From assembly GCA_050262615.1 (NCBI GenBank), contig JBLNEL010000329.1:2651-66650 (forward strand): a stretch of DNA of 64,000 bases, read 5' to 3'. Each line of letters starts with the position of its first letter. Positions within the stretch are counted from its first letter, which is position 1. Positions 1 through 64,000 of the stretch are shown here, one piece after another. The translations under genes and the position numbers were made by a program. This stretch comes from Bacillota bacterium. Its GTDB lineage: Bacteria; Bacteroidota; Ignavibacteria; Ignavibacteriales; SURF-24. Under the pieces are notes generated by a model. That model saw nothing but the letters and a program-made list of their open reading frames with translations, had not been told where the DNA came from and searched no databases.

Positions 1-1381
1 TGATGATGATGAAGGCGTAAGAGAAACCCTGAATATCGGTCTCAAAGAGCTTAAGGCCAGGATCCTACTTGCAGGCAACGGGCGGACGGGAATTGAGATG
101 CTCGAACATGAACATCCTGATCTGGTAATTACGGACCTGAAGATGCCTGATCTTACGGGTATAGATGTACTTAAAAAAGCAAAAGAATTTGACGACAACA
201 TGCCGGTAATTCTGATCACTGCTTTTGATGATATGTTTCTTACAATAAAGGCTATGCAGATGGGGGCATATGATTATATCGAAAAGCCTCTGGATATGAC
301 GAGATTTATTGTTACAGTAAGGCGTGCTCTGGAGAGCAAGAAATTAAGTGAGCGGTTAGTTACCGCTATTTCTAAAGACAGTGAGGCCTACCAGGCTGAA
401 AACAGCCTAATTGGAAAAACCCAGGAGATGAAGGAGATACTGAAAAAGATCGGGAAAATATCTTCCAGCAAGGTAAGCATACTTATACAGGGAGAAAGCG
501 GAACGGGAAAGGAATTAATAACTAAAATTATACATTATACAGGCATTACAAAAAGTCAGCCATTTATAGCTGTAAATTGTACAGCGCTTTCAGAATCCCT
601 GCTTGAGAGCGAGCTATTCGGGCATGTAAAGGGGGCATTTACAGGAGCAGTAAGGGATAAAAAAGGCAAATTCGAGCTTGCCGGAGAAGGCACAATTTTT
701 CTTGATGAGATTTCCGAGATCTCGCCTAATCTGCAGGTAAAGCTCTTAAGAGTAATTCAGGAGCGGGAATTCGAAAGGGTCGGGGCTGAGAGCACAATTT
801 CAATGAACGCAAGAATAGTTGCCGCTACGAACCGTAATCTTCAGCAGCTGGTTCAGGAGGGAAAGTTCAGGGAGGATCTTTATTACAGGCTAAAGGTATT
901 TACAATTGATATACCGCCTTTAAGAGAAAGGAAGGAAGACATTCCGGCGCTTGTGGTGCATTTCCTCAGAAAAATAAATAAAGATCTTCACAAGAATGTC
1001 AGCAAGATCCCGTATGAAGTAATGGAGATGCTGCAGAATCATGATTGGACAGGAAACGTTCGTGAACTTGAAAATACGCTGCTTCAGGCTGTTGTTCTTG
1101 CAAAAGGAGATGTGCTTGAAAAAGAAAATATACTTATAAGAAGGACTAACAATTATGCAAACTTAAACAATGCTTTTGAAAGGAGCAGATTAAGTCTTGC
1201 AGAGGTTGAAAAAGACCATATCAGGCTGGTACTTGAAAGTGTGAACTGGGATAAACAGGAAGCCTGTAAGATACTTAATATAAGCAAGGCTACTATTTAC
1301 AATAAAATTGAAAGCTACAGACTCTCTGAAAGAAAGGAAAACGTTGAAAGAAAAGAAAACCCTGTTGAGCAGGAAGTCTGA
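1..1381 (+). CDS. Sigma-54-dependent response regulator (NtrC-type bEBP); 5' end lies outside the window
   Basis: The frame stays open back to nt 2 (DDDEGVRETLNIGLKELKARILLAGNGRTGIE precedes the ORF-track Met at 98). Receiver motif DLVITDLKMPDLTG. AAA+ sigma54-interaction motifs GESGTGKE, GAFTGA, ELFGH. C-terminal Fis-type HTH (ACKILNISKATIYNKI). Confidence 0.92.
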   Translation, partial: DDDEGVRETLNIGLKELKARILLAGNGRTGIEMLEHEHPDLVITDLKMPDLTGIDVLKKAKEFDDNMPVILITAFDDMFLTIKAMQMGAYDYIEKPLDMTRFIVTVRRALESKKLSERLVTAISKDSEAYQAENSLIGKTQEMKEILKKIGKISSSKVSILIQGESGTGKELITKIIHYTGITKSQPFIAVNCTALSESLLESELFGHVKGAFTGAVRDKKGKFELAGEGTIFLDEISEISPNLQVKLLRVIQEREFERVGAESTISMNARIVAATNRNLQQLVQEGKFREDLYYRLKVFTIDIPPLRERKEDIPALVVHFLRKINKDLHKNVSKIPYEVMEMLQNHDWTGNVRELENTLLQAVVLAKGDVLEKENILIRRTNNYANLNNAFERSRLSLAEVEKDHIRLVLESVNWDKQEACKILNISKATIYNKIESYRLSERKENVERKENPVEQEV

Positions 1382-1406
1382 AAAAGAAGAGAGTATATTT
1401 ACTTTA

Positions 1407-1434
1407 AGCGGAGCCTAAAGGCTCCGTTTTTTTT
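1407..1434 (+). terminator. Rho-independent terminator after the bEBP gene
   Basis: Stem agcggagcc/ggctccgt with loop taaa, followed by a T8 run. It starts about 26 nt after the stop codon. Confidence 0.75.
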
Positions 1435-1493
1435 ACCAGTATTAAAGTTATCGAATAAATCTAACTCATTAAATTTAATGCAATAAATTTCGT

Positions 1494-1577
1494 CAAATAG
1501 GCTTCTCCAAATAGACATCTCCAAATAGACTTCTCCAAATAGACTTCATCGAATCAACTTCATTAAATCAATTCCTA
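1494..1577. repeat. 14-bp tandem array (about 6 copies, decaying at the edges); possible UAS
   Basis: Copies read caaataggcttctc / caaatagacatctc / caaatagacttctc / caaatagacttcat / cgaatcaacttcat / taaatcaattccta. More degenerate copies lie upstream from about 1452. The array sits about 140-220 bp upstream of the sigma-54-like promoter. Confidence 0.85.
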
Positions 1578-1713
1578 CGGGATATGTACCAGAAACATTT
1601 CAAACAGCGGAGATAATATAATAATTAGACTCACAGAGTTTAATATTTAGAATTAATCTTCAGATAAAGTCTTTTGAGTTTCGAAAAAAGATGAAAATCA
1701 AATTTTGTTTGTC

Positions 1714-1729
1714 TGGCACCAGACTTGAA
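1714..1729 (+). promoter_or_regulatory. Candidate sigma-54 (-24/-12) promoter
   Basis: TGGCAC-cagac-TTGAA matches the consensus TGGCAC-N5-TTGC with correct GG-N10 spacing and one mismatch (C to A in the -12 GC). It ends 34 nt before the ATG at 1763 and lies directly downstream of a bEBP gene. Confidence 0.55.
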
Positions 1730-1762
1730 GACCTACATTAATAAAAAAAAGAAAGGAATTTT

Positions 1763-2221
1763 ATGGCAGTTTCAACTGATTTTATCGAAGAAGTGATGGG
1801 GCTAATAGTTTTTGAAATATCCGGCAAGGAATTTTCTGCAAGCATAAAGGACATATATACAGTTATTAAGCCCAACTACGATGAACAGCCCGGACTGCAC
1901 TCCCCTTTTTATCCGCATCTTCTGATAAATAAGAAGAAAATACCAGTAATCAACCTTCACAAATTTTTCGGATTAAAAGCAAAGGCAGAGACCGACGAGA
2001 GCAGAATACTTATTGTCGAATCCTCTTCAGGGCATTTCGGTTTTTATGTAGAGTCAGTAAAAGAGGTATTTACAATAAGCATGTATATAAGGGAGAAGCT
2101 TACATTCATCTCTTCAAGCAGCAGTATGTATTTGAAAGGAAAGATAAGATATAAGGAAAGAGTGCTCAACCTTCCTGATTTTGAAAAGATAGCGGGTGAT
2201 CATCTTGTTATGGCTAACTAA
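1763..2221 (+). CDS. Single-domain CheW-like protein
   Basis: 152 aa, collinear with the CheW domain: LIVFEISGKEFSASIKDIYTVI, KKIPVINLHKFFGL, RILIVESSSGHFGFYVESVKEVFTI, YLKGKIRYKERVLNLPDFEKI. SD-like gaaagga lies upstream. Confidence 0.8.
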   Translation: MAVSTDFIEEVMGLIVFEISGKEFSASIKDIYTVIKPNYDEQPGLHSPFYPHLLINKKKIPVINLHKFFGLKAKAETDESRILIVESSSGHFGFYVESVKEVFTISMYIREKLTFISSSSSMYLKGKIRYKERVLNLPDFEKIAGDHLVMAN

Positions 2222-2259
2222 ATTAAGCAGTGTTTGTCTATTACGGAGGAAAAACAAAA

Positions 2260-4479
2260 ATGAAAAGCAGAAGAGAATTTCTGAAGATTATAGGTCTAAG
2301 CGGTGCGGGTTTATTGATCCCGTGGGGAAGGGCCGGGAGAGTTTTTGGCCATACATTATCAGATGGGGCCCTGAGGATAAATCCAAACAAACTTGATAAA
2401 TATGCAGACAAGCTGCCGATTCCAGGCGTATATAAACCAAAGGTTATTGAGGAGAACGGCATAAAGATCGATTATTACGAGATCAAAGTCCAGGAGTGCA
2501 GGCAATGGCTGCACAAATATTTTGAAACAGAAGGAGAATCATATAAAGCCAATCTCTGGGGATATGGTCCTTTAGGCGGGCAGGTCTCATCACCGGCAGC
2601 GACGATAGAGGCCAGGAAAGGCAGGCCTGTAAGGGTAAGGTTTATAAATAAACTTGATCCCACGGTGTCTCATCCGCTGGAGAAGGCATTAGATAAGACT
2701 TTGACCGGAGCAGAGGATCCGGTTATTCACCGTACTGTTACGCATCTTCATGGTGCTGAAGTGCCTTCAGACAGTGATGGATGGATGATGAAAAGTTTTA
2801 ATCCCGGGGAGGAATTTGTTTATAATTATCCAAACCTGCAGGAAGGTGCAACGCTGTGGTATCATGATCATGCAATGGGCATTACAAGGTTAAACACGCT
2901 GGCGGGTCTGGCCGGATTTTATCTCTTAAGAGATCCAAAGTATGAAGATGAATTCCTGGCAGGCGGAGTTATTAAGAATCCCGATTTTCTTAATCTTCCG
3001 AGGAACATTGGAGGTAAGGTCTATGAGATACCGCTTGCAATTCAGGACAGGCTATTGACAGAAAAAGGTTTGATTGATTATCCGTTTGAAGAAGTAGGTC
3101 AGACGGAGCATCCAAACTGGGCGCCCGAATACTTTGGTAATATAATACTTGTAAACGGAAAGGCGTGGCCATATCTTGAAGTTGAGGCGCGGAAATACCG
3201 TTTCCGGGTTCTAAACGGATCAAACTCAAGAGTATACAATCTGAAGCTTTCAGAAAATCTTCCGATTTATCTTATAGGTACTGATGGAGGGTTTATACCT
3301 CAGCCGGTTAAAATAGAGTCGTTAATACTAATGCCAGGAGAGCGGGCAGATCTGATAGTAGATTTTACAGGAGTTACTCCAGGCACAAAGATTTTGCTTA
3401 ATAATGATGCAAACGCTCCTTTTCCTGATGGTGATGCTACAGATGAGCACACAAGTCAGATAATGCAATTCAGAGTAATTCCACATGATCTACTTTTTCC
3501 TGATACAAGTTCAATACCGGCGGCAATTGCAGGGTTAAGGGCATTTATACCATATGATCCCAAAACATCAAATTACAAAAAGAGGACATTTACATTAAAT
3601 GAGCTTGAAGTAAACGGCACTCCGGTAATGGCAGTAGTAAACAATCGTGCATTTATGGACTGTTTATCAGAGGACGAATCGCCTGAATTCGGTGCAACCG
3701 AGATCTGGGAGTTTGTTAATATGACAATGGATGCTCATCCGATACATCTGCACTGTGTTCAGTTCAATCTTTTAAACAGGCAGGCATTTAATAGTGATGA
3801 AATGACCGGATATCCGGCAGAATTCTACAAAAACGGGCAGAACGGTCTGGAACTTGAAAATGGTCTGCACAGGCCGACAAGAAAACCGGTTTCAGTTCCA
3901 ATAGAGCCATATCTTACAGGTGAGCCTATATTGCCGAAGCCTGAGGAAAGATGCTGGAAGGACACTATAATAATGTATCCGGGTGAGGTTACCAGGATAC
4001 TTGTAGATTTCAGTGTAAGATTTAAGCCGACAAGTCCGGATGGATATGAAAGGTATGTTTATCATTGTCACATACTCGATCATGAAGACAATGAGATGGT
4101 GCGTCCGCTTGTAATAAGAGTGCCCGGGACGAAGTTCGATGATATGGCGCATATGAAAGGCAATTACACATCAGTTGCTTCAGGCGGGACTATGCCGGCG
4201 TCGGCGATGCTTATGCAAAATTATCCAAATCCATTTAATCCATCTACAGAGATATCCTTCAGGCTAGACAGGGTGGAGGATGTAGAACTAAAGGTTTACA
4301 GTATTAACGGTCAGGAGGTTTGCACACTTATTGAAGGAGGAACATACCAGGCAGGAGAACACAAAGTAAAGTGGAATGGGAAAACCGGTCATGGAGCCTC
4401 TGCAGCAAGCGGCACATATATCTGCAGATTAAAGACAAGCAGTTTCAGTCAGTCAATAAAAATGAATCTTATCAGGTAG
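2260..4479 (+). CDS. Three-domain multicopper oxidase (CotA/bilirubin-oxidase-like) with a Tat signal and a T9SS C-terminal sorting domain
   Basis: I prefer the ATG at 2260, which has a GGAGGA SD 9 nt upstream; the ORF track starts at a GTG at 2230. Tat motif SRREFLKIIGLSGAGLL. All four Cu motifs are present: HLHGAEV, WYHDHAMG, HPIHLH, HCHILDHEDNEM. The C-terminus NYPNPFNPSTEISF...KMNLIR is typical of a T9SS CTD. Confidence 0.9.
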   Translation: MKSRREFLKIIGLSGAGLLIPWGRAGRVFGHTLSDGALRINPNKLDKYADKLPIPGVYKPKVIEENGIKIDYYEIKVQECRQWLHKYFETEGESYKANLWGYGPLGGQVSSPAATIEARKGRPVRVRFINKLDPTVSHPLEKALDKTLTGAEDPVIHRTVTHLHGAEVPSDSDGWMMKSFNPGEEFVYNYPNLQEGATLWYHDHAMGITRLNTLAGLAGFYLLRDPKYEDEFLAGGVIKNPDFLNLPRNIGGKVYEIPLAIQDRLLTEKGLIDYPFEEVGQTEHPNWAPEYFGNIILVNGKAWPYLEVEARKYRFRVLNGSNSRVYNLKLSENLPIYLIGTDGGFIPQPVKIESLILMPGERADLIVDFTGVTPGTKILLNNDANAPFPDGDATDEHTSQIMQFRVIPHDLLFPDTSSIPAAIAGLRAFIPYDPKTSNYKKRTFTLNELEVNGTPVMAVVNNRAFMDCLSEDESPEFGATEIWEFVNMTMDAHPIHLHCVQFNLLNRQAFNSDEMTGYPAEFYKNGQNGLELENGLHRPTRKPVSVPIEPYLTGEPILPKPEERCWKDTIIMYPGEVTRILVDFSVRFKPTSPDGYERYVYHCHILDHEDNEMVRPLVIRVPGTKFDDMAHMKGNYTSVASGGTMPASAMLMQNYPNPFNPSTEISFRLDRVEDVELKVYSINGQEVCTLIEGGTYQAGEHKVKWNGKTGHGASAASGTYICRLKTSSFSQSIKMNLIR

Positions 4480-4535
4480 CTGAATTATTCAGGGATCCTG
4501 TTAAAAATAATCCAATTTCATTTACCTTCACAGAT

Positions 4536-4575
4536 AAAAAAAAGTCCCGCATTTATTTTTGCGGGACTTTTCTAT
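4536..4575. terminator. Bidirectional rho-independent terminator between convergent genes
   Basis: Stem aaagtcccgc/gcgggacttt with a 10-nt loop, an A-run on the 5' side and a T-rich tract on the 3' side. Confidence 0.75.
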
Positions 4576-4582
4576 TCAATTT

Positions 4583-4630
4583 AGCTGGTTATCAGCTCAG
4601 CTGGTTATCAGCTCAGCTGGTTATCAGCTC
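4583..4630. repeat. 16-bp tandem repeat x3 (agctggttatcagctc)
   Basis: Three perfect copies. Each unit contains the small inverted repeat AGCTG...CAGCT. The last copy overlaps the stop codon and last codons of the M48 peptidase gene. Confidence 0.9.
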
Positions 4631-5442
4631 GATTTCCTGTAATACTTCATAGCTTCAGGCAGTTCATCCTTGATTTTATTTATTCTTGTCTGGTCAGACG
4701 GGTGAGTGCTTAAGAATTCCGGGGGGGCACCTTTTGACTGTGCTGCCATTTTCTGCCAGAAGCCTACGGCGCTATTTGGATCATAGCCAGCCATAGACAT
4801 AAATATAAGGCCTAAGCGGTCGGCTTCACTTTCCTGAGTACGGCTAAAAGGAAGAAGTACTCCAACCTGTGCGCCTAAGCCGAAGGCTGCCATGTAGAGC
4901 TGTTGAGTAGCCTGAGGTTTTGTTTTAATAGCTTCCTGAAGAGCGATGCCGCCCAGCTGTGCCAGAAGTCCCTGGCTCATTCTCTCGTCGCCATGTTTTG
5001 CAACTGCATGTGATATTTCATGTCCCATTACCACAGCAAGGCTTGCCTCGTCGCTTGCAAGCGGCAGTATTCCCGAATAAACGACTACTTTACCTCCAGG
5101 CATGCACCAGGCGTTTACCTGCGGGTCCTCTACAAGGTTAAATTCCCACTGATAGCCTTTTAATTCATCTGAAAGGTTATTCTGAGCAAAATACTGTTCA
5201 ACGGCTTTTTGTATTTTAGATCCGACACGTTTTACCATTTGTGCCTGATCGGTGCCGGTTACTACTTTGTGGCTTTTAATAAAGTCGCCATACTGCTGAA
5301 AGCTCATCGATAGCATTTGAGAATTAGGAACCAGATCCAACTGTCTTCTTCCTGTTAAAGGTACGGTACTGCATTCAACAAGAATTAGTGAAAACAGTAA
5401 AACTACCGGGTACAGCAGATATCTTGAAATTTTCATAATCAC
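4624..5442 (-). CDS. M48-family zinc metallopeptidase, probable lipoprotein
   Basis: HEISHAV zinc motif, downstream ESEADRLG and STHPSDQTRI. N-terminal signal with LVEC lipobox-like cysteine. Confidence 0.88.
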   Translation of the reverse strand: MIMKISRYLLYPVVLLFSLILVECSTVPLTGRRQLDLVPNSQMLSMSFQQYGDFIKSHKVVTGTDQAQMVKRVGSKIQKAVEQYFAQNNLSDELKGYQWEFNLVEDPQVNAWCMPGGKVVVYSGILPLASDEASLAVVMGHEISHAVAKHGDERMSQGLLAQLGGIALQEAIKTKPQATQQLYMAAFGLGAQVGVLLPFSRTQESEADRLGLIFMSMAGYDPNSAVGFWQKMAAQSKGAPPEFLSTHPSDQTRINKIKDELPEAMKYYRKSS

Positions 5443-5573
5443 TTTTCCTCTTTATTGCTGTTATGTGAATATAAGTAAGAATTTGCGGAATTTTTGTACT
5501 ATCTCTTTAAAACAAACTAACAAGGAAAAAAGTTAATTTCAATTCTGAAAATTTACAAATAAAAAAGGATTGT

Positions 5574-7214
5574 TTAATCCTGATTTTGAATATAATTTGA
5601 ATTTTGAGTATAGTTTGGATTTTGGATATAATTTGCAGGGAGGTAATTTAATGACAAATTATAATAGTTATTTAACTGACGGTCAATCCAGTTTTTATCT
5701 TTTTTCAGTTCCCGGGCCATAATTTCAGCCACTTTCGGGGCCATTTTAAGGCCAAGCTGTACATTTAAGAAGAGAATGCGTCTGCGTCTAGCCAGAAAGT
5801 CTTCAATATTTCTAGCCATTTCATGTCTTACAGTCCAGAGTACTTCGCCGGCAAAAATGCCGGAAGAGGGGTAAAGTTCTTCAGAGAGTGCGCTGTTTTG
5901 TTTAATAAGTTCTTCAATTTCACGGGAATCAGAGCCATAGTCTTTAAGGTAGGGGTGAAGTTCAGTATCGGAATGGCTATCGTTTTGGCTGCAATAGCCA
6001 TGAATCTGCATATTCTTAGTAGTGGACTGTACAAATTTAAGTCCAGCAAGTTCAATTGCAGTATTTACTGTATCCTCAGCCATTTTTCTATAAGTAGTCC
6101 ATTTCCCACCTGCAACGGTCAGGAGGTTAGATTGTGATACTTCTATTTTATAATCTCTTGAGAGGCTGGCAGTAGACTTAGCGTTAAGGTCATTAATTAA
6201 GGGTCTAATACCGGCAAAAATGCTTAAAACGTCATTAATTTCAGGTTTTTTTGTCAGGTATCTTGAAATATGGGACAAAAGGAAAGTTATTTCCTCTTCT
6301 TTTGCCAGAGGTTCAAGTGAAGGTGTTTTGACCGGTGTATCTGTTGTACCAATAAGGACATGTTCTTTCCAGGGGATAGCAAAAAGTACCCGTCCGTCGT
6401 CAGTCTGAGGGATTAAAACAGCTGTTTTACCGGGCAGAAAGCTTTTATTTAAGACTATATGTACGCCCTGACTGGGTTTGATAATGTTTTCAGAATCAGT
6501 CCTGTCGATCTTTCTAAGGTTATCAGAGAAGATGCCGGTTGCATTAATAACGACCTTAGCCTTTAACTTATATTCTCTCAAGGTTTCCAGATCAACGGCA
6601 GTCACACCTTTTACCTTTCCGTTTTCTTTAATAAGGTCATCTGCCTTAAAATAGTTAATTATTCCTGCGCCAGATTCAGCTGCAGTCTGAGCCAGGTTGA
6701 TCAAGAGTCTTGAATCATCGAACTGTGCGTCATGGTAAATAACGCCTCCTCTTAAGTGTTTTGGTTCAATTGTGGGCACAAGTATGAGCATCTGTTTTCT
6801 GGATATCCACTTTGATCGTCCGATCCTTCTTCTTCCTGCGAGCATATCGTAGAGTTTTAATCCTGCGCCGTAGTAAGAATTTCCCCAGATATCATAGCCG
6901 GGGACTACAAAAGCGATACTTCTGACAAGGTGGGGTGCGTTCTTAATGAGGTTTCCCCGTTCCTTTAATGCTTCATAAACCAAAGAGACATTTCTCTGCT
7001 GAAGATATCTTACTCCCCCATGTATAAGTTTTGTACTCCGGCTTGAAGTGCCTTTTCCAAAATCATTTTGTTCAATAAGCAGTGTGCTGTAGCCTCTTGA
7101 AGAAGCATCGACAGCAATACCTACTCCGGTAGCTCCCCCGCCAACAATTAAGAAGTCCCAAATTTCTCCCGGGTCTTCCAGGCGGGAGATCATTTGATCT
7201 CTGTTCATATTCAT
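5574..7214 (-). CDS. glpD: FAD-dependent glycerol-3-phosphate dehydrogenase
   Basis: The N-terminus DFLIVGGGATGVGIAVDASSRGYSTLLIEQNDFGKGTSSRSTKLIHGGVRYL is the classical GlpD signature. Length 546 aa. Confidence 0.9.
   Translation of the reverse strand: MNMNRDQMISRLEDPGEIWDFLIVGGGATGVGIAVDASSRGYSTLLIEQNDFGKGTSSRSTKLIHGGVRYLQQRNVSLVYEALKERGNLIKNAPHLVRSIAFVVPGYDIWGNSYYGAGLKLYDMLAGRRRIGRSKWISRKQMLILVPTIEPKHLRGGVIYHDAQFDDSRLLINLAQTAAESGAGIINYFKADDLIKENGKVKGVTAVDLETLREYKLKAKVVINATGIFSDNLRKIDRTDSENIIKPSQGVHIVLNKSFLPGKTAVLIPQTDDGRVLFAIPWKEHVLIGTTDTPVKTPSLEPLAKEEEITFLLSHISRYLTKKPEINDVLSIFAGIRPLINDLNAKSTASLSRDYKIEVSQSNLLTVAGGKWTTYRKMAEDTVNTAIELAGLKFVQSTTKNMQIHGYCSQNDSHSDTELHPYLKDYGSDSREIEELIKQNSALSEELYPSSGIFAGEVLWTVRHEMARNIEDFLARRRRILFLNVQLGLKMAPKVAEIMARELKKDKNWIDRQLNNYYNLSLNYLPANYIQNPNYTQNSNYIQNQD
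5580..5633 (-). repeat. In-frame 18-bp tandem repeat x3 forming the GlpD C-terminal tail
   Basis: Encodes NYIQNP / NYTQNS / NYIQNQ immediately before the stop codon. Confidence 0.8.
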
Positions 7215-7413
7215 TATTTTATTTTACATTTTCGGGATATGATTCTTTACTAAACAAAATTGTTTTTATTATAATTTCACACATTTAAGGAGTCTGTATT
7301 TATCAGGCCGGCTGATCAGTAATAGTCATCAGTTAATTAATAAATATTCTAAGGAATTTTAAGTGCAATTTTCTTAACTTTTGCCCCAGTTAAAATTTCA
7401 AAGGAAAGGTTGA

Positions 7414-9204
7414 ATGAAAATGAATTTCAGAAGCTTCAGGCCGGTGTCCGGTTTTCTATATCTAAGTATTTATTTACTGTTTTTTACAGTTTTAAGTGCG
7501 CAGACAGTAAAATTAAGAGTAATAGAGACAAGTGACGTTCATGGTGCAGTGTTTCCGTATGACTTCAAAAATGATAAAAAAGCCGCAACCTCACTCTCAC
7601 AGGTTTATTCTTATGTTCAGAAGGAAAGAAGCAAAAAAGATCAGGAAGTAATACTGCTTGACAACGGAGATATACTTCAGGGTCAGCCGGTAGTCTATTA
7701 TTATAATTTTGAGAAGACGAATGTCAGGCACATACTCTCCGAGGTGATGAACTTTATGAACTATGATGCTGCAACTATTGGTAATCACGATATTGAAGCA
7801 GGTCATCCTGTTTATGACCGTATAAATAAAGAATTCAAGTTTCCCTGGCTTGCAGCAAATTCAATAAATAAAAAAACAGGGAAGCCATATTTCAAGCCAT
7901 ACAAAATAATTAATAAAAAAGGGGTTAAAATAGCTGTCTTAGGGCTGATCACTCCTGCAATACCGAACTGGCTGCCGGAGAAGATATGGCAGGGAATTGA
8001 ATTTGAAGATATGATAGAGTCAGCAAAAAAGTGGGTTAAGACAATAAAGGAAAAAGAGAGAGCAGATCTTATAATCGGGCTTTTCCACTCGGGGGTTGAA
8101 TATGAATACAACAATCAGACAGCAGACATGCCGAGGAATGAAAATGCATCAAGGCTTGTAGCAGAGCGTGTACCTGGTTTTGATATTGTTTTTACAGGGC
8201 ATGATCACAAGATATGGAATATGAGCCTGAAGAATTCTGAAGGAAAGGAAGTTATTCTCTGCGGTCCTACAAGTGATGCCAGGACAGTTGCTTCGGTTGA
8301 AGTTAATCTTGATTATAACAAGAAGAGTCATCAGTGGGATAAAAAACTTAAGAGTGAGAGTGTTGAAATAAAGGATTACGAGCCGGACAGTTCATTTATG
8401 AAAAAGTTCACTCCTTCAATGAACGAGGTAAAGAGTTATGTTTCAAAGCCCATAGGAGTTTTTACAGAAGCCATATCAACCAGAGAGTCACTTTTTGGAA
8501 ATTCAGCTTTTATGGACATTATTCAATCGATACAGTTAGAACTTACCGGTGCTGATGTTTCATTTGCTGCGCCGCTTTCATTTGATACGAAAATAGACAA
8601 AGGTACTATTTATGTAAGGGACATGTTCAAGCTTTATAAATTTGAAAATCTTCTTTATACGATGACGCTAACAGGTCAGGAGATAAAGGATTTTCTGGAG
8701 CATTCATATTCACTCTGGTTTAATCAGATGAAAAATGAGAATGATCATCTTATCAATTTTAAGCTTGATAGTAACGGCAATCCCCTTCAGAACCAGCGGG
8801 ATGGAAATTATGAATTGAAAGCCCAGTATTATAATTTCGACTGTGCTGCAGGTATAAACTATACGGTAGATGTTTCAAAGCCTTCAGGCAGCAGAATAAA
8901 TATAATATCAATGTCAGATGGAAAGCCATTTGATCTTTCAAAAAACTATAAAGCTGCTGTAAACTCATACCGGGGCAATGGAGGCGGAGGACATTTAACT
9001 GAAGGGGCAAAGATAAACAAGGATGAACTTGCTTCAAGGGTTGTTAATTCAACTGAAAAAGACCTGCGCTATTTCCTGATGAAGTGGATTGAAAACAGCA
9101 AAACTGTAACGCCGAAAGCTTTGGGCAACTGGAAAGTTATTCCGGAGGAGTGGTGGAAAGATGCAAAGGAAAGAGACTATAGACTTCTTTACGGAAAGAA
9201 ATAG
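7414..9204 (+). CDS. Secreted bifunctional metallophosphatase / 5'-nucleotidase (UshA/CpdB-like)
   Basis: Signal peptide, then metallophosphoesterase motifs SDVHG, DNGDILQG, GNHDIEAG, GHDH. The C-terminal half is consistent with a 5'-nucleotidase substrate-binding domain (NSYRGNGGGG). Confidence 0.88.
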   Translation: MKMNFRSFRPVSGFLYLSIYLLFFTVLSAQTVKLRVIETSDVHGAVFPYDFKNDKKAATSLSQVYSYVQKERSKKDQEVILLDNGDILQGQPVVYYYNFEKTNVRHILSEVMNFMNYDAATIGNHDIEAGHPVYDRINKEFKFPWLAANSINKKTGKPYFKPYKIINKKGVKIAVLGLITPAIPNWLPEKIWQGIEFEDMIESAKKWVKTIKEKERADLIIGLFHSGVEYEYNNQTADMPRNENASRLVAERVPGFDIVFTGHDHKIWNMSLKNSEGKEVILCGPTSDARTVASVEVNLDYNKKSHQWDKKLKSESVEIKDYEPDSSFMKKFTPSMNEVKSYVSKPIGVFTEAISTRESLFGNSAFMDIIQSIQLELTGADVSFAAPLSFDTKIDKGTIYVRDMFKLYKFENLLYTMTLTGQEIKDFLEHSYSLWFNQMKNENDHLINFKLDSNGNPLQNQRDGNYELKAQYYNFDCAAGINYTVDVSKPSGSRINIISMSDGKPFDLSKNYKAAVNSYRGNGGGGHLTEGAKINKDELASRVVNSTEKDLRYFLMKWIENSKTVTPKALGNWKVIPEEWWKDAKERDYRLLYGKK

Positions 9205-9263
9205 TACAATTTATAATTGAAATTATCTTAAAAACAGATAATTAAATTTAATAATAATTATCA

Positions 9264-9315
9264 GCAGGGGCTTAAAAAAGCGAAAAAACAAGCTTTTATC
9301 TAGTCCCTGCTTTTT
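9264..9315 (+). terminator. Possible terminator after the nucleotidase gene
   Basis: Outer stem gcaggg/ccctgc plus inner gctt/aagc, followed by TTTTT. The internal loop is long, so confidence is moderate. Confidence 0.5.
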
Positions 9316-9482
9316 ACTTTCCGGATTTAATATAAGCTGTAGCATTGGTAAAACGGGTTGTTTTCAGGGTCCTGTATCCTTTCAGAAGCCTGCAGTTATC
9401 CCCAATAATTTCTCCCCTATTTACTCCTTGAATTATATGTGAACATTTATAACTTTTAATTAATAAGGTAATTTATGCAGGC

Positions 9483-9643
9483 ATGGTATACATCTTCCAA
9501 AGGATTTGAAAAAGTAAAAAAATAGAGACAGAGAGGGGCATGCGCTCAGAATATATGTGTGTGTGTATGCGGCATACTCCTCTCTGTCTCATATTTAAAC
9601 ATGTGTGTGTGTCAGAAAAATTCTTTGAAGATATGTATACCAT
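9483..9643. repeat. About 160-bp nested inverted-repeat element (MITE-like or structured RNA)
   Basis: Outer arms atggtatacatcttccaaaggattt (9483-9507) and aaattctttgaagatatgtataccat (9617-9643) pair over about 25 bp with 2 indels and 1 mismatch. The inner inverted repeat gagacagagagg (9525-9536) / cctctctgtctc (9579-9590) is perfect over 12 bp. Two (TG)5-6 tracts lie inside. Confidence 0.7.
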
Positions 9644-9705
9644 TTGGTGTAAATTAAATTAGGAAAAATCAAGACGGGATTCGATAACTAAGTAAAGGGT
9701 ATACT

Positions 9706-10623
9706 ATGAAGGCTATAAAGAAAATAATGTATATGTCAGTATTTTCCTTAATTGTATTTTCATTTACGCAGGCACAAACAACAGATACAACCGGAACAGG
9801 CACAAACGGGTCCGGCAGAACAGGCAATATAAGTACAGGCAGTGATAATACAGGATCTTCAAGGACAGGTTCATCCGGGACGACCGGCAGCGGAAATGTA
9901 GGCATAGACAACACCGGTTCAACCGGTTCAACGCATACCGGAGCTGATCATACAGGAATTGGGCGTGATACGAGCAGGACCGGCACAGGCGGAATGGGAA
10001 CAGGAAGCAGCACTGGCGGGACAGGTACTGGTGCTGGTACAGGTATGGGCAGCGGAGTTGGGACCGGTACTGGTAATACAGGCACTGGTGTCGGCGGAAC
10101 GGGTACAGGTACAGGTACCGGAAGCAGCACAGGAACAGGTATTGGTACCGGCAGTAATACAGGCACCGGCAGCAATACAGGTGATGTAACCGGCGGAAGC
10201 AGAACCGGAAGTACAACCGGTGCATCAAGTGCAGCAATGTTACGTCCGGCACTTGAAGAAACAAGTTCAAGATTTATGCAGGCTATAAACAACGGTGATA
10301 TAAATACAGCACTTACTTTCTACACAAATGATGCTACACTTCTTCCTCCTGATCTGGATATTATTCAGGGATCAACCGGGATCAGCAATTTCTGGACAAA
10401 AATTACATCGATGGGATTAAAGTTCGATACACTTACAACTGCAGATGTAAAGCCAAGTGAAGACGGGCAGTCAGCTGATGAGGTTGGAAGATATTTCCTA
10501 AAGATAGAGAGGCCGGGACAGCCGGCAGTATCTGAGAAGGGAAAATTTCTTTTTGTATGGAAACGTCAGCCTGACAACAGCTGGAAAATAGACACTCACA
10601 TGTGGAACAGAAGCAGACAGTAA
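9706..10623 (+). CDS. Secreted protein: about 170-aa Gly/Thr/Ser low-complexity region plus C-terminal NTF2-like (DUF4440/SnoaL-like) domain
   Basis: Signal peptide MKAIKKIMYMSVFSLIVFSFTQA, then TGTGTNGSGRTG...GTGTGTGTGSSTGTG. The C-terminus FMQAINNGDINTALTFYTNDATLLPP...GKFLFVWKRQPDNSWKIDTHMWN resembles the DUF4440 fold. Confidence 0.75.
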   Translation: MKAIKKIMYMSVFSLIVFSFTQAQTTDTTGTGTNGSGRTGNISTGSDNTGSSRTGSSGTTGSGNVGIDNTGSTGSTHTGADHTGIGRDTSRTGTGGMGTGSSTGGTGTGAGTGMGSGVGTGTGNTGTGVGGTGTGTGTGSSTGTGIGTGSNTGTGSNTGDVTGGSRTGSTTGASSAAMLRPALEETSSRFMQAINNGDINTALTFYTNDATLLPPDLDIIQGSTGISNFWTKITSMGLKFDTLTTADVKPSEDGQSADEVGRYFLKIERPGQPAVSEKGKFLFVWKRQPDNSWKIDTHMWNRSRQ

Positions 10624-10693
10624 TTAAAAGCATAAATAATTTATTCAAATTATGCTGAGTAAAATAAATCTGGAAAAGCACTAATCTCTTTAA

Positions 10694-10729
10694 GCGGAGC
10701 GCCCTGTGAAAAAACGGGGTGTTCCGTTT
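10694..10729 (+). terminator. Possible terminator (stem includes G-U pairs)
   Basis: gcggagcgccctg / cggggtgttccgt with loop tgaaaaaa, then TTT. It abuts the stop codon of the convergent gene. Confidence 0.55.
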
Positions 10730-11418
10730 CATATAAAAAAGATTCCTCCGCCGTCAAACAAAGGTCCATTATAAAGTTCAATTATTTCATAATTCAAGTA
10801 AGAAGTATATTTTTTAATATTTTCCGCATCCTGGACATATTTAAGGCTGCCGATCAAGAAGATCTTATTTTCAAAAATTCCGCATGCACCGCCGAAAAAG
10901 CCATGTGAAAATCCGGGCAATAATACCTGCTTCGTATCGACCAGTAAGGAATTTAAGTTTTCCTTTAGAAGAGCTTTATATATTCCTGAATCGGATGTAA
11001 TAAATGAATTATTTTTTAATGCAAGCAGGCTGCAGCGGCAATAGCCCTGATTGACACTGATTAAATGTTTTATATCAGATAACTCTTGCAGAATAGTTTG
11101 GTCTGTTATCTTCAGGTTGTGTATAAAATAGTTATCATCAGCTACAGCGTTATATCTGGCAGAAAGAGGGTATTTAGCTTCAACCGGTGAAGATCCTTTT
11201 TTAAAAGGGACAGCATATTTATTTAATATTTCGAAATATTCATTTGGGAGGTTTGGGGCTACAAATAGTTTATCCGGGGATTTAAAGAAGAATATATCAG
11301 GATGTCCCGAGATGGCTTCATAAGTAATGCCTGAAGTAGAGAGTTCAAGAAGCTCTCCATATTTTGAAAGATTTTCTTTTGCGCCGTCTGGAATTTTCTT
11401 ATCAACTAAAATAAGCAC
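10729..11418 (-). CDS. Hypothetical protein, translationally coupled to the upstream radical SAM gene (possibly an amidinotransferase/GME-like fold)
   Basis: 229-aa ORF overlapping the radical SAM gene by 17 nt. Motifs ISGHPDIFF, NQGYCRCS, ITSDSGI, GFFGGACG. The family assignment is from memory only. Confidence 0.65.
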   Translation of the reverse strand: MLILVDKKIPDGAKENLSKYGELLELSTSGITYEAISGHPDIFFFKSPDKLFVAPNLPNEYFEILNKYAVPFKKGSSPVEAKYPLSARYNAVADDNYFIHNLKITDQTILQELSDIKHLISVNQGYCRCSLLALKNNSFITSDSGIYKALLKENLNSLLVDTKQVLLPGFSHGFFGGACGIFENKIFLIGSLKYVQDAENIKKYTSYLNYEIIELYNGPLFDGGGIFFI

Positions 11419-12418
11419 GGAATTCCCTTTCGTTCAGATTATAGTCTCCATTAAATCTGACATATCTGAAATTCTGTTCCAGGGTCTTTTTATTCTTTGC
11501 ATTATAACCAACGGCATAATTAAACTCTTTCGGATTAATATGGATCTCAACTTTTGAACCTTTCATTTTAGTAACCGGCAGAAGCATATCATGCCAGATC
11601 TCAGTAAGCACCAGTTCGCGGAATGAAATATGAAATGGTCCGCAGACCAGGCTTTCTCCGTTCAATAAGCCTTCAGAGGGGTGCAGACCCATACGGATCA
11701 CATTTACGTTAGCAATTTCAAACCTTTTCAGAATTTCCTTTGACCAGTTTACTGCAGTATCTAAAGAAAGCGGTATATACTTTCCTTTTATAAAGAGGCT
11801 CTCAAGTTTTGTATCCCTGATAACAAGGGTCGGATAAATTCTTGTGTTATCAGCGCCAAGTTCAATTATCTTACCGGCAGTGTATAAGGATTTTTCAAGC
11901 GTATCACCCGGAAGACCTATCATCATCTGCAGTCCAAGGGAAAAACCCTCTTTTCTTATCATTTCAGAAGCCTTAAAGATATCTTCTGCCTTATGTCCCC
12001 TGCCTGAGAGTCTTAAGACGTCCTCATCAAGTGACTGAGCTCCGAGTTCAATAGTCTTCACATTATATTTTTTAAGTCTTCTAAGGGTATCGTGGTCAAT
12101 ATAATCAGGTCTGGTAGAGATCCTTATTGCTTTAACGCCTTTATTGCACCGGGTGTAATTATTAGCTAAAGAAAGGAGCATTTCCTGATGTTCAACAGGA
12201 ATACCAGTAAAATTGCCGCCGAAAAAGCCAATTTCAATATTACTTAAAGGGTCGATTGTACTAAGGTGAGTTTCGATGGTTTTTTTAATATCATCAAGTT
12301 CAGGTATATGTTCAGTGCCCGAGATTTTTCTCTGGTTGCAGAACACGCATTGAAACGGGCATGCAAGTTCGGGAATAAAAACAGGTATAGTATAATGTTT
12401 AATGGTTTTTCCGGGCAT
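11402..12418 (-). CDS. Radical SAM protein (ELP3-like core, COG1243-like)
   Basis: IPVFIPELACPFQCVFCNQRKISG contains CxxxCxxC. A TIM-barrel-like core follows (GFFGGNFTG, RISTRPD, ELGAQS). Confidence 0.85.
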   Translation of the reverse strand: MPGKTIKHYTIPVFIPELACPFQCVFCNQRKISGTEHIPELDDIKKTIETHLSTIDPLSNIEIGFFGGNFTGIPVEHQEMLLSLANNYTRCNKGVKAIRISTRPDYIDHDTLRRLKKYNVKTIELGAQSLDEDVLRLSGRGHKAEDIFKASEMIRKEGFSLGLQMMIGLPGDTLEKSLYTAGKIIELGADNTRIYPTLVIRDTKLESLFIKGKYIPLSLDTAVNWSKEILKRFEIANVNVIRMGLHPSEGLLNGESLVCGPFHISFRELVLTEIWHDMLLPVTKMKGSKVEIHINPKEFNYAVGYNAKNKKTLEQNFRYVRFNGDYNLNEREFRAYFS

Positions 12419-12641
12419 TTTTTAATTAACTATTAGTGCGGCATAAACATACAAACTTTATTTAAATATTTCATGTCAGATTAGAGTAACCCAGATTATT
12501 TTGCAAAATTTTAAAGAAGATACATTATAGTTTAATTAATTTGGGAGAATGAAATTCGCTAATAATACCTTTACTTTCACAAAATTATTGACCAATTTAC
12601 TTTTTAAGAAAAGGATTTCATTAGAACAATGAAAAAAGAAA

Positions 12642-13067
12642 ATGAGAAGAAAGATAGTTTTTATAATGATTTGGGGCTTTGTTTTTTTAGCCTGCGGGTG
12701 CAGGGAAAAGTTTGATCCTTTGCAGAGTCCAAATGAGCCAAATATCTTAACGCCGGATAACGGAGCTGCCATAATCAAAGTAGTTTCGCCAAAAGAAGGA
12801 GACACCTTTACAACAGGGCATGATCTAGTTGTAAAATGGACAGCAGCAAGTACAGTTAAGACATTAAGAATACAGCTTTACAAAGAAGACCAGTTAATCA
12901 GGCCAATTACTCTAAGCACCTCAAACAGCGGGGTATGGATCTGGTCAATTCCGGAGGAGTTAGTATCATCTGACAGGTACCGGGTAAAGATAATGAATGA
13001 AGCTAATTCAGGCAATTATTCCTTCAGCGAACTATTCACAATTGTGCAAGATATTAAAGTGGAGTAG
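12642..13067 (+). CDS. Small lipoprotein with an Ig-like (Kre9/KNH-like) domain
   Basis: Signal plus lipobox FLACGC. GDTFTTGHDLVVKWTA...LRIQLY...YRVKI pattern. Confidence 0.7.
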   Translation: MRRKIVFIMIWGFVFLACGCREKFDPLQSPNEPNILTPDNGAAIIKVVSPKEGDTFTTGHDLVVKWTAASTVKTLRIQLYKEDQLIRPITLSTSNSGVWIWSIPEELVSSDRYRVKIMNEANSGNYSFSELFTIVQDIKVE

Positions 13068-13295
13068 ACCCTCATCTTATCTCATATATCCCGTAATAAA
13101 TACATTTCATCACTAATTTGCATTTCTTATTAATATGCATGACTTCCTGTTGCATATAAAAAGCAATTAAATTATCTTCTACTATCCAGGGGTATTAAGA
13201 AGTAACCTGCAAGCCATGTTAAATTCTGAGTTCGTAGTAGAGTTTACTTATTACCTATTTTCTCCATAAAAGCTTTTAAGCCGATTATATACCAG

Positions 13296-13343
13296 GCTGC
13301 ATTTTTGCAAAGCTGCATTTTTGCAAAGCTGCATTTTTGCAAA
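13296..13343. repeat. 16-bp tandem repeat x3 (gctgcatttttgcaaa)
   Basis: Three perfect copies plus a partial fourth (gctgc), about 80 bp upstream of the hybrid kinase start. Confidence 0.9.
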
Positions 13344-13420
13344 GCTGCTTATGTTTTAGGCTGTTTTAATTAATCAGAATTATTTTTCACAGATATCTTT
13401 TGGTAATATCCGGGAGAATT

Positions 13421-14998
13421 ATGGATCCAGAGTTTATAAAAGTATTGCTGATAGAAGATAATATTGGTGATGCAAGGCTCATAAATGAAATGATGAGTGA
13501 CATTAATAATGTACTCTGCCGCTTTGACCATGCCTTCAGGCTATCGACCGGGTTAGAAAAACTTGAAAGCAACAGTTATGATGTCGTTCTGCTGGATTTA
13601 GGATTACCTGACAGCAAAGGACTTGAGGCATTAAAGAAAGTCAATGCCGCAGCGCGCAGTTTGCCGATAATAATCATGACAGGTTTAGAAGATGAAGCTC
13701 TGGCAGTGGAAGCAGTAAAAATGGGAGCCCAGGATTATCTGCTTAAAATGCAGATTGACAGTTACCTTCTATTGCGTTCAATACGTTATGCGATTGAAAG
13801 GAAGAAGTCTGAAGAGCATCTGCGTGAAAGTGAAGAGAGATATCATAGTTTATTCCGAAATAATTATTCCACCATTCTTATTATAGACACCGAAACAGGA
13901 GAAATAGTTGATGCCAATGCAGCGGCATGTGAGTTTTACGGTTATTCAAAAGAAGAGCTGACAAGCAGAAAGATCGCTGAAATAAACTGTTTGCCTGAGG
14001 GGGAAATCTTTACAAAAATGAATCTAGCACGAAACTATACAGACAATCATTTCTTTTTCAGGCACAGACTAGCCAGTGGAGAAGTGCGTGATGTAGAAGT
14101 CTACAGCGGGCCGATCGTATTAAAGAAGAAGCAATTGCTATATTCAATAGTACACGATATTACAGAGCGCAAAAAAGCAGAAGAGCAGGTAAGGAAATAT
14201 GTTGAAGAGCTGCGTGCAAGCAAGGAAATGCTTGAAAAAAACGCGGCTGAAATGGCCGAATTAAATAAAAAGCTGCATGAAACCAATGCCAGTAAAGACA
14301 AATTTCTTTCAATTGTTTCTCATGATCTTAAGAGTCCGTTTCAGGGATTACTAGGTTTATCCAAAGCATTAGCTGAAGAATATTCCACTCTGACTGAAAG
14401 TGAAAGGATCAGGTATGCAGCTTATTTAAGCAATACAACTCAGCATTTATACAATCTGATCGAGAACATGCTTCAGTGGTCAAGAATAGAGACAGGTAAA
14501 GTAAAATTTCAGCCTATAGAGATCAGCGCATATGCTGAAGCCATGTATGTAATAAGTCTGTTAAACGGGAGGGTTGTTAAGAAAAACATATCAATTGTTA
14601 ATCTGATTGAAAAAGAACTCTGTATTTATGCAGACAATGAAATGTTTAATTCATTACTGCAGAATCTGATAACAAATGCAATAAAGTTCACATATACAGG
14701 CGGAACAGTAACTATCTCGTCGTTTTCAGGGTATTTTAATGGAATAGAGGAGACCGGTATTGCCATAAGCGACGATGGGGTTGGAATAAGCGAAGAACAG
14801 CTTGAGGATCTTTTCCGTTTAGATGTTCGTGATTCAAAGCCCGGGACAGAGAATGAAAAAGGCACAGGTTTAGGGCTAATAATCTGCAAAGAAATAGTTG
14901 AAAAGCATGGGGGCAAAATATGGGCCGAAAGCCAGTCTGGTAAGGGCAGCACATTTAAGTTTACATTACCAAACAAAGTAAGATCACAGACCAGATAA
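13421..14998 (+). CDS. Cytoplasmic hybrid sensor: N-terminal receiver + PAS + HisKA + HATPase_c
   Basis: I prefer the ATG at 13421 (SD gggaga) over the ORF-track TTG at 13400. REC (VLLIEDN...DVVLLDLGLPDSKG), PAS (SLFRNNYSTILIIDTETGEIVDAN), H-box SIVSHDLKSP, G-boxes GTGLGL and GKGSTF. No TM segment. Confidence 0.9.
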   Translation: MDPEFIKVLLIEDNIGDARLINEMMSDINNVLCRFDHAFRLSTGLEKLESNSYDVVLLDLGLPDSKGLEALKKVNAAARSLPIIIMTGLEDEALAVEAVKMGAQDYLLKMQIDSYLLLRSIRYAIERKKSEEHLRESEERYHSLFRNNYSTILIIDTETGEIVDANAAACEFYGYSKEELTSRKIAEINCLPEGEIFTKMNLARNYTDNHFFFRHRLASGEVRDVEVYSGPIVLKKKQLLYSIVHDITERKKAEEQVRKYVEELRASKEMLEKNAAEMAELNKKLHETNASKDKFLSIVSHDLKSPFQGLLGLSKALAEEYSTLTESERIRYAAYLSNTTQHLYNLIENMLQWSRIETGKVKFQPIEISAYAEAMYVISLLNGRVVKKNISIVNLIEKELCIYADNEMFNSLLQNLITNAIKFTYTGGTVTISSFSGYFNGIEETGIAISDDGVGISEEQLEDLFRLDVRDSKPGTENEKGTGLGLIICKEIVEKHGGKIWAESQSGKGSTFKFTLPNKVRSQTR

Positions 14999-15046
14999 AG
15001 TAAAATCAAAGTCATAGGATAAAAGCAATACAAGTGCTCCGCAGCA

Positions 15047-15074
15047 GGGAACGAAATATAAAAATTTCGTTCCC
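15047..15074. terminator. Hairpin between convergent genes
   Basis: gggaacgaaat / atttcgttccc, 11-bp perfect stem with a 6-nt loop. The U-tract is weak. Confidence 0.6.
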
Positions 15075-15086
15075 CGTAGAGGTAAA

Positions 15087-15419
15087 TTATTCCTTTTCAA
15101 GCACGACAGCAGTGCCGTAGGCCAGCACCTCGGTTACACCAGACATAACCTCATTTGCGTCATACCTGATGCCGATAACAGCATTTGCACCGAGTTCCTC
15201 GGCATGCTGAAGCATAATGTCAAAAGAGTCGTTCCTTGTTTTTTCACAGAGTTCGGTAAACAGTGTGATATTACCGCCCACCAAAGTCTGGAGGCTGGCG
15301 CCTACGGTACCAAAAATCGAGCGGGATCTTACAACGATCCCACGTACAATACCGAGATTCTTTTTAATTCTGTAGCCATCGATAGTAAATGCTGTTGTTG
15401 TCAAGCTGTGGTCCAACAT
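15087..15419 (-). CDS. YbjQ/UPF0145-family protein
   Basis: 110 aa. GYRIKKNLGIVRGIVVRSRSI...GANAVIGIRYD...AYGTAVV matches the YbjQ family pattern. Confidence 0.88.
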   Translation of the reverse strand: MLDHSLTTTAFTIDGYRIKKNLGIVRGIVVRSRSIFGTVGASLQTLVGGNITLFTELCEKTRNDSFDIMLQHAEELGANAVIGIRYDANEVMSGVTEVLAYGTAVVLEKE

Positions 15420-15530
15420 ACTCTTCCCCTTTTTTATTTATAAGAAAAACAAAAATCTCTCAAGGTTTAACCAAACGGAAAATTAATTAATTCAGATTCC
15501 AGAATCCAGAATAAAGTAGTTGAGAATAAA

Positions 15531-15605
15531 TTAACAGAGAAAAAATTAACAGAGAAAAAATTAACAGAGAGAAAATTAACAGAGAGAAAATTAACAGAGG
15601 GTAAA
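15531..15605. repeat. 15-bp tandem repeat x5 (ttaacagagaRaaaa)
   Basis: Copies start at 15531, 15546, 15561, 15576 and 15591, inside the divergent ybjQ / nmrA-like promoter region. Confidence 0.9.
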
Positions 15606-15774
15606 TTCATATATAAAAAGAATGAAATTGCAGTGTTTGCAATTTGCGGTATTTTCAAAAGAATTGATTTTAAGAGGAATTGAAGCTACCTTAAATTTCA
15701 CAGTGTTTCTTAAATAAATGTTCTGATAAGAGGAGTTTTGAATTAAACCCAGGAAAACTTTAAAGGAGGAAAAT

Positions 15775-16656
15775 ATGGCCGATCGAGAGAAACTTATTCT
15801 TGTAACCGGTGCAACCGGGCACCAAGGCGGAGCAGTAGCAAGGCACTTAATACAGAACGGATTTAAGGTACGGGCTCTTACGCGCAATCCCAAGGCAGCA
15901 CAGGCAAAGGGAATAAAGACCAAAGGAATTGAATTAGTACAGGGAGATCTTTACAAGCCGGAGACAATTGAGCCGCATCTGAAAAATATTTACGGTATAT
16001 ATGCTGTGCAGAATTTCTGGGAGCATGGTTATCAGGGAGAAGTTCAGCAAGGAAGGTCTCTTGTTGATCTGGCAAAGAAAGCAGACGTAGAGCATTTTGT
16101 ATACAGTTCTGTTGCAAGTGCAAACAAAGGAACCGGGCTTTCTCACTTTGAGAGCAAGTACGAGCTTGAACAATACTTAAAGCAGAGCGGTGTAAATTAC
16201 ACGATCTTCAGGCCGGTTTTCTTTATGGAAAATTTCATTGCAATGCACAATCAGATCTTAGAAGGAAAGCTTGTAAGTGCAATCGAGAATGATATTCCCC
16301 TGCAGATGATAGCCGTAGATGATATTGGGGCATTTGTTGCCCAGGCGTTTATGCATCCGGATATTTTCGGTCATAAGGAAATAGATATTGCCAGTGATTC
16401 TAAAACCATGCCCGAAGCTGCGCAGATATTCAGTGATGTTTTAGGCGAGCAGGTCAAATATGTTAAACTGGATCTGGAGGAATTCAAAAACATCATGGGG
16501 GATGAGTATGCTAAGATGATGGATTGGTTTAACAAAGTAGGCTATGATGTTGACATTGATGCATTAAGGCAGAATTATGATGTTGATCTGACATCCTTTA
16601 AGGACTGGGTAAGGAAAGCCGACTTTCATCAGTACAAGGTCAGGCAGCATAAGTAA
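15775..16656 (+). CDS. NmrA-family NAD(P)-binding protein
   Basis: ILVTGATGHQGGAVARHLIQNGFKVRALTRNP Rossmann motif. NmrA-like length and layout. Confidence 0.88.
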   Translation: MADREKLILVTGATGHQGGAVARHLIQNGFKVRALTRNPKAAQAKGIKTKGIELVQGDLYKPETIEPHLKNIYGIYAVQNFWEHGYQGEVQQGRSLVDLAKKADVEHFVYSSVASANKGTGLSHFESKYELEQYLKQSGVNYTIFRPVFFMENFIAMHNQILEGKLVSAIENDIPLQMIAVDDIGAFVAQAFMHPDIFGHKEIDIASDSKTMPEAAQIFSDVLGEQVKYVKLDLEEFKNIMGDEYAKMMDWFNKVGYDVDIDALRQNYDVDLTSFKDWVRKADFHQYKVRQHK

Positions 16657-16726
16657 GCTGTAAAATACAGAGCTTGTGCGGAATTCCCGGCAATTAAAAA
16701 AACGGTATAGAAGCAGGCTTGTAAGT

Positions 16727-16786
16727 AAAAGGATAAAGGCAGAAATAAAAAAAAGGATAAAGGCAGAAATAAAAAAAGGATTAACA
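16727..16786. repeat. 24-bp tandem repeat x2.5 (aaaaggataaaggcagaaataaaa)
   Basis: Perfect copies at 16727-16750 and 16751-16774, with a partial third that runs into the terminator stem. Confidence 0.85.
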
Positions 16787-16834
16787 ATGATTTTATGAGT
16801 GCTAAATTCATAAAAGCCTGTTAATCCTTTTTAT
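16776..16834. terminator. Bidirectional terminator between nmrA-like and alaS
   Basis: Outer stem aaggattaaca/tgttaatcctt (11 bp) and inner stem ttttatga/tcataaaa. An A-run lies 5' and ttttatt lies 3'. Confidence 0.6.
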
Positions 16835-16882
16835 TAATATAGTAAAGCCCTTATAAGATCAAGATCTTACTAAATTCAGATA

Positions 16883-19468
16883 TCAGAGGTACTTTTTAAC
16901 TACATCTTCCACCTGTTTTAAGGCGTCAGGAATCCTGCTAACATCTTTTCCGCCGGCTGTAGCCAGGTGAGGTCTTCCGCCGCCGCCGCCGCCGACCAAT
17001 TTTGCGATATCGCCAACGATCTTTCCTGCTGCGAGGTTTTTGCTTTTCATCAGGTCGTCTGAAACGACGCAGACAATGCCGACCTTGCCGTCAAGTTCGC
17101 TTATAAGAACACCGGCAGCATCTTTCATCTTCAGGCGCAGTTCATCTCCCATAGCTTTAAGCTCATCCATGTTAGAAGCTTCAACCTTTCCTTTGTAGAC
17201 TTTTATTCCATCAACACTTGAAGGATTTGAAAGAATACTATCAATGCCGCCAAGCTTAGCCTTCAGGCTTAAGTCAGCAATTTCTTTTTCGAGTTTTCTT
17301 TTTTCTTCCAGAAGCTGTGCTATTTTTTCTTCTTCTTTTTTTATTTCCTCAGTCTGAGAGTGAATAAATTCTTCAACGCCTTTACCTGTAACGGCTTCGA
17401 TTCTTCTGATGCCGCTGGCAATAGAAGATTCGCTTAATATTTTGAATATGCCTATCTGCGAAGTATTAGTAACGTGTGTACCGCCGCAGAACTCCTTACT
17501 TACGTCACCGGCTTCAATTACGTTTACCCTGTCGCCATACTTATCGCCGAAGAACATAAGAGCGCCCATCTGCTTAGCCTGCTCAAAAGGAATTGCGCGG
17601 TGGTGAGTAACCTTTATATTGCTTCTTATCTGTTCATTTACAATTGCTTCAATCTGGTCAATTTCCTCCTGGCTTAACTTTGCATAATGAGCAAAGTCGA
17701 AACGCAGTCTATCAGGGCCGACATAAGAGCCCGACTGATGAACGTGGGTGCCGAGGATTTTTCTTAAAGCAGCGTGCAGAAGATGAGTTGCAGTATGGTT
17801 TCTCATTATATCCCATCTTCTTTTCTCATCGACAAGAGCTGTGACCTTTGAGCCTATTTTAATTTTTACATCCTCAGGGTTTTCGGCAACATGTACAATC
17901 TTGTCGTTAATCTTAGTCACGTCAACGATCTTAAGAAGATTACGGCCAATTTTTATTTGTCCGATATCATCGATCTGTCCGCCTGATTCGACATAGAAGG
18001 GTGTGCGGTCAAGGATTATAAAATCTTTACCATCTTCGCGTTTATATCCAATAACCTGAGCTGTAACAGAGAACTTTTCATATCCAACGAATTCAGTTTT
18101 ATCTTCTTCAGTAATTCCAAAAGAATCAAGGTCATTAAATGCAGCGCTTTGTGATGCGAACTTATCCTTTGTAGATTCTCTTGCGCGAGTTTTCTGTTCA
18201 TTCATAAGTTCATCGAAGCGGGCCTCATCGATATTCAGGTCGCGTTCGCGTGCCATAACTGCAGTTAGGTCAACCGGGAAGCCATAAGTATCATAAAGCT
18301 GGAAAACATCGTCGCCGCTAATAGTTTTCTGTCCCTGGGATTCAACTCTCTGAGCTATTTTATCAAAAAGTTCAATTCCCCTATCCAGGGTAACATTAAA
18401 GCTTTCCTCTTCGGCTTTTATTATTTTTTCGATATGAGGCTGGTTCTGTTTTAATTCCGGGAAAACAGAAGACATATGGTCAACAAGAATATTTACCAGT
18501 TTATAGAGGAATGGTTTTTTAAGACCTATTTTCCTGCCGTAGCGGGCAGCCCGTCTTAATATTCTGCGTAAGACGTAACCTCTTCCGTCGTTACCCGGTA
18601 CAGCGCCATCGGCAATTGCAAAAGAAAGAGTTCTAATATGGTCTGCAATTACTCTCATAGGTATTTTATGTTCTTCGGTATCATAAAGTACCTGGGAGAG
18701 TTCGGAGATATTATTAATAAGAGGAGCAAAGACATCAGTATCATAATTTGAACCGGCCTTCTGCATAACGGCGCATATTCTTTCGAAGCCCATGCCGGTA
18801 TCGACATGTTTTGCAGGAAGCTCGTGCAAAACGCCGTTACTGTCGCGGTTATACTGAATAAAGACCAGGTTCCAGATCTCAATACATTCAGGGACGCCGG
18901 CATTAACGTATTTAGGGTTGTCATAATCGTCGCTTAAGTTTATATGGATCTCTGAACAAGGGCCGCAGGGGCCAGTATCGCCCATTTCCCAGAAGTTATC
19001 CTTTTCGTCAAAGCGGAGTATATGTTCAGGATTAATATCTGTTTTGGTTTTCCAGAATTCGAGGGCTTCTTCATCAGTGCGGTAAACCGTAGCCCAGAGT
19101 CTTTCCTTAGGAAGTTTCCAGACTTCTGTAAGCAGTTCCCATGCCCATTCTATAGCTTCAGCTTTATAGTAATCACCGAAAGACCAGTTACCCAGCATTT
19201 CAAAAAATGTATGGTGGTAAGTATCGTGGCCAACTTCTTCAAGGTCGTTATGTTTTCCGCTTACACGAATGCATTTCTGTGTATCTGCAGCGCGTTTATA
19301 TTCTCTTGTGCCGGTTCCAAGAAAGACGTCTTTGAACTGGTTCATACCTGCATTTGTAAAAAGCAGTGTAGGGTCGTCGAAAGGCACTACCGGAGCGCTG
19401 GAAACAATTCTGTGATCTTTACTCTTAAAGAAATCCAAAAACTGCTGTCTAATTTCTGCTGATGTCAT
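16883..19468 (-). CDS. alaS: Alanine--tRNA ligase
   Basis: 861 aa. FLDFFKSKDHRIVSSAPVVP, FTNAGMNQFK, WSFGDYYK, the HTATHLLH editing-domain motif and a C-terminal GGGGG region. Confidence 0.97.
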   Translation of the reverse strand: MTSAEIRQQFLDFFKSKDHRIVSSAPVVPFDDPTLLFTNAGMNQFKDVFLGTGTREYKRAADTQKCIRVSGKHNDLEEVGHDTYHHTFFEMLGNWSFGDYYKAEAIEWAWELLTEVWKLPKERLWATVYRTDEEALEFWKTKTDINPEHILRFDEKDNFWEMGDTGPCGPCSEIHINLSDDYDNPKYVNAGVPECIEIWNLVFIQYNRDSNGVLHELPAKHVDTGMGFERICAVMQKAGSNYDTDVFAPLINNISELSQVLYDTEEHKIPMRVIADHIRTLSFAIADGAVPGNDGRGYVLRRILRRAARYGRKIGLKKPFLYKLVNILVDHMSSVFPELKQNQPHIEKIIKAEEESFNVTLDRGIELFDKIAQRVESQGQKTISGDDVFQLYDTYGFPVDLTAVMARERDLNIDEARFDELMNEQKTRARESTKDKFASQSAAFNDLDSFGITEEDKTEFVGYEKFSVTAQVIGYKREDGKDFIILDRTPFYVESGGQIDDIGQIKIGRNLLKIVDVTKINDKIVHVAENPEDVKIKIGSKVTALVDEKRRWDIMRNHTATHLLHAALRKILGTHVHQSGSYVGPDRLRFDFAHYAKLSQEEIDQIEAIVNEQIRSNIKVTHHRAIPFEQAKQMGALMFFGDKYGDRVNVIEAGDVSKEFCGGTHVTNTSQIGIFKILSESSIASGIRRIEAVTGKGVEEFIHSQTEEIKKEEEKIAQLLEEKRKLEKEIADLSLKAKLGGIDSILSNPSSVDGIKVYKGKVEASNMDELKAMGDELRLKMKDAAGVLISELDGKVGIVCVVSDDLMKSKNLAAGKIVGDIAKLVGGGGGGRPHLATAGGKDVSRIPDALKQVEDVVKKYL

Positions 19469-19584
19469 ACTTCTAAATGTTCTTTGTTTGTTATTAAAGC
19501 AACAAATATACTAAAATCAGGTGCTAATTTCGACAGCGAAAATCTGCTCTATATAAGGGTTCAGCTCAAAGATCCGGGTATTTT

Positions 19585-21432
19585 CTAATCCGTAAGGAGA
19601 GGCTGATGGTTTTTATATTCCATTAAAAAAGTAAATTCAGGGAATTTCTTAGGCAGCTGTACGATCTTATAAATCATTACGCCGATTGACATTCTGTCTA
19701 ACCAGGAAGACATTGGCCAGCCGAAATGAATATAGAGTTTTTTATCAGAGGGCATTTCATATTCAAGAGTCTTTAGTATTGCGATGATCATATCAAAAAG
19801 CTTCATACCGCGCTGAATAGAGATCCAGAAATGGTTTGGGCTAATATTCTGAGGTGATTCTTTTCTGGGCACATAGAAGCTTACATACAGGGAATCCCTG
19901 CCATCCATCTGTTCAAATTCCGTAGGGCGTCTGAAGTACAAGTGGACATCCTGACCCGGAAGCTCATAGATAGCAAAAAGCAGGTCCATTGGAGTTCTTG
20001 TAGCTCTTCTTACCGGAATATCCGGAGCGCGGAATCTTGATATCCTTAGTCCTGCGATAAGGAAAATAACAGTAATAATAAACCACAATAGTGTGCCAAA
20101 AGGCCTGTGGATAATGATATAGGCAAACGTACTTACAAGAACGATAAAAAGCAGAAGGGTTCCTAGTCTGGAGGTATGATAGGATATTTCCTTTGTACCT
20201 TTTGAGTATCTATAGATAAGCAGTGAGCCTGTATTAATGCAGAAACTTGCAACAAGACCGACGGCATACATTTCGGCTAAAATCGCCTGGCTGCCGCTAG
20301 TAACAATCAGTATAGCCGAATAGAATATTCCGTTTATAATATGGATTCTGAAGAGGGACTGTTTTTTATTAAGCTGGATAAGCCAGTGGAAGTTATATCT
20401 TTCAGCTACTTTTTCAATCAGTTCGGCAGAAGCGACCATGGCAGTATTTACAGCCATAATAAGGGTAATACTTGCAAGTACTGCAACCACAATGCCGAAG
20501 AATTCTCCATTTACGCTTGAAGCGAATGCCGGGATAAGGTCAGTTTCATGTTTACTGATATCGATCTTTGAAGAGAGGGCAAAAAGAGCTATTAAGGGTG
20601 TTACCAGTCCTACGGTAAGGGCGAGGAACAGGTAAGCTCTTCTTATTTCCTTCCAGCTTTTTACAAGTGAAGCTGTCTGAAGGACAGATTCAATTCCGGA
20701 ATAAGCCAGTATACAGCTGCCTATACCGATAATGATATTCTGATAGCCGCCGAAGAATGATCCATGGCTTAAATCGCCCCAGAAATCCTTAAAGCTCTCG
20801 CCCACCTTACCAATGGTCTCAGGAGACAAATTAACTGCACCGCCCAGCAAAAGATTAATAAGAACAAAAGAAGCAAAGACAAAAATAAGGAATGTAAATT
20901 TTGCATTTTCCTTTATACCTATAATATTTAAGCCGGTTATAGCCCAAATTACGCCGAATTTAAGAAAAAACTTTATTTCGGGGCTCATAGCAAGGAACGA
21001 AGTGCCGTTTTCAACAGCGCTGACAGTAGAAATAGCAGCTGTAAGTACATAGTCGACAATAATTGAAGAGATAGCGATAAATGAAAAACTTGGTCCTAAA
21101 ACAAGGTAAGAGAAAGAATAAACGCCGCCTCCTTTTATATTATTGACCTCAAGAATTTCAGCAATTTCGACCATACGTGTAGAAAGAAAGCGGATAAGGA
21201 TAGAAGTAAGGGCAATATAGACAATTGCTTTAATGCCAATAAACCTGAAGGCTTCAAATGGTGCATAATAGATTGAAGTCAGTTCATCCATAAGTGTAAT
21301 AATGCCGACTGCAATCCATGTAAGCCACCATCTGCCATTAGAAAGATAAGAAAGGTAGTCTTTTTTACTGACCAGTTTAATAAAGCCTGCTACAAGAAGG
21401 ATATTAACAATAGTATATATAATCAAATTCAT
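19585..21432 (-). CDS. APC-superfamily permease-like membrane protein with an ~150-aa cytoplasmic C-terminal domain
   Basis: About 12 predicted TM helices with APC-like spacing. The soluble tail has no motif I recognise. Confidence 0.75.
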   Translation of the reverse strand: MNLIIYTIVNILLVAGFIKLVSKKDYLSYLSNGRWWLTWIAVGIITLMDELTSIYYAPFEAFRFIGIKAIVYIALTSILIRFLSTRMVEIAEILEVNNIKGGGVYSFSYLVLGPSFSFIAISSIIVDYVLTAAISTVSAVENGTSFLAMSPEIKFFLKFGVIWAITGLNIIGIKENAKFTFLIFVFASFVLINLLLGGAVNLSPETIGKVGESFKDFWGDLSHGSFFGGYQNIIIGIGSCILAYSGIESVLQTASLVKSWKEIRRAYLFLALTVGLVTPLIALFALSSKIDISKHETDLIPAFASSVNGEFFGIVVAVLASITLIMAVNTAMVASAELIEKVAERYNFHWLIQLNKKQSLFRIHIINGIFYSAILIVTSGSQAILAEMYAVGLVASFCINTGSLLIYRYSKGTKEISYHTSRLGTLLLFIVLVSTFAYIIIHRPFGTLLWFIITVIFLIAGLRISRFRAPDIPVRRATRTPMDLLFAIYELPGQDVHLYFRRPTEFEQMDGRDSLYVSFYVPRKESPQNISPNHFWISIQRGMKLFDMIIAILKTLEYEMPSDKKLYIHFGWPMSSWLDRMSIGVMIYKIVQLPKKFPEFTFLMEYKNHQPLLTD

Positions 21433-21486
21433 AAAACAAGTCCGGCTAATAATTAATTGGGAGAGCTAGTGTATAGGGAAGATTAA

Positions 21487-21502
21487 TTCAGATATTATGC
21501 CA
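21487..21502 (-). promoter_or_regulatory. Weaker sigma-54-like promoter upstream of the permease
   Basis: The minus strand reads TGGCAT-aatat-CTGAA with correct GG-N10 spacing but a degenerate -12 element. It lies about 55 nt upstream of the ATG at 21432, with paired direct repeats 90-140 bp further upstream. Confidence 0.4.
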
Positions 21503-21591
21503 TGCTCAGATAAAAGGAATTGTAAAAAAAATCTGAAAAAATTAAGAAATTAAAGGTTTTTAGAAGTGAAATGCCCGGGAGTGTGGAATGG

Positions 21592-21643
21592 GGTATACCA
21601 AAATGAAAGGATAAGGCTATTAAGGTATATCAAAATGAAAGAT
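21592..21643. promoter_or_regulatory. Pair of 20-bp direct repeats; candidate bEBP UAS
   Basis: ggtataccaaaatgaaagga (21592-21611) and ggtatatcaaaatgaaagat (21624-21643). The core YCAAAATGRAA recurs at 25525-25557. Confidence 0.45.
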
Positions 21644-21655
21644 GATCGATTTCAG

Positions 21656-23011
21656 TTATTCAAGTCCGTAGCTCTGAAGTTTTCTATACAAGGTAGTAAC
21701 GCCAATGCCCAGGAGTTCTGCTGCGCGGGTTTTATTTCCGTTTACATCTTTAAGTATACTTATAATGTGCTGTTTTTCAATTTCCTCAAGAGAAGCCCTG
21801 GCTGAGAGAGCCTGCTGAGGCTGTGCTGAAGAAGAATTTCTATGGAATTCCGAAGGGAGGCTGGAGGCTTTAATTACATTTCCATCAGTAAGTATTACAG
21901 CGCGTTCAATAATATTTTTAAGTTCTCTGATATTTCCAGGGTAATCATAAGCTTTTAACTTTTCAATAAATTCAGGTTCAACAAGTGTAATATTTTTCTT
22001 AAGTTTTAATGAATATTCATTAATAAAATTTTCGGCAAGGCTGGGGATATCTTCCTTATGTTTTCTTAAAGGAGGAATATCGATCCGCATGACATTAATT
22101 CTGTAGTAGAGGTCGGATCTGAACAATCCCTTAGATATCTCATCCTCAAGGTTTTTATTAGTAGCTGCAATTATCCGTACATCGACATTAGTAGTTTTAG
22201 TATCTCCCTGTTTAATAAACGAATTGGTTTCGATCACCCTTAGGAGTTTTGCCTGGAGGCTGGGGTCAAGGTCGCCGATCTCATCGAGGAAAAGAGTTCC
22301 CTGGTGGGCCTCTTCGAACAGGCCTTTTTTATTCCTGTTAGCACCGGTAAAGGCGCCTGCCTTATAGCCGAACATTTCACTTTCGAGCAGTTCCTTTGCA
22401 AAAGCGCTGCAGTTTACAGCAACGAAAGCATTGTCATGTCTTGAGCTTGCGTTGTGTATTGATTGAGCGAAGATTTCCTTGCCTGTTCCAGTTTCCCCGG
22501 ATAATAAAACCGGTGCATCTGTTTCAGCCACCTTTTTAGCCAGGTTTACAGAGCTTTTAAGCAGTCCCTCTGCGCCAATAATACTATTAAAGCTGAATCT
22601 TTCAGAGATCCTGTTTTCAAGCTGTTCGATCCTTTTTCTAAGCTGCACTTTTTCGAGTGCTTTTTCTACAAGCGGTAATATTTTATTATCCTCATCGCCC
22701 TTTGTAATATAATCAAAAGCGCCTGATTTAATAGCCTTGACGCCATCCTGAATAGTGCCGTAAGCCGTAAGCATAATAATTTCGCATAATGGGGCTTTTT
22801 GTTTTATTGAAGCAATCAGATCAAGGCCGTTGGCATCGGGAAGCTTAACATCGCTTATTACAAGCTGTACTTCTTCACGTTCTAAAATGCTCATTGCTTC
22901 AAGAGCGTTTTCTGCTTCAAGGATGCGGTAATTTTCAAGTGATAAAAGTCTTGAAAGTATGCTTCTTAAGTCAACCTCATCGTCGATTATTAGAATTTTT
23001 CCCTTATCCAT
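21656..23011 (-). CDS. Sigma-54-dependent response regulator (NtrC/AtoC-type bEBP)
   Basis: REC (ILIIDDE...LVISDVKLPDANG). AAA+ motifs GETGTGKE, GAFTGA, EMFGY. C-terminal HTH AAELLGIGVTTLYRKL. Confidence 0.93.
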   Translation of the reverse strand: MDKGKILIIDDEVDLRSILSRLLSLENYRILEAENALEAMSILEREEVQLVISDVKLPDANGLDLIASIKQKAPLCEIIMLTAYGTIQDGVKAIKSGAFDYITKGDEDNKILPLVEKALEKVQLRKRIEQLENRISERFSFNSIIGAEGLLKSSVNLAKKVAETDAPVLLSGETGTGKEIFAQSIHNASSRHDNAFVAVNCSAFAKELLESEMFGYKAGAFTGANRNKKGLFEEAHQGTLFLDEIGDLDPSLQAKLLRVIETNSFIKQGDTKTTNVDVRIIAATNKNLEDEISKGLFRSDLYYRINVMRIDIPPLRKHKEDIPSLAENFINEYSLKLKKNITLVEPEFIEKLKAYDYPGNIRELKNIIERAVILTDGNVIKASSLPSEFHRNSSSAQPQQALSARASLEEIEKQHIISILKDVNGNKTRAAELLGIGVTTLYRKLQSYGLE

Positions 23012-23046
23012 TTATTCTTACTTCAGCTGTTTTATTTGGAAAATTA

Positions 23047-24924
23047 TTAAATGCAGGCAGGAAGTTTAAATGAGAATTTACTTCCCTTTCCTATCCGGCT
23101 TTCCACCCAGATATCGCCGCCCTGTGAAATAACGAATTCTTTTGAAATTGCAAGTCCAAGTCCTCTTCCTGCTGGGTTCTGGTTACCGACCTGTACAAAT
23201 TTACTGAATATTTTCTCCTGATCCTCATCAGAAATTCCTGGTCCCTGGTCTATTACAGATACTATAACGGAACCGTTCTGTTTTTCTGCTATAATTTTAA
23301 TAGTTCCGTTTTCAGGAGTGTATCGTATAGCGTTATTGATCAGGTTTACGAGCACCCAGACAGTTTTTTCTATATCAGCATTAATAAAAGGAAGGTTATC
23401 GTCAATTTCAGTTTCAAGCTGAATTTTCTTTTCTGCAATAATCATAACCATAGCTACGGCAGCGTAGTCAATAATATCGGAGACAGAGATCTTTTCGATC
23501 TTAAGCTTTATATTTCCGGACTCGGCCTGTGAATAGTCGAGGAGTTCATTTACCATTTTTGAAAGGCGGCCTGTCTGCTGTCTTACTGTCTGGATTATCT
23601 GTTTCTGTTCTTCGTTAATATAGCCTACTTTATCATTTTCAAGCAGTTTAAGGCTTAAGTTAATTGAAGAGATCGGGGTTTTGAGCTCATGTGAGACAGT
23701 TGCAATAAGGTTTGTCTTAGCCGTATCGCGTTCTTCAAAACGTGTTACGTTCTTAAGCTCGAGCAGATAGCCTACAAGTCTGCCGCCTGTATCTTCCTGA
23801 ATTCTGATCTCAGTTACTTCCCTGCTGAAGTATGATTCTTTATTATTAAAATAGATATGGACCGGCGGTGCGGGGGGATTATTTCTTTCTTCTTTTGTCT
23901 GCAGGTCAACTGGCTGCAGGTTGTCGATATTTGAAGCAGGCATAAGGGTTTTTATCATTTCCCTCATCACGTCGTTATTTGCAGCAAGGTCGGGAGCATA
24001 CTTGCCAATTATCTCCTCTTTCACAGAGCCAATAATATCGAGGGCCACCTGGTTAGCAGAAATGATGAATTTATTCTCATCCAGGACAACAACAGCATCG
24101 CTGAAGCTGCCGATTGCAGATTCCATTCTTTTTTTTTCAATAAGCAGCTTATTAATATTATTCTTTTCATATTCTTTTAATTCAGCTGCCATATGATTAA
24201 AAGCTCTTGAAAGTTCGCCCAGTTCGTCTTTTGAGTGTATTGTAAGCTGCTGGTTATAATTTCCGTGAGAGATCTCAGTAATTTTTTTTATAAGCTCATT
24301 AACAGGGCGGACAAGGTAATTTGGAAGATATAGTATAAAGACAAGAGCAATAACAGAGCTTAAGGCGCTTATTACAAGCATATAAAAAGAGACTTTTGAA
24401 GCGGTATGAGAAGCCTGACTGTTTTTTCTGAGGACAGAGGTTGTATTAAGTTTATAAATATCGTTAAGAATATTCTGGACAGATTCATATTTATCAATAA
24501 GCTGAATACCGAATAGTTGTGTATCGGTCGCTTCAGAAGAATTTAATTTCTGAAGAACGGTTTTAAATTCAGAATAACTTTTTTTAAGTTCACCCACCAG
24601 TTCTGCTTCGCCTGCTTCGGTGAGGTTTCCTTCTTCAGCCTTCAGGTTTTTGTCAAACTCTTCAAGCTGAGTCTGAATTTCTTTTGTTCTGTTTATCAGT
24701 ACGTCGTGTTTAAGCAGGTCGCGTTCGGCATGCAGGCTATAGATCTGGTTAATTGCCCTGAGCATATTTGTAGCATATCTTGCCGAGGCGTAGTTATCTT
24801 CGATAATATGGCTGGAATCCGAAGCCAATTGCCTTATAAAGGATGAGCCCACAAGTCCAAGTCCTACAACGATCATAAATAAAAATGCGAGGGCCAGAAA
24901 TATTTTAGTCTTAAGTTTGTTCAT
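23047..24924 (-). CDS. Membrane sensor histidine kinase (periplasmic helical domain, HAMP, PAS, HisKA, HATPase_c)
   Basis: I prefer the start at 24924 (MNKLKTKIFLALAFLF...). It lies 1 nt after the stop of the upstream ORF (TAA-t-ATG). H-box TVSHELKTP. N/G boxes NLINNAIRYT, GRGLGL, GKGSKF. Confidence 0.88.
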   Translation of the reverse strand: MNKLKTKIFLALAFLFMIVVGLGLVGSSFIRQLASDSSHIIEDNYASARYATNMLRAINQIYSLHAERDLLKHDVLINRTKEIQTQLEEFDKNLKAEEGNLTEAGEAELVGELKKSYSEFKTVLQKLNSSEATDTQLFGIQLIDKYESVQNILNDIYKLNTTSVLRKNSQASHTASKVSFYMLVISALSSVIALVFILYLPNYLVRPVNELIKKITEISHGNYNQQLTIHSKDELGELSRAFNHMAAELKEYEKNNINKLLIEKKRMESAIGSFSDAVVVLDENKFIISANQVALDIIGSVKEEIIGKYAPDLAANNDVMREMIKTLMPASNIDNLQPVDLQTKEERNNPPAPPVHIYFNNKESYFSREVTEIRIQEDTGGRLVGYLLELKNVTRFEERDTAKTNLIATVSHELKTPISSINLSLKLLENDKVGYINEEQKQIIQTVRQQTGRLSKMVNELLDYSQAESGNIKLKIEKISVSDIIDYAAVAMVMIIAEKKIQLETEIDDNLPFINADIEKTVWVLVNLINNAIRYTPENGTIKIIAEKQNGSVIVSVIDQGPGISDEDQEKIFSKFVQVGNQNPAGRGLGLAISKEFVISQGGDIWVESRIGKGSKFSFKLPACI

Positions 24925-24925
24925 A

Positions 24926-25321
24926 TTATTTGCATTTCGTGTAAGGCGAAAAAATCTCATGTTTCCATTGGATTTCTTTCTGTTCTTCATAAAACTCTAA
25001 TGACAGATAGAATCCCAACTGCATAATTAATTTCTCCAGGCGTTCAATAATCTCATTATCCGGCAAGAAGTCCTGAGGAGCAGGCTTTATTACTCCGTCT
25101 AAATTATACCTTAAAGATAACTTATCTCCAACAATTCCGATAGTAAATAAGGTAAGATTTGAATCAGTATGCTTCCGGAATATGACTGTTGTGGTATGTT
25201 TATCAAAAACAGCTTCGGGAAATTCATTTTTTATGGATTTGAAGACTACAGTCAGGGCAGCTATTTTATCATATGAACGATCCTGAAGTAAAACAGAGTT
25301 AGACCGGGACAGGTTATTCAT
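24926..25321 (-). CDS. Hypothetical 131-aa cytoplasmic protein, first gene of the kinase/regulator operon
   Basis: Start taken at Met70 of the 200-aa ORF-track entry. Upstream of it lie a tandem repeat and the sigma-54 promoter. Tight coupling to the kinase start. No recognisable domain. Confidence 0.5.
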   Translation of the reverse strand: MNNLSRSNSVLLQDRSYDKIAALTVVFKSIKNEFPEAVFDKHTTTVIFRKHTDSNLTLFTIGIVGDKLSLRYNLDGVIKPAPQDFLPDNEIIERLEKLIMQLGFYLSLEFYEEQKEIQWKHEIFSPYTKCK

Positions 25322-25324
25322 ATC

Positions 25325-25369
25325 AGTTTTATTTCTTTTTACTTCGTTTCTTTTTTCTTCATTTCTTTT
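25325..25369. repeat. 15-bp tandem repeat x3 in the operon leader
   Basis: agttttatttctttt / tacttcgtttctttt / ttcttcatttctttt. If translated it gives the spurious KRNEEKRNEVKRNK. Confidence 0.8.
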
Positions 25370-25432
25370 TAATAATGTAAACAATTTCAATGATCCTTTC
25401 GATATTTGTTCAAGCCAAGCAATTTTACAGTG

Positions 25433-25448
25433 TGCTAAATGTGTGCCA
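25433..25448 (-). promoter_or_regulatory. Candidate sigma-54 (-24/-12) promoter of the hypothetical-kinase-bEBP operon
   Basis: The minus strand reads TGGCAC-acatt-TAGCA. GG-N10-GC spacing is exact, with a single mismatch to TGGCAC-N5-TTGCA. It lies about 110 nt upstream of the ATG at 25321. Confidence 0.6.
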
Positions 25449-25521
25449 TTGCGGTTAGAACAGTAATAAGGGGGATTTTCAAATAAAATAAGCAATGTTT
25501 TGTAATAGAGGCCAAGTGATG

Positions 25522-25558
25522 ATTCCAAAATGGAAGGCAGGCTTTCAAAATGAAATTA
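25522..25558. promoter_or_regulatory. Second pair of YCAAAATGRAA direct repeats; candidate UAS
   Basis: ccaaaatggaagg (25525-25537) and tcaaaatgaaatt (25545-25557) are 20 bp apart and 77-110 bp upstream of the 25448 promoter. The cores match the pair at 21592-21643. Confidence 0.4.
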
Positions 25559-25690
25559 ATAAAGCAGGTATTGATCAGCTGTATTGGCAAGTGCAGAGGC
25601 AGAGAACTCTTAAGGTCATCAACTTCTGCCGGTCCTTATATTTTTCTGCCGGGCAGGTCACAAGTGCTAAAATTACAACAATTTAGCCGA

Positions 25691-25767
25691 AAAAATGACT
25701 TATCAGTCTAATTTTGAGTTGATAATAAATAAAGCTTTTATTATGTTTGAACTCATCAGTCATTTTT
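25691..25767. promoter_or_regulatory. Palindromic motifs upstream of the hem cluster; candidate operator(s)
   Basis: GACTTATCAGTC (25697-25708) and aACTCATCAGTC (25750-25761) share the core ACTyATCAGTC. They are flanked by the 10-bp inverted repeat aaaaatgact (25691-25700) / agtcattttt (25758-25767). The ATG is at 25782. Confidence 0.3.
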
Positions 25768-25781
25768 CATGAAGAAAATCT

Positions 25782-26606
25782 ATGTATACTGCAGTTAAGA
25801 TCCTGAATGTACTTCTGCCCTTTTTCTATTGCTTAACATTTCTGGTTTATTTATATGATTTTGTTAAGGAAAAGAACAAGTTTGCCAATTCGAAAAGGAT
25901 ATTCTTATTTATAACGTTGCTGGTACATGCAATTTATCTATTGGCAAGGACTGTAGAGTTTAATCACCCGCCTATTACGAACGTATTTGAGATTTTCACA
26001 GTAATGGCATTTGCCATAAGCTGTTCATATTTTATACTGGAGCTTCTTACTGACATCAGGGGTACGGGGCTATTTATAATCATCTTTTCGATATTATTTC
26101 AGTTAGTTTCGTCCATTTTCATACCGGATCTTCTGCAGGTAAGAGAGGTTTTAAGGAACCGCATGTTAGGGCTGCATGTAATAAGTGCGCTTTTAGGCTA
26201 TTCGGGTATAACAATTTCTGCTGTCTACGGGCTGCTTTTCTGGTTATTATATAAAGAGATAAAGCTTAACAGGTTTGGGCTTATTTTCGAGCGTCTTCCC
26301 AGTCTGGATGTTCTGGAGCAGCTCAGTTACTATTCAGTTGTAATTGGTTTTGTACTTTTATCTGTAGCAATAACAATCGGGGTTATCTGGCTGCCATCGG
26401 CATTTCCAAATTTCAATTATTTTGATCCGAAGATTGTCGTTACGGGTCTAATCTGGCTTATTTATGGAGTAGGCATATTAAGTAAGACAGTTGGCGGGTG
26501 GCAAGGAAAGAAGGTTATTGTTTTTTCAATAGCAGGCTTTTTTCTCTCAATTTTTTCTATACTTTTGACGAATTTTCTGGCAAAGAGCTTTCACTCATTT
26601 TATTGA
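25782..26606 (+). CDS. HemX-like / CcsA-family cytochrome c assembly-type membrane protein
   Basis: 274 aa with about 8 TM helices, positioned immediately before hemA as B. subtilis hemX is. Confidence 0.75.
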   Translation: MYTAVKILNVLLPFFYCLTFLVYLYDFVKEKNKFANSKRIFLFITLLVHAIYLLARTVEFNHPPITNVFEIFTVMAFAISCSYFILELLTDIRGTGLFIIIFSILFQLVSSIFIPDLLQVREVLRNRMLGLHVISALLGYSGITISAVYGLLFWLLYKEIKLNRFGLIFERLPSLDVLEQLSYYSVVIGFVLLSVAITIGVIWLPSAFPNFNYFDPKIVVTGLIWLIYGVGILSKTVGGWQGKKVIVFSIAGFFLSIFSILLTNFLAKSFHSFY

Positions 26607-26630
26607 AAATGGTCAATTTCAAGCAAAATT

Positions 26631-27923
26631 ATGAATTTATTAGCAGTAAGTATTAATCATAGAACCGCGCCTGTTGAATTAAGGGAAAGTCTTCACTTAA
26701 GCCAGGATGAAATAAAGCAGATGCTGAAGGGGTTAAAAGATACGCTTTTCAGCGAAGGTTTTATTATCTCAACGTGCAACCGGACAGAGATCTATGGATT
26801 TCCGGTCAATCTACGCACCAATTTCAGGGATCTTCAGAAGTTCCTGATAGAAAACAAACATGTCGACGGCATTTCATCGGCCAACTTCCAGAACTTTTTT
26901 TCCTGCAGTGCAGTAAACCATTTATTTAAGGTAAGTGCCGGAATTGATTCGCTTTTACTTGGTGACAATCAGATCTTAGGGCAGGTAAAGGAATCTTTTC
27001 AGATTGCAGAGGATTTTGATTTTGCAGGATTTCTGATGAAGAGGGTCTTCGATTCAGCTATCAAGGTTGGAAAGCGTGCAAAAACCGAGACAGTTATAAG
27101 TGACGGAGCGATAACAGTAAGCTATGCTGCTGTTCAGCTGATTGAAAAAATATTTTCAAATCTCTCAAGAAAGTCAGCTCTGGTAATTGGGGCAGGAGAA
27201 ACCGGTGAGATTGCAGCAAAGCATCTGCATGATAAGGGCATAGGGAATCTAACAATAACAAACAGGACATTAAAAAAAGCTGAAAAGCTGGCTCAGACGG
27301 TACATGGCAGCATAATACCATATGAGTACTTTAAAGAGCAGCTTCATGATTTTGATATTGTTATAAGTGCCACAAGTGCCCCGGATCTTATACTGACATA
27401 CAGTGATGTTAAAGCGGCAATGAAAAAGCGAAGCAATTCTGCCACATGTATGATGGATATAGCTGTTCCCAGGGATATTGATCCCAAGGTGCGTGATCTG
27501 GACAATGTATTTTACCATGATATTGATTCCTTAAAGATCATAGTTGACCAGAATGTAAGGAAAAGGCAGTCGGAGGTTCCAAAGGTTCAGGCGATAATAA
27601 TGGAAGAGATGATAAATCTCTTCAGCTGGTATAACTCACTTGAAGTGACTCCGACAATAAAGCTTTTGCGTCAGCGATTTGAAGATATAAGGGCAGATGA
27701 GGTTGAAAAGCTTAAGAACAAATTCAGCAAGGAAGACATTGAAAAGCTTGATCTTGTGACGAAGAGGATCATAAATAAACTTCTGCACCAGCCCACAATG
27801 GAGTTAAAAAAGCTCTCTGAAAGCGGCACAGGTAAACAGGACTCTTCCATTAAGGTCAATGTACTAAGGAGTCTTTTTGGATTAGATGACTCATCCTCAG
27901 ACGGCAATGGTCAGGCAGAATAA
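26631..27923 (+). CDS. hemA: Glutamyl-tRNA reductase
   Basis: MNLLAVSINHRTAPVELRE, STCNRTEIY, NAD-binding VIGAGETGEIAAKHL. Confidence 0.95.
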   Translation: MNLLAVSINHRTAPVELRESLHLSQDEIKQMLKGLKDTLFSEGFIISTCNRTEIYGFPVNLRTNFRDLQKFLIENKHVDGISSANFQNFFSCSAVNHLFKVSAGIDSLLLGDNQILGQVKESFQIAEDFDFAGFLMKRVFDSAIKVGKRAKTETVISDGAITVSYAAVQLIEKIFSNLSRKSALVIGAGETGEIAAKHLHDKGIGNLTITNRTLKKAEKLAQTVHGSIIPYEYFKEQLHDFDIVISATSAPDLILTYSDVKAAMKKRSNSATCMMDIAVPRDIDPKVRDLDNVFYHDIDSLKIIVDQNVRKRQSEVPKVQAIIMEEMINLFSWYNSLEVTPTIKLLRQRFEDIRADEVEKLKNKFSKEDIEKLDLVTKRIINKLLHQPTMELKKLSESGTGKQDSSIKVNVLRSLFGLDDSSSDGNGQAE

Positions 27924-28015
27924 GGATCAGTAACTTAAAAGAAAGTAAGAGCAATTAAAATTCAGAACATCAAAAGAAATTCAGATAAAGGAATTCAATT
28001 AAACAAGAGGTTTTT

Positions 28016-28960
28016 TTGGCAAGGAAAACAACAATTGTAATAGGTTCACGCGGAAGCGAGCTTGCACTCTGGCAGTCGAACTTTATTAAAAAGGAAATCG
28101 AGAAGAAAAATAAGTCAATTGCAGTCGAGATAAAGCTTATAAAGACAAAAGGCGACAAGATACTGGATGTTGCACTTTCAAAGATTGGAGATAAGGGGCT
28201 TTTTACAAAAGAGCTGGAAGTTGAACTGCTGAATAAAAATGTGGACCTTGCCGTTCATAGTCTAAAGGATCTGCAGACAGATATACCAGAGGGGTTAAAG
28301 CTGGCTGCTGTAACCAAGCGTCATCCGGTAGAGGATGTACTGATCGGGCGTAAAAAGAAGCTGACCATTTATGATCTGAAAGAAGGTGCTACAGTTGCAA
28401 CGGGGTCATTAAGAAGAAGGTCGCAGCTTTTACACATAAGGCCGGATATTAAGATTGAAGAGTTAAGGGGGAATGTTCCAACAAGGATAAAGAGGTTTCT
28501 TGAGTCGGACTGGGATGCAATTATTCTCGCAAGGGCCGGAGTTGAAAGGCTGGGGTTAAAGAAATACATATCGTCATACATACCAACAGATGATATACTT
28601 CCGGCAGTAGGTCAGGGAGCGCTTGGGCTTGAGATACATACAGACAATAAGATGGTTGAAGAAATACTTCAGTCGGTTCATGATGAAGCCACCTATCAGG
28701 CTGCGATAGCTGAACGTGCATTCTTAAAGGCTCTTGAAGGGGGATGTCAGGTGCCGATTGGTGCATTTGCAGAAGTAAGGACAAATGGAATTTACCTTGA
28801 CGGCATTGTAGGGGCAATAGACGGGAGCATTACTTTCAGAAAGAAATTAAGAGGAAGTAAAAAAGAACCGGATAAACTAGGCAAGCAATTAGCAAAGGAA
28901 CTTAAAAAAGCCGGAGCTGATAAAGTATTAAAAGAAATTTATAAAGCAGTCAGGATATAG
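28016..28960 (+). CDS. hemC: Hydroxymethylbilane synthase (porphobilinogen deaminase)
   Basis: IGSRGSELALWQ, HSLKDL, RGNVPTRI, QGALGLE, LEGGCQVPIGA. TTG start with SD aagagg 5 nt upstream. There is no in-frame ATG alternative. Confidence 0.95.
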   Translation: MARKTTIVIGSRGSELALWQSNFIKKEIEKKNKSIAVEIKLIKTKGDKILDVALSKIGDKGLFTKELEVELLNKNVDLAVHSLKDLQTDIPEGLKLAAVTKRHPVEDVLIGRKKKLTIYDLKEGATVATGSLRRRSQLLHIRPDIKIEELRGNVPTRIKRFLESDWDAIILARAGVERLGLKKYISSYIPTDDILPAVGQGALGLEIHTDNKMVEEILQSVHDEATYQAAIAERAFLKALEGGCQVPIGAFAEVRTNGIYLDGIVGAIDGSITFRKKLRGSKKEPDKLGKQLAKELKKAGADKVLKEIYKAVRI

Positions 28961-29030
28961 TTTTTCTGTCAGGTTTTCATAATCAGAATATAGTTTTCTT
29001 AAAAAGAATCAAAATCAGAGTTTAGTCACT

Positions 29031-30431
29031 TTGCAGCTTACAAAAAAAATAGAGTTAAAGAAAAGCAGAAAAAGAGAAAAGATAATTGAAGCAGCTTCAG
29101 AGCTTTTCTCACAGAAGAATTTCCACGAAGTAATGATGGAAGATGTAGCCAGGCTTGCTTCGATTGCAAAGGGGACGCTTTATAATTATTTTAATTCGAA
29201 AGAGGACCTCTACTTCTCCATTATGGTAATAAGAATGGAGAATCTGATCAACTCTTTAAGGGAAAGAATAAAGAAAGAAATAACAGCAGTAGATTCACTT
29301 CATAGTTTTGTTATACATAACTACATGTTCATGGTTAAATACAGCTGTTTTTTTCTTATGTTTCAGCGCGACAAGCTTACAGCTGAAAACAGTATATGCG
29401 AAGAGTTCAGGCAGAAAAAGTCAGAGCTTAAAGACCTGCTAAAAAATATTGTAGTCTGCGGAAAAGAAGAAAAGCTTTTCAGGAATATTGATACAGAATT
29501 TGTATGCGACCTTGTCTTAGGAAGCATTTACGGAGCTGTTGACCGTGCAATAGACAATAAGTCAGCAGCAGAGGCTTTAGAAGATGAGCGTCAGAGTCTG
29601 TTTGATTTTATATTAAAAGGTGTTTCGAGTGAACGCTCAGATGGAAGGTTAAAAGAAGTGCTTCCGTTAAGAAACAGAAATATCGTAATTGCAAGAAGTC
29701 TGGAGGATTCAGCTGATTCGGCAGAATTGTTCAGACAAAAAGGTGCTTTTGTTATCAGTTTTCCGACTCTTGAGATCGTGCCTTCAGATTCCATAGCCGA
29801 ATTAGACACACTGCTCAATGGTAAAATAGATATAATAATCTTTACCTCTGCCAGCAGTGTAAGGATGTTCATAAAAAGAATTGCTGAGACCGGTCAGAAG
29901 GTGAGCTATGAAAAGATAAAGGTCATAGCGATAGGAAAAAAGTCAGCCTTAGTATGTGAAAAAAATGGTATTCCTGTCAGTTTTATACCAAAGGAATTTT
30001 CAGCCAGAGGGCTTATCAGCGAACTTTCATCAAATGATGTTGAAGGGAAAGTAATTTTAATTCCATCTTCGGCGATTGGAAGAGATGAACTGCCGGAAGC
30101 GTTAAAAAAGATGGGTGGAATTGTAAGAGCGCCTGTTGTATACAATGCAGTTATTCCCTCAGAAGAAGCACTTAAAAGGCCAATGGAATTATTAAAAGGT
30201 TTAAGTCCCGAGGCGTATATTTTTACAAGTCCTTCATCGTTCAGGAATTTTCTTGAAATAATGAAAATAGCTGAACCAAAAGATTACTTTAACGGAACTG
30301 CCATTGCGGCAATTGGTCCAACGACAAAGGTCGAGATAGAGGCAAGCGGATTAAGAGTTGAGATAATGCCGGAGGAATATACGATGGATGGGCTCTTAAG
30401 GGCTTCAATAAGTTTTTTTAATGAAAAATAA
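29031..30431 (+). CDS. hemD: Fusion protein: full-length TetR-family regulator (about aa 1-205) + uroporphyrinogen-III synthase (about aa 210-466)
   Basis: N-terminal half: KIIEAASELFSQKNFHEVMMEDVARLASIAKGTLYNYFNSKEDLY (TetR HTH) plus a helical ligand-binding-type region. C-terminal half: NIVIARS, IIIFTSASSV, IAIGKKSA, VYNAV, IFTSPSS, IAAIGPTT (HEM4 domain). It is one uninterrupted ORF with a TTG start. Confidence 0.85.
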   Translation: MQLTKKIELKKSRKREKIIEAASELFSQKNFHEVMMEDVARLASIAKGTLYNYFNSKEDLYFSIMVIRMENLINSLRERIKKEITAVDSLHSFVIHNYMFMVKYSCFFLMFQRDKLTAENSICEEFRQKKSELKDLLKNIVVCGKEEKLFRNIDTEFVCDLVLGSIYGAVDRAIDNKSAAEALEDERQSLFDFILKGVSSERSDGRLKEVLPLRNRNIVIARSLEDSADSAELFRQKGAFVISFPTLEIVPSDSIAELDTLLNGKIDIIIFTSASSVRMFIKRIAETGQKVSYEKIKVIAIGKKSALVCEKNGIPVSFIPKEFSARGLISELSSNDVEGKVILIPSSAIGRDELPEALKKMGGIVRAPVVYNAVIPSEEALKRPMELLKGLSPEAYIFTSPSSFRNFLEIMKIAEPKDYFNGTAIAAIGPTTKVEIEASGLRVEIMPEEYTMDGLLRASISFFNEK

Positions 30432-30505
30432 AAATTGATGAAAATTAAGTATAGAAAAACAAATTGATGAAAAAACAAATTTTGAGATAATTTAAGGAAA
30501 ATATA

Positions 30506-31555
30506 TTGAATCTGAAGAACGATCTATTTTTAAGAGCATGCAGACGTCAGGCGGTTGAAAGGACACCGGTATGGATCATGCGTCAGGCAGGAAGGTATCT
30601 GCCTGAATACAGGGCAGTAAGAGAGAAAGCTGATTTCCTTACGATGTGCAAGACTCCGGAGCTTGCCTCAGAAGTAACGCTTCAGCCGATTGACATACTT
30701 GGGACAGATGCAGCGATTATTTTTTCAGATATACTTGTAATTCCAGAAGCAATGGGGATGCATCTAGAAATGCACGAAGGAAAAGGTCCGATATTTCATA
30801 ATCCGGTAAGGTCATCAGAAGATGTAAAAAGTCTGAAAGAGATTGATCCCACGGTTGATCTAAAGTATGTTTTAGATGCAGTTGAATTAACAAAGAAAGA
30901 ATTAAACGGAAGGGTTCCCTTAATTGGTTTCAGCGGGTCGCCCTGGACGCTTTTAACATATATGGTCGAAGGCAGGGGTTCGAAGAATTTTTCCTTTGTA
31001 AAGAAGATGATATATAATGATCCTGCACTTGCGCACAGGCTGCTTGATAAAATTTCAAAAGCTGTAGCTGATTATCTTTCGGCCAAGATAGCATCAGGAG
31101 TAAATGCCATACAGATCTTTGATACATGGGGCGGAATACTTTCGCAGAAAGACTTCAGGGAATTTTCGCTTCAATACATAACAAAAGTAATTTCGGAGAT
31201 AAAGAAAAACGATGAGCCTGTAATAGTATTTGCCAAGGGAGTGCATTATAATCTTCAGGATATTATAAATTCAGGAGCTGATGTGCTTGGAATGGACTGG
31301 ACAATGGATTTAGGAGAAGTAAGAAAGCAAATTCAGGATAAAGCAGCGCTTCAGGGTAATATGGATCCATGTGTTCTTTATGCCGGTAAAGAAAACATAC
31401 GCAAAGAAGTAATAAAGGTGCTTGAGTCATACGGCAATGGAAGCGGGCATATATTTAATTTAGGGCACGGGATACTGCCGGATGTTGATCCGGAAAATGC
31501 AAAGGCGCTGGTTCAGTTTGTAAAAGAAGAAAGCAAAAAGTTTCACACGAAATAA
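30506..31555 (+). CDS. hemE: Uroporphyrinogen decarboxylase
   Basis: NDLFLRACRRQAVERTPVWIMRQAGRYLPEYR aligns residue for residue with the canonical HemE N-terminus, which forces the TTG start at 30506. Confidence 0.95.
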   Translation: MNLKNDLFLRACRRQAVERTPVWIMRQAGRYLPEYRAVREKADFLTMCKTPELASEVTLQPIDILGTDAAIIFSDILVIPEAMGMHLEMHEGKGPIFHNPVRSSEDVKSLKEIDPTVDLKYVLDAVELTKKELNGRVPLIGFSGSPWTLLTYMVEGRGSKNFSFVKKMIYNDPALAHRLLDKISKAVADYLSAKIASGVNAIQIFDTWGGILSQKDFREFSLQYITKVISEIKKNDEPVIVFAKGVHYNLQDIINSGADVLGMDWTMDLGEVRKQIQDKAALQGNMDPCVLYAGKENIRKEVIKVLESYGNGSGHIFNLGHGILPDVDPENAKALVQFVKEESKKFHTK

Positions 31556-31597
31556 TAAAAGCAGCAGACAGATTATATTTGAAAAAATTCAGGTAAA

Positions 31598-31670
31598 GAA
31601 AAAGCAAGCTCAGTAAAAAAGCAAGCTCAGAAAAAAAGCAAGCTCAGTAAAAAAGCAAGCTCAGAAAAAT
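31598..31670. repeat. 17-bp tandem repeat x4 (gcaagctcagWaaaaaa) between hemE and hemN
   Basis: The gcaagctcag cores start at 31604, 31621, 31638 and 31655. Alternating t/a makes this a 34-bp unit x2. Confidence 0.9.
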
Positions 31671-31686
31671 CCAGGAGATAAATAAA

Positions 31687-33084
31687 ATGTTTCAGATAGA
31701 TTTAGATAAAGTAAGAAAATATGATAAACCGGGGCCAAGGTACACAAGCTATCCGACGGCTCCACAGTTTAATGAAAGTTTCAGGCATGAGCAGTACCTG
31801 GATGAAATAATAAAAACAAATTACGTATCAGATCCTACAAGTGCAGTCAGCACTTTGCCTGATATTTCGTTATACTATCATATTCCCTTCTGCGACACGC
31901 TTTGTTATTTCTGCGGCTGCAATATGCTTATTACGCGCAACCGTGAAAGAGTAAAAGAATATGTGAAGTATTTAAAGAAAGAGATTGATCTTTTGCGGAC
32001 ATATATACTGCCCGATAGGAAAGTCACACAGCTGCACTGGGGCGGCGGCACACCGACGCATCTTGATCCGGATGAAATTCAGGATCTTATAAAGTACATC
32101 AGTCAATCTTTTGATTTTAAGTCAGAGATTGAAGCCGGCTGTGAGATTGATCCGCGCGGGCTTACAAGAGAGCACTTAGAAGCTCTGCGCCAAGGTGGCT
32201 TTAACAGAATAAGCATGGGAGTGCAGGACTTTAATGAAAAAGTTCAGAAGGCAGTAAACAGAATTCAGCCTGAAGATATAACGCGTCAGACTGTAAACTG
32301 GGTAAGGGAGCTTGGATTCAACAGTATAAATCTTGATCTTATGTACGGCTTGCCGTTTCAGAGTGCAGAGACATTCGGTGCTACGGTTGACAAGGTAATT
32401 GACATATCGCCCGACAGGATAGCGGTTTTTAATTATGCACATGTTCCATGGATGAAAAAGCATATGGCATTAATTCATCCTGAGGATCTTCCGGCGCCTG
32501 AAGAAAAGCTGCAGATATTAAAAATGACTGTTGAGAAGTTAACCTCAGCAGGGTATGTATTTATAGGTATGGATCACTTTGCAAAGCCTGATGATGAGCT
32601 TGCAGCGGCATTCAGGGAAAAGAAGCTTTACAGGAACTTCCAGGGCTACAGCACTAATGCAGGAGCTGATCTGTATGCAATGGGAATAACGGCAATAAGT
32701 CAGCTGCAGAGGATATATGCACAGAACTTCAAGACTGAGAAAGAATACTTTGCAGCTTTAGATGAAAACATACTGCCGGTTGCAAAAGGCTATTACTTAA
32801 ATGAAGATGACTTACTGCGCCGCAGTGTAATAATGAGGCTTATGTGCGACTTTGAGCTAAACATACCGAAGTTTGAAAAAGAGCATAACATTAATTTCAG
32901 AGAGTACTTTGCCTGGGGATTAAATAATCTTAAGCCTTTAGAAGAAGACAACCTGGTAGTGCTTACAGAAGATGATATAAAGGTAACTGAAATGGGAAGG
33001 CTTCTTGTAAGGAATATTGCGATGAACTTTGACGGATACATTGAAAGGAAGGAAGACACGGCAAGATACTCTAGAACTGTTTAA
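31687..33084 (+). CDS. hemN: Oxygen-independent coproporphyrinogen III oxidase (radical SAM)
   Basis: GPRYTSYPTAPQF, HIPFCDTLCYFCGCN (CxxxCxxC). At 465 aa it has true HemN length rather than that of HemW. Confidence 0.93.
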   Translation: MFQIDLDKVRKYDKPGPRYTSYPTAPQFNESFRHEQYLDEIIKTNYVSDPTSAVSTLPDISLYYHIPFCDTLCYFCGCNMLITRNRERVKEYVKYLKKEIDLLRTYILPDRKVTQLHWGGGTPTHLDPDEIQDLIKYISQSFDFKSEIEAGCEIDPRGLTREHLEALRQGGFNRISMGVQDFNEKVQKAVNRIQPEDITRQTVNWVRELGFNSINLDLMYGLPFQSAETFGATVDKVIDISPDRIAVFNYAHVPWMKKHMALIHPEDLPAPEEKLQILKMTVEKLTSAGYVFIGMDHFAKPDDELAAAFREKKLYRNFQGYSTNAGADLYAMGITAISQLQRIYAQNFKTEKEYFAALDENILPVAKGYYLNEDDLLRRSVIMRLMCDFELNIPKFEKEHNINFREYFAWGLNNLKPLEEDNLVVLTEDDIKVTEMGRLLVRNIAMNFDGYIERKEDTARYSRTV

Positions 33085-33115
33085 ATTATGAATTATGAAT
33101 TAAGAATTATGAATT
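33085..33115. repeat. GAATTAW heptamer array (family member A)
   Basis: attat-gaattat-gaattaa-gaattat-gaattag, starting at the base after the hemN stop codon. Confidence 0.8.
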
Positions 33116-33157
33116 AGTTGACAGGTGGATTCTTAAAAATAATTGAAAGGGCGCTGT

Positions 33158-34114
33158 ATGAATGGGACTGCTGTTGTATTGTTTAATTTGGGAGGACCGG
33201 ATTCTTTAGAGGCGGTTCAGCCATTTCTGGCTAACCTGTTTAGCGACAGGGATATTTTTAAACTGCCGTTCCAGGATTTCATGGCAAATTTCATTGCAAG
33301 GAAAAGAGCTCCGAAAGTAATAGAAGAATACAAACTAATAGGCGGCAAGTCGCCAATTGGATATTGGACAGAGATCCAAAGGAAAATGCTTGAAGAAAGG
33401 CTGCGCCGTTTTAATCCTGATATCGATGTATACACAGCCATGCGCTACTGGCATCCGCTTACAAAAGCAGTGGCAGAAGATGTTCAGAAAAGGAACTATC
33501 AGAGAATTGTTCTTCTGCCGCTCTATCCGCATTACTCAGTTTCAACCACCGGGTCATCTTTTAATGAATGGAAAAGAGAGTATAAAGGCGATCAGTCGAA
33601 ATTGCTTTATATAAACGAATACTCTACAAATGCGACCTATGTCCGTGCAATAAATCAGAGGATAGACGAGGCGTTATTAAAATTTCCGGAACAGGTACGA
33701 AGTCAGGTGCAGTTAGTATTCAGTGCCCATGGCACTCCGGTCAGTTATGTAAAAAAAGGTGATCCTTACAGCAAGCAGATAAAGCAGACAGTTTCACATA
33801 TAATGAAGCTTAGGGGTAATTCGCATGAATATCATGAATGTTACCAGAGTAAAGTTGGTCCGGTAAAGTGGCTTGAACCGGCAACAGACAAAATGATTGA
33901 GGAACTTGCATCAAAGGGGAAAAAGCACTTATTATTAATTCCAATAAGTTTTGTTTCCGATCATGTTGAAACGCTTTTTGAGCTGGGCATTGAATATAAG
34001 CATGTTGCCGACAAAGTTGGAATTGAGAACTATATAGTAATGACAGGGCTGAATGATTCGCCTCTATTTGCAGATGCTTTAAGCGAAGTAGTAAATCAGG
34101 TTTTTACAGAATAA
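33158..34114 (+). CDS. hemH: Ferrochelatase
   Basis: VVLFNLGGPDSLEAVQPFLANLFSDRDI, YWHPL, LLPLYPHYS, FSAHG. I prefer the ATG at 33158 over the ORF-track TTG at 33143. Confidence 0.93.
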   Translation: MNGTAVVLFNLGGPDSLEAVQPFLANLFSDRDIFKLPFQDFMANFIARKRAPKVIEEYKLIGGKSPIGYWTEIQRKMLEERLRRFNPDIDVYTAMRYWHPLTKAVAEDVQKRNYQRIVLLPLYPHYSVSTTGSSFNEWKREYKGDQSKLLYINEYSTNATYVRAINQRIDEALLKFPEQVRSQVQLVFSAHGTPVSYVKKGDPYSKQIKQTVSHIMKLRGNSHEYHECYQSKVGPVKWLEPATDKMIEELASKGKKHLLLIPISFVSDHVETLFELGIEYKHVADKVGIENYIVMTGLNDSPLFADALSEVVNQVFTE

Positions 34115-34187
34115 AAACAGAATTAGAAAAAAAACAAGAACACAGAGTTGTGTTTTGTTAAGAGATAAATACAGGAAAAGGAAGAGA

Positions 34188-35561
34188 ATGGCTAAAAAAA
34201 TTGTTGTACTTGGTGCAGGGATTTCCGGACTAGCTGCAGCTTACTGGCTTAAAAAAGAAGGACTCGAGGTAATTGTTCTCGAGAAAAATCCTGAAGCAGG
34301 CGGGGCAATGATCAGCAGCCATGAGAATGGATACATGGTCGATTATGGTCCAAACAGCGGGCTTGAGACCACTCCTTTGATTTCGCAGCTTGTAGAAGAA
34401 GTTGGTCTTAAAGGTCAGATGATCTATGCCAACGAGGAGGGCAACAGAAGATATATTTTAAGAGACGGAGAGCTTCATGCCCTGCCGATGAGTCCGCCTG
34501 CATTTATTAAAACAAAGCTTTTTTCGACTGGAGCCAAATTAAGGTTATTTGCAGAGCCATTTATCGGAAGGTCGGAGGACGGGTATTATCAGAGCATTTC
34601 TCAATTTGTTTCAAGGAGGCTCGGTCAGGAATTTTTAGACTATGCAATTAACCCATTTGTTGCCGGCGTATATGCCGGCAATCCGGATGAGCTGAGTGTA
34701 AAGTCGGCATTTCCGAAGCTATACAGGCTTGAGGAAAAATACGGCGGACTTATAAAGGGTATGATAAAAGGCGCAAAGGAAAGAAAGCAGCGCAACGAGG
34801 AATCGAAGCAAAGTGCAAAGATGTTCTCCTTTACAGACGGAATGCAGACATTTCCTAAGGCAATTGCCGGCAATTTAGGCGAGAGGGTTATTTTCAATGC
34901 AGAGGTTAAAAAAATAAAAAGGTCAGGGGGCTGTTACATAATAAACTACAGTCAGAACGGATCAGAGAAATTCATAGAGACTGAAGTTATAATTTCAACA
35001 CTTCCTGCGCACATAGCCTGTTACTTATTTGAAGAATTTGACGACAAGCTATATGGTCATCTGAAATCTCTATATTATCCGCCTGTAAAGGTTTTGTACC
35101 TTGGATATGAGAAGTCCTCGATCGGAAGGCCGCTTGATGGTTTTGGTTTTCTTATACCGCAAAAAGAAAAAAAGTCCTTTTTAGGGGCCATATGGAGTTC
35201 AGTAATATTTAAGAACAGGGCACCTGAAGGCATAGCGGCTTTCACCTTATTTATAGGCGGAGCGCGTTCGCCGGAGTTATTTGAAGTTGATGAAAAGCAA
35301 TTAAATCAAAAAGTCCTGAGTGAATTTCATGAAATAATGAAAATTTCAAAGCCGCCGGTCTTTAAGGCCGAAAGGATGTGGCCCAAGGCAATTCCGCAGT
35401 ACAATATCGGCTACATTGAGCATGAAAGGTATTTTGACCAATTTGAAGAAGCGCACAAAGGAATAATCTTAAGCGGAAATTTCAGAGGTGGAATTTCAGT
35501 CGGTGACTGCGTTAAAAATTCAGAAGCAGTTTATAAGAAAGCATTAGCATTGCTTTCGTAG
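34188..35561 (+). CDS. hemY: FAD-dependent protoporphyrinogen/coproporphyrinogen oxidase (HemY type)
   Basis: KIVVLGAGISGLAAAYWLKKEGLEVIVLEKNPEAGG dinucleotide fold. I prefer the ATG at 34188 (purine-rich SD) over the TTG at 34155. Confidence 0.9.
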   Translation: MAKKIVVLGAGISGLAAAYWLKKEGLEVIVLEKNPEAGGAMISSHENGYMVDYGPNSGLETTPLISQLVEEVGLKGQMIYANEEGNRRYILRDGELHALPMSPPAFIKTKLFSTGAKLRLFAEPFIGRSEDGYYQSISQFVSRRLGQEFLDYAINPFVAGVYAGNPDELSVKSAFPKLYRLEEKYGGLIKGMIKGAKERKQRNEESKQSAKMFSFTDGMQTFPKAIAGNLGERVIFNAEVKKIKRSGGCYIINYSQNGSEKFIETEVIISTLPAHIACYLFEEFDDKLYGHLKSLYYPPVKVLYLGYEKSSIGRPLDGFGFLIPQKEKKSFLGAIWSSVIFKNRAPEGIAAFTLFIGGARSPELFEVDEKQLNQKVLSEFHEIMKISKPPVFKAERMWPKAIPQYNIGYIEHERYFDQFEEAHKGIILSGNFRGGISVGDCVKNSEAVYKKALALLS

Positions 35562-35652
35562 TATAAGATTTAAGAGTGCAGAGTACACAATTACTTAAAT
35601 ATTAATTATAATAAAGATAAATTTTACATTATACATTTTAGGTGAAACAAAA

Positions 35653-36639
35653 ATGGCTAATTATCCAACAAAAAGATTAAGGCGTCTGCGTTATAATCCA
35701 GTGATCCGGGATATGATCAGGGAAACAAGTCTTGAGAAAAATGATCTGATTTATCCGCTTTTTGTCGTTCATGGCAAGAACGTTAAAAACGAGATAAAGT
35801 CAATGCCCGGGGTATATCAGTTATCGATTGATCTTCTGATCGAAGAATGCAGGGAAGTTAAATCCTTAGGTATTCCCGCGGTACTTCTTTTTGGTATTCC
35901 AGCGCACAAGGATGAAAAAGGAAGCGAGGCATATGATCCAAATGGAATTATTCAGCAGGCAGTCAGGGCAATAAAGGAAAGCGTTCCGGGACTGCTTGTT
36001 ATTACAGATGTTTGTCTATGTGAATACACTTCTCATGGGCATTGCGGGGTCTTAAACGGTGAAGAGATATTAAATGATGAGACAGTTTCGCTGCTTGCAA
36101 AAGAAGCTGTTTCGCATGCTGAAGCAGGAGCTGATATAATAGCTCCTTCAGATATGATGGACGGGCGGATTGCCTCGATCAGGAAAGCGCTTGACTATAA
36201 AGGATTCAGCAAGGTTCCAATAATGAGCTATGCAGCAAAGTATGCCTCAGGGTTTTACGGACCGTTCAGGGAGGCTGCCGAGTCGACTCCGGCCTTTGGC
36301 GACAGGCGTTCGCACCAGATGGATTCAGGAAATGCTGAAGAGGCTTTAAGGGAAGTTGAAACTGACATTGAAGAAGGTGCTGATTTTGTAATGGTGAAGC
36401 CTGCCGGGGCATATCTGGATATTATTTACCGGGTAAAGGAGAGATTCGGACTTCCGACGGCAGCTTATCAGGTAAGCGGTGAATACTCGATGATAAAGGC
36501 AGCTTCAAAGCTTGGCTGGATAGATGAAGAAAGAGTAATGGTTGAATCTGTAATGGCAATAAAGCGTGCCGGAGCAGATATCATACTTACCTATTTTGCC
36601 AAGGATATTGCAAGATACATAGATAAGGCCAGAAAATAG
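35653..36639 (+). CDS. hemB: Porphobilinogen synthase (ALA dehydratase), Zn-type
   Basis: [25 protein letters not shown], cysteine-rich Zn site [14 protein letters not shown], active-site region MVKPA. Confidence 0.95.
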
Positions 36640-36719
36640 AAGCTTAAGATAATTGCAGTTAAAAGTTTCAGCTAGTGGAAAACTAAGTCCGGTAAAAGAT
36701 AAGTGCAATTTTAATAAAA

Positions 36720-36757
36720 AGCAGGGCGGAAGATAGTATTTTTCAGCCCTGCTCTTT
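36720..36757 (+). terminator. Possible terminator closing the hem cluster
   Basis: agcagggc / gccctgct stem with an 18-nt loop and a tcttt tail, about 80 nt after the hemB stop. Confidence 0.45.
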
Positions 36758-37032
36758 ACATGTAAAACTTTCCTATTTAATTCAGATCCCATTCAGACAA
36801 AAAGATCATTTAGTTACAAAGTGCAGCTTTGCTGGTGAATTCTTTTATATTAAACTTCATGCCCTTTTATAATTTGATTTACTTTGCGCCTGAAAATTGA
36901 TAAATTTAGCTAAATAAGAGCACATAGATGCTTTTGCTCCAGCCGGAAACTATAATAGAATCATTATCCAATATTATTGGAACAATTAATGTAACTTATT
37001 AAAAAGTAAAATCATTCTGTATATCTTCAGGG

Positions 37033-37050
37033 AAGCTTAATATTAAGCTT
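37033..37050. promoter_or_regulatory. Perfect 18-bp palindrome AAGCTTAATATTAAGCTT
   Basis: Self-complementary over all 18 nt. It ends 24 nt before the ATG at 37075. Its function is unknown. Confidence 0.35.
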
Positions 37051-37074
37051 TAGACGTTTTACTGGAAGGAGGTC

Positions 37075-39759
37075 ATGGAGAAAGAGTTTGTCCAGGTCCT
37101 TTTAATTGAAGACAATCTGGGTGATGCTAAATTCATAAATGAAATGATAAATGAAAGCCGGGATTTTCATTTCAGGTTGGATCATGCATTCAGGCTATCG
37201 AGCGGATTGGAGTTTATACAAAAGAAGAAGTATGATGTTATTCTTTTGGATTTAGGTCTTCCTGACAGTTTTGGTCTGGAGACGCTCCAGGAGGTACATT
37301 CGGCAGCTGAAAGAATCCCGATTGTTATTATGACAGGCTTAGATGACGAAGAGCTTGGACTTAAGGCTGTGCAGCTAGGAGCGCAGGACTATATTGTAAA
37401 ACTTCAAATTGATACCAATCTATTAGTTCGTTCCATCCGGTATGCAATTGAGCGAAAAAAAATCTCACAGAATCTGGCAGAAAGTCAGGCAAATCTTGCA
37501 GAAGCGCAGAAACTGGCGCGAATCGGCAACTATGAAGTTTCAATAAACGGCGAATGGGTTTCCGGATCAGAGGAGGCCTACAGGATATTCGGGCGTGACC
37601 GGTCAATGCATTTGTCCAATCTGGATGAATATATAAAAAATATCATTCATCCAGAAGACCAGGAAGATGTAAAGTGCATGATAGAAAAAGTAAAAAGTGA
37701 AAAGGTTTCTGTAAGTTTTGATTTCAGGGCCATATTGCCCAATGGAGGGGTAAAATACGTACATAATATTATACGTCCGGTTATAGAAAATTCCGGAGAA
37801 ATAGTAAGATTTTTCGGAATTGTAATGGACGTTACAGAGCAAAAGCTCAGCCAGAAAGCTCTGGTAGAAAGCGAAGAGATCACGCGTGCAGTTTTTGAGC
37901 AGGCTGCCGTAGGGATTGTTCTGGTTTTACCCAACAAAAGGATATTTAATGTAAACGAAAGGTTCTGTCAGATTACGGGGTATTCGAGAGAAGAGCTTTT
38001 AAAGTTGACATTTGTTCAGATAACTCACCCTGAAGACCAGCAGAAGGATCTGGATTTTCTAGAGAAGATCTTTGAAAAAGAGATAAGTGCATTTTCGACG
38101 GAAAAAAGATATATCAGAAAAGACGGATTTTATATTTGGGTAAACCTGACTGTTTCGCCTATTTACGGTTCAAACGGGGAGCTGAAGTATTATCTTGGAG
38201 TAATTCAGGATATAACCGAGCGCAGGTGGGCAGAAGAGGCGCGACTGCAGAGTGAAGAGACGGCGCATGCTTTTATGAATGCCATAACCGATTCAGCCTT
38301 AATCACAGACCTTTCAGGGTTAATAATTTCAGCAAATGAAACCGCTGCTAAGAGGTCCGGCAGAACTTCAGACAGGTACATTGGCACCAACTACTTTGAT
38401 TATCTTCCAGAGGAGTTAGCCCATGACAGGCGAAAGCGGATAGAGCAGATCCTAATAACGCGTAAGCCAATCAGATTTGAAGATGAAAGGTCAGGCAGAA
38501 CGATAGACAATATTTTTTATCCGATCTTTGATTCCAGAGGAGAGGTAACAAGGGTTGCAATACTAGCTATAGATGTTACAGAACGTAAAGTAATTGAAAC
38601 TGCTTTGCGTGAATCCGAGCAAAGGCTCTCGACAGTCTTCAAGGAATCCCCCTCACCGATAGCAATACTCAGATTAAGAGACAATGTTTTCCTGGATGTA
38701 AATGCAGCATTTGAAAATATGACAGGCTTCAGTTCCAGTGAAATTTTAAATAAAGATATGACAAAGTTCAAGATGTTCAGCAATCAGCAGGACAGGCTAA
38801 GAATTTTTGAAATGATAAAAAATCAAGGAGAGATCCGTAACTACGAAACCAATCTGATAGTCAGAGATGGAAGGATTGTAACAGGATTACTCTCTGAGAT
38901 AAAAATTGTTGTAAATGGTGAAGAAAGTCTGGTCATTGTTGTACATGATATTACAGAACGAAAGAAAGCCTTAGAGCAGATAGAAAGATATGTTGAAGAG
39001 CTTAAAGGCAACAAAGATCTACTTGAAGAAAGTGCTCGCGAGCTTTCGATGCTTAACAGGAAGTTAAATGAGTCAAATGTCAATAAGGATAAATTCTTTT
39101 CAATTTTAGCACATGATCTGAGGAGTCCTTTTTCAGCGCTGCTTGGTTTTGCCGAGTTTTTAACGAATCATCTTGATGAGCTTTCGCAGGATGAAGTAAG
39201 GGACTTTTCGCAAAGGATCTACAGATCGCTTAACAATCTATTTAAGCTAATTGAAAACCTTCTGCAATGGTCAAGGATACAGACAGGAAGAATAGACTAC
39301 TCGCCTGCTATTTTTGATCTGCACAATCTGGCAGTTGAGATACTTGATGTTTATCATGTAAATATTACGCAGAAGGCACTGAATGTTATTAATCAGATCG
39401 CTCAGGGCACGCTGGTTTTTGCCGACAGGGATATGATTGATTCAGTAGTTGCAAATCTGCTTTCAAATGCCATAAAATTTACTCCTCATGGCGGAAGGAT
39501 AATACTTGAGGCCAGAGCTTTTGACAGTCATTATCAGGTAAGCGTTACTGATTCAGGTGTAGGAATAAGTGCAGAGAACCTGAAGCGGTTATTCAAGATA
39601 GAAGAGACGCTAACAACAGAAGGCACAGAGAAGGAAAAAGGCACAGGGCTGGGGCTGATACTCTGCAGGGAATTTATTGAAATCAATCACGGCACAATAA
39701 CTGCAGAAAGCGAGCCTGGCAAATGGAGCAGGTTTACAATTACGCTGCCCCGTGCCTGA
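37075..39759 (+). CDS. Cytoplasmic hybrid sensor: receiver + about 5 PAS/PAC modules + HisKA + HATPase_c (paralogue of 13421-14998)
   Basis: REC and kinase ends are collinear with the 532-aa paralogue (VLLIEDNLGDAKFINEM..., RSIRYAIERKK, FFSILAHDLRSP, LIENLLQWSRIQTG, GTGLGL). Repeated PAS signatures end in DITERK / DVTEQK / DVTERK. Confidence 0.9.
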   Translation: MEKEFVQVLLIEDNLGDAKFINEMINESRDFHFRLDHAFRLSSGLEFIQKKKYDVILLDLGLPDSFGLETLQEVHSAAERIPIVIMTGLDDEELGLKAVQLGAQDYIVKLQIDTNLLVRSIRYAIERKKISQNLAESQANLAEAQKLARIGNYEVSINGEWVSGSEEAYRIFGRDRSMHLSNLDEYIKNIIHPEDQEDVKCMIEKVKSEKVSVSFDFRAILPNGGVKYVHNIIRPVIENSGEIVRFFGIVMDVTEQKLSQKALVESEEITRAVFEQAAVGIVLVLPNKRIFNVNERFCQITGYSREELLKLTFVQITHPEDQQKDLDFLEKIFEKEISAFSTEKRYIRKDGFYIWVNLTVSPIYGSNGELKYYLGVIQDITERRWAEEARLQSEETAHAFMNAITDSALITDLSGLIISANETAAKRSGRTSDRYIGTNYFDYLPEELAHDRRKRIEQILITRKPIRFEDERSGRTIDNIFYPIFDSRGEVTRVAILAIDVTERKVIETALRESEQRLSTVFKESPSPIAILRLRDNVFLDVNAAFENMTGFSSSEILNKDMTKFKMFSNQQDRLRIFEMIKNQGEIRNYETNLIVRDGRIVTGLLSEIKIVVNGEESLVIVVHDITERKKALEQIERYVEELKGNKDLLEESARELSMLNRKLNESNVNKDKFFSILAHDLRSPFSALLGFAEFLTNHLDELSQDEVRDFSQRIYRSLNNLFKLIENLLQWSRIQTGRIDYSPAIFDLHNLAVEILDVYHVNITQKALNVINQIAQGTLVFADRDMIDSVVANLLSNAIKFTPHGGRIILEARAFDSHYQVSVTDSGVGISAENLKRLFKIEETLTTEGTEKEKGTGLGLILCREFIEINHGTITAESEPGKWSRFTITLPRA

Positions 39760-39828
39760 CAGGGCAATTTTTACCTAAGCACTTTTTCTCTTTTTAGTTT
39801 TATTTTTTATTTTCCCCTGTTCATAAAA

Positions 39829-41856
39829 TCATTTCTTTACTTTTTCCGACTTTAATTTTCCTATTCTTACATTCAGCAGCTGAACATTTGCTTTTGCAGA
39901 AGATTCAACAGCTTTTTGCTGGTTAAAGGAAGGGTCATCAGAATTAAATACAATATTCCTTTTTGCAGTGCCTTTTGCCCTGAGAGTTCCTTTTACGATC
40001 AATTTTGAATCATTCAGGAAATTTAGTTGTGTTCCGGGTTTAATATTTAGTGAAACATTTTCAGGCACAATAAGGTTGCTGCCAATAGCAGCATTTCCAC
40101 TTATTTCAGAATCAGAAGTAAGATTCCCCTCCCAGTAATTAAAGAAGACGCGAGCAGACATATAGTTACTTTCCTGTTTTATATCTGTTACTGCGATATG
40201 AGTAGGTGCGGGTTTTTCATTTCCAGAAGATCCATAGCTGCCTCCCCAGGATTTAGTTGAAGGCAAAGAAGCATCTGAGAATTTATTGCTTATATGTCCT
40301 TTTACCTCTTTATCAGAAAAGAAGTCTGATCTAAGACTTTGCAGGCGCGGAAAAATCTTTTTATCCTTAGGGTACCATTGCCAGTCGAGGCCTTTTGTAG
40401 TTATTTCCCAATAAGATCTTCCGCCGTCGGGCAGATACTTATAGACCCATTGTCCGCCGGACACATTTTCAAGTTTATCATCATCGAGGTAGTCATTTTC
40501 ACCTGAAAAAACGCCATTCCAGTTCTTAGGGCGTTTATAATCCCTCGGGTAGTCGTCCTTTGGCAGCGGATTGCCGTAGAAGCCGTTATAAGGGACGGCG
40601 GTTTCAAGGTCTATCAGGTTATCTGAGAAGACATTAACAAGGGGTGTTATTTCCTTAACATGCCAGATGAGCATGCCTTTATTATATCCGCCCAAGGGGT
40701 ATTCGTCGTAATTACTGGAGTTTTTATCAAATTCAGTGGCATTATGAAACTCCAGTAGAAAATATTCATCGAGTCCTGCGGAATATTTTTCCTTTATCAT
40801 AATCTTTACAATTCTTCTAAAGCCCTGTTTAATTTTATCATCTGACAATGGGTAGTTCACGTCAGAGAGTTTAACCGTATTATACTGTTTATAATTTTCC
40901 GAATTAATAGTAAGTATCTCTTCCGGGCGTATCCATCCCAAGAAAATCAGGTCGTGTGAGATCACAGGCGGGAGTCCATAGAGTGAATGCTGCGACATCA
41001 CAGTAGAGTTATGGTACATCATATCATAGCCATAGAGGAGGTTCGAGTGCCCCTCGCCTGCTTCAAGGTCAAATCCCCTGTCGGGGAATCCAATAAATCC
41101 TTTAGGAGCGCCGGCGAGTTTACCCAATATATGCATTCTTTCGTGGGCGATAGCATTTACATCTCTTTGAATACTAACAGGGCCGCGGTAATAGACCTTA
41201 TTATCGGGTCCTTTAATTTCAGTATCCCATTGGACCGTGCCGCCGTGGAGAGTATTGAATTCATTTTTATTTATTCCAGTAAAAACAAAATGAATAGCTT
41301 TTACCTCATCGAAGGCATTTTTATTATCCTTATAGATCTGTTCAGCAGCCTGTCCAGTCATTTCCAGCCAGTTATTCCAGATGACGTCATCGGCCGATTT
41401 AGCTTTATCGATCCACGTCTGCAAATTATCCTTAGTAGTGTAGACTTTATTATCACTTCGTTTAAGGAAGTCAAACTGAATATCATATCTTCGGCCCGAG
41501 TAGACGCTGAAGAAGTGGTTTAGTGCCGGTTTATACCACAGATCTACAGGTATAGAGCCGCCGTGGGAATTAATATAGTCAGTAAGAAGAGTTCCATCGG
41601 GAAAGGCTCCCGGAAGAGGAAACTTTTCATCCTTATTTTTCAGTACCGGATAAGACTGATCGCGGTCGGGGAAGCCCATAATAATTACAAGTTCCCTGCT
41701 TTTTCCTACAAGGCTAATAGTTTTTTCGATTGTTTTAGACAGCGCTTTCTTTGATTTTTTAGTCTGCTGCGGGAACAGGCATGGACTAGTTCCTATATTA
41801 GCGCTAAAGAAAAGAAAGGCCAACAGAATTAAATATTTTCCCATTTTCATTCTCAT
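39829..41856 (-). CDS. Secreted HEXXH zinc metalloprotease (M6/InhA-like?) with a beta-helix-like C-terminus
   Basis: Signal peptide. AIAHERMHILG (HEXXH). The family assignment is tentative. Confidence 0.7.
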   Translation of the reverse strand: MRMKMGKYLILLAFLFFSANIGTSPCLFPQQTKKSKKALSKTIEKTISLVGKSRELVIIMGFPDRDQSYPVLKNKDEKFPLPGAFPDGTLLTDYINSHGGSIPVDLWYKPALNHFFSVYSGRRYDIQFDFLKRSDNKVYTTKDNLQTWIDKAKSADDVIWNNWLEMTGQAAEQIYKDNKNAFDEVKAIHFVFTGINKNEFNTLHGGTVQWDTEIKGPDNKVYYRGPVSIQRDVNAIAHERMHILGKLAGAPKGFIGFPDRGFDLEAGEGHSNLLYGYDMMYHNSTVMSQHSLYGLPPVISHDLIFLGWIRPEEILTINSENYKQYNTVKLSDVNYPLSDDKIKQGFRRIVKIMIKEKYSAGLDEYFLLEFHNATEFDKNSSNYDEYPLGGYNKGMLIWHVKEITPLVNVFSDNLIDLETAVPYNGFYGNPLPKDDYPRDYKRPKNWNGVFSGENDYLDDDKLENVSGGQWVYKYLPDGGRSYWEITTKGLDWQWYPKDKKIFPRLQSLRSDFFSDKEVKGHISNKFSDASLPSTKSWGGSYGSSGNEKPAPTHIAVTDIKQESNYMSARVFFNYWEGNLTSDSEISGNAAIGSNLIVPENVSLNIKPGTQLNFLNDSKLIVKGTLRAKGTAKRNIVFNSDDPSFNQQKAVESSAKANVQLLNVRIGKLKSEKVKK

Positions 41857-41997
41857 TAACTGGATTACTTATAATTTATTCGAATAAATCTGCCGGTGCA
41901 ACAGATTTATGAAGCAGGAACAGAAAAGAGGCATATAAAACTATTTCGATAAACATAAAAATAATTTGGATCCGGCAGAAAAATATCTTATATTTGT

Positions 41998-42013
41998 TTC
42001 GATAGATATCGAA
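41998..42013. promoter_or_regulatory. Palindrome TTCGATA-ga-TATCGAA; candidate ArsR-type operator
   Basis: Perfect 7+7 inverted repeat 41 nt upstream of the ATG at 42054. An extra half-site tttcgata lies at 41944-41951. Confidence 0.4.
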
Positions 42014-42053
42014 TTAATGTTGAAAAAAATCAAAATAAAAGAAATCAGTATAT

Positions 42054-43073
42054 ATGGAAATAAGTGAAAGCATAAGTATAATGAAAGCGCTCGGTGATTC
42101 CTCGAGGCTGCTGATAATAAATTCCCTAATGGAGAAGCCGCAGTATTTAGAAGAGATAGCCGAAAGGCTGAATCTGGCAGTATCGACAGTATCTTTTCAT
42201 ATGAAAAAGCTGGAGTCAGCAGGGCTGGTCAATAAGAAAAAGGAGCAGTATTACGCTGTTTTCCATATAAATGAAAATATATTTCATAGTACGCTTAAGG
42301 ACTTAGTCTCGTTTGATAATGCTGAAAAAGCAATGCAGGATAAGAGGATGCTTGAATACCGCAACAAGGTAATTCAGACATATTTTGAAAATGGAAAGCT
42401 TATCCGGATACCCTCTCAGCATAAAAAAAGGTTAATCATTTTAGATGAGATAATAAAGATCTTTGAAAAAGACAGGACATATCCGGAGAAGGAAGTTGAC
42501 AGTCTGTTAGAAGCAATAAATGATGATTACTGTTCAATCAGGCGGTATTTTATTGACGAAGGGATGATGAAAAGAGAGAAAGGGATATACCGGGTAAATC
42601 CTGATTACAGAGAAGCAATTGGAACAGAGGCAGTTAATTTCAGGGAAAAGAAAGCAAAGCCAAAAAAATCCATAACAGAAATTAATCTAAGCAAGGAAAT
42701 ATCGATGGATGCAATAAAAAGAAAAGAAATTATAAATAACTATAAACAGACTCCTACCCCAATGGGGGTATATCAATTAAAAAACCTGAAAAACGGAAAA
42801 ATCCTAGTAGGCAGCACATATAATCTTGATGCAAGGCGCAACAGGGAGATGATGATGCTTAAGCTGAAGGCATACACAATAAAAGAGATTCAGGAAGCCT
42901 GGGATGAGCTGGGAGAGGACGGAGTTGCATTTGAAGTATTAGACCGGCTGGAGCCGAAGAAAGATGATACAGAGAACAGAAATTACAGAAAGGATCTTGA
43001 AACACTGGAAGATCTCTGGTGTGAAAAGCTTCAGCCGTATGATGAAAAGGGATACAATAAGAGGAAATTATGA
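42054..43073 (+). CDS. Three-module protein: ArsR/SmtB wHTH + DUF2087 + GIY-YIG nuclease-like domain
   Basis: ALGDSSRLLIINSLMEKPQYLEEIAERLNLAVSTVSFHMKKLESAGLV (ArsR). LIRIPSQHKKRLIILDEIIKIFEKDRTYPEKEVDSLL...IRRYFIDEGMM (DUF2087). MGVYQLKNLKNGKILVGSTYNLDARRNR...LEDLWCEKLQPYDEKGYN (GIY-YIG). Confidence 0.8.
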   Translation: MEISESISIMKALGDSSRLLIINSLMEKPQYLEEIAERLNLAVSTVSFHMKKLESAGLVNKKKEQYYAVFHINENIFHSTLKDLVSFDNAEKAMQDKRMLEYRNKVIQTYFENGKLIRIPSQHKKRLIILDEIIKIFEKDRTYPEKEVDSLLEAINDDYCSIRRYFIDEGMMKREKGIYRVNPDYREAIGTEAVNFREKKAKPKKSITEINLSKEISMDAIKRKEIINNYKQTPTPMGVYQLKNLKNGKILVGSTYNLDARRNREMMMLKLKAYTIKEIQEAWDELGEDGVAFEVLDRLEPKKDDTENRNYRKDLETLEDLWCEKLQPYDEKGYNKRKL

Positions 43074-43175
43074 ATTATGAATTAAGAATTAAGAATACCT
43101 GCCTTCGGCAGGCAGGCCATGTCATTGGCGGGTGAGTGTAATTCTTAATTCATAATTCTTAATTCATAATTAATT
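43065..43175. repeat. GAATTAW-heptamer inverted arms flanking a GC-rich hairpin core (family member B)
   Basis: The left arm aattat-gaattat-gaattaa-gaattaa-gaat and the right arm (reverse complement aattat-gaattaa-gaattat-gaattaa-gaat) flank cctgcc-ttc-ggcagg (43098-43112) plus caggccatgtcattggcgggtgagtgta. The element fills the whole gap between two convergent stop codons, and both stops lie inside the arms. Confidence 0.85.
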
Positions 43176-44154
43176 AGTTATATCGTTTAGAGATATAGTC
43201 GAGAATATTCTTTGCGTGGTATCGTGAGGATTCGATGTTCCATTTACTTGTATTCATTCCTCCGCATACGCAGCCGGCTAAGAATATTCCTTTTTTATTG
43301 GACTCGAATGTTTCTGGATTATAAAAAGGTTCTTTTATATTGTCGCAGGAAACATCAACTCCAAGATTTGAAAGCAATTCATAATCCGGCTGGTAGCCTG
43401 TCATAGCAAGTACGAAATCATTTTCAATAGTGATCTCTCCGGCCGGGGTACATATTTCAACTTCTTTTTCGCGTATAATTTTAATTGAAGAATTAAAATA
43501 TGCTTTAATTGAACCTTCTTTAATTCTGTTTTCTATATCAGGTCTAACCCAGTATTTAACTCCCTTATCGAGTTCGGGCATCATAACAACCATTGTAACC
43601 TCGGAGCCTTTCCTGTAGGTTTCAAGTGCAGCGTCGACCGATGAATTTCCGCCTCCGACAATAATTACCTTTTGTCCGATATAAGGGTGAGGTTCTTTAA
43701 AGTAATGTTTAACTTTAGGCAATTCCTCGCCAGGAATTCCCATGAGGTTAGCTTTACAGTAAAAGCCGGTAGCCACGATTATATTATCAGTAATATATGT
43801 ATCCTTAGAAGTATTTACCCTGTAGTTATTATTTAATTGTTCGGAGTTTAGTACTGTTTCATAGTAATTTATATTCAGCTGCCAGGATTGAGCAACGCGT
43901 CTGTAATATTCGAGTGCTTCTGAACGTGTAGGTTTATAACCATGAGAAATAAATGGTACCTCGCCAATTTCCAGGCGGTCAGATGTTGAAAAGAAAGTCA
44001 TATTTACCGGATAGTTGAACAATGAATTTACCAGGCAGCCTGCTTCTATAACCAGATAATTAAGATCTCGTTTTTTAGCTTCAATTGCACAGGCAAGGCC
44101 GATCGGACCTGCGCCGATTATAATTAAATCAAAAATATTTGGCGACATTAGCAT
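43174..44154 (-). CDS. ypdA: YpdA-family FAD/NAD(P)-dependent disulfide reductase (putative bacillithiol disulfide reductase)
   Basis: DLIIIGAGPIGLACAIEAKKRDLNYLVIEAGCLVNSLFNYPVNMTFFSTSDRLEIG..., second Rossmann motif VIIVGGGNSSVDAA. Confidence 0.85.
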   Translation of the reverse strand: MLMSPNIFDLIIIGAGPIGLACAIEAKKRDLNYLVIEAGCLVNSLFNYPVNMTFFSTSDRLEIGEVPFISHGYKPTRSEALEYYRRVAQSWQLNINYYETVLNSEQLNNNYRVNTSKDTYITDNIIVATGFYCKANLMGIPGEELPKVKHYFKEPHPYIGQKVIIVGGGNSSVDAALETYRKGSEVTMVVMMPELDKGVKYWVRPDIENRIKEGSIKAYFNSSIKIIREKEVEICTPAGEITIENDFVLAMTGYQPDYELLSNLGVDVSCDNIKEPFYNPETFESNKKGIFLAGCVCGGMNTSKWNIESSRYHAKNILDYISKRYN

Positions 44155-44461
44155 TCCTGTGATTGTTCGTTTTCTGCAATAATTACATTTCCGGGATTAA
44201 TTCTTTTCTGCAATCAGACTCCTTTTTATAATTTATAAAAAAATAGTGTAAGAGAAAACAAAACAAATTTTCACACCTGATTTTAAAATAGAGTAATAGA
44301 TAAGGTCAGTCAAAGCGTTGGTGAAGAAAAATGCAAAAACAGCAGGATTTCAAATAAATTCAGGCAATAGAATTCAGGACGAGAGCAGAGTAATTAAATT
44401 TTGTGTTGACGATGTTAAAAATTATCCATAATTATATCCTATAGAGAAAGGAATCCATGAA

Positions 44462-44977
44462 ATGCTGACTTTTACATACCCATTGATCCCGAAACTAGTA
44501 TACCGTTATGCAAACATTCCACTTACGATTTTGCTAATGATGTATTTGTTTATATCGATAGTTGCATTGCGTATCAGTTCAATCAGCATATTGCCTGCTT
44601 TGATCAACATTGTTCTGATCTTTTTATTAAACAGGTTTTATTTCAGGCTTTACAGAATGTTTCCATACAAAATAGAAGTTGATGACAAGAAAATGATATG
44701 TTCAGATTTTCCCTTCAGTAAAAAGATAGTACAGATAAATTTTGAAGACATCGACAGAGTGACAGGAAGTATTTTCAGCGGGTTAAAGAACAAGCCTGTT
44801 GCAATTCATGATGGAAAGCAGAATGTAACAATTGCATTTTCGCTTCATTTAAGCAAGATAAATGATCTGCTTACAATTATTTTAAGCAAGATCAGAAAAG
44901 AAAAGAGTGATGAACTTTTAGCCACGCTCAGGCAAAGGAACTACGAGCGCAAAAGAGAGAGGGAGGAAAATTATTAA
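44462..44977 (+). CDS. Hypothetical membrane protein (2 TM plus a small soluble domain)
   Basis: Two hydrophobic helices, then a soluble region. A strong terminator follows. No recognisable motif. Confidence 0.55.
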   Translation: MLTFTYPLIPKLVYRYANIPLTILLMMYLFISIVALRISSISILPALINIVLIFLLNRFYFRLYRMFPYKIEVDDKKMICSDFPFSKKIVQINFEDIDRVTGSIFSGLKNKPVAIHDGKQNVTIAFSLHLSKINDLLTIILSKIRKEKSDELLATLRQRNYERKREREENY

Positions 44978-44982
44978 ATAAA

Positions 44983-45008
44983 AAGAGCGGCAAAACAAAG
45001 CCGCTCTT
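44983..45008. terminator. Bidirectional terminator
   Basis: aagagcggc / gccgctctt 9-bp stem with loop aaaacaaa, flanked by A- and T-rich tracts, between convergent genes. Confidence 0.75.
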
Positions 45009-45046
45009 TATGTATTAACCATTTCGTTATTACAATTTAAGAAAAA

Positions 45047-46753
45047 CTAATCAACAAACTGTTTAGCATAGTACTTAGCTGTAAGCTTTTCGCCGGTAGC
45101 TTTTTCAATCATATCATTCCAGAAGTATTTTCTTGCCGGGCCGAATATTTTTTCTTTAATGAAAGATCCGACCTCTTTATTATTAACAAAGCTCTGGTTT
45201 TTAATATCCTTAGACTTAACCACATTTTCAGTGATATGGAAATAAAGCTGTGAGGCCAGAAGTTCGCCAAGCATATAGTTATGGTAGTAGCATGGGTAGC
45301 TAGAGATATGTATTTTTGAAGCCCAGTCAGGTTCATTTCTCTGATTGCCGGGGCGTTTAAGCATCTGGTATTTTTCAACCAGATCCCACCAGAGTTTATT
45401 CAGATCCTGATCCGGGTTATCGTACATACTTTTTTCAAACCTATAGACGACCTGCACCCAGCGGCTGAAGACAAGCTGTTCGAGTCTGAGGGAATTAAAG
45501 CTAGCCTCTGCAATCTTATTTTTTTCCTGATCACTTATGCCCAGCATTTCCTTCATCCATGCAGGGTTAGAGGCAAACCGGCCGAACATCATAGCGATTG
45601 CTTCGGTTGTAAAAGTATGAGCAGGTTCTCTAAGCTGCCATGGAAGAGAGTGGTCGAGGTATCTGTCGTAAACAGCATGGCCGAATTCATGAAGCGAAGT
45701 ATTCATCCAGTTTGCATTAGGTTTAATATTCATTACGACCCTCACGTCGCCTTCCCTGTCAATTGTTGTGCAGTAAGCGTGCTGGTATTTGCCTTCCTTT
45801 TCATACAAATCGCTTTTAGCCATAAGCTCATCGACTGGAAGTCCTATTCCCTTGTAATATTTTTTTGTCAGTTCTTCAATATTCTGATCCTTATAATACT
45901 TATCTAGGTCGACGTTATAGATCTTAGGCGCTTCCTGGAAAAATCTGTTCTGGTAGTGCCAGGGCATAAGTTCATCTTTAGGGATGCCATATTTTTTCGA
46001 AAGGTTCTGATCTATCTCGTCTTTAAGTTTTGCAAAAGAAGAGCGTGTAAGCTTATCGAGCTCATCGAATAAAGATTCAATTTCCTGAGGGTCCTGTTCG
46101 CTAAGTCTGAGGCTCATATCATGGTAGTTTTTAAATCCGAGTTCACGTGCCGACTGATTTCTCATTTTAGCAAGCTTAATGACATCTGAAGCCACGACAG
46201 CGCCAATTTTCTTACTAGCGATCCATGTATCTTTAAGCTCTTTAGAATCAGTTGAGTTTTTGAGGATATCTTCAACTTCATTATCAGTAAGTTTTTTCCC
46301 ATTTACCTCAGTGCGGTAAGTAGAGAACTTATTTTCGATTTCAGTTCTAAGGTTAATAATCTCCTCAAGTTCTTTTTCATTTACCTGGTTTTCGAGGTAT
46401 GCGAAGTAAAGCAGGTCGAGGACTCTTTTCTGAAGCGGATCGGTTATTGCGCCTGATTCTTTCCATTTTTTAAGTCTCTGGAAATCTTCTTTATTAGTAT
46501 AGATCTTACTTCTTTCGATCTCAGTCTGAGCGGATCTATCATAATCCTGCTGCTTACCGGAGATAGTTGCATTAAAGTAAGCGAGGCTGGATTCCTTTGT
46601 AAGCCTGTCAGCTTTAGCCTCATAAGCTTTAACAAAGTCATTAAATTCATTATTCATTTTTTCTTTTTCAGATTGTGGATAGATACTAGTTAATATAACG
46701 GAAAAGAAAAGAATAAGTAAAGTTTTGATTGTGGCAGGAAAAACATTACGCAT
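45047..46753 (-). CDS. Secreted gluzincin metallopeptidase, ACE-like (M2-like)
   Basis: Signal peptide. HEFGHAVYD...LREPAHTFTTEAIAMM parallels the ACE pattern HEMGH...LREGANPGFHEAIGD (third ligand Glu 24 residues after HExxH). Confidence 0.8.
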   Translation of the reverse strand: MRNVFPATIKTLLILFFSVILTSIYPQSEKEKMNNEFNDFVKAYEAKADRLTKESSLAYFNATISGKQQDYDRSAQTEIERSKIYTNKEDFQRLKKWKESGAITDPLQKRVLDLLYFAYLENQVNEKELEEIINLRTEIENKFSTYRTEVNGKKLTDNEVEDILKNSTDSKELKDTWIASKKIGAVVASDVIKLAKMRNQSARELGFKNYHDMSLRLSEQDPQEIESLFDELDKLTRSSFAKLKDEIDQNLSKKYGIPKDELMPWHYQNRFFQEAPKIYNVDLDKYYKDQNIEELTKKYYKGIGLPVDELMAKSDLYEKEGKYQHAYCTTIDREGDVRVVMNIKPNANWMNTSLHEFGHAVYDRYLDHSLPWQLREPAHTFTTEAIAMMFGRFASNPAWMKEMLGISDQEKNKIAEASFNSLRLEQLVFSRWVQVVYRFEKSMYDNPDQDLNKLWWDLVEKYQMLKRPGNQRNEPDWASKIHISSYPCYYHNYMLGELLASQLYFHITENVVKSKDIKNQSFVNNKEVGSFIKEKIFGPARKYFWNDMIEKATGEKLTAKYYAKQFVD

Positions 46754-46839
46754 TATATATTTACCTTTTTGTTAAGAATTCAGTTTTATAAAGAATTCAG
46801 AGTTGGTGCAGAAAAAAAAGTGTACATTGAAAAAACGGA

Positions 46840-46959
46840 GGCTGTCTTAAAAAAAGCCGGTATATGAAAAAAATAATCTGCACAGATAAAACAAATATTA
46901 TATAGGCAAAGATTACACAGCAGAAAAACTTATAAGACCAGATATTTTTTAAGACAGCC
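46840..46959. repeat. Perfect 15-bp inverted repeat separated by about 90 nt
   Basis: ggctgtcttaaaaaa (46840-46854) and ttttttaagacagcc (46945-46959), in the spacer between the peptidase start and the GroES-like stop. Confidence 0.7.
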
Positions 46960-46985
46960 CTTAAAAAAAGACAATGTGATATCTG

Positions 46986-47351
46986 TTAAAAATTAAGCAG
47001 ATCGTCTCTAAACAGCAGCAAAATTGCAGACTGCGGTACAATCAGGAGTTTTTCCTTTTCGATCTCAATTTCAATAGCTTCCTTGCGCATAAAGACAGCA
47101 AGGTCGCCTTCCTTAGCCTGCAGGGGAATATATTTAGTCGATTTTTTCGATTCCTTCCATGGTTCGTCATCCTCTGCCGGTGCGGCAACCGGGTAGCCTG
47201 GTCCGGCTTTAACGACATATCCGCTTTGGATTCTTTCTTTTTCAAGGACGCTAGGAGGAAGATATAATCCGCTGCTAGTCTTATTTAGATCTTCTTCCGG
47301 TTTAATTAAAACTCTATCACCTACAACTATTATTTTCTCAGTATTCACCAC
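46986..47351 (-). CDS. GroES/Cpn10-family protein (orphan, with an internal insertion)
   Basis: VGDRVLIKPEE...SGLYLPPSV...QSGYVVKAGPG...EGDLAVF follows the GroES pattern. At 121 aa it has an extra acidic insert. No groEL is adjacent. Confidence 0.75.
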   Translation of the reverse strand: MVNTEKIIVVGDRVLIKPEEDLNKTSSGLYLPPSVLEKERIQSGYVVKAGPGYPVAAPAEDDEPWKESKKSTKYIPLQAKEGDLAVFMRKEAIEIEIEKEKLLIVPQSAILLLFRDDLLNF

Positions 47352-47646
47352 GTATTATATCCTTATTATTTAATACTGCAAAAATATTCATAAATATTTT
47401 TCTTTCCTATAGCTTTCCGGAGTCTCAACTTTTGTTTGTGCGGTTTTATATACAGGTCACAGCTTTACATTTTCCGCTGGCAGGAAATATTTTTAACTTT
47501 ATTTGAAACATTCTTTAATTTAAAATGTAAATTGGTCCATAAAACAATTAAGTTTGTCATTCTCTGAGAAAACAAGTCAAAAACAATATAAAACTAAAGC
47601 TGTCAGATGAATAATGCTCATGGAAAAATAAATCAGTGATGAAGAT

Positions 47647-47697
47647 AAAGTTGTCAGAAAATTAAAGTTGTCAGAAAATTAAAGTTGTCAGAAATAA
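47647..47697. repeat. 17-bp tandem repeat x3 (aaagttgtcagaaaatt)
   Basis: Copies at 47647, 47664 and 47681, with a degenerate copy (aaagctgtcagatgaat) near 47597. The array lies about 50 bp upstream of the AKR start. Confidence 0.9.
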
Positions 47698-47743
47698 ATA
47701 TCTTAAAATACAGAATGCAGAAATAAATAAACCTGGAGAAAAA

Positions 47744-48724
47744 ATGAAATACCGCAAGCTTGGGAAAAGCAACATTGAAGTTTCAGAGATAAGCTTAGGC
47801 TGCTGGACATTAGGAGGATTAAACTGGGTAAATGGTGTACCGAACGGCTGGGCAAACGTAGATGAAAATGAAGTAAAGCAGGCAATTGATTATGCACTTG
47901 AAAAAGGGGTTAATCATTTTGACAATGCAGATGTCTACGGTAATGGAAGAGCTGAAAGGATGCTTGCAAAGGTTTTAGGGGCAAGAACAAAGGAAGTAGT
48001 AATAGCCACCAAGGTAGGCTGGTTTCCCGGTACAGCAGAGCATGCTTATGAACCTAAGCATATACGGCATCAGTGCGAGCAGTCGCTTATTAATCTTAAG
48101 CGTGACTACATTGACTTATATTATTTTCATCATGGTGATTTTGGTGAGAATGATAAATATCTGGATGCTGCAGTAGAGGTAATGTACCGTTTAAAAGAAG
48201 AAGGTAAAGTGCGGCTTATCGGTCAGTCAGCATATTCAAACAAGGACTTTGAAAAATTAGTACCAAAAGTAAAGCCAGATGTACTGCAGAGTTCAGCAAG
48301 TGCAATAGATGACAAATACTTAGCGGACGGTACGCCGGTAAGGAAGCTGCTTGAAGAAAACAATATTTCATTTATTGCCTTCGGGCCAGTAGCGCAGGGG
48401 CTGTTATTGGGCAAATACAGTAAAAATAATCCTCCGAAATTTGAAGCCGGTGATCACAGGGCGAATGCGCCAAGATTTTCCGTAGAAAACCTTACGAAAC
48501 TTGAGCCCAAGATAGAGGCTCTGAAGGAAAAATTCGGATCAAATCCTGAGGCATTATCAAGAGCAGCGCTGCAGTATCTGCTGCATTATAAAGTAGTAGG
48601 GTCTGTAATTCCGGGGTTCAGGAATTTAGATCAGGTGAAAATTAATCTTGAAGCGGCAGACAGGCCACTTAGTGATGAGGAATTCAACTTTATTAAAGAT
48701 TTGTTTAAAGGATTCAATTCTTAA
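47744..48724 (+). CDS. Aldo/keto reductase
   Basis: MKYRKLGKSNIEVSEISLGCWTLGG, FDNADVYGNGRAE and the typical AKR (beta/alpha)8 length. Confidence 0.9.
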   Translation: MKYRKLGKSNIEVSEISLGCWTLGGLNWVNGVPNGWANVDENEVKQAIDYALEKGVNHFDNADVYGNGRAERMLAKVLGARTKEVVIATKVGWFPGTAEHAYEPKHIRHQCEQSLINLKRDYIDLYYFHHGDFGENDKYLDAAVEVMYRLKEEGKVRLIGQSAYSNKDFEKLVPKVKPDVLQSSASAIDDKYLADGTPVRKLLEENNISFIAFGPVAQGLLLGKYSKNNPPKFEAGDHRANAPRFSVENLTKLEPKIEALKEKFGSNPEALSRAALQYLLHYKVVGSVIPGFRNLDQVKINLEAADRPLSDEEFNFIKDLFKGFNS

Positions 48725-48821
48725 TTAAGAATTATGAATTAAGAATTATGCCTGCCGGAAGGCCATGCCTTCGGCAGGCCATGCCTTCGGCAGGCAGGCA
48801 GGAATTGAGGAATGAATTATG
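48722..48821. repeat. GAATTAW heptamers plus duplicated GC hairpin core (family member C)
   Basis: aattaa-gaattat-gaattaa-gaattat-g, then cctgccggaaggccatgccttcggcaggccatgccttcggcaggcaggcagg (48751-48802, containing ggccatgccttcggcagg x2), then a degenerate arm aattgaggaatgaattatg. Confidence 0.8.
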
Positions 48822-48828
48822 GGAACAG

Positions 48829-50154
48829 ATGAGTAAGATTTTGGGACGTGAGAGCGGAGTAGGCAGAGACGCTTCAGGAATAAACGCTTCAGGAATAAAT
48901 GTCTCAGAAAAGCAGAGAGGGTTAAAGGGCAAAGTAAGCTGGCGACAGACATTTTCTGCATTAAGGCACAGGAACTACCGACTATGGTTCTGGGGGCAGA
49001 TGACAAGTCTGGTCGGTTCGTGGATGCAGACTACAGCACAGGGTTTTTTAGTTTTTCAGCTTACGCACTCCCCTGCTTTTCTGGGTTATGTCGGATTTGC
49101 ATCAGGCATACCGGCGTGGATATTTATGCTCTATGGCGGAGTGGTAGCCGACCGTGTGCCCAGGCGCACGGTTCTGATTATTACACAGACAGTAATGATG
49201 ATACTGGCCTCAGTTCTGGCCATTCTTACATTTACAGGTATAGTTCAGGCCTGGCATATAATACTTCTGGCATTTGGTCTGGGAGTTGCAAATGCTTTTG
49301 ATTCGCCTGCCCGGCAGGCTTTTGTACTAGAGCTGATAGAAGGGCGTGAGGATCTGGTAAATGCAATAGCACTAAATTCCACAATGTTCAATTCAGCTAC
49401 AGCCGTAGGGCCTGCAGTAGCCGGTATTACATACGCGGCATTTGGGCCTGCGTGGTGTTTTACGATAAATGGGATTTCATTTATTGGTGTTATTGCTGCG
49501 CTTCTGATGATGAGGATTAAATATGAGAAAAAGGAAAAAAGGCAGGATAATGCACTTATTGAATTAAAGCAGGGTTTGAATTATGTAATTAAGTCACAGG
49601 AAATTATCAGGACAATAATAATTCTTGTAATTTTTATAGCTCTTTTCGGTATTGCTTTTGCGACACTACTGCCTGCCTGGGCTGTAAAAGTCCTGCACGG
49701 CAATGCAGCAACAAATGGTTATCTTCAGTCAGCAAGGGGTATCGGTTCGCTTATTGCCGCACTTTTTATAGCGGCAGTGAGTCATCTTAACATTAAAGGC
49801 AAGCTACTAACTATCGGGATGTTTTCATATCCGCTGCTGCTGCTTATCTTTTCATTTATACGGATCCTGCCGCTTTCGCTATTTTTACTTGTAGGTATAG
49901 GGATTGCGCAGATACTGACGTTCAACATTGCAAATGCCTTAATTCAGACGATTGTTTCAGACGAGTTCAGAGGGAGGGTAATGGGGATCTACAGCATTTC
50001 GTTTTTTGGTTTTATGCCTATAGGAGCATTAATAATAGGAACATTTGCAGAGCATATGGGAGAGCCGACGGCGATAATGGTAAATTCAGCAATACTAGTT
50101 CTTTTGACAATAGGCTTATTTCTACTGGTACCAGGGCTTAAAAAGCAGCGATAA
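48829..50154 (+). CDS. MFS transporter (MFS_3 / EntS-like family)
   Basis: I chose the start at the ATG at 48829 because the ORF-track N-terminus (48748) is a read-through of the repeat element. FSALRHRNYRLWFWGQMTSLVGSWMQ and GGVVADRVPRR are typical of the family. About 12 TM helices. The N-terminus contains a 15-bp x2 duplication (ASGINASGIN, 48869-48898). Confidence 0.8.
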   Translation: MSKILGRESGVGRDASGINASGINVSEKQRGLKGKVSWRQTFSALRHRNYRLWFWGQMTSLVGSWMQTTAQGFLVFQLTHSPAFLGYVGFASGIPAWIFMLYGGVVADRVPRRTVLIITQTVMMILASVLAILTFTGIVQAWHIILLAFGLGVANAFDSPARQAFVLELIEGREDLVNAIALNSTMFNSATAVGPAVAGITYAAFGPAWCFTINGISFIGVIAALLMMRIKYEKKEKRQDNALIELKQGLNYVIKSQEIIRTIIILVIFIALFGIAFATLLPAWAVKVLHGNAATNGYLQSARGIGSLIAALFIAAVSHLNIKGKLLTIGMFSYPLLLLIFSFIRILPLSLFLLVGIGIAQILTFNIANALIQTIVSDEFRGRVMGIYSISFFGFMPIGALIIGTFAEHMGEPTAIMVNSAILVLLTIGLFLLVPGLKKQR

Positions 50155-50178
50155 AAAGCAGGTACGTTGTGTGAAATT

Positions 50179-51705
50179 TTAATACTTTTCAGGAAGGTTC
50201 AGTCCCCCGTTCCATTTTAAGAACATTCCTTGCCGGGCAGATGAGCCGGCTGAAGCAGCAGCAGCAGAGCTGCTTTTAATATGAAGGTAAGTAAAATTAT
50301 TTTTATTAACATTTCTGTTTTCTTCATTTACAGGCGTCCAGGCCCCGGTATTAAAGAATTCTCTTCCATCCTCACTGAAAATTTCAGAAAAATGAGTATG
50401 TCCGAATGTAACAATCTTAAGCTGCGGATTTTCTGAAAACTTACGTTTAGCAAAAGAGTAGAGTCTAGAATGTTCTTCCAGCTGAATATAGGCATTTGAG
50501 CGGTTGACAACAAAAGAAATAAAAGAGAAAACCAGATTTTCCAGCAAACTCAGGCCCGGGATCCTGAAAGATCCAGAGAAAAAAGTTTTTGACTGATTTG
50601 AAGAATCCAGGCGCATAGTAACCGGTTCTACGATATTCCAGAATTTATCCATCACATAAAGTACCGGAAGGAACATAGTCAGAACTATAAGGAGCACTCT
50701 TCCGAAAAGATACCTGTAATATCTCATAGGTATAATCAGAAACAGGACAGGGATATGCTGCAGGAGTGCACGTATTCCGACAAAGAAGCGTTTTTCGATA
50801 AGCAGCGGCAGTATATTTTTCTCCTCGCGCACATTTTTAAAAGGCGGGTAAGCCAGTTCTATATGGTTTAACAGGTAACGGTTAAAGAAGGAGCCGAAAG
50901 GAATATTAAGCTCCTTTTTATTTTTAAGCAGAGGTCCCCCGATCAAATGGCAGTATTTATCGTACCGGTGACCATGTTCAATATAATATTTATTATCAAA
51001 AGTAATGCTTTCATCAACAAAGATAAGATTTGGAAGTATTTTATCCACAAGTACATCCTCAGTGTCCTCACCGGTTCTCCGGCTAATTCTTTCAGCAAGT
51101 GAGAGGCGGAGGAGGTTTCTTACAGCCGGCCAGTAAAACTCCAGGTCATGGTTTCCCTTTACAATTACAAGCTTATTTCCCCAACTTAGCCAGTCTGACA
51201 AAGAATCAAACAATTCAGAATGCCCGTTAATTACCTCTAAGAGTTTCCAGACAGATTTATAGTCATCAGTATTTAGCCCATAGCGCAGTTCTCTTCTGGA
51301 GATTGATTTCTTAAGAAAGGAGAGGTCTTTATGAATGCCGATACTGTTTAAGGCCTGCTGCCATTTTACGAACTCACCGGTTGATCCGGGAATGCTTATT
51401 ATCCTTAAGAAATCAATAAAGTCCCCGTTAATGACTAAAATGCCGGTATCAGGCTGGATCTGTTTATGGATGTAATTAATAAAGCTTAAGAATGACTGGT
51501 CAGTAAATCTCTCAGTATCAGGATCCCCCAGTTTTTCAAATGAATTTCCGGGTGTTAAATGGAGGTCGCTTAGGATGAATATTTCTTTTCCTTCTGAACT
51601 TAAGGATAACCTGGAATTCCCGTAGTTACAGGCAGAGCCGTTATCCTCGCAATTCAAAAGCAACTGAGCCGCTTGTATAGGGTAATCCATCAATCCACTT
51701 TCCAT
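50179..51705 (-). CDS. Metallophosphoesterase with a hydrophobic insertion
   Basis: Motifs LSDLHL, NGDFIDF, KGNHDLEF, EHGHRYD, FGHTHF. About 100 aa of TM-like sequence sits between motifs IV and V. Confidence 0.75.
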   Translation of the reverse strand: MESGLMDYPIQAAQLLLNCEDNGSACNYGNSRLSLSSEGKEIFILSDLHLTPGNSFEKLGDPDTERFTDQSFLSFINYIHKQIQPDTGILVINGDFIDFLRIISIPGSTGEFVKWQQALNSIGIHKDLSFLKKSISRRELRYGLNTDDYKSVWKLLEVINGHSELFDSLSDWLSWGNKLVIVKGNHDLEFYWPAVRNLLRLSLAERISRRTGEDTEDVLVDKILPNLIFVDESITFDNKYYIEHGHRYDKYCHLIGGPLLKNKKELNIPFGSFFNRYLLNHIELAYPPFKNVREEKNILPLLIEKRFFVGIRALLQHIPVLFLIIPMRYYRYLFGRVLLIVLTMFLPVLYVMDKFWNIVEPVTMRLDSSNQSKTFFSGSFRIPGLSLLENLVFSFISFVVNRSNAYIQLEEHSRLYSFAKRKFSENPQLKIVTFGHTHFSEIFSEDGREFFNTGAWTPVNEENRNVNKNNFTYLHIKSSSAAAASAGSSARQGMFLKWNGGLNLPEKY

Positions 51706-52267
51706 TCTAGAATATGAGCAAAACCATTACATCTTATCAAAACATATAATCAGCACATCATTGTGGATAATTCAATGTACCCAGAAAACCAGGTATATTG
51801 CAATAGGTACTCATTTTTGGAGTTTCCCCATTTAAGTTTTAAGGAAAACTTTGCAATCATAGAAGAAACTCCGAGGATAACAACAGCCTTTGAGATCTCA
51901 AAAACAAGTCTTGTTATATATTTATATTAGTAAGAACTAAATTACCTATCTTCTTATTAACCTGTTTATCGGCCTTACATTTCACGACTTATTTTCTATA
52001 AAAATTCTGTTTCTTTTTTGATTCTGTATTCGACTTAGTTGAACTTTTCAATGAGATTGAATGTACGAATGCAACAAAACTATCCTAAATCAATAAAATC
52101 AGCTAATAATCACTAAATTCATTTATGTTTGTAATAAAAAATCCTTTACATATCTCCCTAGATAAACTATTTATCAGTAAATTCGTTTATATACGATTAA
52201 CTCGACAATTATTGACTATGCTTGTAAAACATCTTACCTTGGCCTTTAAAATGAGGCTAATGTTGTT

Positions 52268-52518
52268 ATGATCGACCGGCCTTTTAAAACAAATGAAGAG
52301 ATGAATAAGGTACTACAAATACCTGAGAATATTTTAAAAGGCATGAATACACGAGATCTATTAATAACATGTATGAAATATCCACGATATAAAGACATGT
52401 GGGCATATGATGGATATGTAAATGGGTTTGCACAAGTTAGAAAATTTTTAATGGTTTAAATGAATTATTAAACAGAAAGTCATTTTTTACACAATTTTCA
52501 CCTTCTTGCGTAAGGTGA
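52268..52518 (+). pseudogene. Possible frameshifted gene remnant
   Basis: A 63-aa ORF ends at 52459. A -1 shift in the aaaattttt run (about 52441-52449) continues as FNGLNELLNRKSFFTQFSPSCVR until the TGA at 52516-52518. The hairpin tcacctt/aaggtga (52498-52518) overlaps the end. Speculative. Confidence 0.25.
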
Positions 52519-52584
52519 GTTAATGAATAAATTTTTTATGTGAATACCATTAATTATTTAAACATCGGCAAGGAATAAGATATA

Positions 52585-54735
52585 ATGAAGAGGGTTTCTT
52601 TATTCATTATAATAATAATCATTTCAATTATAGCATTTGAGCACAGCAATGCACAGTGGAAACAGACCACTGGTCCTTGTGGCGGGAGAATATGGACGCT
52701 CACAAGCGATGGAGCAAATATATTTACCGGAACATACAAAGGAGGGATTTTCCGTTCGAGCGACAATGGCCTGAGCTGGAAAGCAATAAATAAGGATCTA
52801 GCTGCAAGTAACGGGCTACCGGCAGATGATATCAGATGCATTACCGTAAGCGGCAATGATATTTTTGCCGGATCATATATGTTTGGGCTATTTAAATCAA
52901 CTGACAAAGGAAATAGCTGGAAAGCTGTTAATAATGGACTGACTTCCGGTTATTCAACAGAATCAATTTCAGCAATTACCCTGAACGGGTCTGATATATT
53001 TGCAGGATGTTACGATCATGGAGTTTTCCGTTCTACTAACAACGGCTTAAACTGGACTCGGGTATGTAACGGTCTAACAAACCGTGACATTATGGCAATG
53101 ACTTCAAAAGGTAAGATTGTTTTTGCCGGAACAAGCGGGAGTGGCATATTTTTATCTGCTGATAATGGAGAAAGCTGGCAGGAGGCAAATAATGGATTAA
53201 CAGATAAATTTGTTCTTTCTATGGATGCAAATGAAACAAGCATTTATGTTTCCACCGGTTCAGGATTATTCATCTCGGATGATAATGCTTCAAGCTGGAG
53301 ATCTGTTCATGGGGACTTTAGCCAAATTGAAGCAATAAAGGTCTATAAAGATAAAATATATGTAGGCGACTTTGGTAAAGGGGTATTTCTTTCGACAGAT
53401 AACGGAAAAAGCTGGAAAAATATAAACAGCAACTTAAGTAAAACATTTATAACTGCCATAACTGTAAATGATAATGGATTATTTGCAGGAACGTACAAAA
53501 ATGGAATTTATTCATCTTACGATAACGGTGCAACATGGGAAGTATCAAACAAAGGTATGGTAATATCCGAGGTTTCTGCTCTTCTTGCCGATGGAGATGA
53601 TCTTTATGCAGGTACTCCGGGCTGCGAGGTTTTCCGCTCAGGAGATAATGGAGAAAACTGGCGAGCTGTCCTTACTAGCGTACCCTCTTCAGGTACATCA
53701 TTAAATGCACTGACAAAATGCGGAGATTATATTTTTGCCGGTGTAGCCGGTGTTAAAAATGTTGGAGGCATTTATATAACAGCTGATAAGGGTAACAGCT
53801 GGAAGACCGTAAATAATAATGAACTTATTAGTTATTCTGTAAATACTTTACTTGTAATTGGTACAGGCATATATGCAGGAACCATGAAAGGTATAAGTTT
53901 TTCAAATAATTATGGTGAAAACTGGGATACTTTGAATACTGGATTATCAATCACTAATGTAAAAGCTCTGATTCATAGCGATAAAGAGATATATGCAAGT
54001 ACTTTTCAGGGTCTCTATAAATCTACAAATTATGGGGCAAGCTGGGTTGCAATAAATAACGGGGTTCCTAAGGTCACAGCACTTGCTCTTGCGGCACTTG
54101 GCAGTAATGTATTTGCCAGTTATCCACAGGGTGTATATATATACAAAACTACAGATAAAGGCTCTAGCTGGATAGCTGCTGATAAAGGCATTCCTAATAC
54201 CACATGCTTTGCTGTAAAAGGGAATTATTTATTCGCAGGAACAGGTGCAGGTGTCTATCTAACAACAGACGAAGGTGAAAACTGGAAGGCTGTAAATGAG
54301 GGGCTCACACACCTATCGGTTTCTTCACTAGCAATAAACGACAATTATTTATATGCAGGCACAACTTATGGTGGAGTATTTATAAGGCATCTAAATGAAA
54401 TTACAACTTCAGTAAATGACAATAAAATATCCGAACCTGAAAATTTCTCACTTAGCCAGAACTATCCCAATCCATTTAATCCCGTAACGACAATAGGCTA
54501 TTCAATTCCAAGAGGGTCAGCAGTTGAGATAAAAATCTATAACATTATGGGTGATGAAATTAGATCATTTAACATAAATTCTCAGGAAGCCGGTATGCAC
54601 AATCTTCAATGGGACGGACGAGATTCAAATAGCAGACTGGTTTCAAGCGGAATATATATTTACAAGTTAAAGGCAGTTACAAAAGAAGGTAGAAATGTAT
54701 TTGAAAAATCAGCTAAGATGTTGTTACTGAAATGA
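52585..54735 (+). CDS. Secreted BNR/Asp-box beta-propeller protein (13 Asp boxes) with a T9SS C-terminal sorting domain
   Basis: Thirteen SxDxGxxW-type boxes (SSDNGLSW, STDKGNSW, SADNGESW, STDNGKSW, SGDNGENW, TADKGNSW and others). Signal peptide. C-terminus NYPNPFNPVTTIGYSIP...MLLLK. Confidence 0.85.
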   Translation: MKRVSLFIIIIIISIIAFEHSNAQWKQTTGPCGGRIWTLTSDGANIFTGTYKGGIFRSSDNGLSWKAINKDLAASNGLPADDIRCITVSGNDIFAGSYMFGLFKSTDKGNSWKAVNNGLTSGYSTESISAITLNGSDIFAGCYDHGVFRSTNNGLNWTRVCNGLTNRDIMAMTSKGKIVFAGTSGSGIFLSADNGESWQEANNGLTDKFVLSMDANETSIYVSTGSGLFISDDNASSWRSVHGDFSQIEAIKVYKDKIYVGDFGKGVFLSTDNGKSWKNINSNLSKTFITAITVNDNGLFAGTYKNGIYSSYDNGATWEVSNKGMVISEVSALLADGDDLYAGTPGCEVFRSGDNGENWRAVLTSVPSSGTSLNALTKCGDYIFAGVAGVKNVGGIYITADKGNSWKTVNNNELISYSVNTLLVIGTGIYAGTMKGISFSNNYGENWDTLNTGLSITNVKALIHSDKEIYASTFQGLYKSTNYGASWVAINNGVPKVTALALAALGSNVFASYPQGVYIYKTTDKGSSWIAADKGIPNTTCFAVKGNYLFAGTGAGVYLTTDEGENWKAVNEGLTHLSVSSLAINDNYLYAGTTYGGVFIRHLNEITTSVNDNKISEPENFSLSQNYPNPFNPVTTIGYSIPRGSAVEIKIYNIMGDEIRSFNINSQEAGMHNLQWDGRDSNSRLVSSGIYIYKLKAVTKEGRNVFEKSAKMLLLK

Positions 54736-54928
54736 TCCAGTGAAGTAGAAAAGACTAATAGACACGGAATAAATGTACTTACTCAATAATCAAAATATAG
54801 GATCTCACAGATACTTTAAAACAGAAAAAGCTATTCTAGTATGTTCCATTAGTTTTTGCTCTCTAAAACAGCATGCGGTTTTACTAATTAAAAGTCACTA
54901 TTGAGAACTTAAAATCATAAAATATATT

Positions 54929-55942
54929 TTATTTCTTATTATTGCTTATGGGAAAATCTATCCCGGTATTTAGTATTGAAGAGAGGGCTGAATAGGGAAC
55001 CCTTGCAAACCAATAGTCGTCTTCAATGGGGGCAACTTTTCCAGGCCGAAGCACAAACTCGATAAAATAAGGAGTGAGAGTAAAAGTATTCATATCGTTT
55101 TTTTTAATTAAGTTTACCTGATTATTTACAATCCATGAGGCCTTCTGCGGTCTGAGGTCTTTTATGATCTGTTCAGAAAGTATCTTATAGTAATCTGATC
55201 CGGGCTGAAACAGTTCAGATAAACTGATAAGTTTTGGTATGTTGTCAGCAATCTGAAAATTAAGGGAGCGGTAGGAAGTTCCGGGTAAACCGGAAACAGA
55301 ATAATTATCCTCTTTTACAAGCAGGCTTACAAATTTATCTGAATAGCAGCGGATAAGGTAGTCATCCCGGTATTTCCAGCCAAGGAAGATATTTGTTTTA
55401 TTAATAACAAGGCGGTCTTCAGAGGATGAGACAAATTTATTAAGGTTATCCGAGCCGGCATCATTTAAGAAGAGATTTATCTGCTGCCATGCCGGGTCTG
55501 TTGAAATAAACTGTGGAACAAAAGCTTCAGCTTTAATAAAGTCGTCTGTATTTTTCAGAAGAACATATTCAGCAACTTTTTTTATCCTGAAGTTCTGTGT
55601 ATGGTTTTTGCCAATTGAAAGCCATGTGCCAGAGGAGGTTGAGCTAAGGGGGCTGATCTTAAGGTAGATCTGAGCAAGCGTGCTGTCGTTTTTATCTGAG
55701 GCTGATAGTCTGATAGTTCCATTCAGGGGGAATTCGCCCTGAAGGAAAAGCGGATCTGCAGAGGAAGAGTCAAAACTAAGGCTGCCGTTAAGGCTTTCAG
55801 TTCCAATTGTAAGGTCCATTTGGAACCTTAGGCCGTCATCCATCTCACCAGTATAATAACTTCTGAAGCTGCCATCCGGCTGTGCATAAAGCCTGGTAAA
55901 TAGGATTATAAGTATAGAAGCAATTAATCTGACCTTCATCAT
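54929..55942 (-). CDS. Secreted hypothetical protein, C-terminal half DUF4163/DUF3298-like
   Basis: Signal peptide. VPQFISTDPAWQQINLFLND and LISLSELFQPGSDYYKILSEQI...FTLTPYFIEFVL resemble the RsiV/PdaC-type DUF3298 pattern (assignment from memory). Confidence 0.6.
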   Translation of the reverse strand: MMKVRLIASILIILFTRLYAQPDGSFRSYYTGEMDDGLRFQMDLTIGTESLNGSLSFDSSSADPLFLQGEFPLNGTIRLSASDKNDSTLAQIYLKISPLSSTSSGTWLSIGKNHTQNFRIKKVAEYVLLKNTDDFIKAEAFVPQFISTDPAWQQINLFLNDAGSDNLNKFVSSSEDRLVINKTNIFLGWKYRDDYLIRCYSDKFVSLLVKEDNYSVSGLPGTSYRSLNFQIADNIPKLISLSELFQPGSDYYKILSEQIIKDLRPQKASWIVNNQVNLIKKNDMNTFTLTPYFIEFVLRPGKVAPIEDDYWFARVPYSALSSILNTGIDFPISNNKK

Positions 55943-56057
55943 TTTAGAGTGCTCCTGACTATCTGAACTTCTATTAAAATTCTGTTAAATTCCTAAGCTA
56001 CTTACAAGTCACAATTTCTTCTAAATTAAGGCCGGTTACTAAATCAGTATGGGATAA

Positions 56058-57197
56058 TTAAGCGGAATTAAGCAGCACTTCTTTTTCAAGCAGGCCATTC
56101 CGAAGAATATTAAGTACAGCCAGTTCCTCTGCATCGAGTCCGAAAGGTTGTGTATTATCCCTGTTTTCTGAAGCATTTTTAATTTCCTCAAACAAAGTGC
56201 CTTCTGTAAATGAAGTAATAACTTCAGGATGAATATAGTATTTCCTGCAGACCGAGGGAGTGTTATTAAGCGCATGTGAGACAGTCTTAACAGTCTGAAT
56301 GATCTTTTTCTTACTATCGGTTTCAGATTCTGCAGGTCCAAGTCTGTTAAATTCTTTAGCTGCAAGGACAGTTCCGCCCCAAGTACGGAAGTCTTTTGCA
56401 GTAAAGTCCATTCCGATAATTTCCTTCAGGTAATTATTAACATCAGCAGAGCCTACGGACTGAAGATTTCCCTGTTCATCGACATACTGGAAAAGTTTTT
56501 GTCCCGGCAGTTCCTGGCATTGTTTAACAAGCCGGGCCAATCTGCGGTTTTCGACATCGACCTCCCACTGTTTTCCACTTTTACCTTTAAACATGAATTT
56601 AATTTTCGAGCCGGTTACATTTGTATGCTTATTGCGGAGAGTAGTAAGTCCATAAGATCCGTTCTGTTTAGCATATTCGGGGTTACCAATTCTGATCATA
56701 GTTTGTTCAAGAAGGCTGACCAGTATAGCAAGTACTTTTTCGCGGCTGAGGTTATGTTTTTTCAAGTCCTCCTCAACGCGTGCTCTGATAAGAGGGAGAG
56801 ATTCACCGAACTTTATCATTAAGTTAAATTTGTTGGAGTTACTGATCTCCTCCCAGCGGGTGTGATAGATATATTGTTTTCTTCCCTTCTGATCACGCCC
56901 TGTAGCCTGAATATGTCCGTTTGAAGAATTGCAGATCCAAACATTTGTCCATGCAGGAGGAATTATAAGCGATTCAAACCTGGAAAGAAGTTTCTTATCG
57001 GTAACGCGTTCCCCTTTTGAAGAAAGATAAATAAAGCCCTTGCCGTGGCGTCTGCGAGTGCAGCCCTCGTCGCTATCGCAGACATATTCAAGTCCAACGA
57101 CCTCAGCTATCTCCTCGGGCATTGTAACAATAAGGTTGTCAAGTTTTTCATTTATCAGATTTTCAATTTCGTTAATATTCTTAATTTTCTTCTGCAT
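56058..57197 (-). CDS. Bacterial type IB DNA topoisomerase (poxvirus-like)
   Basis: SRFESLIIPPAWTNVWIC, IQATGRDQKGRKQYIYH, FKGKSGKQWEV, FTAKDFRTWGGT, and C-terminal SVCRKYYIHP carrying the catalytic Tyr context. Confidence 0.85.
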   Translation of the reverse strand: MQKKIKNINEIENLINEKLDNLIVTMPEEIAEVVGLEYVCDSDEGCTRRRHGKGFIYLSSKGERVTDKKLLSRFESLIIPPAWTNVWICNSSNGHIQATGRDQKGRKQYIYHTRWEEISNSNKFNLMIKFGESLPLIRARVEEDLKKHNLSREKVLAILVSLLEQTMIRIGNPEYAKQNGSYGLTTLRNKHTNVTGSKIKFMFKGKSGKQWEVDVENRRLARLVKQCQELPGQKLFQYVDEQGNLQSVGSADVNNYLKEIIGMDFTAKDFRTWGGTVLAAKEFNRLGPAESETDSKKKIIQTVKTVSHALNNTPSVCRKYYIHPEVITSFTEGTLFEEIKNASENRDNTQPFGLDAEELAVLNILRNGLLEKEVLLNSA

Positions 57198-57206
57198 AGA
57201 CTGCTT

Positions 57207-57221
57207 TCTCTCTCTCTCTCT
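57207..57221. repeat. (TC)7.5 dinucleotide tract in the topoisomerase IB leader
   Basis: tctctctctctctct sits 10-24 nt upstream of the ATG at 57197 and reads (AG)n on the coding strand. Confidence 0.9.
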
Positions 57222-57459
57222 GTTAAAACGTTTTCTAATCAGAATAGCTTATAAGCAAATGATCTTCTTATCAGGCCATTATCACACTATTAATTACAAC
57301 ACACATATTCCTCCTCAGGTTTCAGAAGGTCTTTAAAGGGGCAGAATCCCGGTACTCTTTTTACAGCTTCTTGATATTATATAAATATACTATTAGCTTT
57401 CTAAAGCTTTTTCGTGCAGTTTTTAGAAGAAAAAATAAACCAGGGAATAATTTTATTTT

Positions 57460-58296
57460 ATGGGCAGCTTTTCAAACTCAAAGTATAACTTTAATGATGC
57501 TGATACGGTTTCAGTAATTGATGAACTTCCGTTATGGTCAGCACCTTTCGGACTGAAGCTTCTGGAGAAAATTAAATTAAAACCAAATCTTGCAGTACTT
57601 GATATTGGCTTCGGTCTTGGATTTCCGGCAATAGAAGCTGCACACAGGCTTGGAAGGACCTGCAGGGTTTATGGCATTGATCCCTGGGAAGCTGCAATAA
57701 AAAGGGCACAGAAGAAGGTCTCTATTTTTGATATGAAGAATATTGAACTGATGAAGGGAGCGGCAGAGAGTATTCCGCTTCCGGATAGATCAATTGACCT
57801 GGTCATATCAAATAATGGTATTAATAATGTAAATGATCTAAGCCAGGTATTCAGGGAGATCAGCAGAGTAGCCAGAAGCGGCGCACAGTTTGTGGCTACA
57901 GTAAACTCAGAAGGAACGATGATCGAGTTTTATAGAATATTCATGCAGGTCTTATCAGATTCCGGTTTAGAGGAAATAATTCCTAAAATAAAAAAGCATA
58001 TTTACGAAAAGCGCCGGCCTAAGGAAGAGTTTGAAAGGCTCCTTGAAGAGAATGGATTCAAAATAGAGAATATATATGAAGATTCATTCAGGTACAGATT
58101 TACCGATGGAACTGCAATGTTTGACTATCCTTTTATTCAGTATGCATTTTTAGAAAGCTGGCTCTCATTAGTCCCGGAGGAAAGAGCCGATGAAATTTTT
58201 AATGAAATAGAAAAAAGGATGAATGAAGTAAGCAGGGTTTCAGGGGAATGGGTGCTTACAATTCCCTTTATGACAATAGATGCAGCAAAGAAATAA
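57460..58296 (+). CDS. Class I SAM-dependent methyltransferase
   Basis: Motif I VLDIGFGLGFPAIEAA, post-I YGIDP, motif II/III DLVISNNGINNV. Confidence 0.85.
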   Translation: MGSFSNSKYNFNDADTVSVIDELPLWSAPFGLKLLEKIKLKPNLAVLDIGFGLGFPAIEAAHRLGRTCRVYGIDPWEAAIKRAQKKVSIFDMKNIELMKGAAESIPLPDRSIDLVISNNGINNVNDLSQVFREISRVARSGAQFVATVNSEGTMIEFYRIFMQVLSDSGLEEIIPKIKKHIYEKRRPKEEFERLLEENGFKIENIYEDSFRYRFTDGTAMFDYPFIQYAFLESWLSLVPEERADEIFNEIEKRMNEVSRVSGEWVLTIPFMTIDAAKK

Positions 58297-58304
58297 AACA
58301 GGTA

Positions 58305-58475
58305 TTGTTCAGACTGAAGACTCCGGGAGAGTTTATTTACACTCCGGGGCTTCCGTTTATTGAAAGCCAGATTGAAAGTCTTAAGAGTTTTGAAATAAAA
58401 AAGTATCCGGTTCCGGTTACAATAAAAGAGATTGAATCAATTTCATATGCAGTAAAAATTAAAAGGCTGCAATAG
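58305..58475 (+). CDS. Doubtful small ORF (56 aa, TTG start) downstream of the methyltransferase
   Basis: The frame is open from inside the methyltransferase gene. The first start codon after the methyltransferase stop is the TTG at 58305. The stop codon is immediately followed by a 9-bp hairpin (gaaagccat/atggctttc, about 58475-58503). No homology recognised. Confidence 0.25.
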   Translation: MFRLKTPGEFIYTPGLPFIESQIESLKSFEIKKYPVPVTIKEIESISYAVKIKRLQ

Positions 58476-58514
58476 AAAGCCATATATATTAATAATGGCT
58501 TTCCTTAAGAAATG

Positions 58515-58565
58515 TATTTCTGAAAGAAGAATATTTCTGAAAATACTATATTTCTGTAAGAACGA
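58515..58565. repeat. 17-bp tandem repeat x3 (tatttctgWaa...)
   Basis: tatttctgaaagaagaa / tatttctgaaaatacta / tatttctgtaagaacga, then a degenerate fourth copy. Confidence 0.8.
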
Positions 58566-58603
58566 TTTCTCTTTAATAAAAAATTATCCAGCTGCAGGAT
58601 AAA

Positions 58604-60967
58604 TTATCTTAATGCAAAATTGCGGAAATGTCTGCATTCGGCTAAAACTTCCTGATAGTATCTGGTATCAGAGTAATCTGATCTTAACTTACCAAAGAGT
58701 GTTCTATACTGCAGCGGTACCCTTTGCTGGTCGACACTTTGGGGTTTATTGTAAAAAGAGTTCAGTTCACATTTAGATGCCATAAACAAGCACTTTGCAG
58801 CAAATTCCCGGTCTTTTGTAAGGCTCATTGCCTTCAGGTAATAATTCTGTGCCTGTGAACAGTCATAGAAGCTATAGTTAAATCCCTCGTAGTATCCCCA
58901 TGGGCTGGATGTTCTTCTAAATGCAGAAGCTATCCAGCTATTGCCGTAGTAGGACTTATTATATAATCCGTTAGCAATCAGAAAGTAATATGCTGCAGCG
59001 TTTGCAGTATCTGTTTTTGCCAGTTGTTCTAATTCCAGCATTCTTTTTGAGAAGCCCAAAATAGTATACCGGTTTATATTTAATGCATTATAGTCGCAGT
59101 CGTGGCAGTCTATTATGTGCACAGCAAAAGGATCAGCAGGCAGTTTTTCGCTCATATCATCGGAATACCTGTCAGAATTATATGTGCCAAGCTTTAAGAC
59201 TGCCTTATCAAATTCTCCTTTTGCGATAAAGCTTTTTGCCTGAATATATTCAAGTTCATGAACGCTATAAGAATAGTTATCTATCAGAAACCTTTCAAAT
59301 TCTGAAAATCTTTTCATATAATCCGAATTGTTTTTATACCAGTCATCCTGCTTAAACTTTTCTGATATGGTTTCGTATATTTTATCAACAGGTTCAAGAT
59401 GGTAGTCTTTTTTTATATCGTAGCCGAAAGCATTATCATGCTCGTTAAAGAAAAATCCATATGTATAATTTTTCTGATCAATACTAATTCCAAGGCAAAG
59501 GTTAGCCTTAAGCTGGTCCCCCTGTTTCCAGTATTTTCTGGCAAGGGTATTCATTATATATATAAGAGCTTCTTTAGCATTAAACCTATTGTCGTTGTTT
59601 AACTCATAAAGCCATTTGATATCGGCTGCCAGGTTATCTTCTGAATTTCTATCAATATTACTTAGGCTGTTTACCTTATTTACTATTTCAGCGGTCTGTA
59701 TGCGTCTTAAAAATGAGAAGTCATCTGCAGGGCAGGATTTTTTTGCTGCAAAGTAAAAAGGTTTTGCATCTTCAGTTCTGTTTATAAGAGTTGCGATATA
59801 TCCTGCTGCAAAGTTCCAGAGGCAGGAGTTTGGGAGTTTATCTGACCCGGCAATTTTCTTTACCACTTCAAAAAGCTCATTGCCTGAAGAAAGCGGAAAG
59901 TCAGGATTATCTTCAAGATAAGACTTCTGGCCGGCCCAGTTAGCCTTAGTAGGAAGAATAAGTCTTTCAAGCCTGGTTATTTCTCTGGAAAGTAAAAGCA
60001 ATGGATATTCAGACTTAGGTGAAAGGCTGAAGACAGGGCTGATAAACTGAATGCTTTTACCGGGGTTCTGATATGCAGCCATTGTATAAATAAGAGCTTT
60101 TTCATTATTGTTTCTGCAGAGCCTAAGAGCTTCATTTACAAGCGAGTCTTCCTGAAGTTCAATGCTTAAGATACTTTGTCTTCTGCGGCTCAGGCAGTTA
60201 TCAAATACACGTGAGAACAAATAATTAGATTCGGCATAGCGCCCAAGGCTTTTCAGAGCTCCTGCCTTATGAGCAAGTGACCAGTACTGAATAAGGCTTA
60301 AGTTATTCTTTTTATCAAAGAACCTGTCGTAGAGTTCAACGGTCTTATCGTACTGCTGTAAATAATGTGAAAGTCTGATTACCTGATAGGCATATCTTTC
60401 CCTTATAAAACTATTTTTTGCTTTCCTTAAGTTTTCGAGGCCCTTGTCGATCAATTCTTTCATAAGCTGAGTGTTGTGGTGTTTTTCCTCCCAGCTATTA
60501 TCGTTTGTAACTTCAGGCTCGCACTGTTTTGTAAACCTAAGGTAGTCAATTATTTCGGAAGAGCGTAAGGTTTTCAGATACCTGACAAATGAATTATCTT
60601 CAAATCCCACGGGAAGTCTGCTGCCAGTTTTAAGATAGCTGCATATCTGCTCTAGTTCTTCAAAGGTGGTCTTATAAATTACTTTTTCGATGTGATCAGC
60701 AGATGGAACATCTTTTAAGAATTTCAGCCAGTCTTTAAGGTTAGCAGTAAGAGACTCCTCTGAACCGTCAAGCTGATCGGCAAATACATTTTCGCTTAAG
60801 AAAAAAGGTTTAAGATCAGGGATCTTATAAAGCGAGTTATCAAAAATAGTATAGTAATCATCAGGAGACAGAGATGGACCACAGCTTTCAGCTTTCTTAA
60901 AAGTCAGCAGAAGAAATGCCGCACTAATTAAAACAGGAAATAATATTTTCAAACTTTGTTTTTTCAT
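58604..60967 (-). CDS. Large secreted hypothetical protein, helical-repeat (TPR-like) rich
   Basis: Clear signal peptide MKKQSLKILFPVLISAAFLLLTF, then KKAESCGPS. 787 aa with no catalytic motif recognised. Confidence 0.7.
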   Translation of the reverse strand: MKKQSLKILFPVLISAAFLLLTFKKAESCGPSLSPDDYYTIFDNSLYKIPDLKPFFLSENVFADQLDGSEESLTANLKDWLKFLKDVPSADHIEKVIYKTTFEELEQICSYLKTGSRLPVGFEDNSFVRYLKTLRSSEIIDYLRFTKQCEPEVTNDNSWEEKHHNTQLMKELIDKGLENLRKAKNSFIRERYAYQVIRLSHYLQQYDKTVELYDRFFDKKNNLSLIQYWSLAHKAGALKSLGRYAESNYLFSRVFDNCLSRRRQSILSIELQEDSLVNEALRLCRNNNEKALIYTMAAYQNPGKSIQFISPVFSLSPKSEYPLLLLSREITRLERLILPTKANWAGQKSYLEDNPDFPLSSGNELFEVVKKIAGSDKLPNSCLWNFAAGYIATLINRTEDAKPFYFAAKKSCPADDFSFLRRIQTAEIVNKVNSLSNIDRNSEDNLAADIKWLYELNNDNRFNAKEALIYIMNTLARKYWKQGDQLKANLCLGISIDQKNYTYGFFFNEHDNAFGYDIKKDYHLEPVDKIYETISEKFKQDDWYKNNSDYMKRFSEFERFLIDNYSYSVHELEYIQAKSFIAKGEFDKAVLKLGTYNSDRYSDDMSEKLPADPFAVHIIDCHDCDYNALNINRYTILGFSKRMLELEQLAKTDTANAAAYYFLIANGLYNKSYYGNSWIASAFRRTSSPWGYYEGFNYSFYDCSQAQNYYLKAMSLTKDREFAAKCLFMASKCELNSFYNKPQSVDQQRVPLQYRTLFGKLRSDYSDTRYYQEVLAECRHFRNFALR

Positions 60968-61964
60968 ATTTCTTTACTACTTCTTTATTAAGATGATAAA
61001 GTGCTAAAGTGAACCTGTTTTCTTTGATATGTTCTGAAATGATCTGAGCAGCCCGTGCAGTAAGATCAGCACTGACGGTTTCAATTTTAATTATATCATT
61101 TTCATAGAAGATATTTCCCCGGATAGCTGTCCGGGTTTTACATTTGAACTGGCCGGAAGAAATCTGAGTGAAATTACCTGTTTGTATTAATTCTTCAGAG
61201 CTCATTTCATTTAAAAGAGCAATAAGTTTTCCATTTCTGAATAATGATCCCCAGCTAAAAGCAGGAAGCACAACATCGAGCTTTAAGGGATACTTATCAA
61301 AATTATAAAGATATTTCTCAGCAGTCTGAGCATCAAAGATTGAATTCCTGGTCCTGATATTTTCAACTGAACCCATATTATAGAACATCAGCATTCCGCG
61401 GTCTGCAGGAGGGATACCTGTTTTAGAAAAATACTTTACCTGATGGAGGCGTATTGTAGCAGAAATCATTTTTCCAGAGGAGAGTTTTTTAACAGATCTA
61501 AGGAGGCTGAAATATTTATCACGAGTCTTATCAGTCCAGTCGCAGTCAAATTGAATTTCATTAAATCTGATATTATAAGATGACAACTTTGAATTAACTT
61601 TATTTATGATCTTTTCAGAAAGAGTATTTATTTCTGAGCAGGAAATATTAATCAGAGTTCTGTTTGTAATAAAGACAGCAGGAATTATTTCTATTCGGCT
61701 GATATTTTTTGAGACAATAGTCACATCGCCAACAGGACAGGCATTTTTCAGGTTTTCATTCCAATCGACATCAAAGACCCTGAGGTAGAGCTTTTTCAGG
61801 TTGTTAGAGTAAATCCACTGTTTTTCCTCATCTGTGAGGTTAAATGTGCTTTTCCAGTGATAAACGGCTGCGGTGACTGAAACATCACGCCTTTTTGAGC
61901 ATGAGAAAGCAGAGAAAGTCAAAAGCAGAATAAGAACAGCTTTCAGGCATGCCTTATCAATCAT
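60924..61964 (-). CDS. Hypothetical lipoprotein, overlaps the downstream gene by 44 nt
   Basis: I prefer the start at 61964 (MIDKACLKAVLILLLTFSAFSCS, lipoprotein-like) over the ORF-track 62066. Conserved-looking IQFDCDWT...YF.LL motif, family unknown. Confidence 0.65.
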   Translation of the reverse strand: MIDKACLKAVLILLLTFSAFSCSKRRDVSVTAAVYHWKSTFNLTDEEKQWIYSNNLKKLYLRVFDVDWNENLKNACPVGDVTIVSKNISRIEIIPAVFITNRTLINISCSEINTLSEKIINKVNSKLSSYNIRFNEIQFDCDWTDKTRDKYFSLLRSVKKLSSGKMISATIRLHQVKYFSKTGIPPADRGMLMFYNMGSVENIRTRNSIFDAQTAEKYLYNFDKYPLKLDVVLPAFSWGSLFRNGKLIALLNEMSSEELIQTGNFTQISSGQFKCKTRTAIRGNIFYENDIIKIETVSADLTARAAQIISEHIKENRFTLALYHLNKEVVKKYEKTKFENIISCFN

Positions 61965-62129
61965 ATGTATTCGGCCTAGGCAGCCCTGATTCAGCAGGTG
62001 TGAGGGGATCTTCAGCTGAAAAAGGAATTTTAATATCATCAGGGATTTATATTTGGTCAGGTTCATTCAGTAAATTTGATTTGAATGACATTATATAAAA
62101 ATTAAACCAGACTATTTCAAGTTTTATTT

Positions 62130-62178
62130 GAATGAAATCACAGGGAGAATGAAATCACAGTACAGGTGAAATCAAAAG
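62130..62178. repeat. Imperfect 17-19-bp tandem repeat x2.7 (gaatgaaatcacag...)
   Basis: gaatgaaatcacaggga / gaatgaaatcacagtacag / gtgaaatcaaaag, in the divergent region upstream of cytochrome c. Confidence 0.7.
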
Positions 62179-62284
62179 CTTATATTTCCTGTTTTCATTA
62201 GTATTGAATGTATAATTCGTTCCCCTTATATTGATAGCCGTAAATAGGAATAATTAATAAAAAATCGATTAAAGGTTAAAATAA

Positions 62285-62701
62285 ATGACAAAAACACAAA
62301 TCTGGGTTGCCGCTTTCTTAGGATTGTTCCTGGTATTATTTGGTATTACATATGTTACAAGAGAAGAAGCACCTGCACCACCTCCCAATATGGGTATGGC
62401 CACAGGTCAGACTCAGCAGGCTAATCAGGACATAAGTGCTGCAGATCTGATAAAATCAAATGGCTGTACAGGCTGTCATGGGCCGGAGCTTAAAGGGACC
62501 AATCTTGCTCCTGCGCTTACAGGTGTAAAAGAAAACTGGAGCAGGGATGAGTTGATAAGTTATCTGAGGAATCCTTCATCTTTTATGGATAAGGATCGAT
62601 TCAAGGCATACAGGCAGAAATATAATTCTATGATGCCGCCGTTTAATCATCTGGATATTAAAAATCTGGGTAAGATTGCAGATCATCTTATGACACTATA
62701 G
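62285..62701 (+). CDS. Membrane-anchored monohaem class I cytochrome c
   Basis: N-terminal TM helix, haem-binding CTGCH, and a distal Met region (YNSMMPPF). Confidence 0.85.
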   Translation: MTKTQIWVAAFLGLFLVLFGITYVTREEAPAPPPNMGMATGQTQQANQDISAADLIKSNGCTGCHGPELKGTNLAPALTGVKENWSRDELISYLRNPSSFMDKDRFKAYRQKYNSMMPPFNHLDIKNLGKIADHLMTL

Positions 62702-62712
62702 GCATACTTTAC

Positions 62713-62765
62713 TACCCTCTCTTTTACTCTGCCTTAGAAAATAAGCCGGGTAAAAAGAGAGGGTA
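62713..62765. terminator. Bidirectional terminator between cytochrome c and hslU
   Basis: taccctctcttttac / gtaaaaagagagggta (15-bp stem with one bulge), followed by aaaaag on one side and preceded by ttt on the other. Confidence 0.7.
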
Positions 62766-62797
62766 AAAAGAAACTATGTTTTTATAGAAGGTTAATC

Positions 62798-64000
62798 TTA
62801 CAAAATATACTTGCTTAAATCGCGGTTAGTAACAATTCTTTCAAGCTTATCTTTAACCATCTTACCATCGACAGTTACAGTAGTCTCAGGGATCACATCG
62901 GGCACATTAAATAAGATATCATCAAGAAGGGTGGTCAGTATAGTATGGAGTCTTCTTGCTCCGATATTTTCCACCTGTTCGTTTACAATAGTAGCGATGC
63001 GGGCTACTTCCTTAATGCCGTCTTCTCTGAACTCGATATTTACGCCTTCGGTATTAAGCAGAGCAGAATACTGTTTAAGCAGGGCGTTCTGAGGAAGAGT
63101 AAGGATCTTAACGAAATCCTCCTCAGTAAGGCTTTTCAGTTCAACCCTGATCGGAAACCGTCCCTGAAGTTCAGGTATAAGGTCCGAAGGTTTTGCGACG
63201 TGGAAAGCGCCGGAGGCAATAAAGAGTATGTGGTCAGATTTTACGACGCCGTACTTTGTATTAATGCTTGAGCCTTCAACAATCGGCAGCAGGTCGCGCT
63301 GCACTCCTTCGCGAGAAACATCGGGTCCCTGGGCTTTTCCCTGAGCGCCGGCTATTTTATCGATCTCGTCAATAAAGACAATGCCTGAATCCTGTACGCG
63401 GGCGATTGCTTCTTTCTGAACTGCGTCCATATCGATAAGCTTCTGAGCTTCCTCCTGGGCAATCAGTCCCCTGGCTTCTTTTATGGGAGTTTTTCTTTTC
63501 TTTTTCTTTTTAGGCATAATATTGCTCATTATTTCCTGGATATTTATGCCCATATCATCAAAACCGAAGGGTCCTAAGACCTGCATTCCAACGCCGCCGT
63601 TAGCGGTAGAGACATCATACTCGACAAGTTTATCATCGAGTTCGCCTTTACGCAGTTTTTCTCGCATCCATTCGCGGGTTTTCTGATTCTGGTAAGCCTC
63701 ATCCTCTTCATCGGGGTTTTCCTGAGAAGCAGGTTTTTTTACCGGAGGGATAAGCATATCAAGAATTTTATCTTCAGCAATCTTTTCAGCTTTTTCCTTT
63801 ACCTCTTCAGTTTTCTCAGCTTTAACCATATTAACTGCAATTTCTGTAAGGTCGCGTATCATTGATTCAACATCGCGGCCTACATAGCCGACCTCGGTAT
63901 ACTTTGAAGCTTCGACCTTTATGAATGGTGCGCCTGAGAGCTTAGCCAGCCGTCTAGCAATTTCAGTTTTACCGACACCAGTAGGTCCAATAAGAATAAT
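62798..64000 (-). CDS. hslU: ATP-dependent protease ATPase subunit HslU; 5' end outside the window
   Basis: The frame is open to nt 64000. The upstream codons read [46 protein letters not shown] (Walker A). Also [11 protein letters not shown] (Walker B), [11 protein letters not shown] and GARRLHT. Confidence 0.95.

Follow-up and report, generated by a model that had tools for sequence, protein, structure and literature searches.

A conserved sigma-54/CheW-like cassette with a secreted multicopper oxidase as its cargo in an Ignavibacteriales-type bacterium

The DNA analysed is a stretch of 64 kb, referred to here as the window. It opens within the gene for an NtrC-type sigma-54 activator (bEBP), which is followed by an intrinsic terminator, a 14-bp tandem array, a sigma-54 promoter and two genes, the first for a divergent single-domain CheW-like protein and the second for a three-domain multicopper oxidase, Table 1. 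A preliminary description of this DNA had reported each of these features, had predicted that the two genes form one transcription unit with a secreted oxidase as its second product, and had seen no cheA, MCP or cheY in the window. The analysis below confirmed each listed sequence feature, at the position given or one or two bases from it, and makes the single transcription unit probable.

Table 1. Features of the locus, with positions counted from the first nucleotide of the window.
Feature	Position	Strand	Basis or detail
NtrC-type sigma-54 activator (bEBP): receiver, AAA+ (GAFTGA), Fis-type HTH	2-1381	+	Pfam
Intrinsic terminator of activator gene	1406-1429	+	10-bp stem, 6 GC pairs, then T-run
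14-bp tandem array	1494-1571	+	TRF; core 1494-1547 CAAATAGACTTCTC x 3.9, degenerate on both sides
Best candidate upstream activator sequence	1620-1653	+	Two direct half-sites: AATTAGACT (1623-1631), ATTTAGAAT (1645-1653)
Inverted copy of array unit, GATAAAGTCTTTT	1663-1675	-	85-89% complementary to 1538-1550 / 1524-1532 (repeat search)
Sigma-54 (-24/-12) promoter TGGCAC-N5-TTGAA, TGGCACCAGACTTGAA	1714-1729	+	Sole match in window; conserved in relatives
CheW-like protein (divergent, single domain; 152 aa) from the first gene in the sigma-54 unit	1763-2221	+	PF01584, fold
Shine-Dalgarno GGAGGA of oxidase gene	2245-2250	+	Direct reading; 9 nt ahead of ATG 2260
CotA-like three-domain multicopper oxidase, 739 aa	2260-4479	+	Pfam Cu-oxidase_3, Cu-oxidase, Cu-oxidase_2, FlgD_ig
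Oxidase copper motifs	HLHG 2743-2754; WYHDH 2857-2871; HPIHLH 3736-3753; HCHILDHEDNEM 4063-4098	+	
GC-rich hairpin between convergent oxidase and M48 peptidase genes	4538-4573	.	14-pair stem predicted, minus strand

The 5' end of the activator gene lies beyond the start of the window, and the full product of 466 aa is encoded in a near-identical contig, L001. Pfam scores were 87.6 bits for Response_reg, 233.4 for Sigma54_activat, 81.8 for AAA_lid_14 and 37.5 for HTH_8, the GAFTGA motif is present in the translation and no NCBIfam equivalog cut-off was reached. The protein is 67-81% identical to the activators adjoining the CheW-like genes of relatives as against 40% identical to the second activator of the window, and it probably controls the adjacent CheW-like/oxidase unit. 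The cognate sensor, perhaps CheA-like, had been expected upstream of the window. However, the upstream neighbour of the activator in L001 is a short-chain dehydrogenase (SDR) gene and no kinase lies directly upstream there. Where kinases are present in the related loci they are PAS-HisKA-HATPase proteins, not CheA-like, and no orthologue of this PAS kinase was found within the 64-kb window.

The promoter motif matched once in the 64 kb, with 0.12 matches expected by chance and at least one match found in 9 of 100 shuffled sequences. Such a match would by itself be suggestive; it becomes convincing because of its conservation across relatives. All 18 orthologous loci with upstream sequence included have the sigma-54 motif ahead of the CheW-like gene. 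Searching 183.6 kb of the relatives' loci with TGGCAY-N5-TTG[ACT] gave 18 matches, 16 of them directly upstream of a CheW-like gene, and two more relatives have TTGCG variants in front of this gene. The motif stands 40-82 nt ahead of the CheW-like start in the relatives; in the window the 3' end of the promoter is 33 nt ahead of the ATG. The -12 element of the window is TTGAA, the commonest form in this lineage, and not TTGC. The predicted sigma-54 promoter is strongly supported by these sequence comparisons.

The array was found by TRF with a period of 14, 3.9 copies, 92% matches and a score of 94 over 1494-1547, decaying to about 1571, and a repeat search gave six copies at 14-nt spacing from 1468 to 1565. 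About ten intergenic regions of the window have arrays of this type built from other units, and no array was found at the equivalent position in the relatives compared. With arrays so common in this genome, the presence of this one is by itself unremarkable, and the array may be irrelevant. The array had been proposed as the upstream activator sequence of the bEBP, but the position-conserved element is a different one, 1620-1653, which is the best candidate for the activator binding site on the sequence comparisons made here. Its two half-sites are about two helical turns apart. This element is the best local alignment of the window's upstream region with that of L028, the locus whose activator is the closest relative of the window's, and its alignment score was reached in 7 of 1000 shuffles. 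In both loci it occupies the region 61-94 nt ahead of the -24 element, and at this distance the relatives share a conserved motif, TTGRAYT...TTGAACT. What remains of the earlier proposal is that the array unit AAATAGACT matches the half-site at 1623-1631, and the array may possibly consist of reiterated activator half-sites. The inverted copy of the array unit has a counterpart in L028, AAAGTCTT, in a similar place. A 'sigma-70-like' match, TAGACT-16-TAGAAT (1626-1653), coincides with the candidate site.

The CheW-like protein matched PF01584 with 56.9 bits (cut-off 23.5) and its predicted fold agrees. The AF2 model has a pLDDT of 88.8, and all 18 significant matches found for it in the PDB by Foldseek were CheW or CheA-P5, with TM of 0.60-0.70. 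No NCBIfam model matched, those for CheW included, and only 1077 matching proteins were found at E 1e-3 or better in a library of 1.84 billion proteins. The residues invariant in the subfamily are all kept (G13, E23, F24, R81, V96, E101, Y130 and P138), and S25 occupies the position of a Cys that is almost invariant in the subfamily. Equivalents of E. coli CheW P67 and G99 are retained, as are the E-F/Y and V-x-E-V motifs, and those of E38, G57, R62 and G63 are absent. CheW residues 57-63 contact both CheA-P5 and the receptor (PMC13098124). R62 and E38 are invariant in class F7 CheW, and E. coli CheW with the R62A substitution still binds its partners, yet chemotaxis of cells expressing it is impaired (PMC3828127). 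Given that residues have been lost at both the receptor and the kinase interface, it is possible that the protein binds neither partner and has been retargeted. No CheA, MCP, CheB, CheR or stand-alone CheY was found in the window when its 40 non-overlapping ORFs of 120 aa or longer were all scanned with Pfam and three more were annotated from the gene table of L001, nor were che genes seen in any related locus examined. A complete set of flagellar and chemotaxis genes is known from Ignavibacterium album (PMC3362086).

The oxidase matched B. subtilis CotA (1gsk) with an E of 3.6e-96 over residues 45-622. A Tat-type signal, SRREFLK, was identified by eye at 2266-2286 (no HMM match), and a T9SS C-terminal sorting domain at approximately 4222-4476 gave 30.4 bits with TIGR04183 (cut-off 23) and 23.3 bits with Pfam Por_Secre_tail, the latter under the cut-off of 27. 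The CheW-like stop codon and the oxidase ATG are 38 nt apart, with no predicted terminator in the gap. Read on the plus strand, the hairpin beyond the oxidase is a stem followed by TTTTCTATT, and it is probably a bidirectional terminator that would end the unit. Six independent assemblies from six sequencing runs share the CheW-like/oxidase junction, at 99.8% identity or more, and it is thus no assembly artefact. Given the short gap, the lack of a terminator within it, the strong Shine-Dalgarno sequence, the hairpin after the oxidase and the stable junction, co-transcription of the two genes is probable.

Immediately ahead of the CheW-like gene stands an activator orthologue, both in the window and in related loci L007, L009, L011, L012, L013, L015, L016, L020, L021, L024 and L028. 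In L008 and L010 the CheW-like gene stays with its promoter and cargo, with the activator at a distance of 4.8 kb or over 8 kb. The divergence figures for activator and CheW-like protein between the window and its relatives (67-73% and 30-44%) match those among the relatives themselves (64-83% and 34-59%), which counts in favour of the window holding a copy of the same cassette; of the two proteins the CheW-like one has the much higher rate of evolution. Exopolysaccharide genes follow the CheW-like gene in about 16 relatives, and the cargo genes seen include Bac_transf, DegT, GFO_IDH_MocA, Hexapep, Wza and Wzc. In L028, the closest relative, the cargo is curli CsgE (83.8 bits) and CsgF (47.7 bits). 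No oxidase was found behind the CheW-like gene in any of about 18 relatives with readable downstream sequence, and no CheW, activator or sigma-54 motif was seen near any of the three closest oxidase homologues. No synteny was found between the flanks of the window and those of the relatives.

These comparisons strongly support a conserved unit of activator, sigma-54 promoter and CheW-like first gene in Ignavibacteriales-type bacteria, its usual place in the relatives being the head of extracellular-matrix operons, mostly for exopolysaccharide and once for curli (csgE/csgF). In the lineage of the window a CotA-like multicopper oxidase, Tat-exported and T9SS-secreted, takes the place of such cargo. 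Since matrix cargo stands behind the CheW-like gene in the relatives and an oxidase stands there in the window, the pairing is a lineage-specific, one-off cargo swap and no dedicated functional pair. The cassette takes varied extracellular-matrix cargo behind a constant regulatory head. For expression, a kinase encoded elsewhere would phosphorylate the activator, as expected from the established behaviour of its family. The phosphorylated activator would bind upstream, with 1620-1653 as the best candidate site and possibly with help from the array half-sites, and would then open the sigma-54 promoter to give one cheW-like-oxidase transcript ending at the hairpin.

For the CheW-like protein itself, we infer a role either in modifying the chemoreceptor array, with induction alongside matrix genes, or as a feedback partner of the activator pathway. 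To our knowledge the chemoreceptor array is the only known partner class of the CheW fold. The protein would be co-induced with matrix or secreted products and plug into the array, where as a non-coupling adaptor it would damp chemotaxis while the 'sessile/matrix' programme is on. This role, suggested by the fold, the lost residues and analogy, with FrzB as a precedent, is put forward tentatively and may well be wrong. The explanation as a whole, comprising the cassette, the swapped cargo, the mechanism of expression and the role of the CheW-like protein, is held with moderate confidence.

If the protein were instead retargeted from arrays, it could modulate the receiver-AAA+ activator or its PAS kinase or, in a Che3-type variant, link the activator to a CheA encoded elsewhere; since its gene is the first one transcribed from the activator's own sigma-54 promoter, it would close a feedback loop. 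The CheW-like gene adjoins the activator in most loci, whether the cargo is exopolysaccharide, curli or oxidase, and is always under an activator-type promoter, and the replacement of all four canonical contact residues is in keeping with a new partner. CheV proteins, which are CheW-receiver fusions, provide one precedent. Another is the Che3 system of M. xanthus, the output of which is the NtrC homologue CrdA (PMC3147164). Both precedents indicate that CheW-type modules and NtrC-type receivers can share one pathway. However, the distant activators of L008 and L010, the much faster evolution of the CheW-like protein and the absence of MCP or CheA from any of these loci argue against such a partnership and, in addition, we know of no CheW domain that interacts with a HisKA kinase or an AAA+ activator. 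A feedback role is considered rather unlikely.

The other alternatives concern the oxidase. The preliminary description had proposed that adaptor and oxidase are a dedicated pair, with the adaptor feeding back on a CheA-like sensor upstream. The two genes are indeed adjacent, probably co-transcribed and stably joined in the six assemblies, but neither the CheW-like relatives examined nor the three closest homologues of the oxidase show such a pair, an SDR gene and not a kinase gene precedes the activator, the relatives' kinases are of PAS-HisKA type and the oxidase is extracellular by its Tat and T9SS signals whereas CheW-fold proteins are cytoplasmic. The neighbourhood data largely refute this proposal, which is now scarcely credible. 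It is improbable, though less so, that the oxidase is a hitch-hiker which landed behind an existing cassette or replaced its cargo and exploits the promoter, with the CheW-like gene kept as a promoter-proximal leader that is decaying or has no role at this locus. The variation in cargo among relatives, the lack of synteny in the flanks and the serine at position 25 would all fit, but the CheW-like ORF is intact, with every subfamily-invariant residue, a confident fold and its own ribosome-binding site. An independent promoter for the oxidase, leaving the sigma-54 element to serve the CheW-like gene only, is quite improbable. The related locus L029 has a second sigma-54 motif between the CheW-like gene and the next gene, which implies that monocistronic CheW-like units exist. 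In the window, however, the 38-nt spacer has no terminator, no second -24/-12 motif is present and the only nearby sigma-70-type match is upstream of both genes.

Among known systems, the activator resembles PrsR of the PrsK/PrsR (PEP-CTERM-box) systems, in which a kinase and an NtrC-type activator regulate exopolysaccharide loci, with 375 bits on TIGR02915. It is, however, under the equivalog cut-off of 502.6, the AtoC and NtrC models score higher, also under their own cut-offs, and neither exosortase nor PEP-CTERM genes were observed in the loci of the relatives. The oxidase belongs with CotA laccase and the bilirubin-oxidase-type three-domain oxidases by its match to CotA and its four copper motifs. 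It also resembles the T9SS-tailed oxidases of FCB-group bacteria, a FlgD_ig/Por_Secre_tail tail being present in most of the best 120 of 7837 homologues (E 1e-30 or better). It differs in having at most 45% identity to any other database sequence among the matches listed and in its Tat-type signal, seen in only 10 of those best 120 of 7837, and it is the only oxidase seen behind a sigma-54/CheW-like cassette.

Canonical CheW (PF01584; E. coli, T. maritima) shares the single CheW domain of about 150 aa, and the predicted fold of the protein here matches CheW/CheA-P5 only. In contrast to canonical CheW, it lacks the E38-R62 salt bridge, G57 and G63, and its gene is not with cheA, mcp, cheY, cheB or cheR but heads sigma-54 matrix operons. 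FrzB of Myxococcus xanthus, also a divergent CheW, interacts with the receptor and not with the kinase, lacks a whole region needed to bind CheA and is encoded inside the frz cluster (bioRxiv 10.1101/239202, PMC6952110). The two proteins are alike in having a CheW fold minus the canonical CheA-interaction features and, in the model adopted here, in acting as accessory array modifiers, and unlike in that the present protein is full length and has point substitutions in place of a deletion, and its gene lies far from any che gene. The only well-studied case known to us that joins CheW-type modules with an NtrC-family activator is Che3-CrdS/CrdA. In that system a histidine kinase and an NtrC-like sigma-54 activator are tied to CheW-containing chemosensory proteins (PMC3147164). 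Unlike the Che3 cluster, which has MCPs, CheA, CheB and CheR, the loci described here have the CheW-like gene alone, as a target of the promoter and not as part of an upstream sensor cluster. The layout of activator and first gene recalls PspF-PspA, where the activator is regulated by the first product of a sigma-54 promoter that adjoins its gene. PspA has a coiled-coil structure, we know of no CheW-fold regulator of an AAA+ activator, and feedback at the present locus is only proposed. Finally, EpsE, the 'clutch' of the B. subtilis eps operon, is reportedly a glycosyltransferase acting on the rotor protein FliG. Although it does not have the CheW fold and has no sequence or structural kinship with the CheW-like protein, it is a motility modifier co-expressed with an exopolysaccharide operon that couples matrix to loss of motility, the same functional logic that may apply to the cassette described here.

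The principal features of the locus are collected in the table. The preliminary description had read the region as an activator gene closed by a terminator, a 14-bp tandem array downstream of it, a sigma-54 promoter, a 152-aa CheW-like ORF and a three-domain multicopper oxidase with all four copper motifs. This outline was borne out. The Pfam domains of the activator and the hairpin with T-run behind its gene were found as described, TRF located the core of the array, and the small ORF scored well above the cut-off of PF01584. For the oxidase, the Pfam domains, a match to CotA of Bacillus subtilis at E 3.6e-96 and the positions of the copper motifs (HxH, HxH, HxxHxH and HCHxxxHxxxxM at residues 162, 200, 493 and 602) were all in agreement.

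Features of the locus, tandem arrays of the window and conserved small ORFs in related loci
Feature	Position	Strand	Details
NtrC-type activator	ORF to 1381	+	Pfam: Response_reg, Sigma54_activat (233 bits), AAA_lid_14, HTH_8; GAFTGA in translation
Intrinsic terminator	1406-1429	+	10-bp GC-rich hairpin and T-run, 3' of activator gene
14-bp tandem array	1494-1547		TRF: 3.9 copies, 92% matches, score 94; degenerate on both flanks
Candidate activator site	1620-1653		direct half-sites AATTAGACT (1623-1631) and ATTTAGAAT (1645-1653), 22 nt apart
Predicted sigma-54 motif TGGCACCAGACTTGAA	1714-1729	+	TGGCAC-N5-TTGMW; ends 33 nt before ATG at 1763
CheW-like ORF, 152 aa	start 1763	+	PF01584 56.9 bits (cut-off 23.5), residues 14-144
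Multicopper oxidase, 739 aa	after 38-nt spacer; GGAGGA 2245-2250	+	Pfam: Cu-oxidase_3, Cu-oxidase, Cu-oxidase_2
Hairpin, putative end of the bicistronic unit	4538-4573		
Window tandem arrays, first half	1494-1547, 4583-4630, 13296-13348, 15522-15599, 16727-16781		
Window tandem arrays, second half	31599-31669, 33084-33116, 43139-43171, 47646-47694, 58507-58562		
Conserved 80-93-aa ORF	L008 8456-8713; L010 8477-8722; L011 8453-8734; L017 587-841		
Small-ORF region, L021	L021 7495-7737 and 8056-8448		

The phylogenetic footprint of the predicted sigma-54 motif is the strongest evidence of the whole analysis. A match to TGGCAY-N5-TTG[ACT] was found 40-82 nt before the start of the CheW-like gene in 18/18 orthologous loci with upstream sequence. 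The pattern matched 18 times in 183.6 kb of the relatives' DNA, both strands included, and 16 of these matches sit upstream of a CheW-like gene; the remaining two were located 5' of a kinase gene (L011, position 3785) and 5' of an intervening gene containing a CBM (L023, position 5631). Within the window TGGCACCAGACTTGAA was the sole match to TGGCAC-N5-TTGMW in 64 kb, against a chance expectation of 0.12, and a match was obtained in 9 of 100 shuffles. Its -24 element and spacing are perfect and its -12 element has GA, not the GC of the reference TGGCAC-N5-TTGCW. As TTGAA was the commonest -12 form among the relatives, in which TTGC and TTGT also occur (with TTGCG variants in L010 and L011), comparison of these predicted promoters indicates that a -12 element reading TTGAA is ordinary for this lineage. 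The annotated TTG start of the CheW-like gene in L023 is actually part of the -12 element. The motif in the window is adjoined by the GAFTGA-bearing activator. An Rfam scan of 1300-4700 gave nothing near any gathering score; therefore no riboswitch or leader RNA is indicated in the upstream region of about 380 nt.

A HMMER scan of 1.84 billion representative proteins with the CheW-like protein gave 1077 matches at E <=1e-3 and two at E <=1e-30. The single-domain relatives were 30-46% identical to the window protein and aligned well with it, and on these comparisons the CheW-like proteins form a minor and divergent lineage within the CheW family. About 20 loci were gathered from species-representative genomes, metagenomes and single-protein look-ups, the profile search for loci being made with a 6-sequence alignment. 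Many of the strong and mid-ranking HMMER matches had three or four CheW domains in 500-680 aa. Such proteins were rejected as relatives of the subfamily because every domain is canonical, scoring at least 100 bits in Pfam, and the high rank arose only from summed domain scores; one of them, P0007, adjoins an MCP. The named source genomes of the related loci were MAGs of Ignavibacteriales or Ignavibacteriaceae. NCBI labels a protein identical to that of the window 'MAG: Bacillota bacterium'. Against this label are two T9SS-tailed proteins in the window and an activator 67-73% identical to those of Ignavibacteriales MAGs, and the taxonomic label of the bin is probably wrong.

An AlphaFold2 model of the CheW-like protein, built on a 24-sequence family alignment, showed all of the CheW strands (pLDDT 88.8, pTM 0.83). 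All 18 significant Foldseek matches of this predicted model in the PDB were CheW or CheA-P5, with TM of 0.60-0.70, and the model thus has the two-subdomain beta-barrel CheW fold. NCBIfam contained no model for the protein. HMMER alignments to 2qdl and 1k0s opened a 2-residue gap in the CheW-like protein where NLRG has 'LR'. In the MAFFT alignment to a manually entered E. coli CheW sequence, whose numbering is followed here, E38 was replaced in the subfamily by T or A and R62 by N, D or E, G63 was variable and G57 was mostly P, while the equivalents of P67 and G99 were kept. These alignments indicate that the subfamily is without the canonical coupling residues, namely the E38-R62 salt bridge, G57 and G63. 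Among CheW proteins the salt bridge is invariant throughout class F7 and G63 never varies in F1 or F7; with R62A, affinity for receptor and CheA is retained, yet chemotaxis of the cells is impaired (PMC3828127). The contact with CheA-P5 is made by residues 57-67 and that with the receptor by E38 and R62 (PMC13098124).

As the preliminary description had stated, no cheA, MCP or cheY gene is present in the window: Pfam scans of its 40 non-overlapping ORFs of at least 120 aa found no CheA, MCP, CheB, CheR or stand-alone CheY. Three further ORFs were annotated from the gene table of L001, a contig near-identical to the window. There were also no che genes within 6-8 kb in about 18 related CheW-like loci. 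The identity of a canonical CheW was therefore rejected, as the defining coupling feature is missing and there are no che neighbours.

What does accompany the CheW-like gene is the activator. A protein 67-81% identical to the window's activator is encoded directly upstream in eleven relatives. The exceptions are L008, where an ABC/HlyD operon intervenes and the activator lies at a distance of 4.8 kb, L010, which has none within 8 kb, and L023, where one gene lies between the two; in all three the CheW-like gene keeps its promoter and cargo. The window proteins are 67-73% (activator) and 30-44% (CheW-like) identical to those of the relatives, and the relatives are 64-83% and 34-59% identical among themselves. 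As the identities fall in the range seen between relatives, the window's cassette is, by sequence, an ordinary member of the group.

The cargo behind the CheW-like gene varies. In about 16 distinct loci it is an exopolysaccharide or capsule cluster encoding a DegT aminotransferase, a Bac_transf priming transferase, a GFO_IDH_MocA oxidoreductase, a hexapeptide acyltransferase, a Wza-like exporter and a Wzc-like co-polymerase/kinase, with an optional ORF of 80-93 aa and an optional STAS protein. The small ORF, for which Pfam and NCBIfam gave no match, comes after the CheW-like gene in many of these loci. A STAS (anti-sigma antagonist-type) protein follows too in L021 and L022, and a STAS gene is also found behind an unrelated multi-CheW gene in L030; the occurrence of STAS genes near CheW genes hints at a partner-switching link. 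In L028 (1-2105; Logan SRR21890360), whose CheW-like protein P0003 is among the closest relatives at 45% identity, the downstream genes encode the curli secretion components CsgE (83.8 bits) and CsgF (47.7 bits). This locus has the activator closest to the window's, 81% identical, and a perfect TGGCAC-N5-TTGCA promoter. Its GC content equals that of the window's population (40.5%) and it stems from the same series of runs; it is thus possibly a paralogue of the window's cassette, either in that genome or in a sister genome. Several cassettes that differ in cargo may therefore be present in one genome or in close relatives. Behind the gene for P0004, another relative of the CheW-like protein, L029 has a further sigma-54 motif, TTGGCACTCTTATTGTG (about 638-654; region 486-962), and then a signal-peptide gene; the CheW-like gene and the cargo appear to be on separate predicted sigma-54 promoters.

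The arrangement of CheW-like gene and oxidase gene was shared by six independent assemblies from six sequencing runs at >=99.8% identity, so it is not a chimera. The view that the two form a dedicated unit was not upheld. No oxidase was found behind the CheW-like gene in any of the relatives examined, and the three nearest oxidase homologues, when inspected, lacked a CheW, an activator and an upstream -24/-12 motif. The nearest of all, P0180, is from the same sample as L001 and has an almost identical Tat-type signal and no cassette. There was no synteny between the flanks of the window and those of the relatives, and tblastn detected no exopolysaccharide genes, STAS, small ORF, CsgE or orthologous kinase in the window. 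The most parsimonious history has a copy of the cassette becoming linked to an oxidase gene; the pairing is a local cargo swap and not a new link between oxidase and signalling. As a speculation, a laccase at the surface or outside the cell would fit loosely with matrix-type cargo, for example in oxidative cross-linking, pigment or metal-oxide formation.

The nearest homologues of the oxidase were just 42-45% identical to it. No terminator was predicted in the spacer between the CheW-like gene and the oxidase gene. The protein begins MKSRREFLK, and MKSRREFLKIIGLSGAGLLIPWG fits the S/T-R-R-x-F-L-K consensus of Tat signals by eye (signal at 2266-2286); Pfam and NCBIfam listed no match to a Tat-signal model. 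Its C-terminus (about 4222-4476) is a T9SS type A sorting domain according to TIGR04183 (30.4 bits, cut-off 23), and in Pfam the tail scored 36.6 bits for FlgD_ig (above 27) and 23.3 bits for Por_Secre_tail (below 27). A second T9SS-tailed protein is encoded in the window at 52585-54735. Enzymes of this class, when exported by Tat, are usually already folded and copper-loaded. The RR motif was present in only 10 of the 120 best oxidase homologues, and most of the T9SS-tailed ones had Sec-type signals. A route from Tat to T9SS for a folded copper enzyme thus seems uncommon, and a literature search found no paper directly addressing it.

The activator consists of a receiver, an AAA+ domain and a Fis-type HTH, and its full length of 466 aa is seen in L001, which is 99.9% identical to the window and reaches 1.3 kb further upstream. 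The receiver Asp is within VITDLKMP. Since the best NCBIfam equivalogs (AtoC 428, NtrC 411 and PrsR 375 bits) each scored below their own cut-offs, the protein is assigned on its sequence to the NtrC family and not to any named orthologue group. A CheA-like sensor had been suspected just upstream of the window. L001 contradicts this, as a short-chain dehydrogenase (SDR) gene is found there, separated from the activator gene by a 220-bp gap, and no kinase of any type. A cytoplasmic PAS-HisKA-HATPase kinase precedes the activator in most cassette loci; an adjacent kinase is absent in the window, L020 and L024. tblastn found no orthologue of the relatives' PAS kinase in the window, identities being 22-28% versus 40-51% among the relatives' kinases. 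The window does contain a second, unrelated kinase/activator pair on the minus strand (21656-24990), comprising a HAMP-PAS kinase and an NtrC-type activator only 40% identical to that of the cassette. Despite this pair, there was no second -24/-12 motif in the window. Elsewhere in the window is a complete haem-biosynthesis cluster (26631-36639; hemA, hemC, hemD, hemE, hemN, hemH, hemY and hemB), in which the HemD gene (29031-30431) is fused to an N-terminal TetR-type HTH (TetR_N residues 18-62, HEM4 231-456). TetR-HemD is an unusual fusion of regulator and enzyme.

The relatives have in common a motif of about 28 nt, TTGRAYT-N3-AWTTCA-N4-TTGAACT, situated 60-85 nt upstream of the -24 element. 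The best local alignment of the upstream regions of the window and L028 paired 1620-1653 with 782-813, an equal score being reached by 7 of 1000 shuffles. The aligned element is 61-94 nt upstream of the -24 in both, and the two activators have an identical recognition-helix stretch, ISKATIYNKIE. This element is taken as the primary candidate for the activator binding site. A 'sigma-70-like' match, TAGACT-16-TAGAAT, is explained by its coincidence with the same element. A 28-nt PWM made from the relatives' motif gave a marginal match at 1636-1663 on the minus strand, which ranked 14th of 128,000 positions (p ~0.08 for the intergenic region). The alignment to L028 was more informative than the PWM, and alignments to more distant relatives were not significant.

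The tandem array lies upstream of the candidate element, at -167 to -220, and had no counterpart in any relative. The array unit, AAATAGACT, is the same half-site as in the element, an inverted copy of it is present at 1663-1675, and of the four AWWTAGACT matches in 64 kb, three are in the single 381-nt intergenic region before the CheW-like gene. The array may contribute reiterated activator half-sites. The proposal that it is the activator's site may hold in so far as its unit repeats the half-site, but the element conserved in position is that at 1620-1653 and not the array. The existence of the array is not special, because similar short arrays are frequent, being found in about 10 intergenic regions of the window between convergent, divergent or co-oriented genes. 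Each has a unit sequence of its own, present in 2-5 copies with a period of 7-24 nt, in most cases 14-17. The window and L001 differ by one copy in the 16-bp array at 4583-4630, and two assemblies break within the array at 1494. A 7-mer repeat (TAATTCA / AATTATG family, for example CTTAATTCATAATTCATAATT) was also seen in at least two intergenic regions, at 33077-33116 and 43059-43171. These regions gave the top window-wide PWM scores, and the family may be a small dispersed repeat element.

In the mechanism proposed here, a phosphorylatable NtrC-type regulator would act at the conserved sigma-54 promoter to express a bicistronic cheW-like-oxidase unit, a step that we regard as well supported. 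Transcription of the unit would end at the hairpin behind the oxidase gene and, judging from its signals, the oxidase would be exported by Tat and then across the outer membrane by T9SS. The CheW-like gene stays under the activator and promoter with any cargo, be it exopolysaccharide, curli or oxidase, and is alone in L029. As it is kept under the promoter whatever the cargo, its function would belong to the regulatory state and not to one cargo. A role as a scaffold for the exopolysaccharide machinery was rejected because the protein persists with curli or oxidase cargo. By analogy with known proteins, it is conceivable, if rather unlikely, that the CheW-like protein is a non-coupling adaptor in the chemoreceptor array, damping or rewiring chemotaxis when the matrix genes are on. 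The partners that this explanation calls for are the only class known for the CheW fold. FrzB is a precedent for it, and the EpsE clutch is a precedent in logic. It also fits the phylum, since in Ignavibacterium album the flagellar and che gene sets are complete and there is a single MCP (PMC3362086).

The alternative, to which we give slightly less weight, is that the CheW-like protein has shifted its target to the activator pathway and serves there in feedback. PspA acting on PspF would be the paradigm for this, and the Che3 system of Myxococcus xanthus, whose output is the NtrC homologue CrdA (PMC3147164), shows that such cross-wiring exists. An adaptor role in the array was ranked slightly above feedback on the activator. 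Both could be accommodated in a scheme that we consider doubtful as a whole, a portable 'go-sessile' cassette of Ignavibacteriales-type bacteria, made up of activator, sigma-54 promoter and CheW without the salt bridge, that turns on any extracellular product encoded behind it (exopolysaccharide, curli or the T9SS-secreted laccase) while the CheW-like product rewires or silences the array or feeds back, the half-site array tuning the output.

If the 'go-sessile' scheme is true, it would be an undescribed way to couple matrix production with chemosensory signalling. The CheW fold would gain a new output or input if the CheW-like protein connects matrix induction with chemosensory arrays or with the activator. 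In that case the switch from motile to sessile life could be approached in a simple and testable way in Ignavibacteria, a group abundant in wastewater, sediments and anammox communities. The module is compact and conserved, belongs to a poorly studied phylum and is predicted to control extracellular-matrix loci. The by-products of the analysis are a TTGAA -12 form to be treated as normal here, a candidate activator motif and a Tat plus T9SS route flagged for a copper enzyme.

None of the individual parts of the locus is new in kind, be it the NtrC-type activator, the sigma-54 promoter, the CheW fold, the CotA-like oxidase or the Tat and T9SS signals. Literature searches brought up no account of a CheW-like protein connected with sigma-54 or exopolysaccharide, or from Ignavibacteria. 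What is apparently undescribed is a CheW subfamily lacking the salt bridge that is systematically the first gene of sigma-54 matrix operons, beside a specific orthologue group of activators. In FrzB, the divergent CheW of M. xanthus, the CheA-binding region is deleted and the gene is inside a chemosensory cluster (bioRxiv 10.1101/239202, PMC6952110). The CheW-like protein differs in both respects, being a full-length protein with substitutions and not a deletion, and encoded outside a che cluster. Membership of the FrzB group was rejected on these grounds, but the CheW-like protein may work like FrzB without belonging to that group.

Follow-up and report, generated by a model that had tools for sequence, protein, structure and literature searches.

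A gene in a haem-biosynthesis cluster was found to encode a complete TetR-family regulator joined in frame to a complete uroporphyrinogen-III synthase (HemD), and we consider it fairly probable, from sequence comparison, that the product is an autoregulated repressor of the hem operon that doubles as the HemD of the pathway and that arose by fusion of adjacent genes. The open reading frame (ORF) (29031..30431, + strand) runs without interruption for 466 amino acids from a TTG start codon, which agrees with the aligned N-termini of homologues. Pfam searches placed TetR_N (PF00440) at residues 18-62 (E 6e-15; 55.1 bits, cut-off 24), HEM4 (PF02602) at residues 231-456 (E 2.7e-50; 171.1 bits, cut-off 27.5), and between them a weak match to TetR_C_24 (residues 85-166), with positions 4-230 of the 231 positions of the HEM4 profile covered by the C-terminal half. 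An earlier note, made from the DNA letters alone, had described an in-frame TetR-HemD fusion in the position of hemD and had quoted a helix-turn-helix (HTH) and several HEM4 hallmark motifs. All of these motifs were present in the protein, TetR_N and HEM4 both scored above their gathering thresholds, and the uninterrupted ORF is flanked by hemC and hemE; thus, the true in-frame fusion of one complete TetR and one complete HemD in a single polypeptide was confirmed.

A structure prediction for the full-length protein, which the same note had proposed, led to the same domain layout. The AF2 model (pLDDT 85.5) consisted of the nine helices of a TetR protein (residues 2-198) followed by the two alpha/beta lobes of HemD, while the linker between them was modeled at a pLDDT of ~56 and the pTM was 0.56. 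No conserved Met or other start codon for a separate HemD was found in the linker in the homologue alignment. The gene in the window (the whole 64-kb stretch of DNA that was analyzed) carries a single in-frame GTG at 29655 in the linker, which is not conserved and could conceivably serve as an internal start for HemD. The features of the locus are summarized in Table 1.

Table 1. Features of the haem-biosynthesis cluster and its promoter region (positions in the window)
Feature	Position	Strand	Remarks
Distal operator O1, TGACTTATCAGTCT (candidate)	25696..25709	.	14 bp, TGACY-N4-RGTCA type; ~10 nt 5' of -33 TTG
Putative -33 element TTG	25719..25721	+	By consensus; 20 nt 5' of -7 box
Putative -7 box TATGTTTG (TAnnTTTG)	25742..25749	+	By consensus
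Proximal operator O2, GAACTCATCAGTCA (candidate)	25749..25762	.	First base shared with -7 box; spans expected transcription start
CcsA/'cytochrome c assembly' family membrane protein (HemX-like), 274 aa	25782..26606	+	PF01578, E 9e-25; first gene of the cluster
hemA, glutamyl-tRNA reductase	26631..27923	+	GlutR_N, Shikimate_DH, GlutR_dimer
hemC, porphobilinogen deaminase	28016..28960	+	Porphobil_deam, Porphobil_deamC
tetR::hemD, TetR half (residues 1-198)	29031..29624	+	HTH at residues 18-62 (29082-29216), helical ligand/dimerisation domain
tetR::hemD, linker (residues 199-211, 13 residues)	29625..29663	+	Poorly conserved, low model confidence
tetR::hemD, HemD half (residues 212-466) and stop codon	29664..30431	+	Uroporphyrinogen-III synthase, HEM4
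hemE, uroporphyrinogen decarboxylase	30506..31555	+	URO-D, E 2e-143
hemN-type radical-SAM coproporphyrinogen dehydrogenase	31687..33084	+	Radical_SAM, HemN_C
hemH, ferrochelatase	33143..34114	+	Ferrochelatase, E 5e-107
hemY-type FAD oxidase (protoporphyrinogen or coproporphyrinogen oxidase)	34155..35561	+	Amino_oxidase, E 1e-48
hemB, porphobilinogen synthase	35653..36639	+	ALAD, E 7.5e-156; ends the co-directional cluster

The fusion is widespread. The identical 466-aa protein was present in three separate SRA assemblies, and all 120 homologue matches listed (48-62% identity) were full length and contained both PF00440 and PF02602. At E<=1e-50, the architecture was found in 705 clusters (90% identity), a search in which no cultured isolate was listed by name, and 326 metagenome loci with the fusion were confirmed. 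Much of Ignavibacteria has the fusion as its normal arrangement, and so do some high-GC metagenome-assembled genomes (MAGs) of Eisenbacteria/Latescibacterota. The survey of orthologues suggested in the earlier note therefore showed conservation in hundreds of Ignavibacteria-type genomes, and the idea that the fusion might be a rarity of one genome was refuted by this spread. Mean pairwise identity was 76% in the DNA-binding domain, 56% in the ligand domain, 31% in the linker, and 61% in HemD, and the recognition-helix residues K47, G48, Y51, K57, and Y61 were invariant in all lineages from 39% to 70% GC. Because a related lineage carries tetR and hemD as two genes whose stop and start codons overlap, one might suspect that an error in sequencing or assembly has erased a stop codon or a frame shift between two genes. 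However, this explanation has practically no probability and was ruled out by the identical ORF in the three independent assemblies and by the alignment, which runs unbroken over the TetR-HemD junction in hundreds of homologues of full length, with identities as low as 48%. Judged from these comparisons, the fusion is genuine and selected.

All genes of the cluster are co-directional, in the order CcsA/HemX-like, hemA, hemC, tetR::hemD, hemE, hemN, hemH, hemY, and hemB. The HemX-like gene leads the cluster in all syntenic loci, and its product scored 113 bits against TIGR03144, which is below the cut-off of that model. The region from 25300 to 30600, including the leader and the junction, gave no Rfam match to an RNA element at E<=1. 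In Bacillus subtilis, a CcsA-family hemX likewise adjoins hemA, with hemC and hemD next in the same operon, hemAXCDBL, although the gene order in the present cluster is hemX-hemA; we know of no TetR gene or TGAC/GTCA operator in the B. subtilis operon.

The HemD half would supply the uroporphyrinogen-III synthase activity of the pathway. Foldseek matched it to 1jr2, 3re1, 4es6, and 3mw8 (E 1e-9 to 2e-11, TM 0.69-0.76), and it possesses the two alpha/beta lobes on a two-stranded hinge seen in these U3S structures. In an alignment with human U3S, Y371 paired with the Tyr of 'TVYQTV', FTSPS with 'FFSPSG', and AIGPTT with 'AAIGPTT'. Y371, S400, S402, G429, and T432 were invariant across all fused lineages, and the Tyr and Ser/Thr motif residues presumably belong to the HemD active-site cleft. 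A catalytically dead HemD half that acts as a sensor, with the real HemD encoded elsewhere, might be considered since the visible DNA covers 64 kb of the genome and the fusion protein fell below narrow NCBIfam equivalog cut-offs (120 bits against 246). Nevertheless, we regard this as very unlikely, as the full fold is present with a HEM4 score of 171 bits, the Tyr and Ser/Thr motifs shared with the human enzyme are invariant, and the gene occupies exactly the slot of the stand-alone hemD in relatives without the TetR. Moreover, tblastn detected neither a second hemD nor a second TetR in the 64-kb window, which upholds the earlier remark that the cluster holds no other hemD, and the operon contained no other hemD in any of ~80 loci, each relative being seen over ~8 kb on either side of the gene.

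Residues 10-198 best matched the Bacillus-type FadR/YsiA proteins (3whb/3whc, 1vi0, 5gp9/5gpa/5gpc, and 3anp), acyl-CoA-binding TetR proteins that share the nine-helix architecture and a TetR_C_24-type ligand domain and are dimeric repressors of palindromic operators. FadR/YsiA was also nearest in Foldseek (TM 0.73-0.76 over entire FadR chains), and the Bacillus FadR profile spanned the TetR half from end to end (residues 12-199 against positions 2-189 of 190). The protein is not a true FadR, because it missed the cut-off of the FadR equivalog NF053878 (73.9 bits against 200). It differs from FadR also in its haem-synthesis context instead of fatty-acid degradation and in the presence of a C-terminal enzyme, and the FadR box differs from the candidate operator TGACY-N4-RGTCA described below. 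HrtR of Lactococcus and FhtR of Enterococcus are TetR-family proteins of haem homeostasis with a tetrapyrrole ligand, but they are stand-alone proteins that control haem efflux pumps and not biosynthesis. An HrtR-like haem sensor was not favored since the TetR half was closest to the FadR/YsiA type by both sequence and structure; HrtR did not appear in the best 60 of 146 PDB sequence matches to the TetR half. We also examined two residues as candidate haem ligands. H96 was shared by at least 90% of the sequences and was replaced in one homologue (P0198), and C123 was conserved only in Ignavibacteria; consequently, neither was universal once distant lineages were included, and both were dismissed as universal haem ligands.

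The earlier note had pointed to motifs at 25691-25767 upstream of the cluster and had supposed that the fusion protein regulates hem transcription. These motifs proved to be a real inverted pair, at 25691-25707 and 25751-25767, and correspond to a pair of candidate operators (O1 and O2) that bracket the putative promoter of the HemX-like gene and are conserved across loci. We read the promoter as Bacteroidota-type on the assumption that the Bacteroides/Flavobacterium consensus (-33 TTG and -7 TAnnTTTG) applies. Among 36 distinct upstream regions of Ignavibacteria loci, the proximal site was present in 32, and 30 had the distal site, which lies between -70 and -95 relative to the start codon. 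TAnnTTTG stands immediately 5' of the proximal operator in nearly all of the 32 aligned loci, and the spacing between O1 and O2 was 52-53 bp in 19 of 26 loci. Scanning with a PWM gave 73 matches in 804 kb of loci, 64 of which lay upstream of the first hem gene at a distance of 160 nt or less, an enrichment that is partly circular in Ignavibacteria because the PWM was trained on sites from that group. In one locus with altered gene order (L069), both sites are located upstream of hemC instead. What makes the operator significant is thus where it lies and how widely loci share it, and not counts within the window, where the exact pattern TGACNATNAGT was not over-represented (6 matches against 4.4 expected). 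Since the upstream motifs form such a conserved pair at this promoter, the comparative evidence gives good support to control of hem transcription by the fusion protein. The other PWM matches in the window, at 5115 and 51493, lie inside ORFs, look like chance, and were not taken as members of a regulon. In the complete MAG of an Ignavibacterium sp. (L007), a run of N falls exactly at the promoter.

It is also conceivable that the TetR half has no regulatory role and is only a dimerisation or allosteric module for the enzyme, with the palindromes read by another factor; that enzymes are usually more abundant than repressors would agree with this. We consider such a role quite improbable, because the HTH is the best conserved segment with an invariant recognition helix and because palindromes of the size of TetR operators accompany the TetR and are missing where there is no TetR. 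A CRP/FNR-type site was excluded for the palindromes as well: the consensus spacing of CRP/FNR is TGA-N6-TCA, which the half-sites TGA-N8-TCA do not fit.

Loci left out of the definition of the PWM served as an independent test of the operator. Both in an unfused Bacteroidota lineage (L099-101) and in three high-GC fusion lineages (L092/93, L102, and L103), the top PWM site of the entire locus was located just upstream of hemX. The half-sites are arranged as two separated 14-mers in Ignavibacteria and elsewhere as one composite GAAC-TGAC-NN-GTCA-GTCA site. An Ignavibacteria lineage without the TetR possesses the same operon with a stand-alone hemD in the slot of the fusion, and no operator site was found within 300 nt upstream of this operon. 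The protein is assigned to the operator by co-occurrence, with both in about five lineages and neither in one, judged over ~8 kb on either side of each gene; further regulators or targets elsewhere in these genomes are conceivable. In two loci (L088 and L099), hemC is followed by separate tetR (201-215 aa) and hemD (267 aa) genes, the stop and start codons of which overlap as ATGA. Since this separate TetR gene upstream of hemD goes with the same operator type, the comparison indicates that the tether is not needed for regulation. The fusion itself is best read as the joining of two adjacent, translationally coupled genes, tetR and then hemD. In a crude tree, one fused protein fell among unfused ones, which could mean more than one event of fusion or fission.

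In the mechanism that we favor, a dimer of the TetR half would bind the two 14-bp palindromes, O1 upstream of the -33 element and O2 abutting the -7 box. The bound repressor would shut hemX-hemA-hemC-(tetR::hemD)-hemE-hemN and probably also hemH-hemY-hemB, and since its own gene lies within the repressed operon, this would constitute negative autoregulation. A small molecule in the FadR-like pocket would alter the affinity for DNA; as a guess, it might be a tetrapyrrole or a pathway intermediate. The fusion certainly fixes the repressor and HemD at a ratio of 1:1, and hence the level of HemD, itself a product of the operon, would hold back operon expression. A repressor as abundant as an enzyme might close the operon permanently, which calls for weak binding or an abundant inducer.

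A more intimate coupling, of the kind raised in the earlier note, is also worth considering as a speculation, in which the protein would be a trigger enzyme: hydroxymethylbilane (HMB) or uroporphyrinogen III would close the HemD hinge and the movement would be passed to the TetR dimer, so that flux at the HemC/HemD step gates transcription directly and the TetR pocket is secondary. Retention of the fusion in several deep lineages is in accord with this, as are the fused protein placed among unfused ones, with its hint of repeated fusion or fission, and the overlap of the unfused genes, which are probably co-translated and so hint at a physical partnership. Furthermore, U3S structures adopt widely differing hinge states, and one and the same fusion model deviated from different U3S crystal forms by an rmsd of 4-10 A (Foldseek). 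On the other hand, the linker is short, variable, and of low confidence, and the pTM does not indicate a fixed interface; the same operator accompanies an unfused TetR; and the intact TetR ligand domain, with its 56% identity, seems to have a function of its own. We thus judge a trigger enzyme to be unlikely, and a functional tether as such, with the HemD lobes as the sensor or as a bridge between the two dimers on O1 and O2 ~52 bp (five helical turns) apart, to be similarly doubtful.

The favored reading, a repressor of its own operon that is also an enzyme of the pathway, resembles BirA (biotin ligase), PutA (proline dehydrogenase), and NadR, in which a DNA-binding domain is likewise combined with an enzyme of the controlled pathway and autoregulation is expected. 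The domains of tetR::hemD together with the candidate operator at the hem promoter point to the same pairing. However, BirA, PutA, and NadR use other DNA-binding folds (winged helix and ribbon-helix-helix), and control of DNA binding by their catalytic state is proven, whereas for tetR::hemD such control would be conjectural. Unlike these proteins, the TetR regulator of the hem operon also exists as a separate protein in related organisms.

The earlier note was not aware of a characterized TetR-HemD fusion, and in the portions of the articles covered by full-text searches, including Ignavibacteria phylogenomics and a 2026 review of haem biosynthesis, there was no description of a TetR-HemD protein. 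The architecture already carries a JGI label, 'uroporphyrinogen-III synthase/AcrR family transcriptional regulator'. A few Proteobacteria and Firmicutes are known to control haem biosynthesis at the level of transcription; for the Bacteroidota/Ignavibacteria/FCB group, we are not aware of any dedicated regulator. The protein is probably an uncharacterized self-regulating switch for haem synthesis, and the analysis provides a concrete candidate regulator, operator, and promoter geometry for the hem operon, along with natural fused, unfused, and absent variants that allow direct comparison. If the tether is functional, it would add a TetR-family member to the short list of enzymes that repress their own pathway (we know of no TetR-family trigger enzyme described so far), the cell would read flux at the very step that keeps toxic uroporphyrinogen I from forming and would tune expression of all the pathway genes to it, and engineered production of tetrapyrroles could draw on a compact control module that limits itself. 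If the tether is a mere accident of gene fusion, the proteins would still represent a new and widely distributed family of hem-operon repressors.

HemD is also a frequent fusion partner in other proteins, such as CobA/uroporphyrinogen methyltransferase-HemD, HemD-HemX 'PRK06975', and HemC-HemD, but the partners in these cases are enzymes or membrane proteins and not a transcription factor. Among our data, one homologue match (P0193) and those of 500 aa were of the methyltransferase-HemD type, and one locus (L090) carries a HemD::HemE fusion.

The TetR-HemD fusion (HemD is uroporphyrinogen-III synthase, U3S) is encoded by a single open frame without interruption, and Pfam TetR_N and HEM4 both score above their cut-offs, which bears out the in-frame fusion claimed in the earlier note. 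The co-directional operon runs CcsA-family protein (HemX-like), hemA, hemC, fusion, hemE, hemN, hemH, hemY-type oxidase and hemB. As had been claimed for hemD in this cluster, tblastn with each half as query found neither a second TetR nor another hemD in the 64-kb window. The homologue alignment showed no internal start codon conserved in the fusion linker, and no Rfam family matched in 25300-30600.

Features of the hem promoter region, the operon and the fusion protein (window coordinates unless residues are stated)
Feature	Position	Sequence or score	Remark
Sensor kinase	23047-24990 (-)		HAMP-PAS-HisKA-HATPase
Divergent ORF	24926-25528 (-)		200 aa
O1, candidate distal operator	25696-25709	TGACTTATCAGTCT	upstream of HemX-like gene
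AT-rich imperfect palindrome	25715-25755	arms TGAGTTGATAATAAATAAA / TTTATTATGTTTGAACTCA, centre AAAGCTTT	arms 74% complementary
Putative -33	25719-25721	TTG	
Putative -7	25742-25749	TATGTTTG	
O2, candidate proximal operator	25749-25762	GAACTCATCAGTCA	abuts putative -7
Start codon, first hem gene	25782	ATG	
HemX-like gene			first gene of operon; 274-aa CcsA-family membrane protein
Fusion ORF	29031-30431 (+)		466 aa
TetR_N	residues 18-62	Pfam 55 bits, cut-off 24	
TetR_C_24	residues 85-166		weak Pfam match
HEM4	residues 231-456	Pfam 171 bits, cut-off 27.5	

The fusion is no artefact and is widely distributed. Contigs of three different sequencing runs encode the identical protein, and PF00440 and PF02602 were both present in 120/120 of the best homologues (48-62% identity, 95-100% coverage, 456-504 aa), most of whose named members are from Ignavibacteria MAGs. 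A second homologue search gave at least 120 further full-length members, of 705 clusters at E<=1e-50, and 326 fusion loci were confirmed in a metagenome scan. Profile searching of 1.84 billion representatives returned about twelve close fusion clusters, along with distant fusions of high GC (P0163, P0170, P0184, P0198, P0203 and P0226) and stand-alone TetR orthologues (P0245 and P0251), which by source names belong to Candidatus Eisenbacteria/Latescibacterota (high-GC fusions) and to 'Bacteroidota bacterium' MAGs (stand-alone TetR). In a 32-sequence alignment, the DNA-binding domain has the highest mean pairwise identity (76%), ahead of HemD (61%), the ligand domain (56%) and the linker (31%), and so is the most constrained. 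We found no paper on a TetR-HemD protein or on regulation of hem operons by a TetR in these phyla, and HemH-HemQ is the sole fusion mentioned in a 2026 haem-biosynthesis review. The novelty suggested in the earlier note thus holds, as far as found, for function and operator; the architecture is common and already annotated automatically, with the JGI label 'uroporphyrinogen-III synthase/AcrR family transcriptional regulator'.

On profiles and modeling, both halves of the fusion are complete proteins. The TetR half aligned end to end with the NCBIfam profile of Bacillus FadR (residues 12-199 on positions 2-189 of 190), yet it scored 73.9 bits against a cut-off of 200, and identity as a FadR equivalog was rejected. 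An AlphaFold2 model from 32 homologues (mean pLDDT 85.5) predicted a TetR-like half of nine helices to residue 198, the two alpha/beta lobes of HemD and, between these halves at about 199-215, a linker of low confidence; its pTM of 0.56 means that no fixed inter-domain orientation is predicted. Acyl-CoA-binding FadR/YsiA TetRs are the nearest solved relatives of the N-terminal half. Foldseek matched this half to FadR 3whb/3whc, 5gp9 and 1vi0 (TM about 0.75) and the C-terminal half to U3S structures 1jr2, 3re1, 4es6 and 3mw8 (TM 0.69-0.76), with no solved chain spanning both. The HemD hallmarks (Tyr of 'VY', 'FTSPS' and 'IGPTT') line up with human U3S and are invariant in all fused lineages examined. 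By sequence and fold, the protein belongs to both the TetR and HemD families. P0125 (571 aa), one of the nearest relatives of the HemD half, consists of two HemD domains in tandem and lacks a TetR.

The upstream motifs named in the earlier note (25691-25767) proved to be a conserved pair across 36 distinct related loci whose intergenic DNA has otherwise diverged. The proximal site, nnAC-N6-GTCA, is joined straight onto TAnnTTTG in 32/36 loci, and the distal TGACY-N4-RGTCA lies 70-95 nt 5' of the start codon in 30/36. TAnnTTTG and TTG about 20 nt apart make up the Bacteroidota sigma-A promoter consensus; on this reading, O2 would cover the transcription start and O1 would sit beside -33, a classical repression geometry. 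O1-O2 spacing in 26 loci (52-53 bp in 19, 43-44 bp in five, 65 bp in one and 113 bp in one) is mostly near whole helical turns (about five and four, respectively), a hint that two dimers bind on the same face or cooperate. A matrix (PWM) of these sites gave 73 hits scoring 12 bits or more across 804 kb of loci, and 64 of them fell within 160 nt 5' of the first hem gene, an enrichment that is partly circular because the matrix was built from those sites; the other nine were scattered. At L069, a locus with altered gene order, both sites lie 5' of hemC instead. Two other hits in the window were rejected as operators, both being inside ORFs. Between O1 and O2, an AT-rich imperfect palindrome also spans the promoter spacer.

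Loci from other lineages, none used in building the matrix, associate the site with the TetR. Bacteroidota MAGs (L088, L099-101; 49% GC) have a separate tetR of 201-215 aa between hemC and hemD, overlapping hemD by ATGA, in the order hemX-hemA-hemC-tetR-hemD-hemE-hemN-hemH-hemY-hemB-hemL, and carry TAAGATTG then GAACTGACTGGTCAGTAC 5' of hemX. High-GC fusions (L092/93, L102 and L103; 67-70% GC) carry (G/A)AACTGAC(C/T)GGTCAGTCA there. In every unfused or high-GC locus with that DNA, the hemX-upstream site scored highest in the PWM scan of the full 8-17 kb locus. Ignavibacteria RIFOXY/GWA2 MAGs (L095-97; about 36% GC), with the same operon and a stand-alone hemD but no TetR, had no site of at least 9 bits within 300 nt 5' of hemX. 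The site arrangement differs: two separated 14-mers in Ignavibacteria, and in the other lineages a single composite site whose two registers overlap. The recognition helix AKGT-YNYF-SKE-LY shows no variation across fused, unfused and high-GC lineages, matching the conserved TGAC/GTCA half-sites.

These comparisons argue that the TetR is a regulator dedicated to the hem operon, encoded where hemC and hemD meet in several FCB-group lineages, and that its fusion to HemD, the downstream neighbor, took place in Ignavibacteria and some others. Most likely, a TetR dimer binds the predicted O1 and O2 in negative autoregulation of the whole operon, and the C-terminal half would supply the pathway's U3S activity. 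At the least, the tether would hold repressor and HemD in a 1:1 ratio. U3S works fast and is needed in small amounts, so HemD, of all hem enzymes, may tolerate repressor-level synthesis. Gating of repression by occupancy of HemD with its substrate or product, or by HemD bridges between the two phased operators, seems improbable, given the unfused TetR form and the floppy, variable linker. In its logic the protein is like BirA, PutA and NadR, coupling of catalysis to DNA binding being a putative parallel. The ligand pocket is FadR-like; an HrtR-type haem-ligating pair is not supported, since H96 is shared by at least 90% of sequences but not by all, and conservation of C123 is confined to Ignavibacteria. 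In a crude neighbor-joining tree without support values, one fused protein sits among unfused ones, so fusion or fission may have occurred more than once.

NCBI lists P0001, identical to the window protein, as 'MAG: ... [Bacillota bacterium]', and close relatives bear the labels Syntrophomonadaceae or Acidobacteriota. Fusion relatives are in great majority Ignavibacteria and the window promoter has the Bacteroidota TAnnTTTG -7 box, which points to Ignavibacteria/Bacteroidota against the Bacillota label; all three labels probably reflect mis-binning or mis-classification.

The 200-aa ORF divergent from the hem promoter, without Pfam or NCBIfam match, is followed by a sensor kinase; this pair also adjoins the operon at L004, and is probably unrelated to the operator since other loci have different upstream genes. 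Between hemC and the fusion, most Ignavibacteria loci (51/87, e.g. L007:9379-9987 and L016:7345-7992; absent from the window) have an ORF of about 200 aa with a signal peptide, a lipobox-like Cys and a conserved C-terminal region 'GIKxW...YVW...G..ML/IIDP..G'. It matched no Pfam or NCBIfam family and represents an uncharacterised protein family embedded in haem operons; in one genome, five tandem copies separate hemC from a stand-alone hemD. In L007, the complete Ignavibacterium sp. MAG CP070637.1, a 100-N gap (8810-8909) at the hemC start and promoter region splits the hemC gene call. At L090:2050-3060, the ORF that follows the separate TetR of a 56% GC lineage encodes a HemD::HemE fusion whose HemD domain leads directly into the URO-D N-terminal motif RTPVWMMRQAGRYLPQY.
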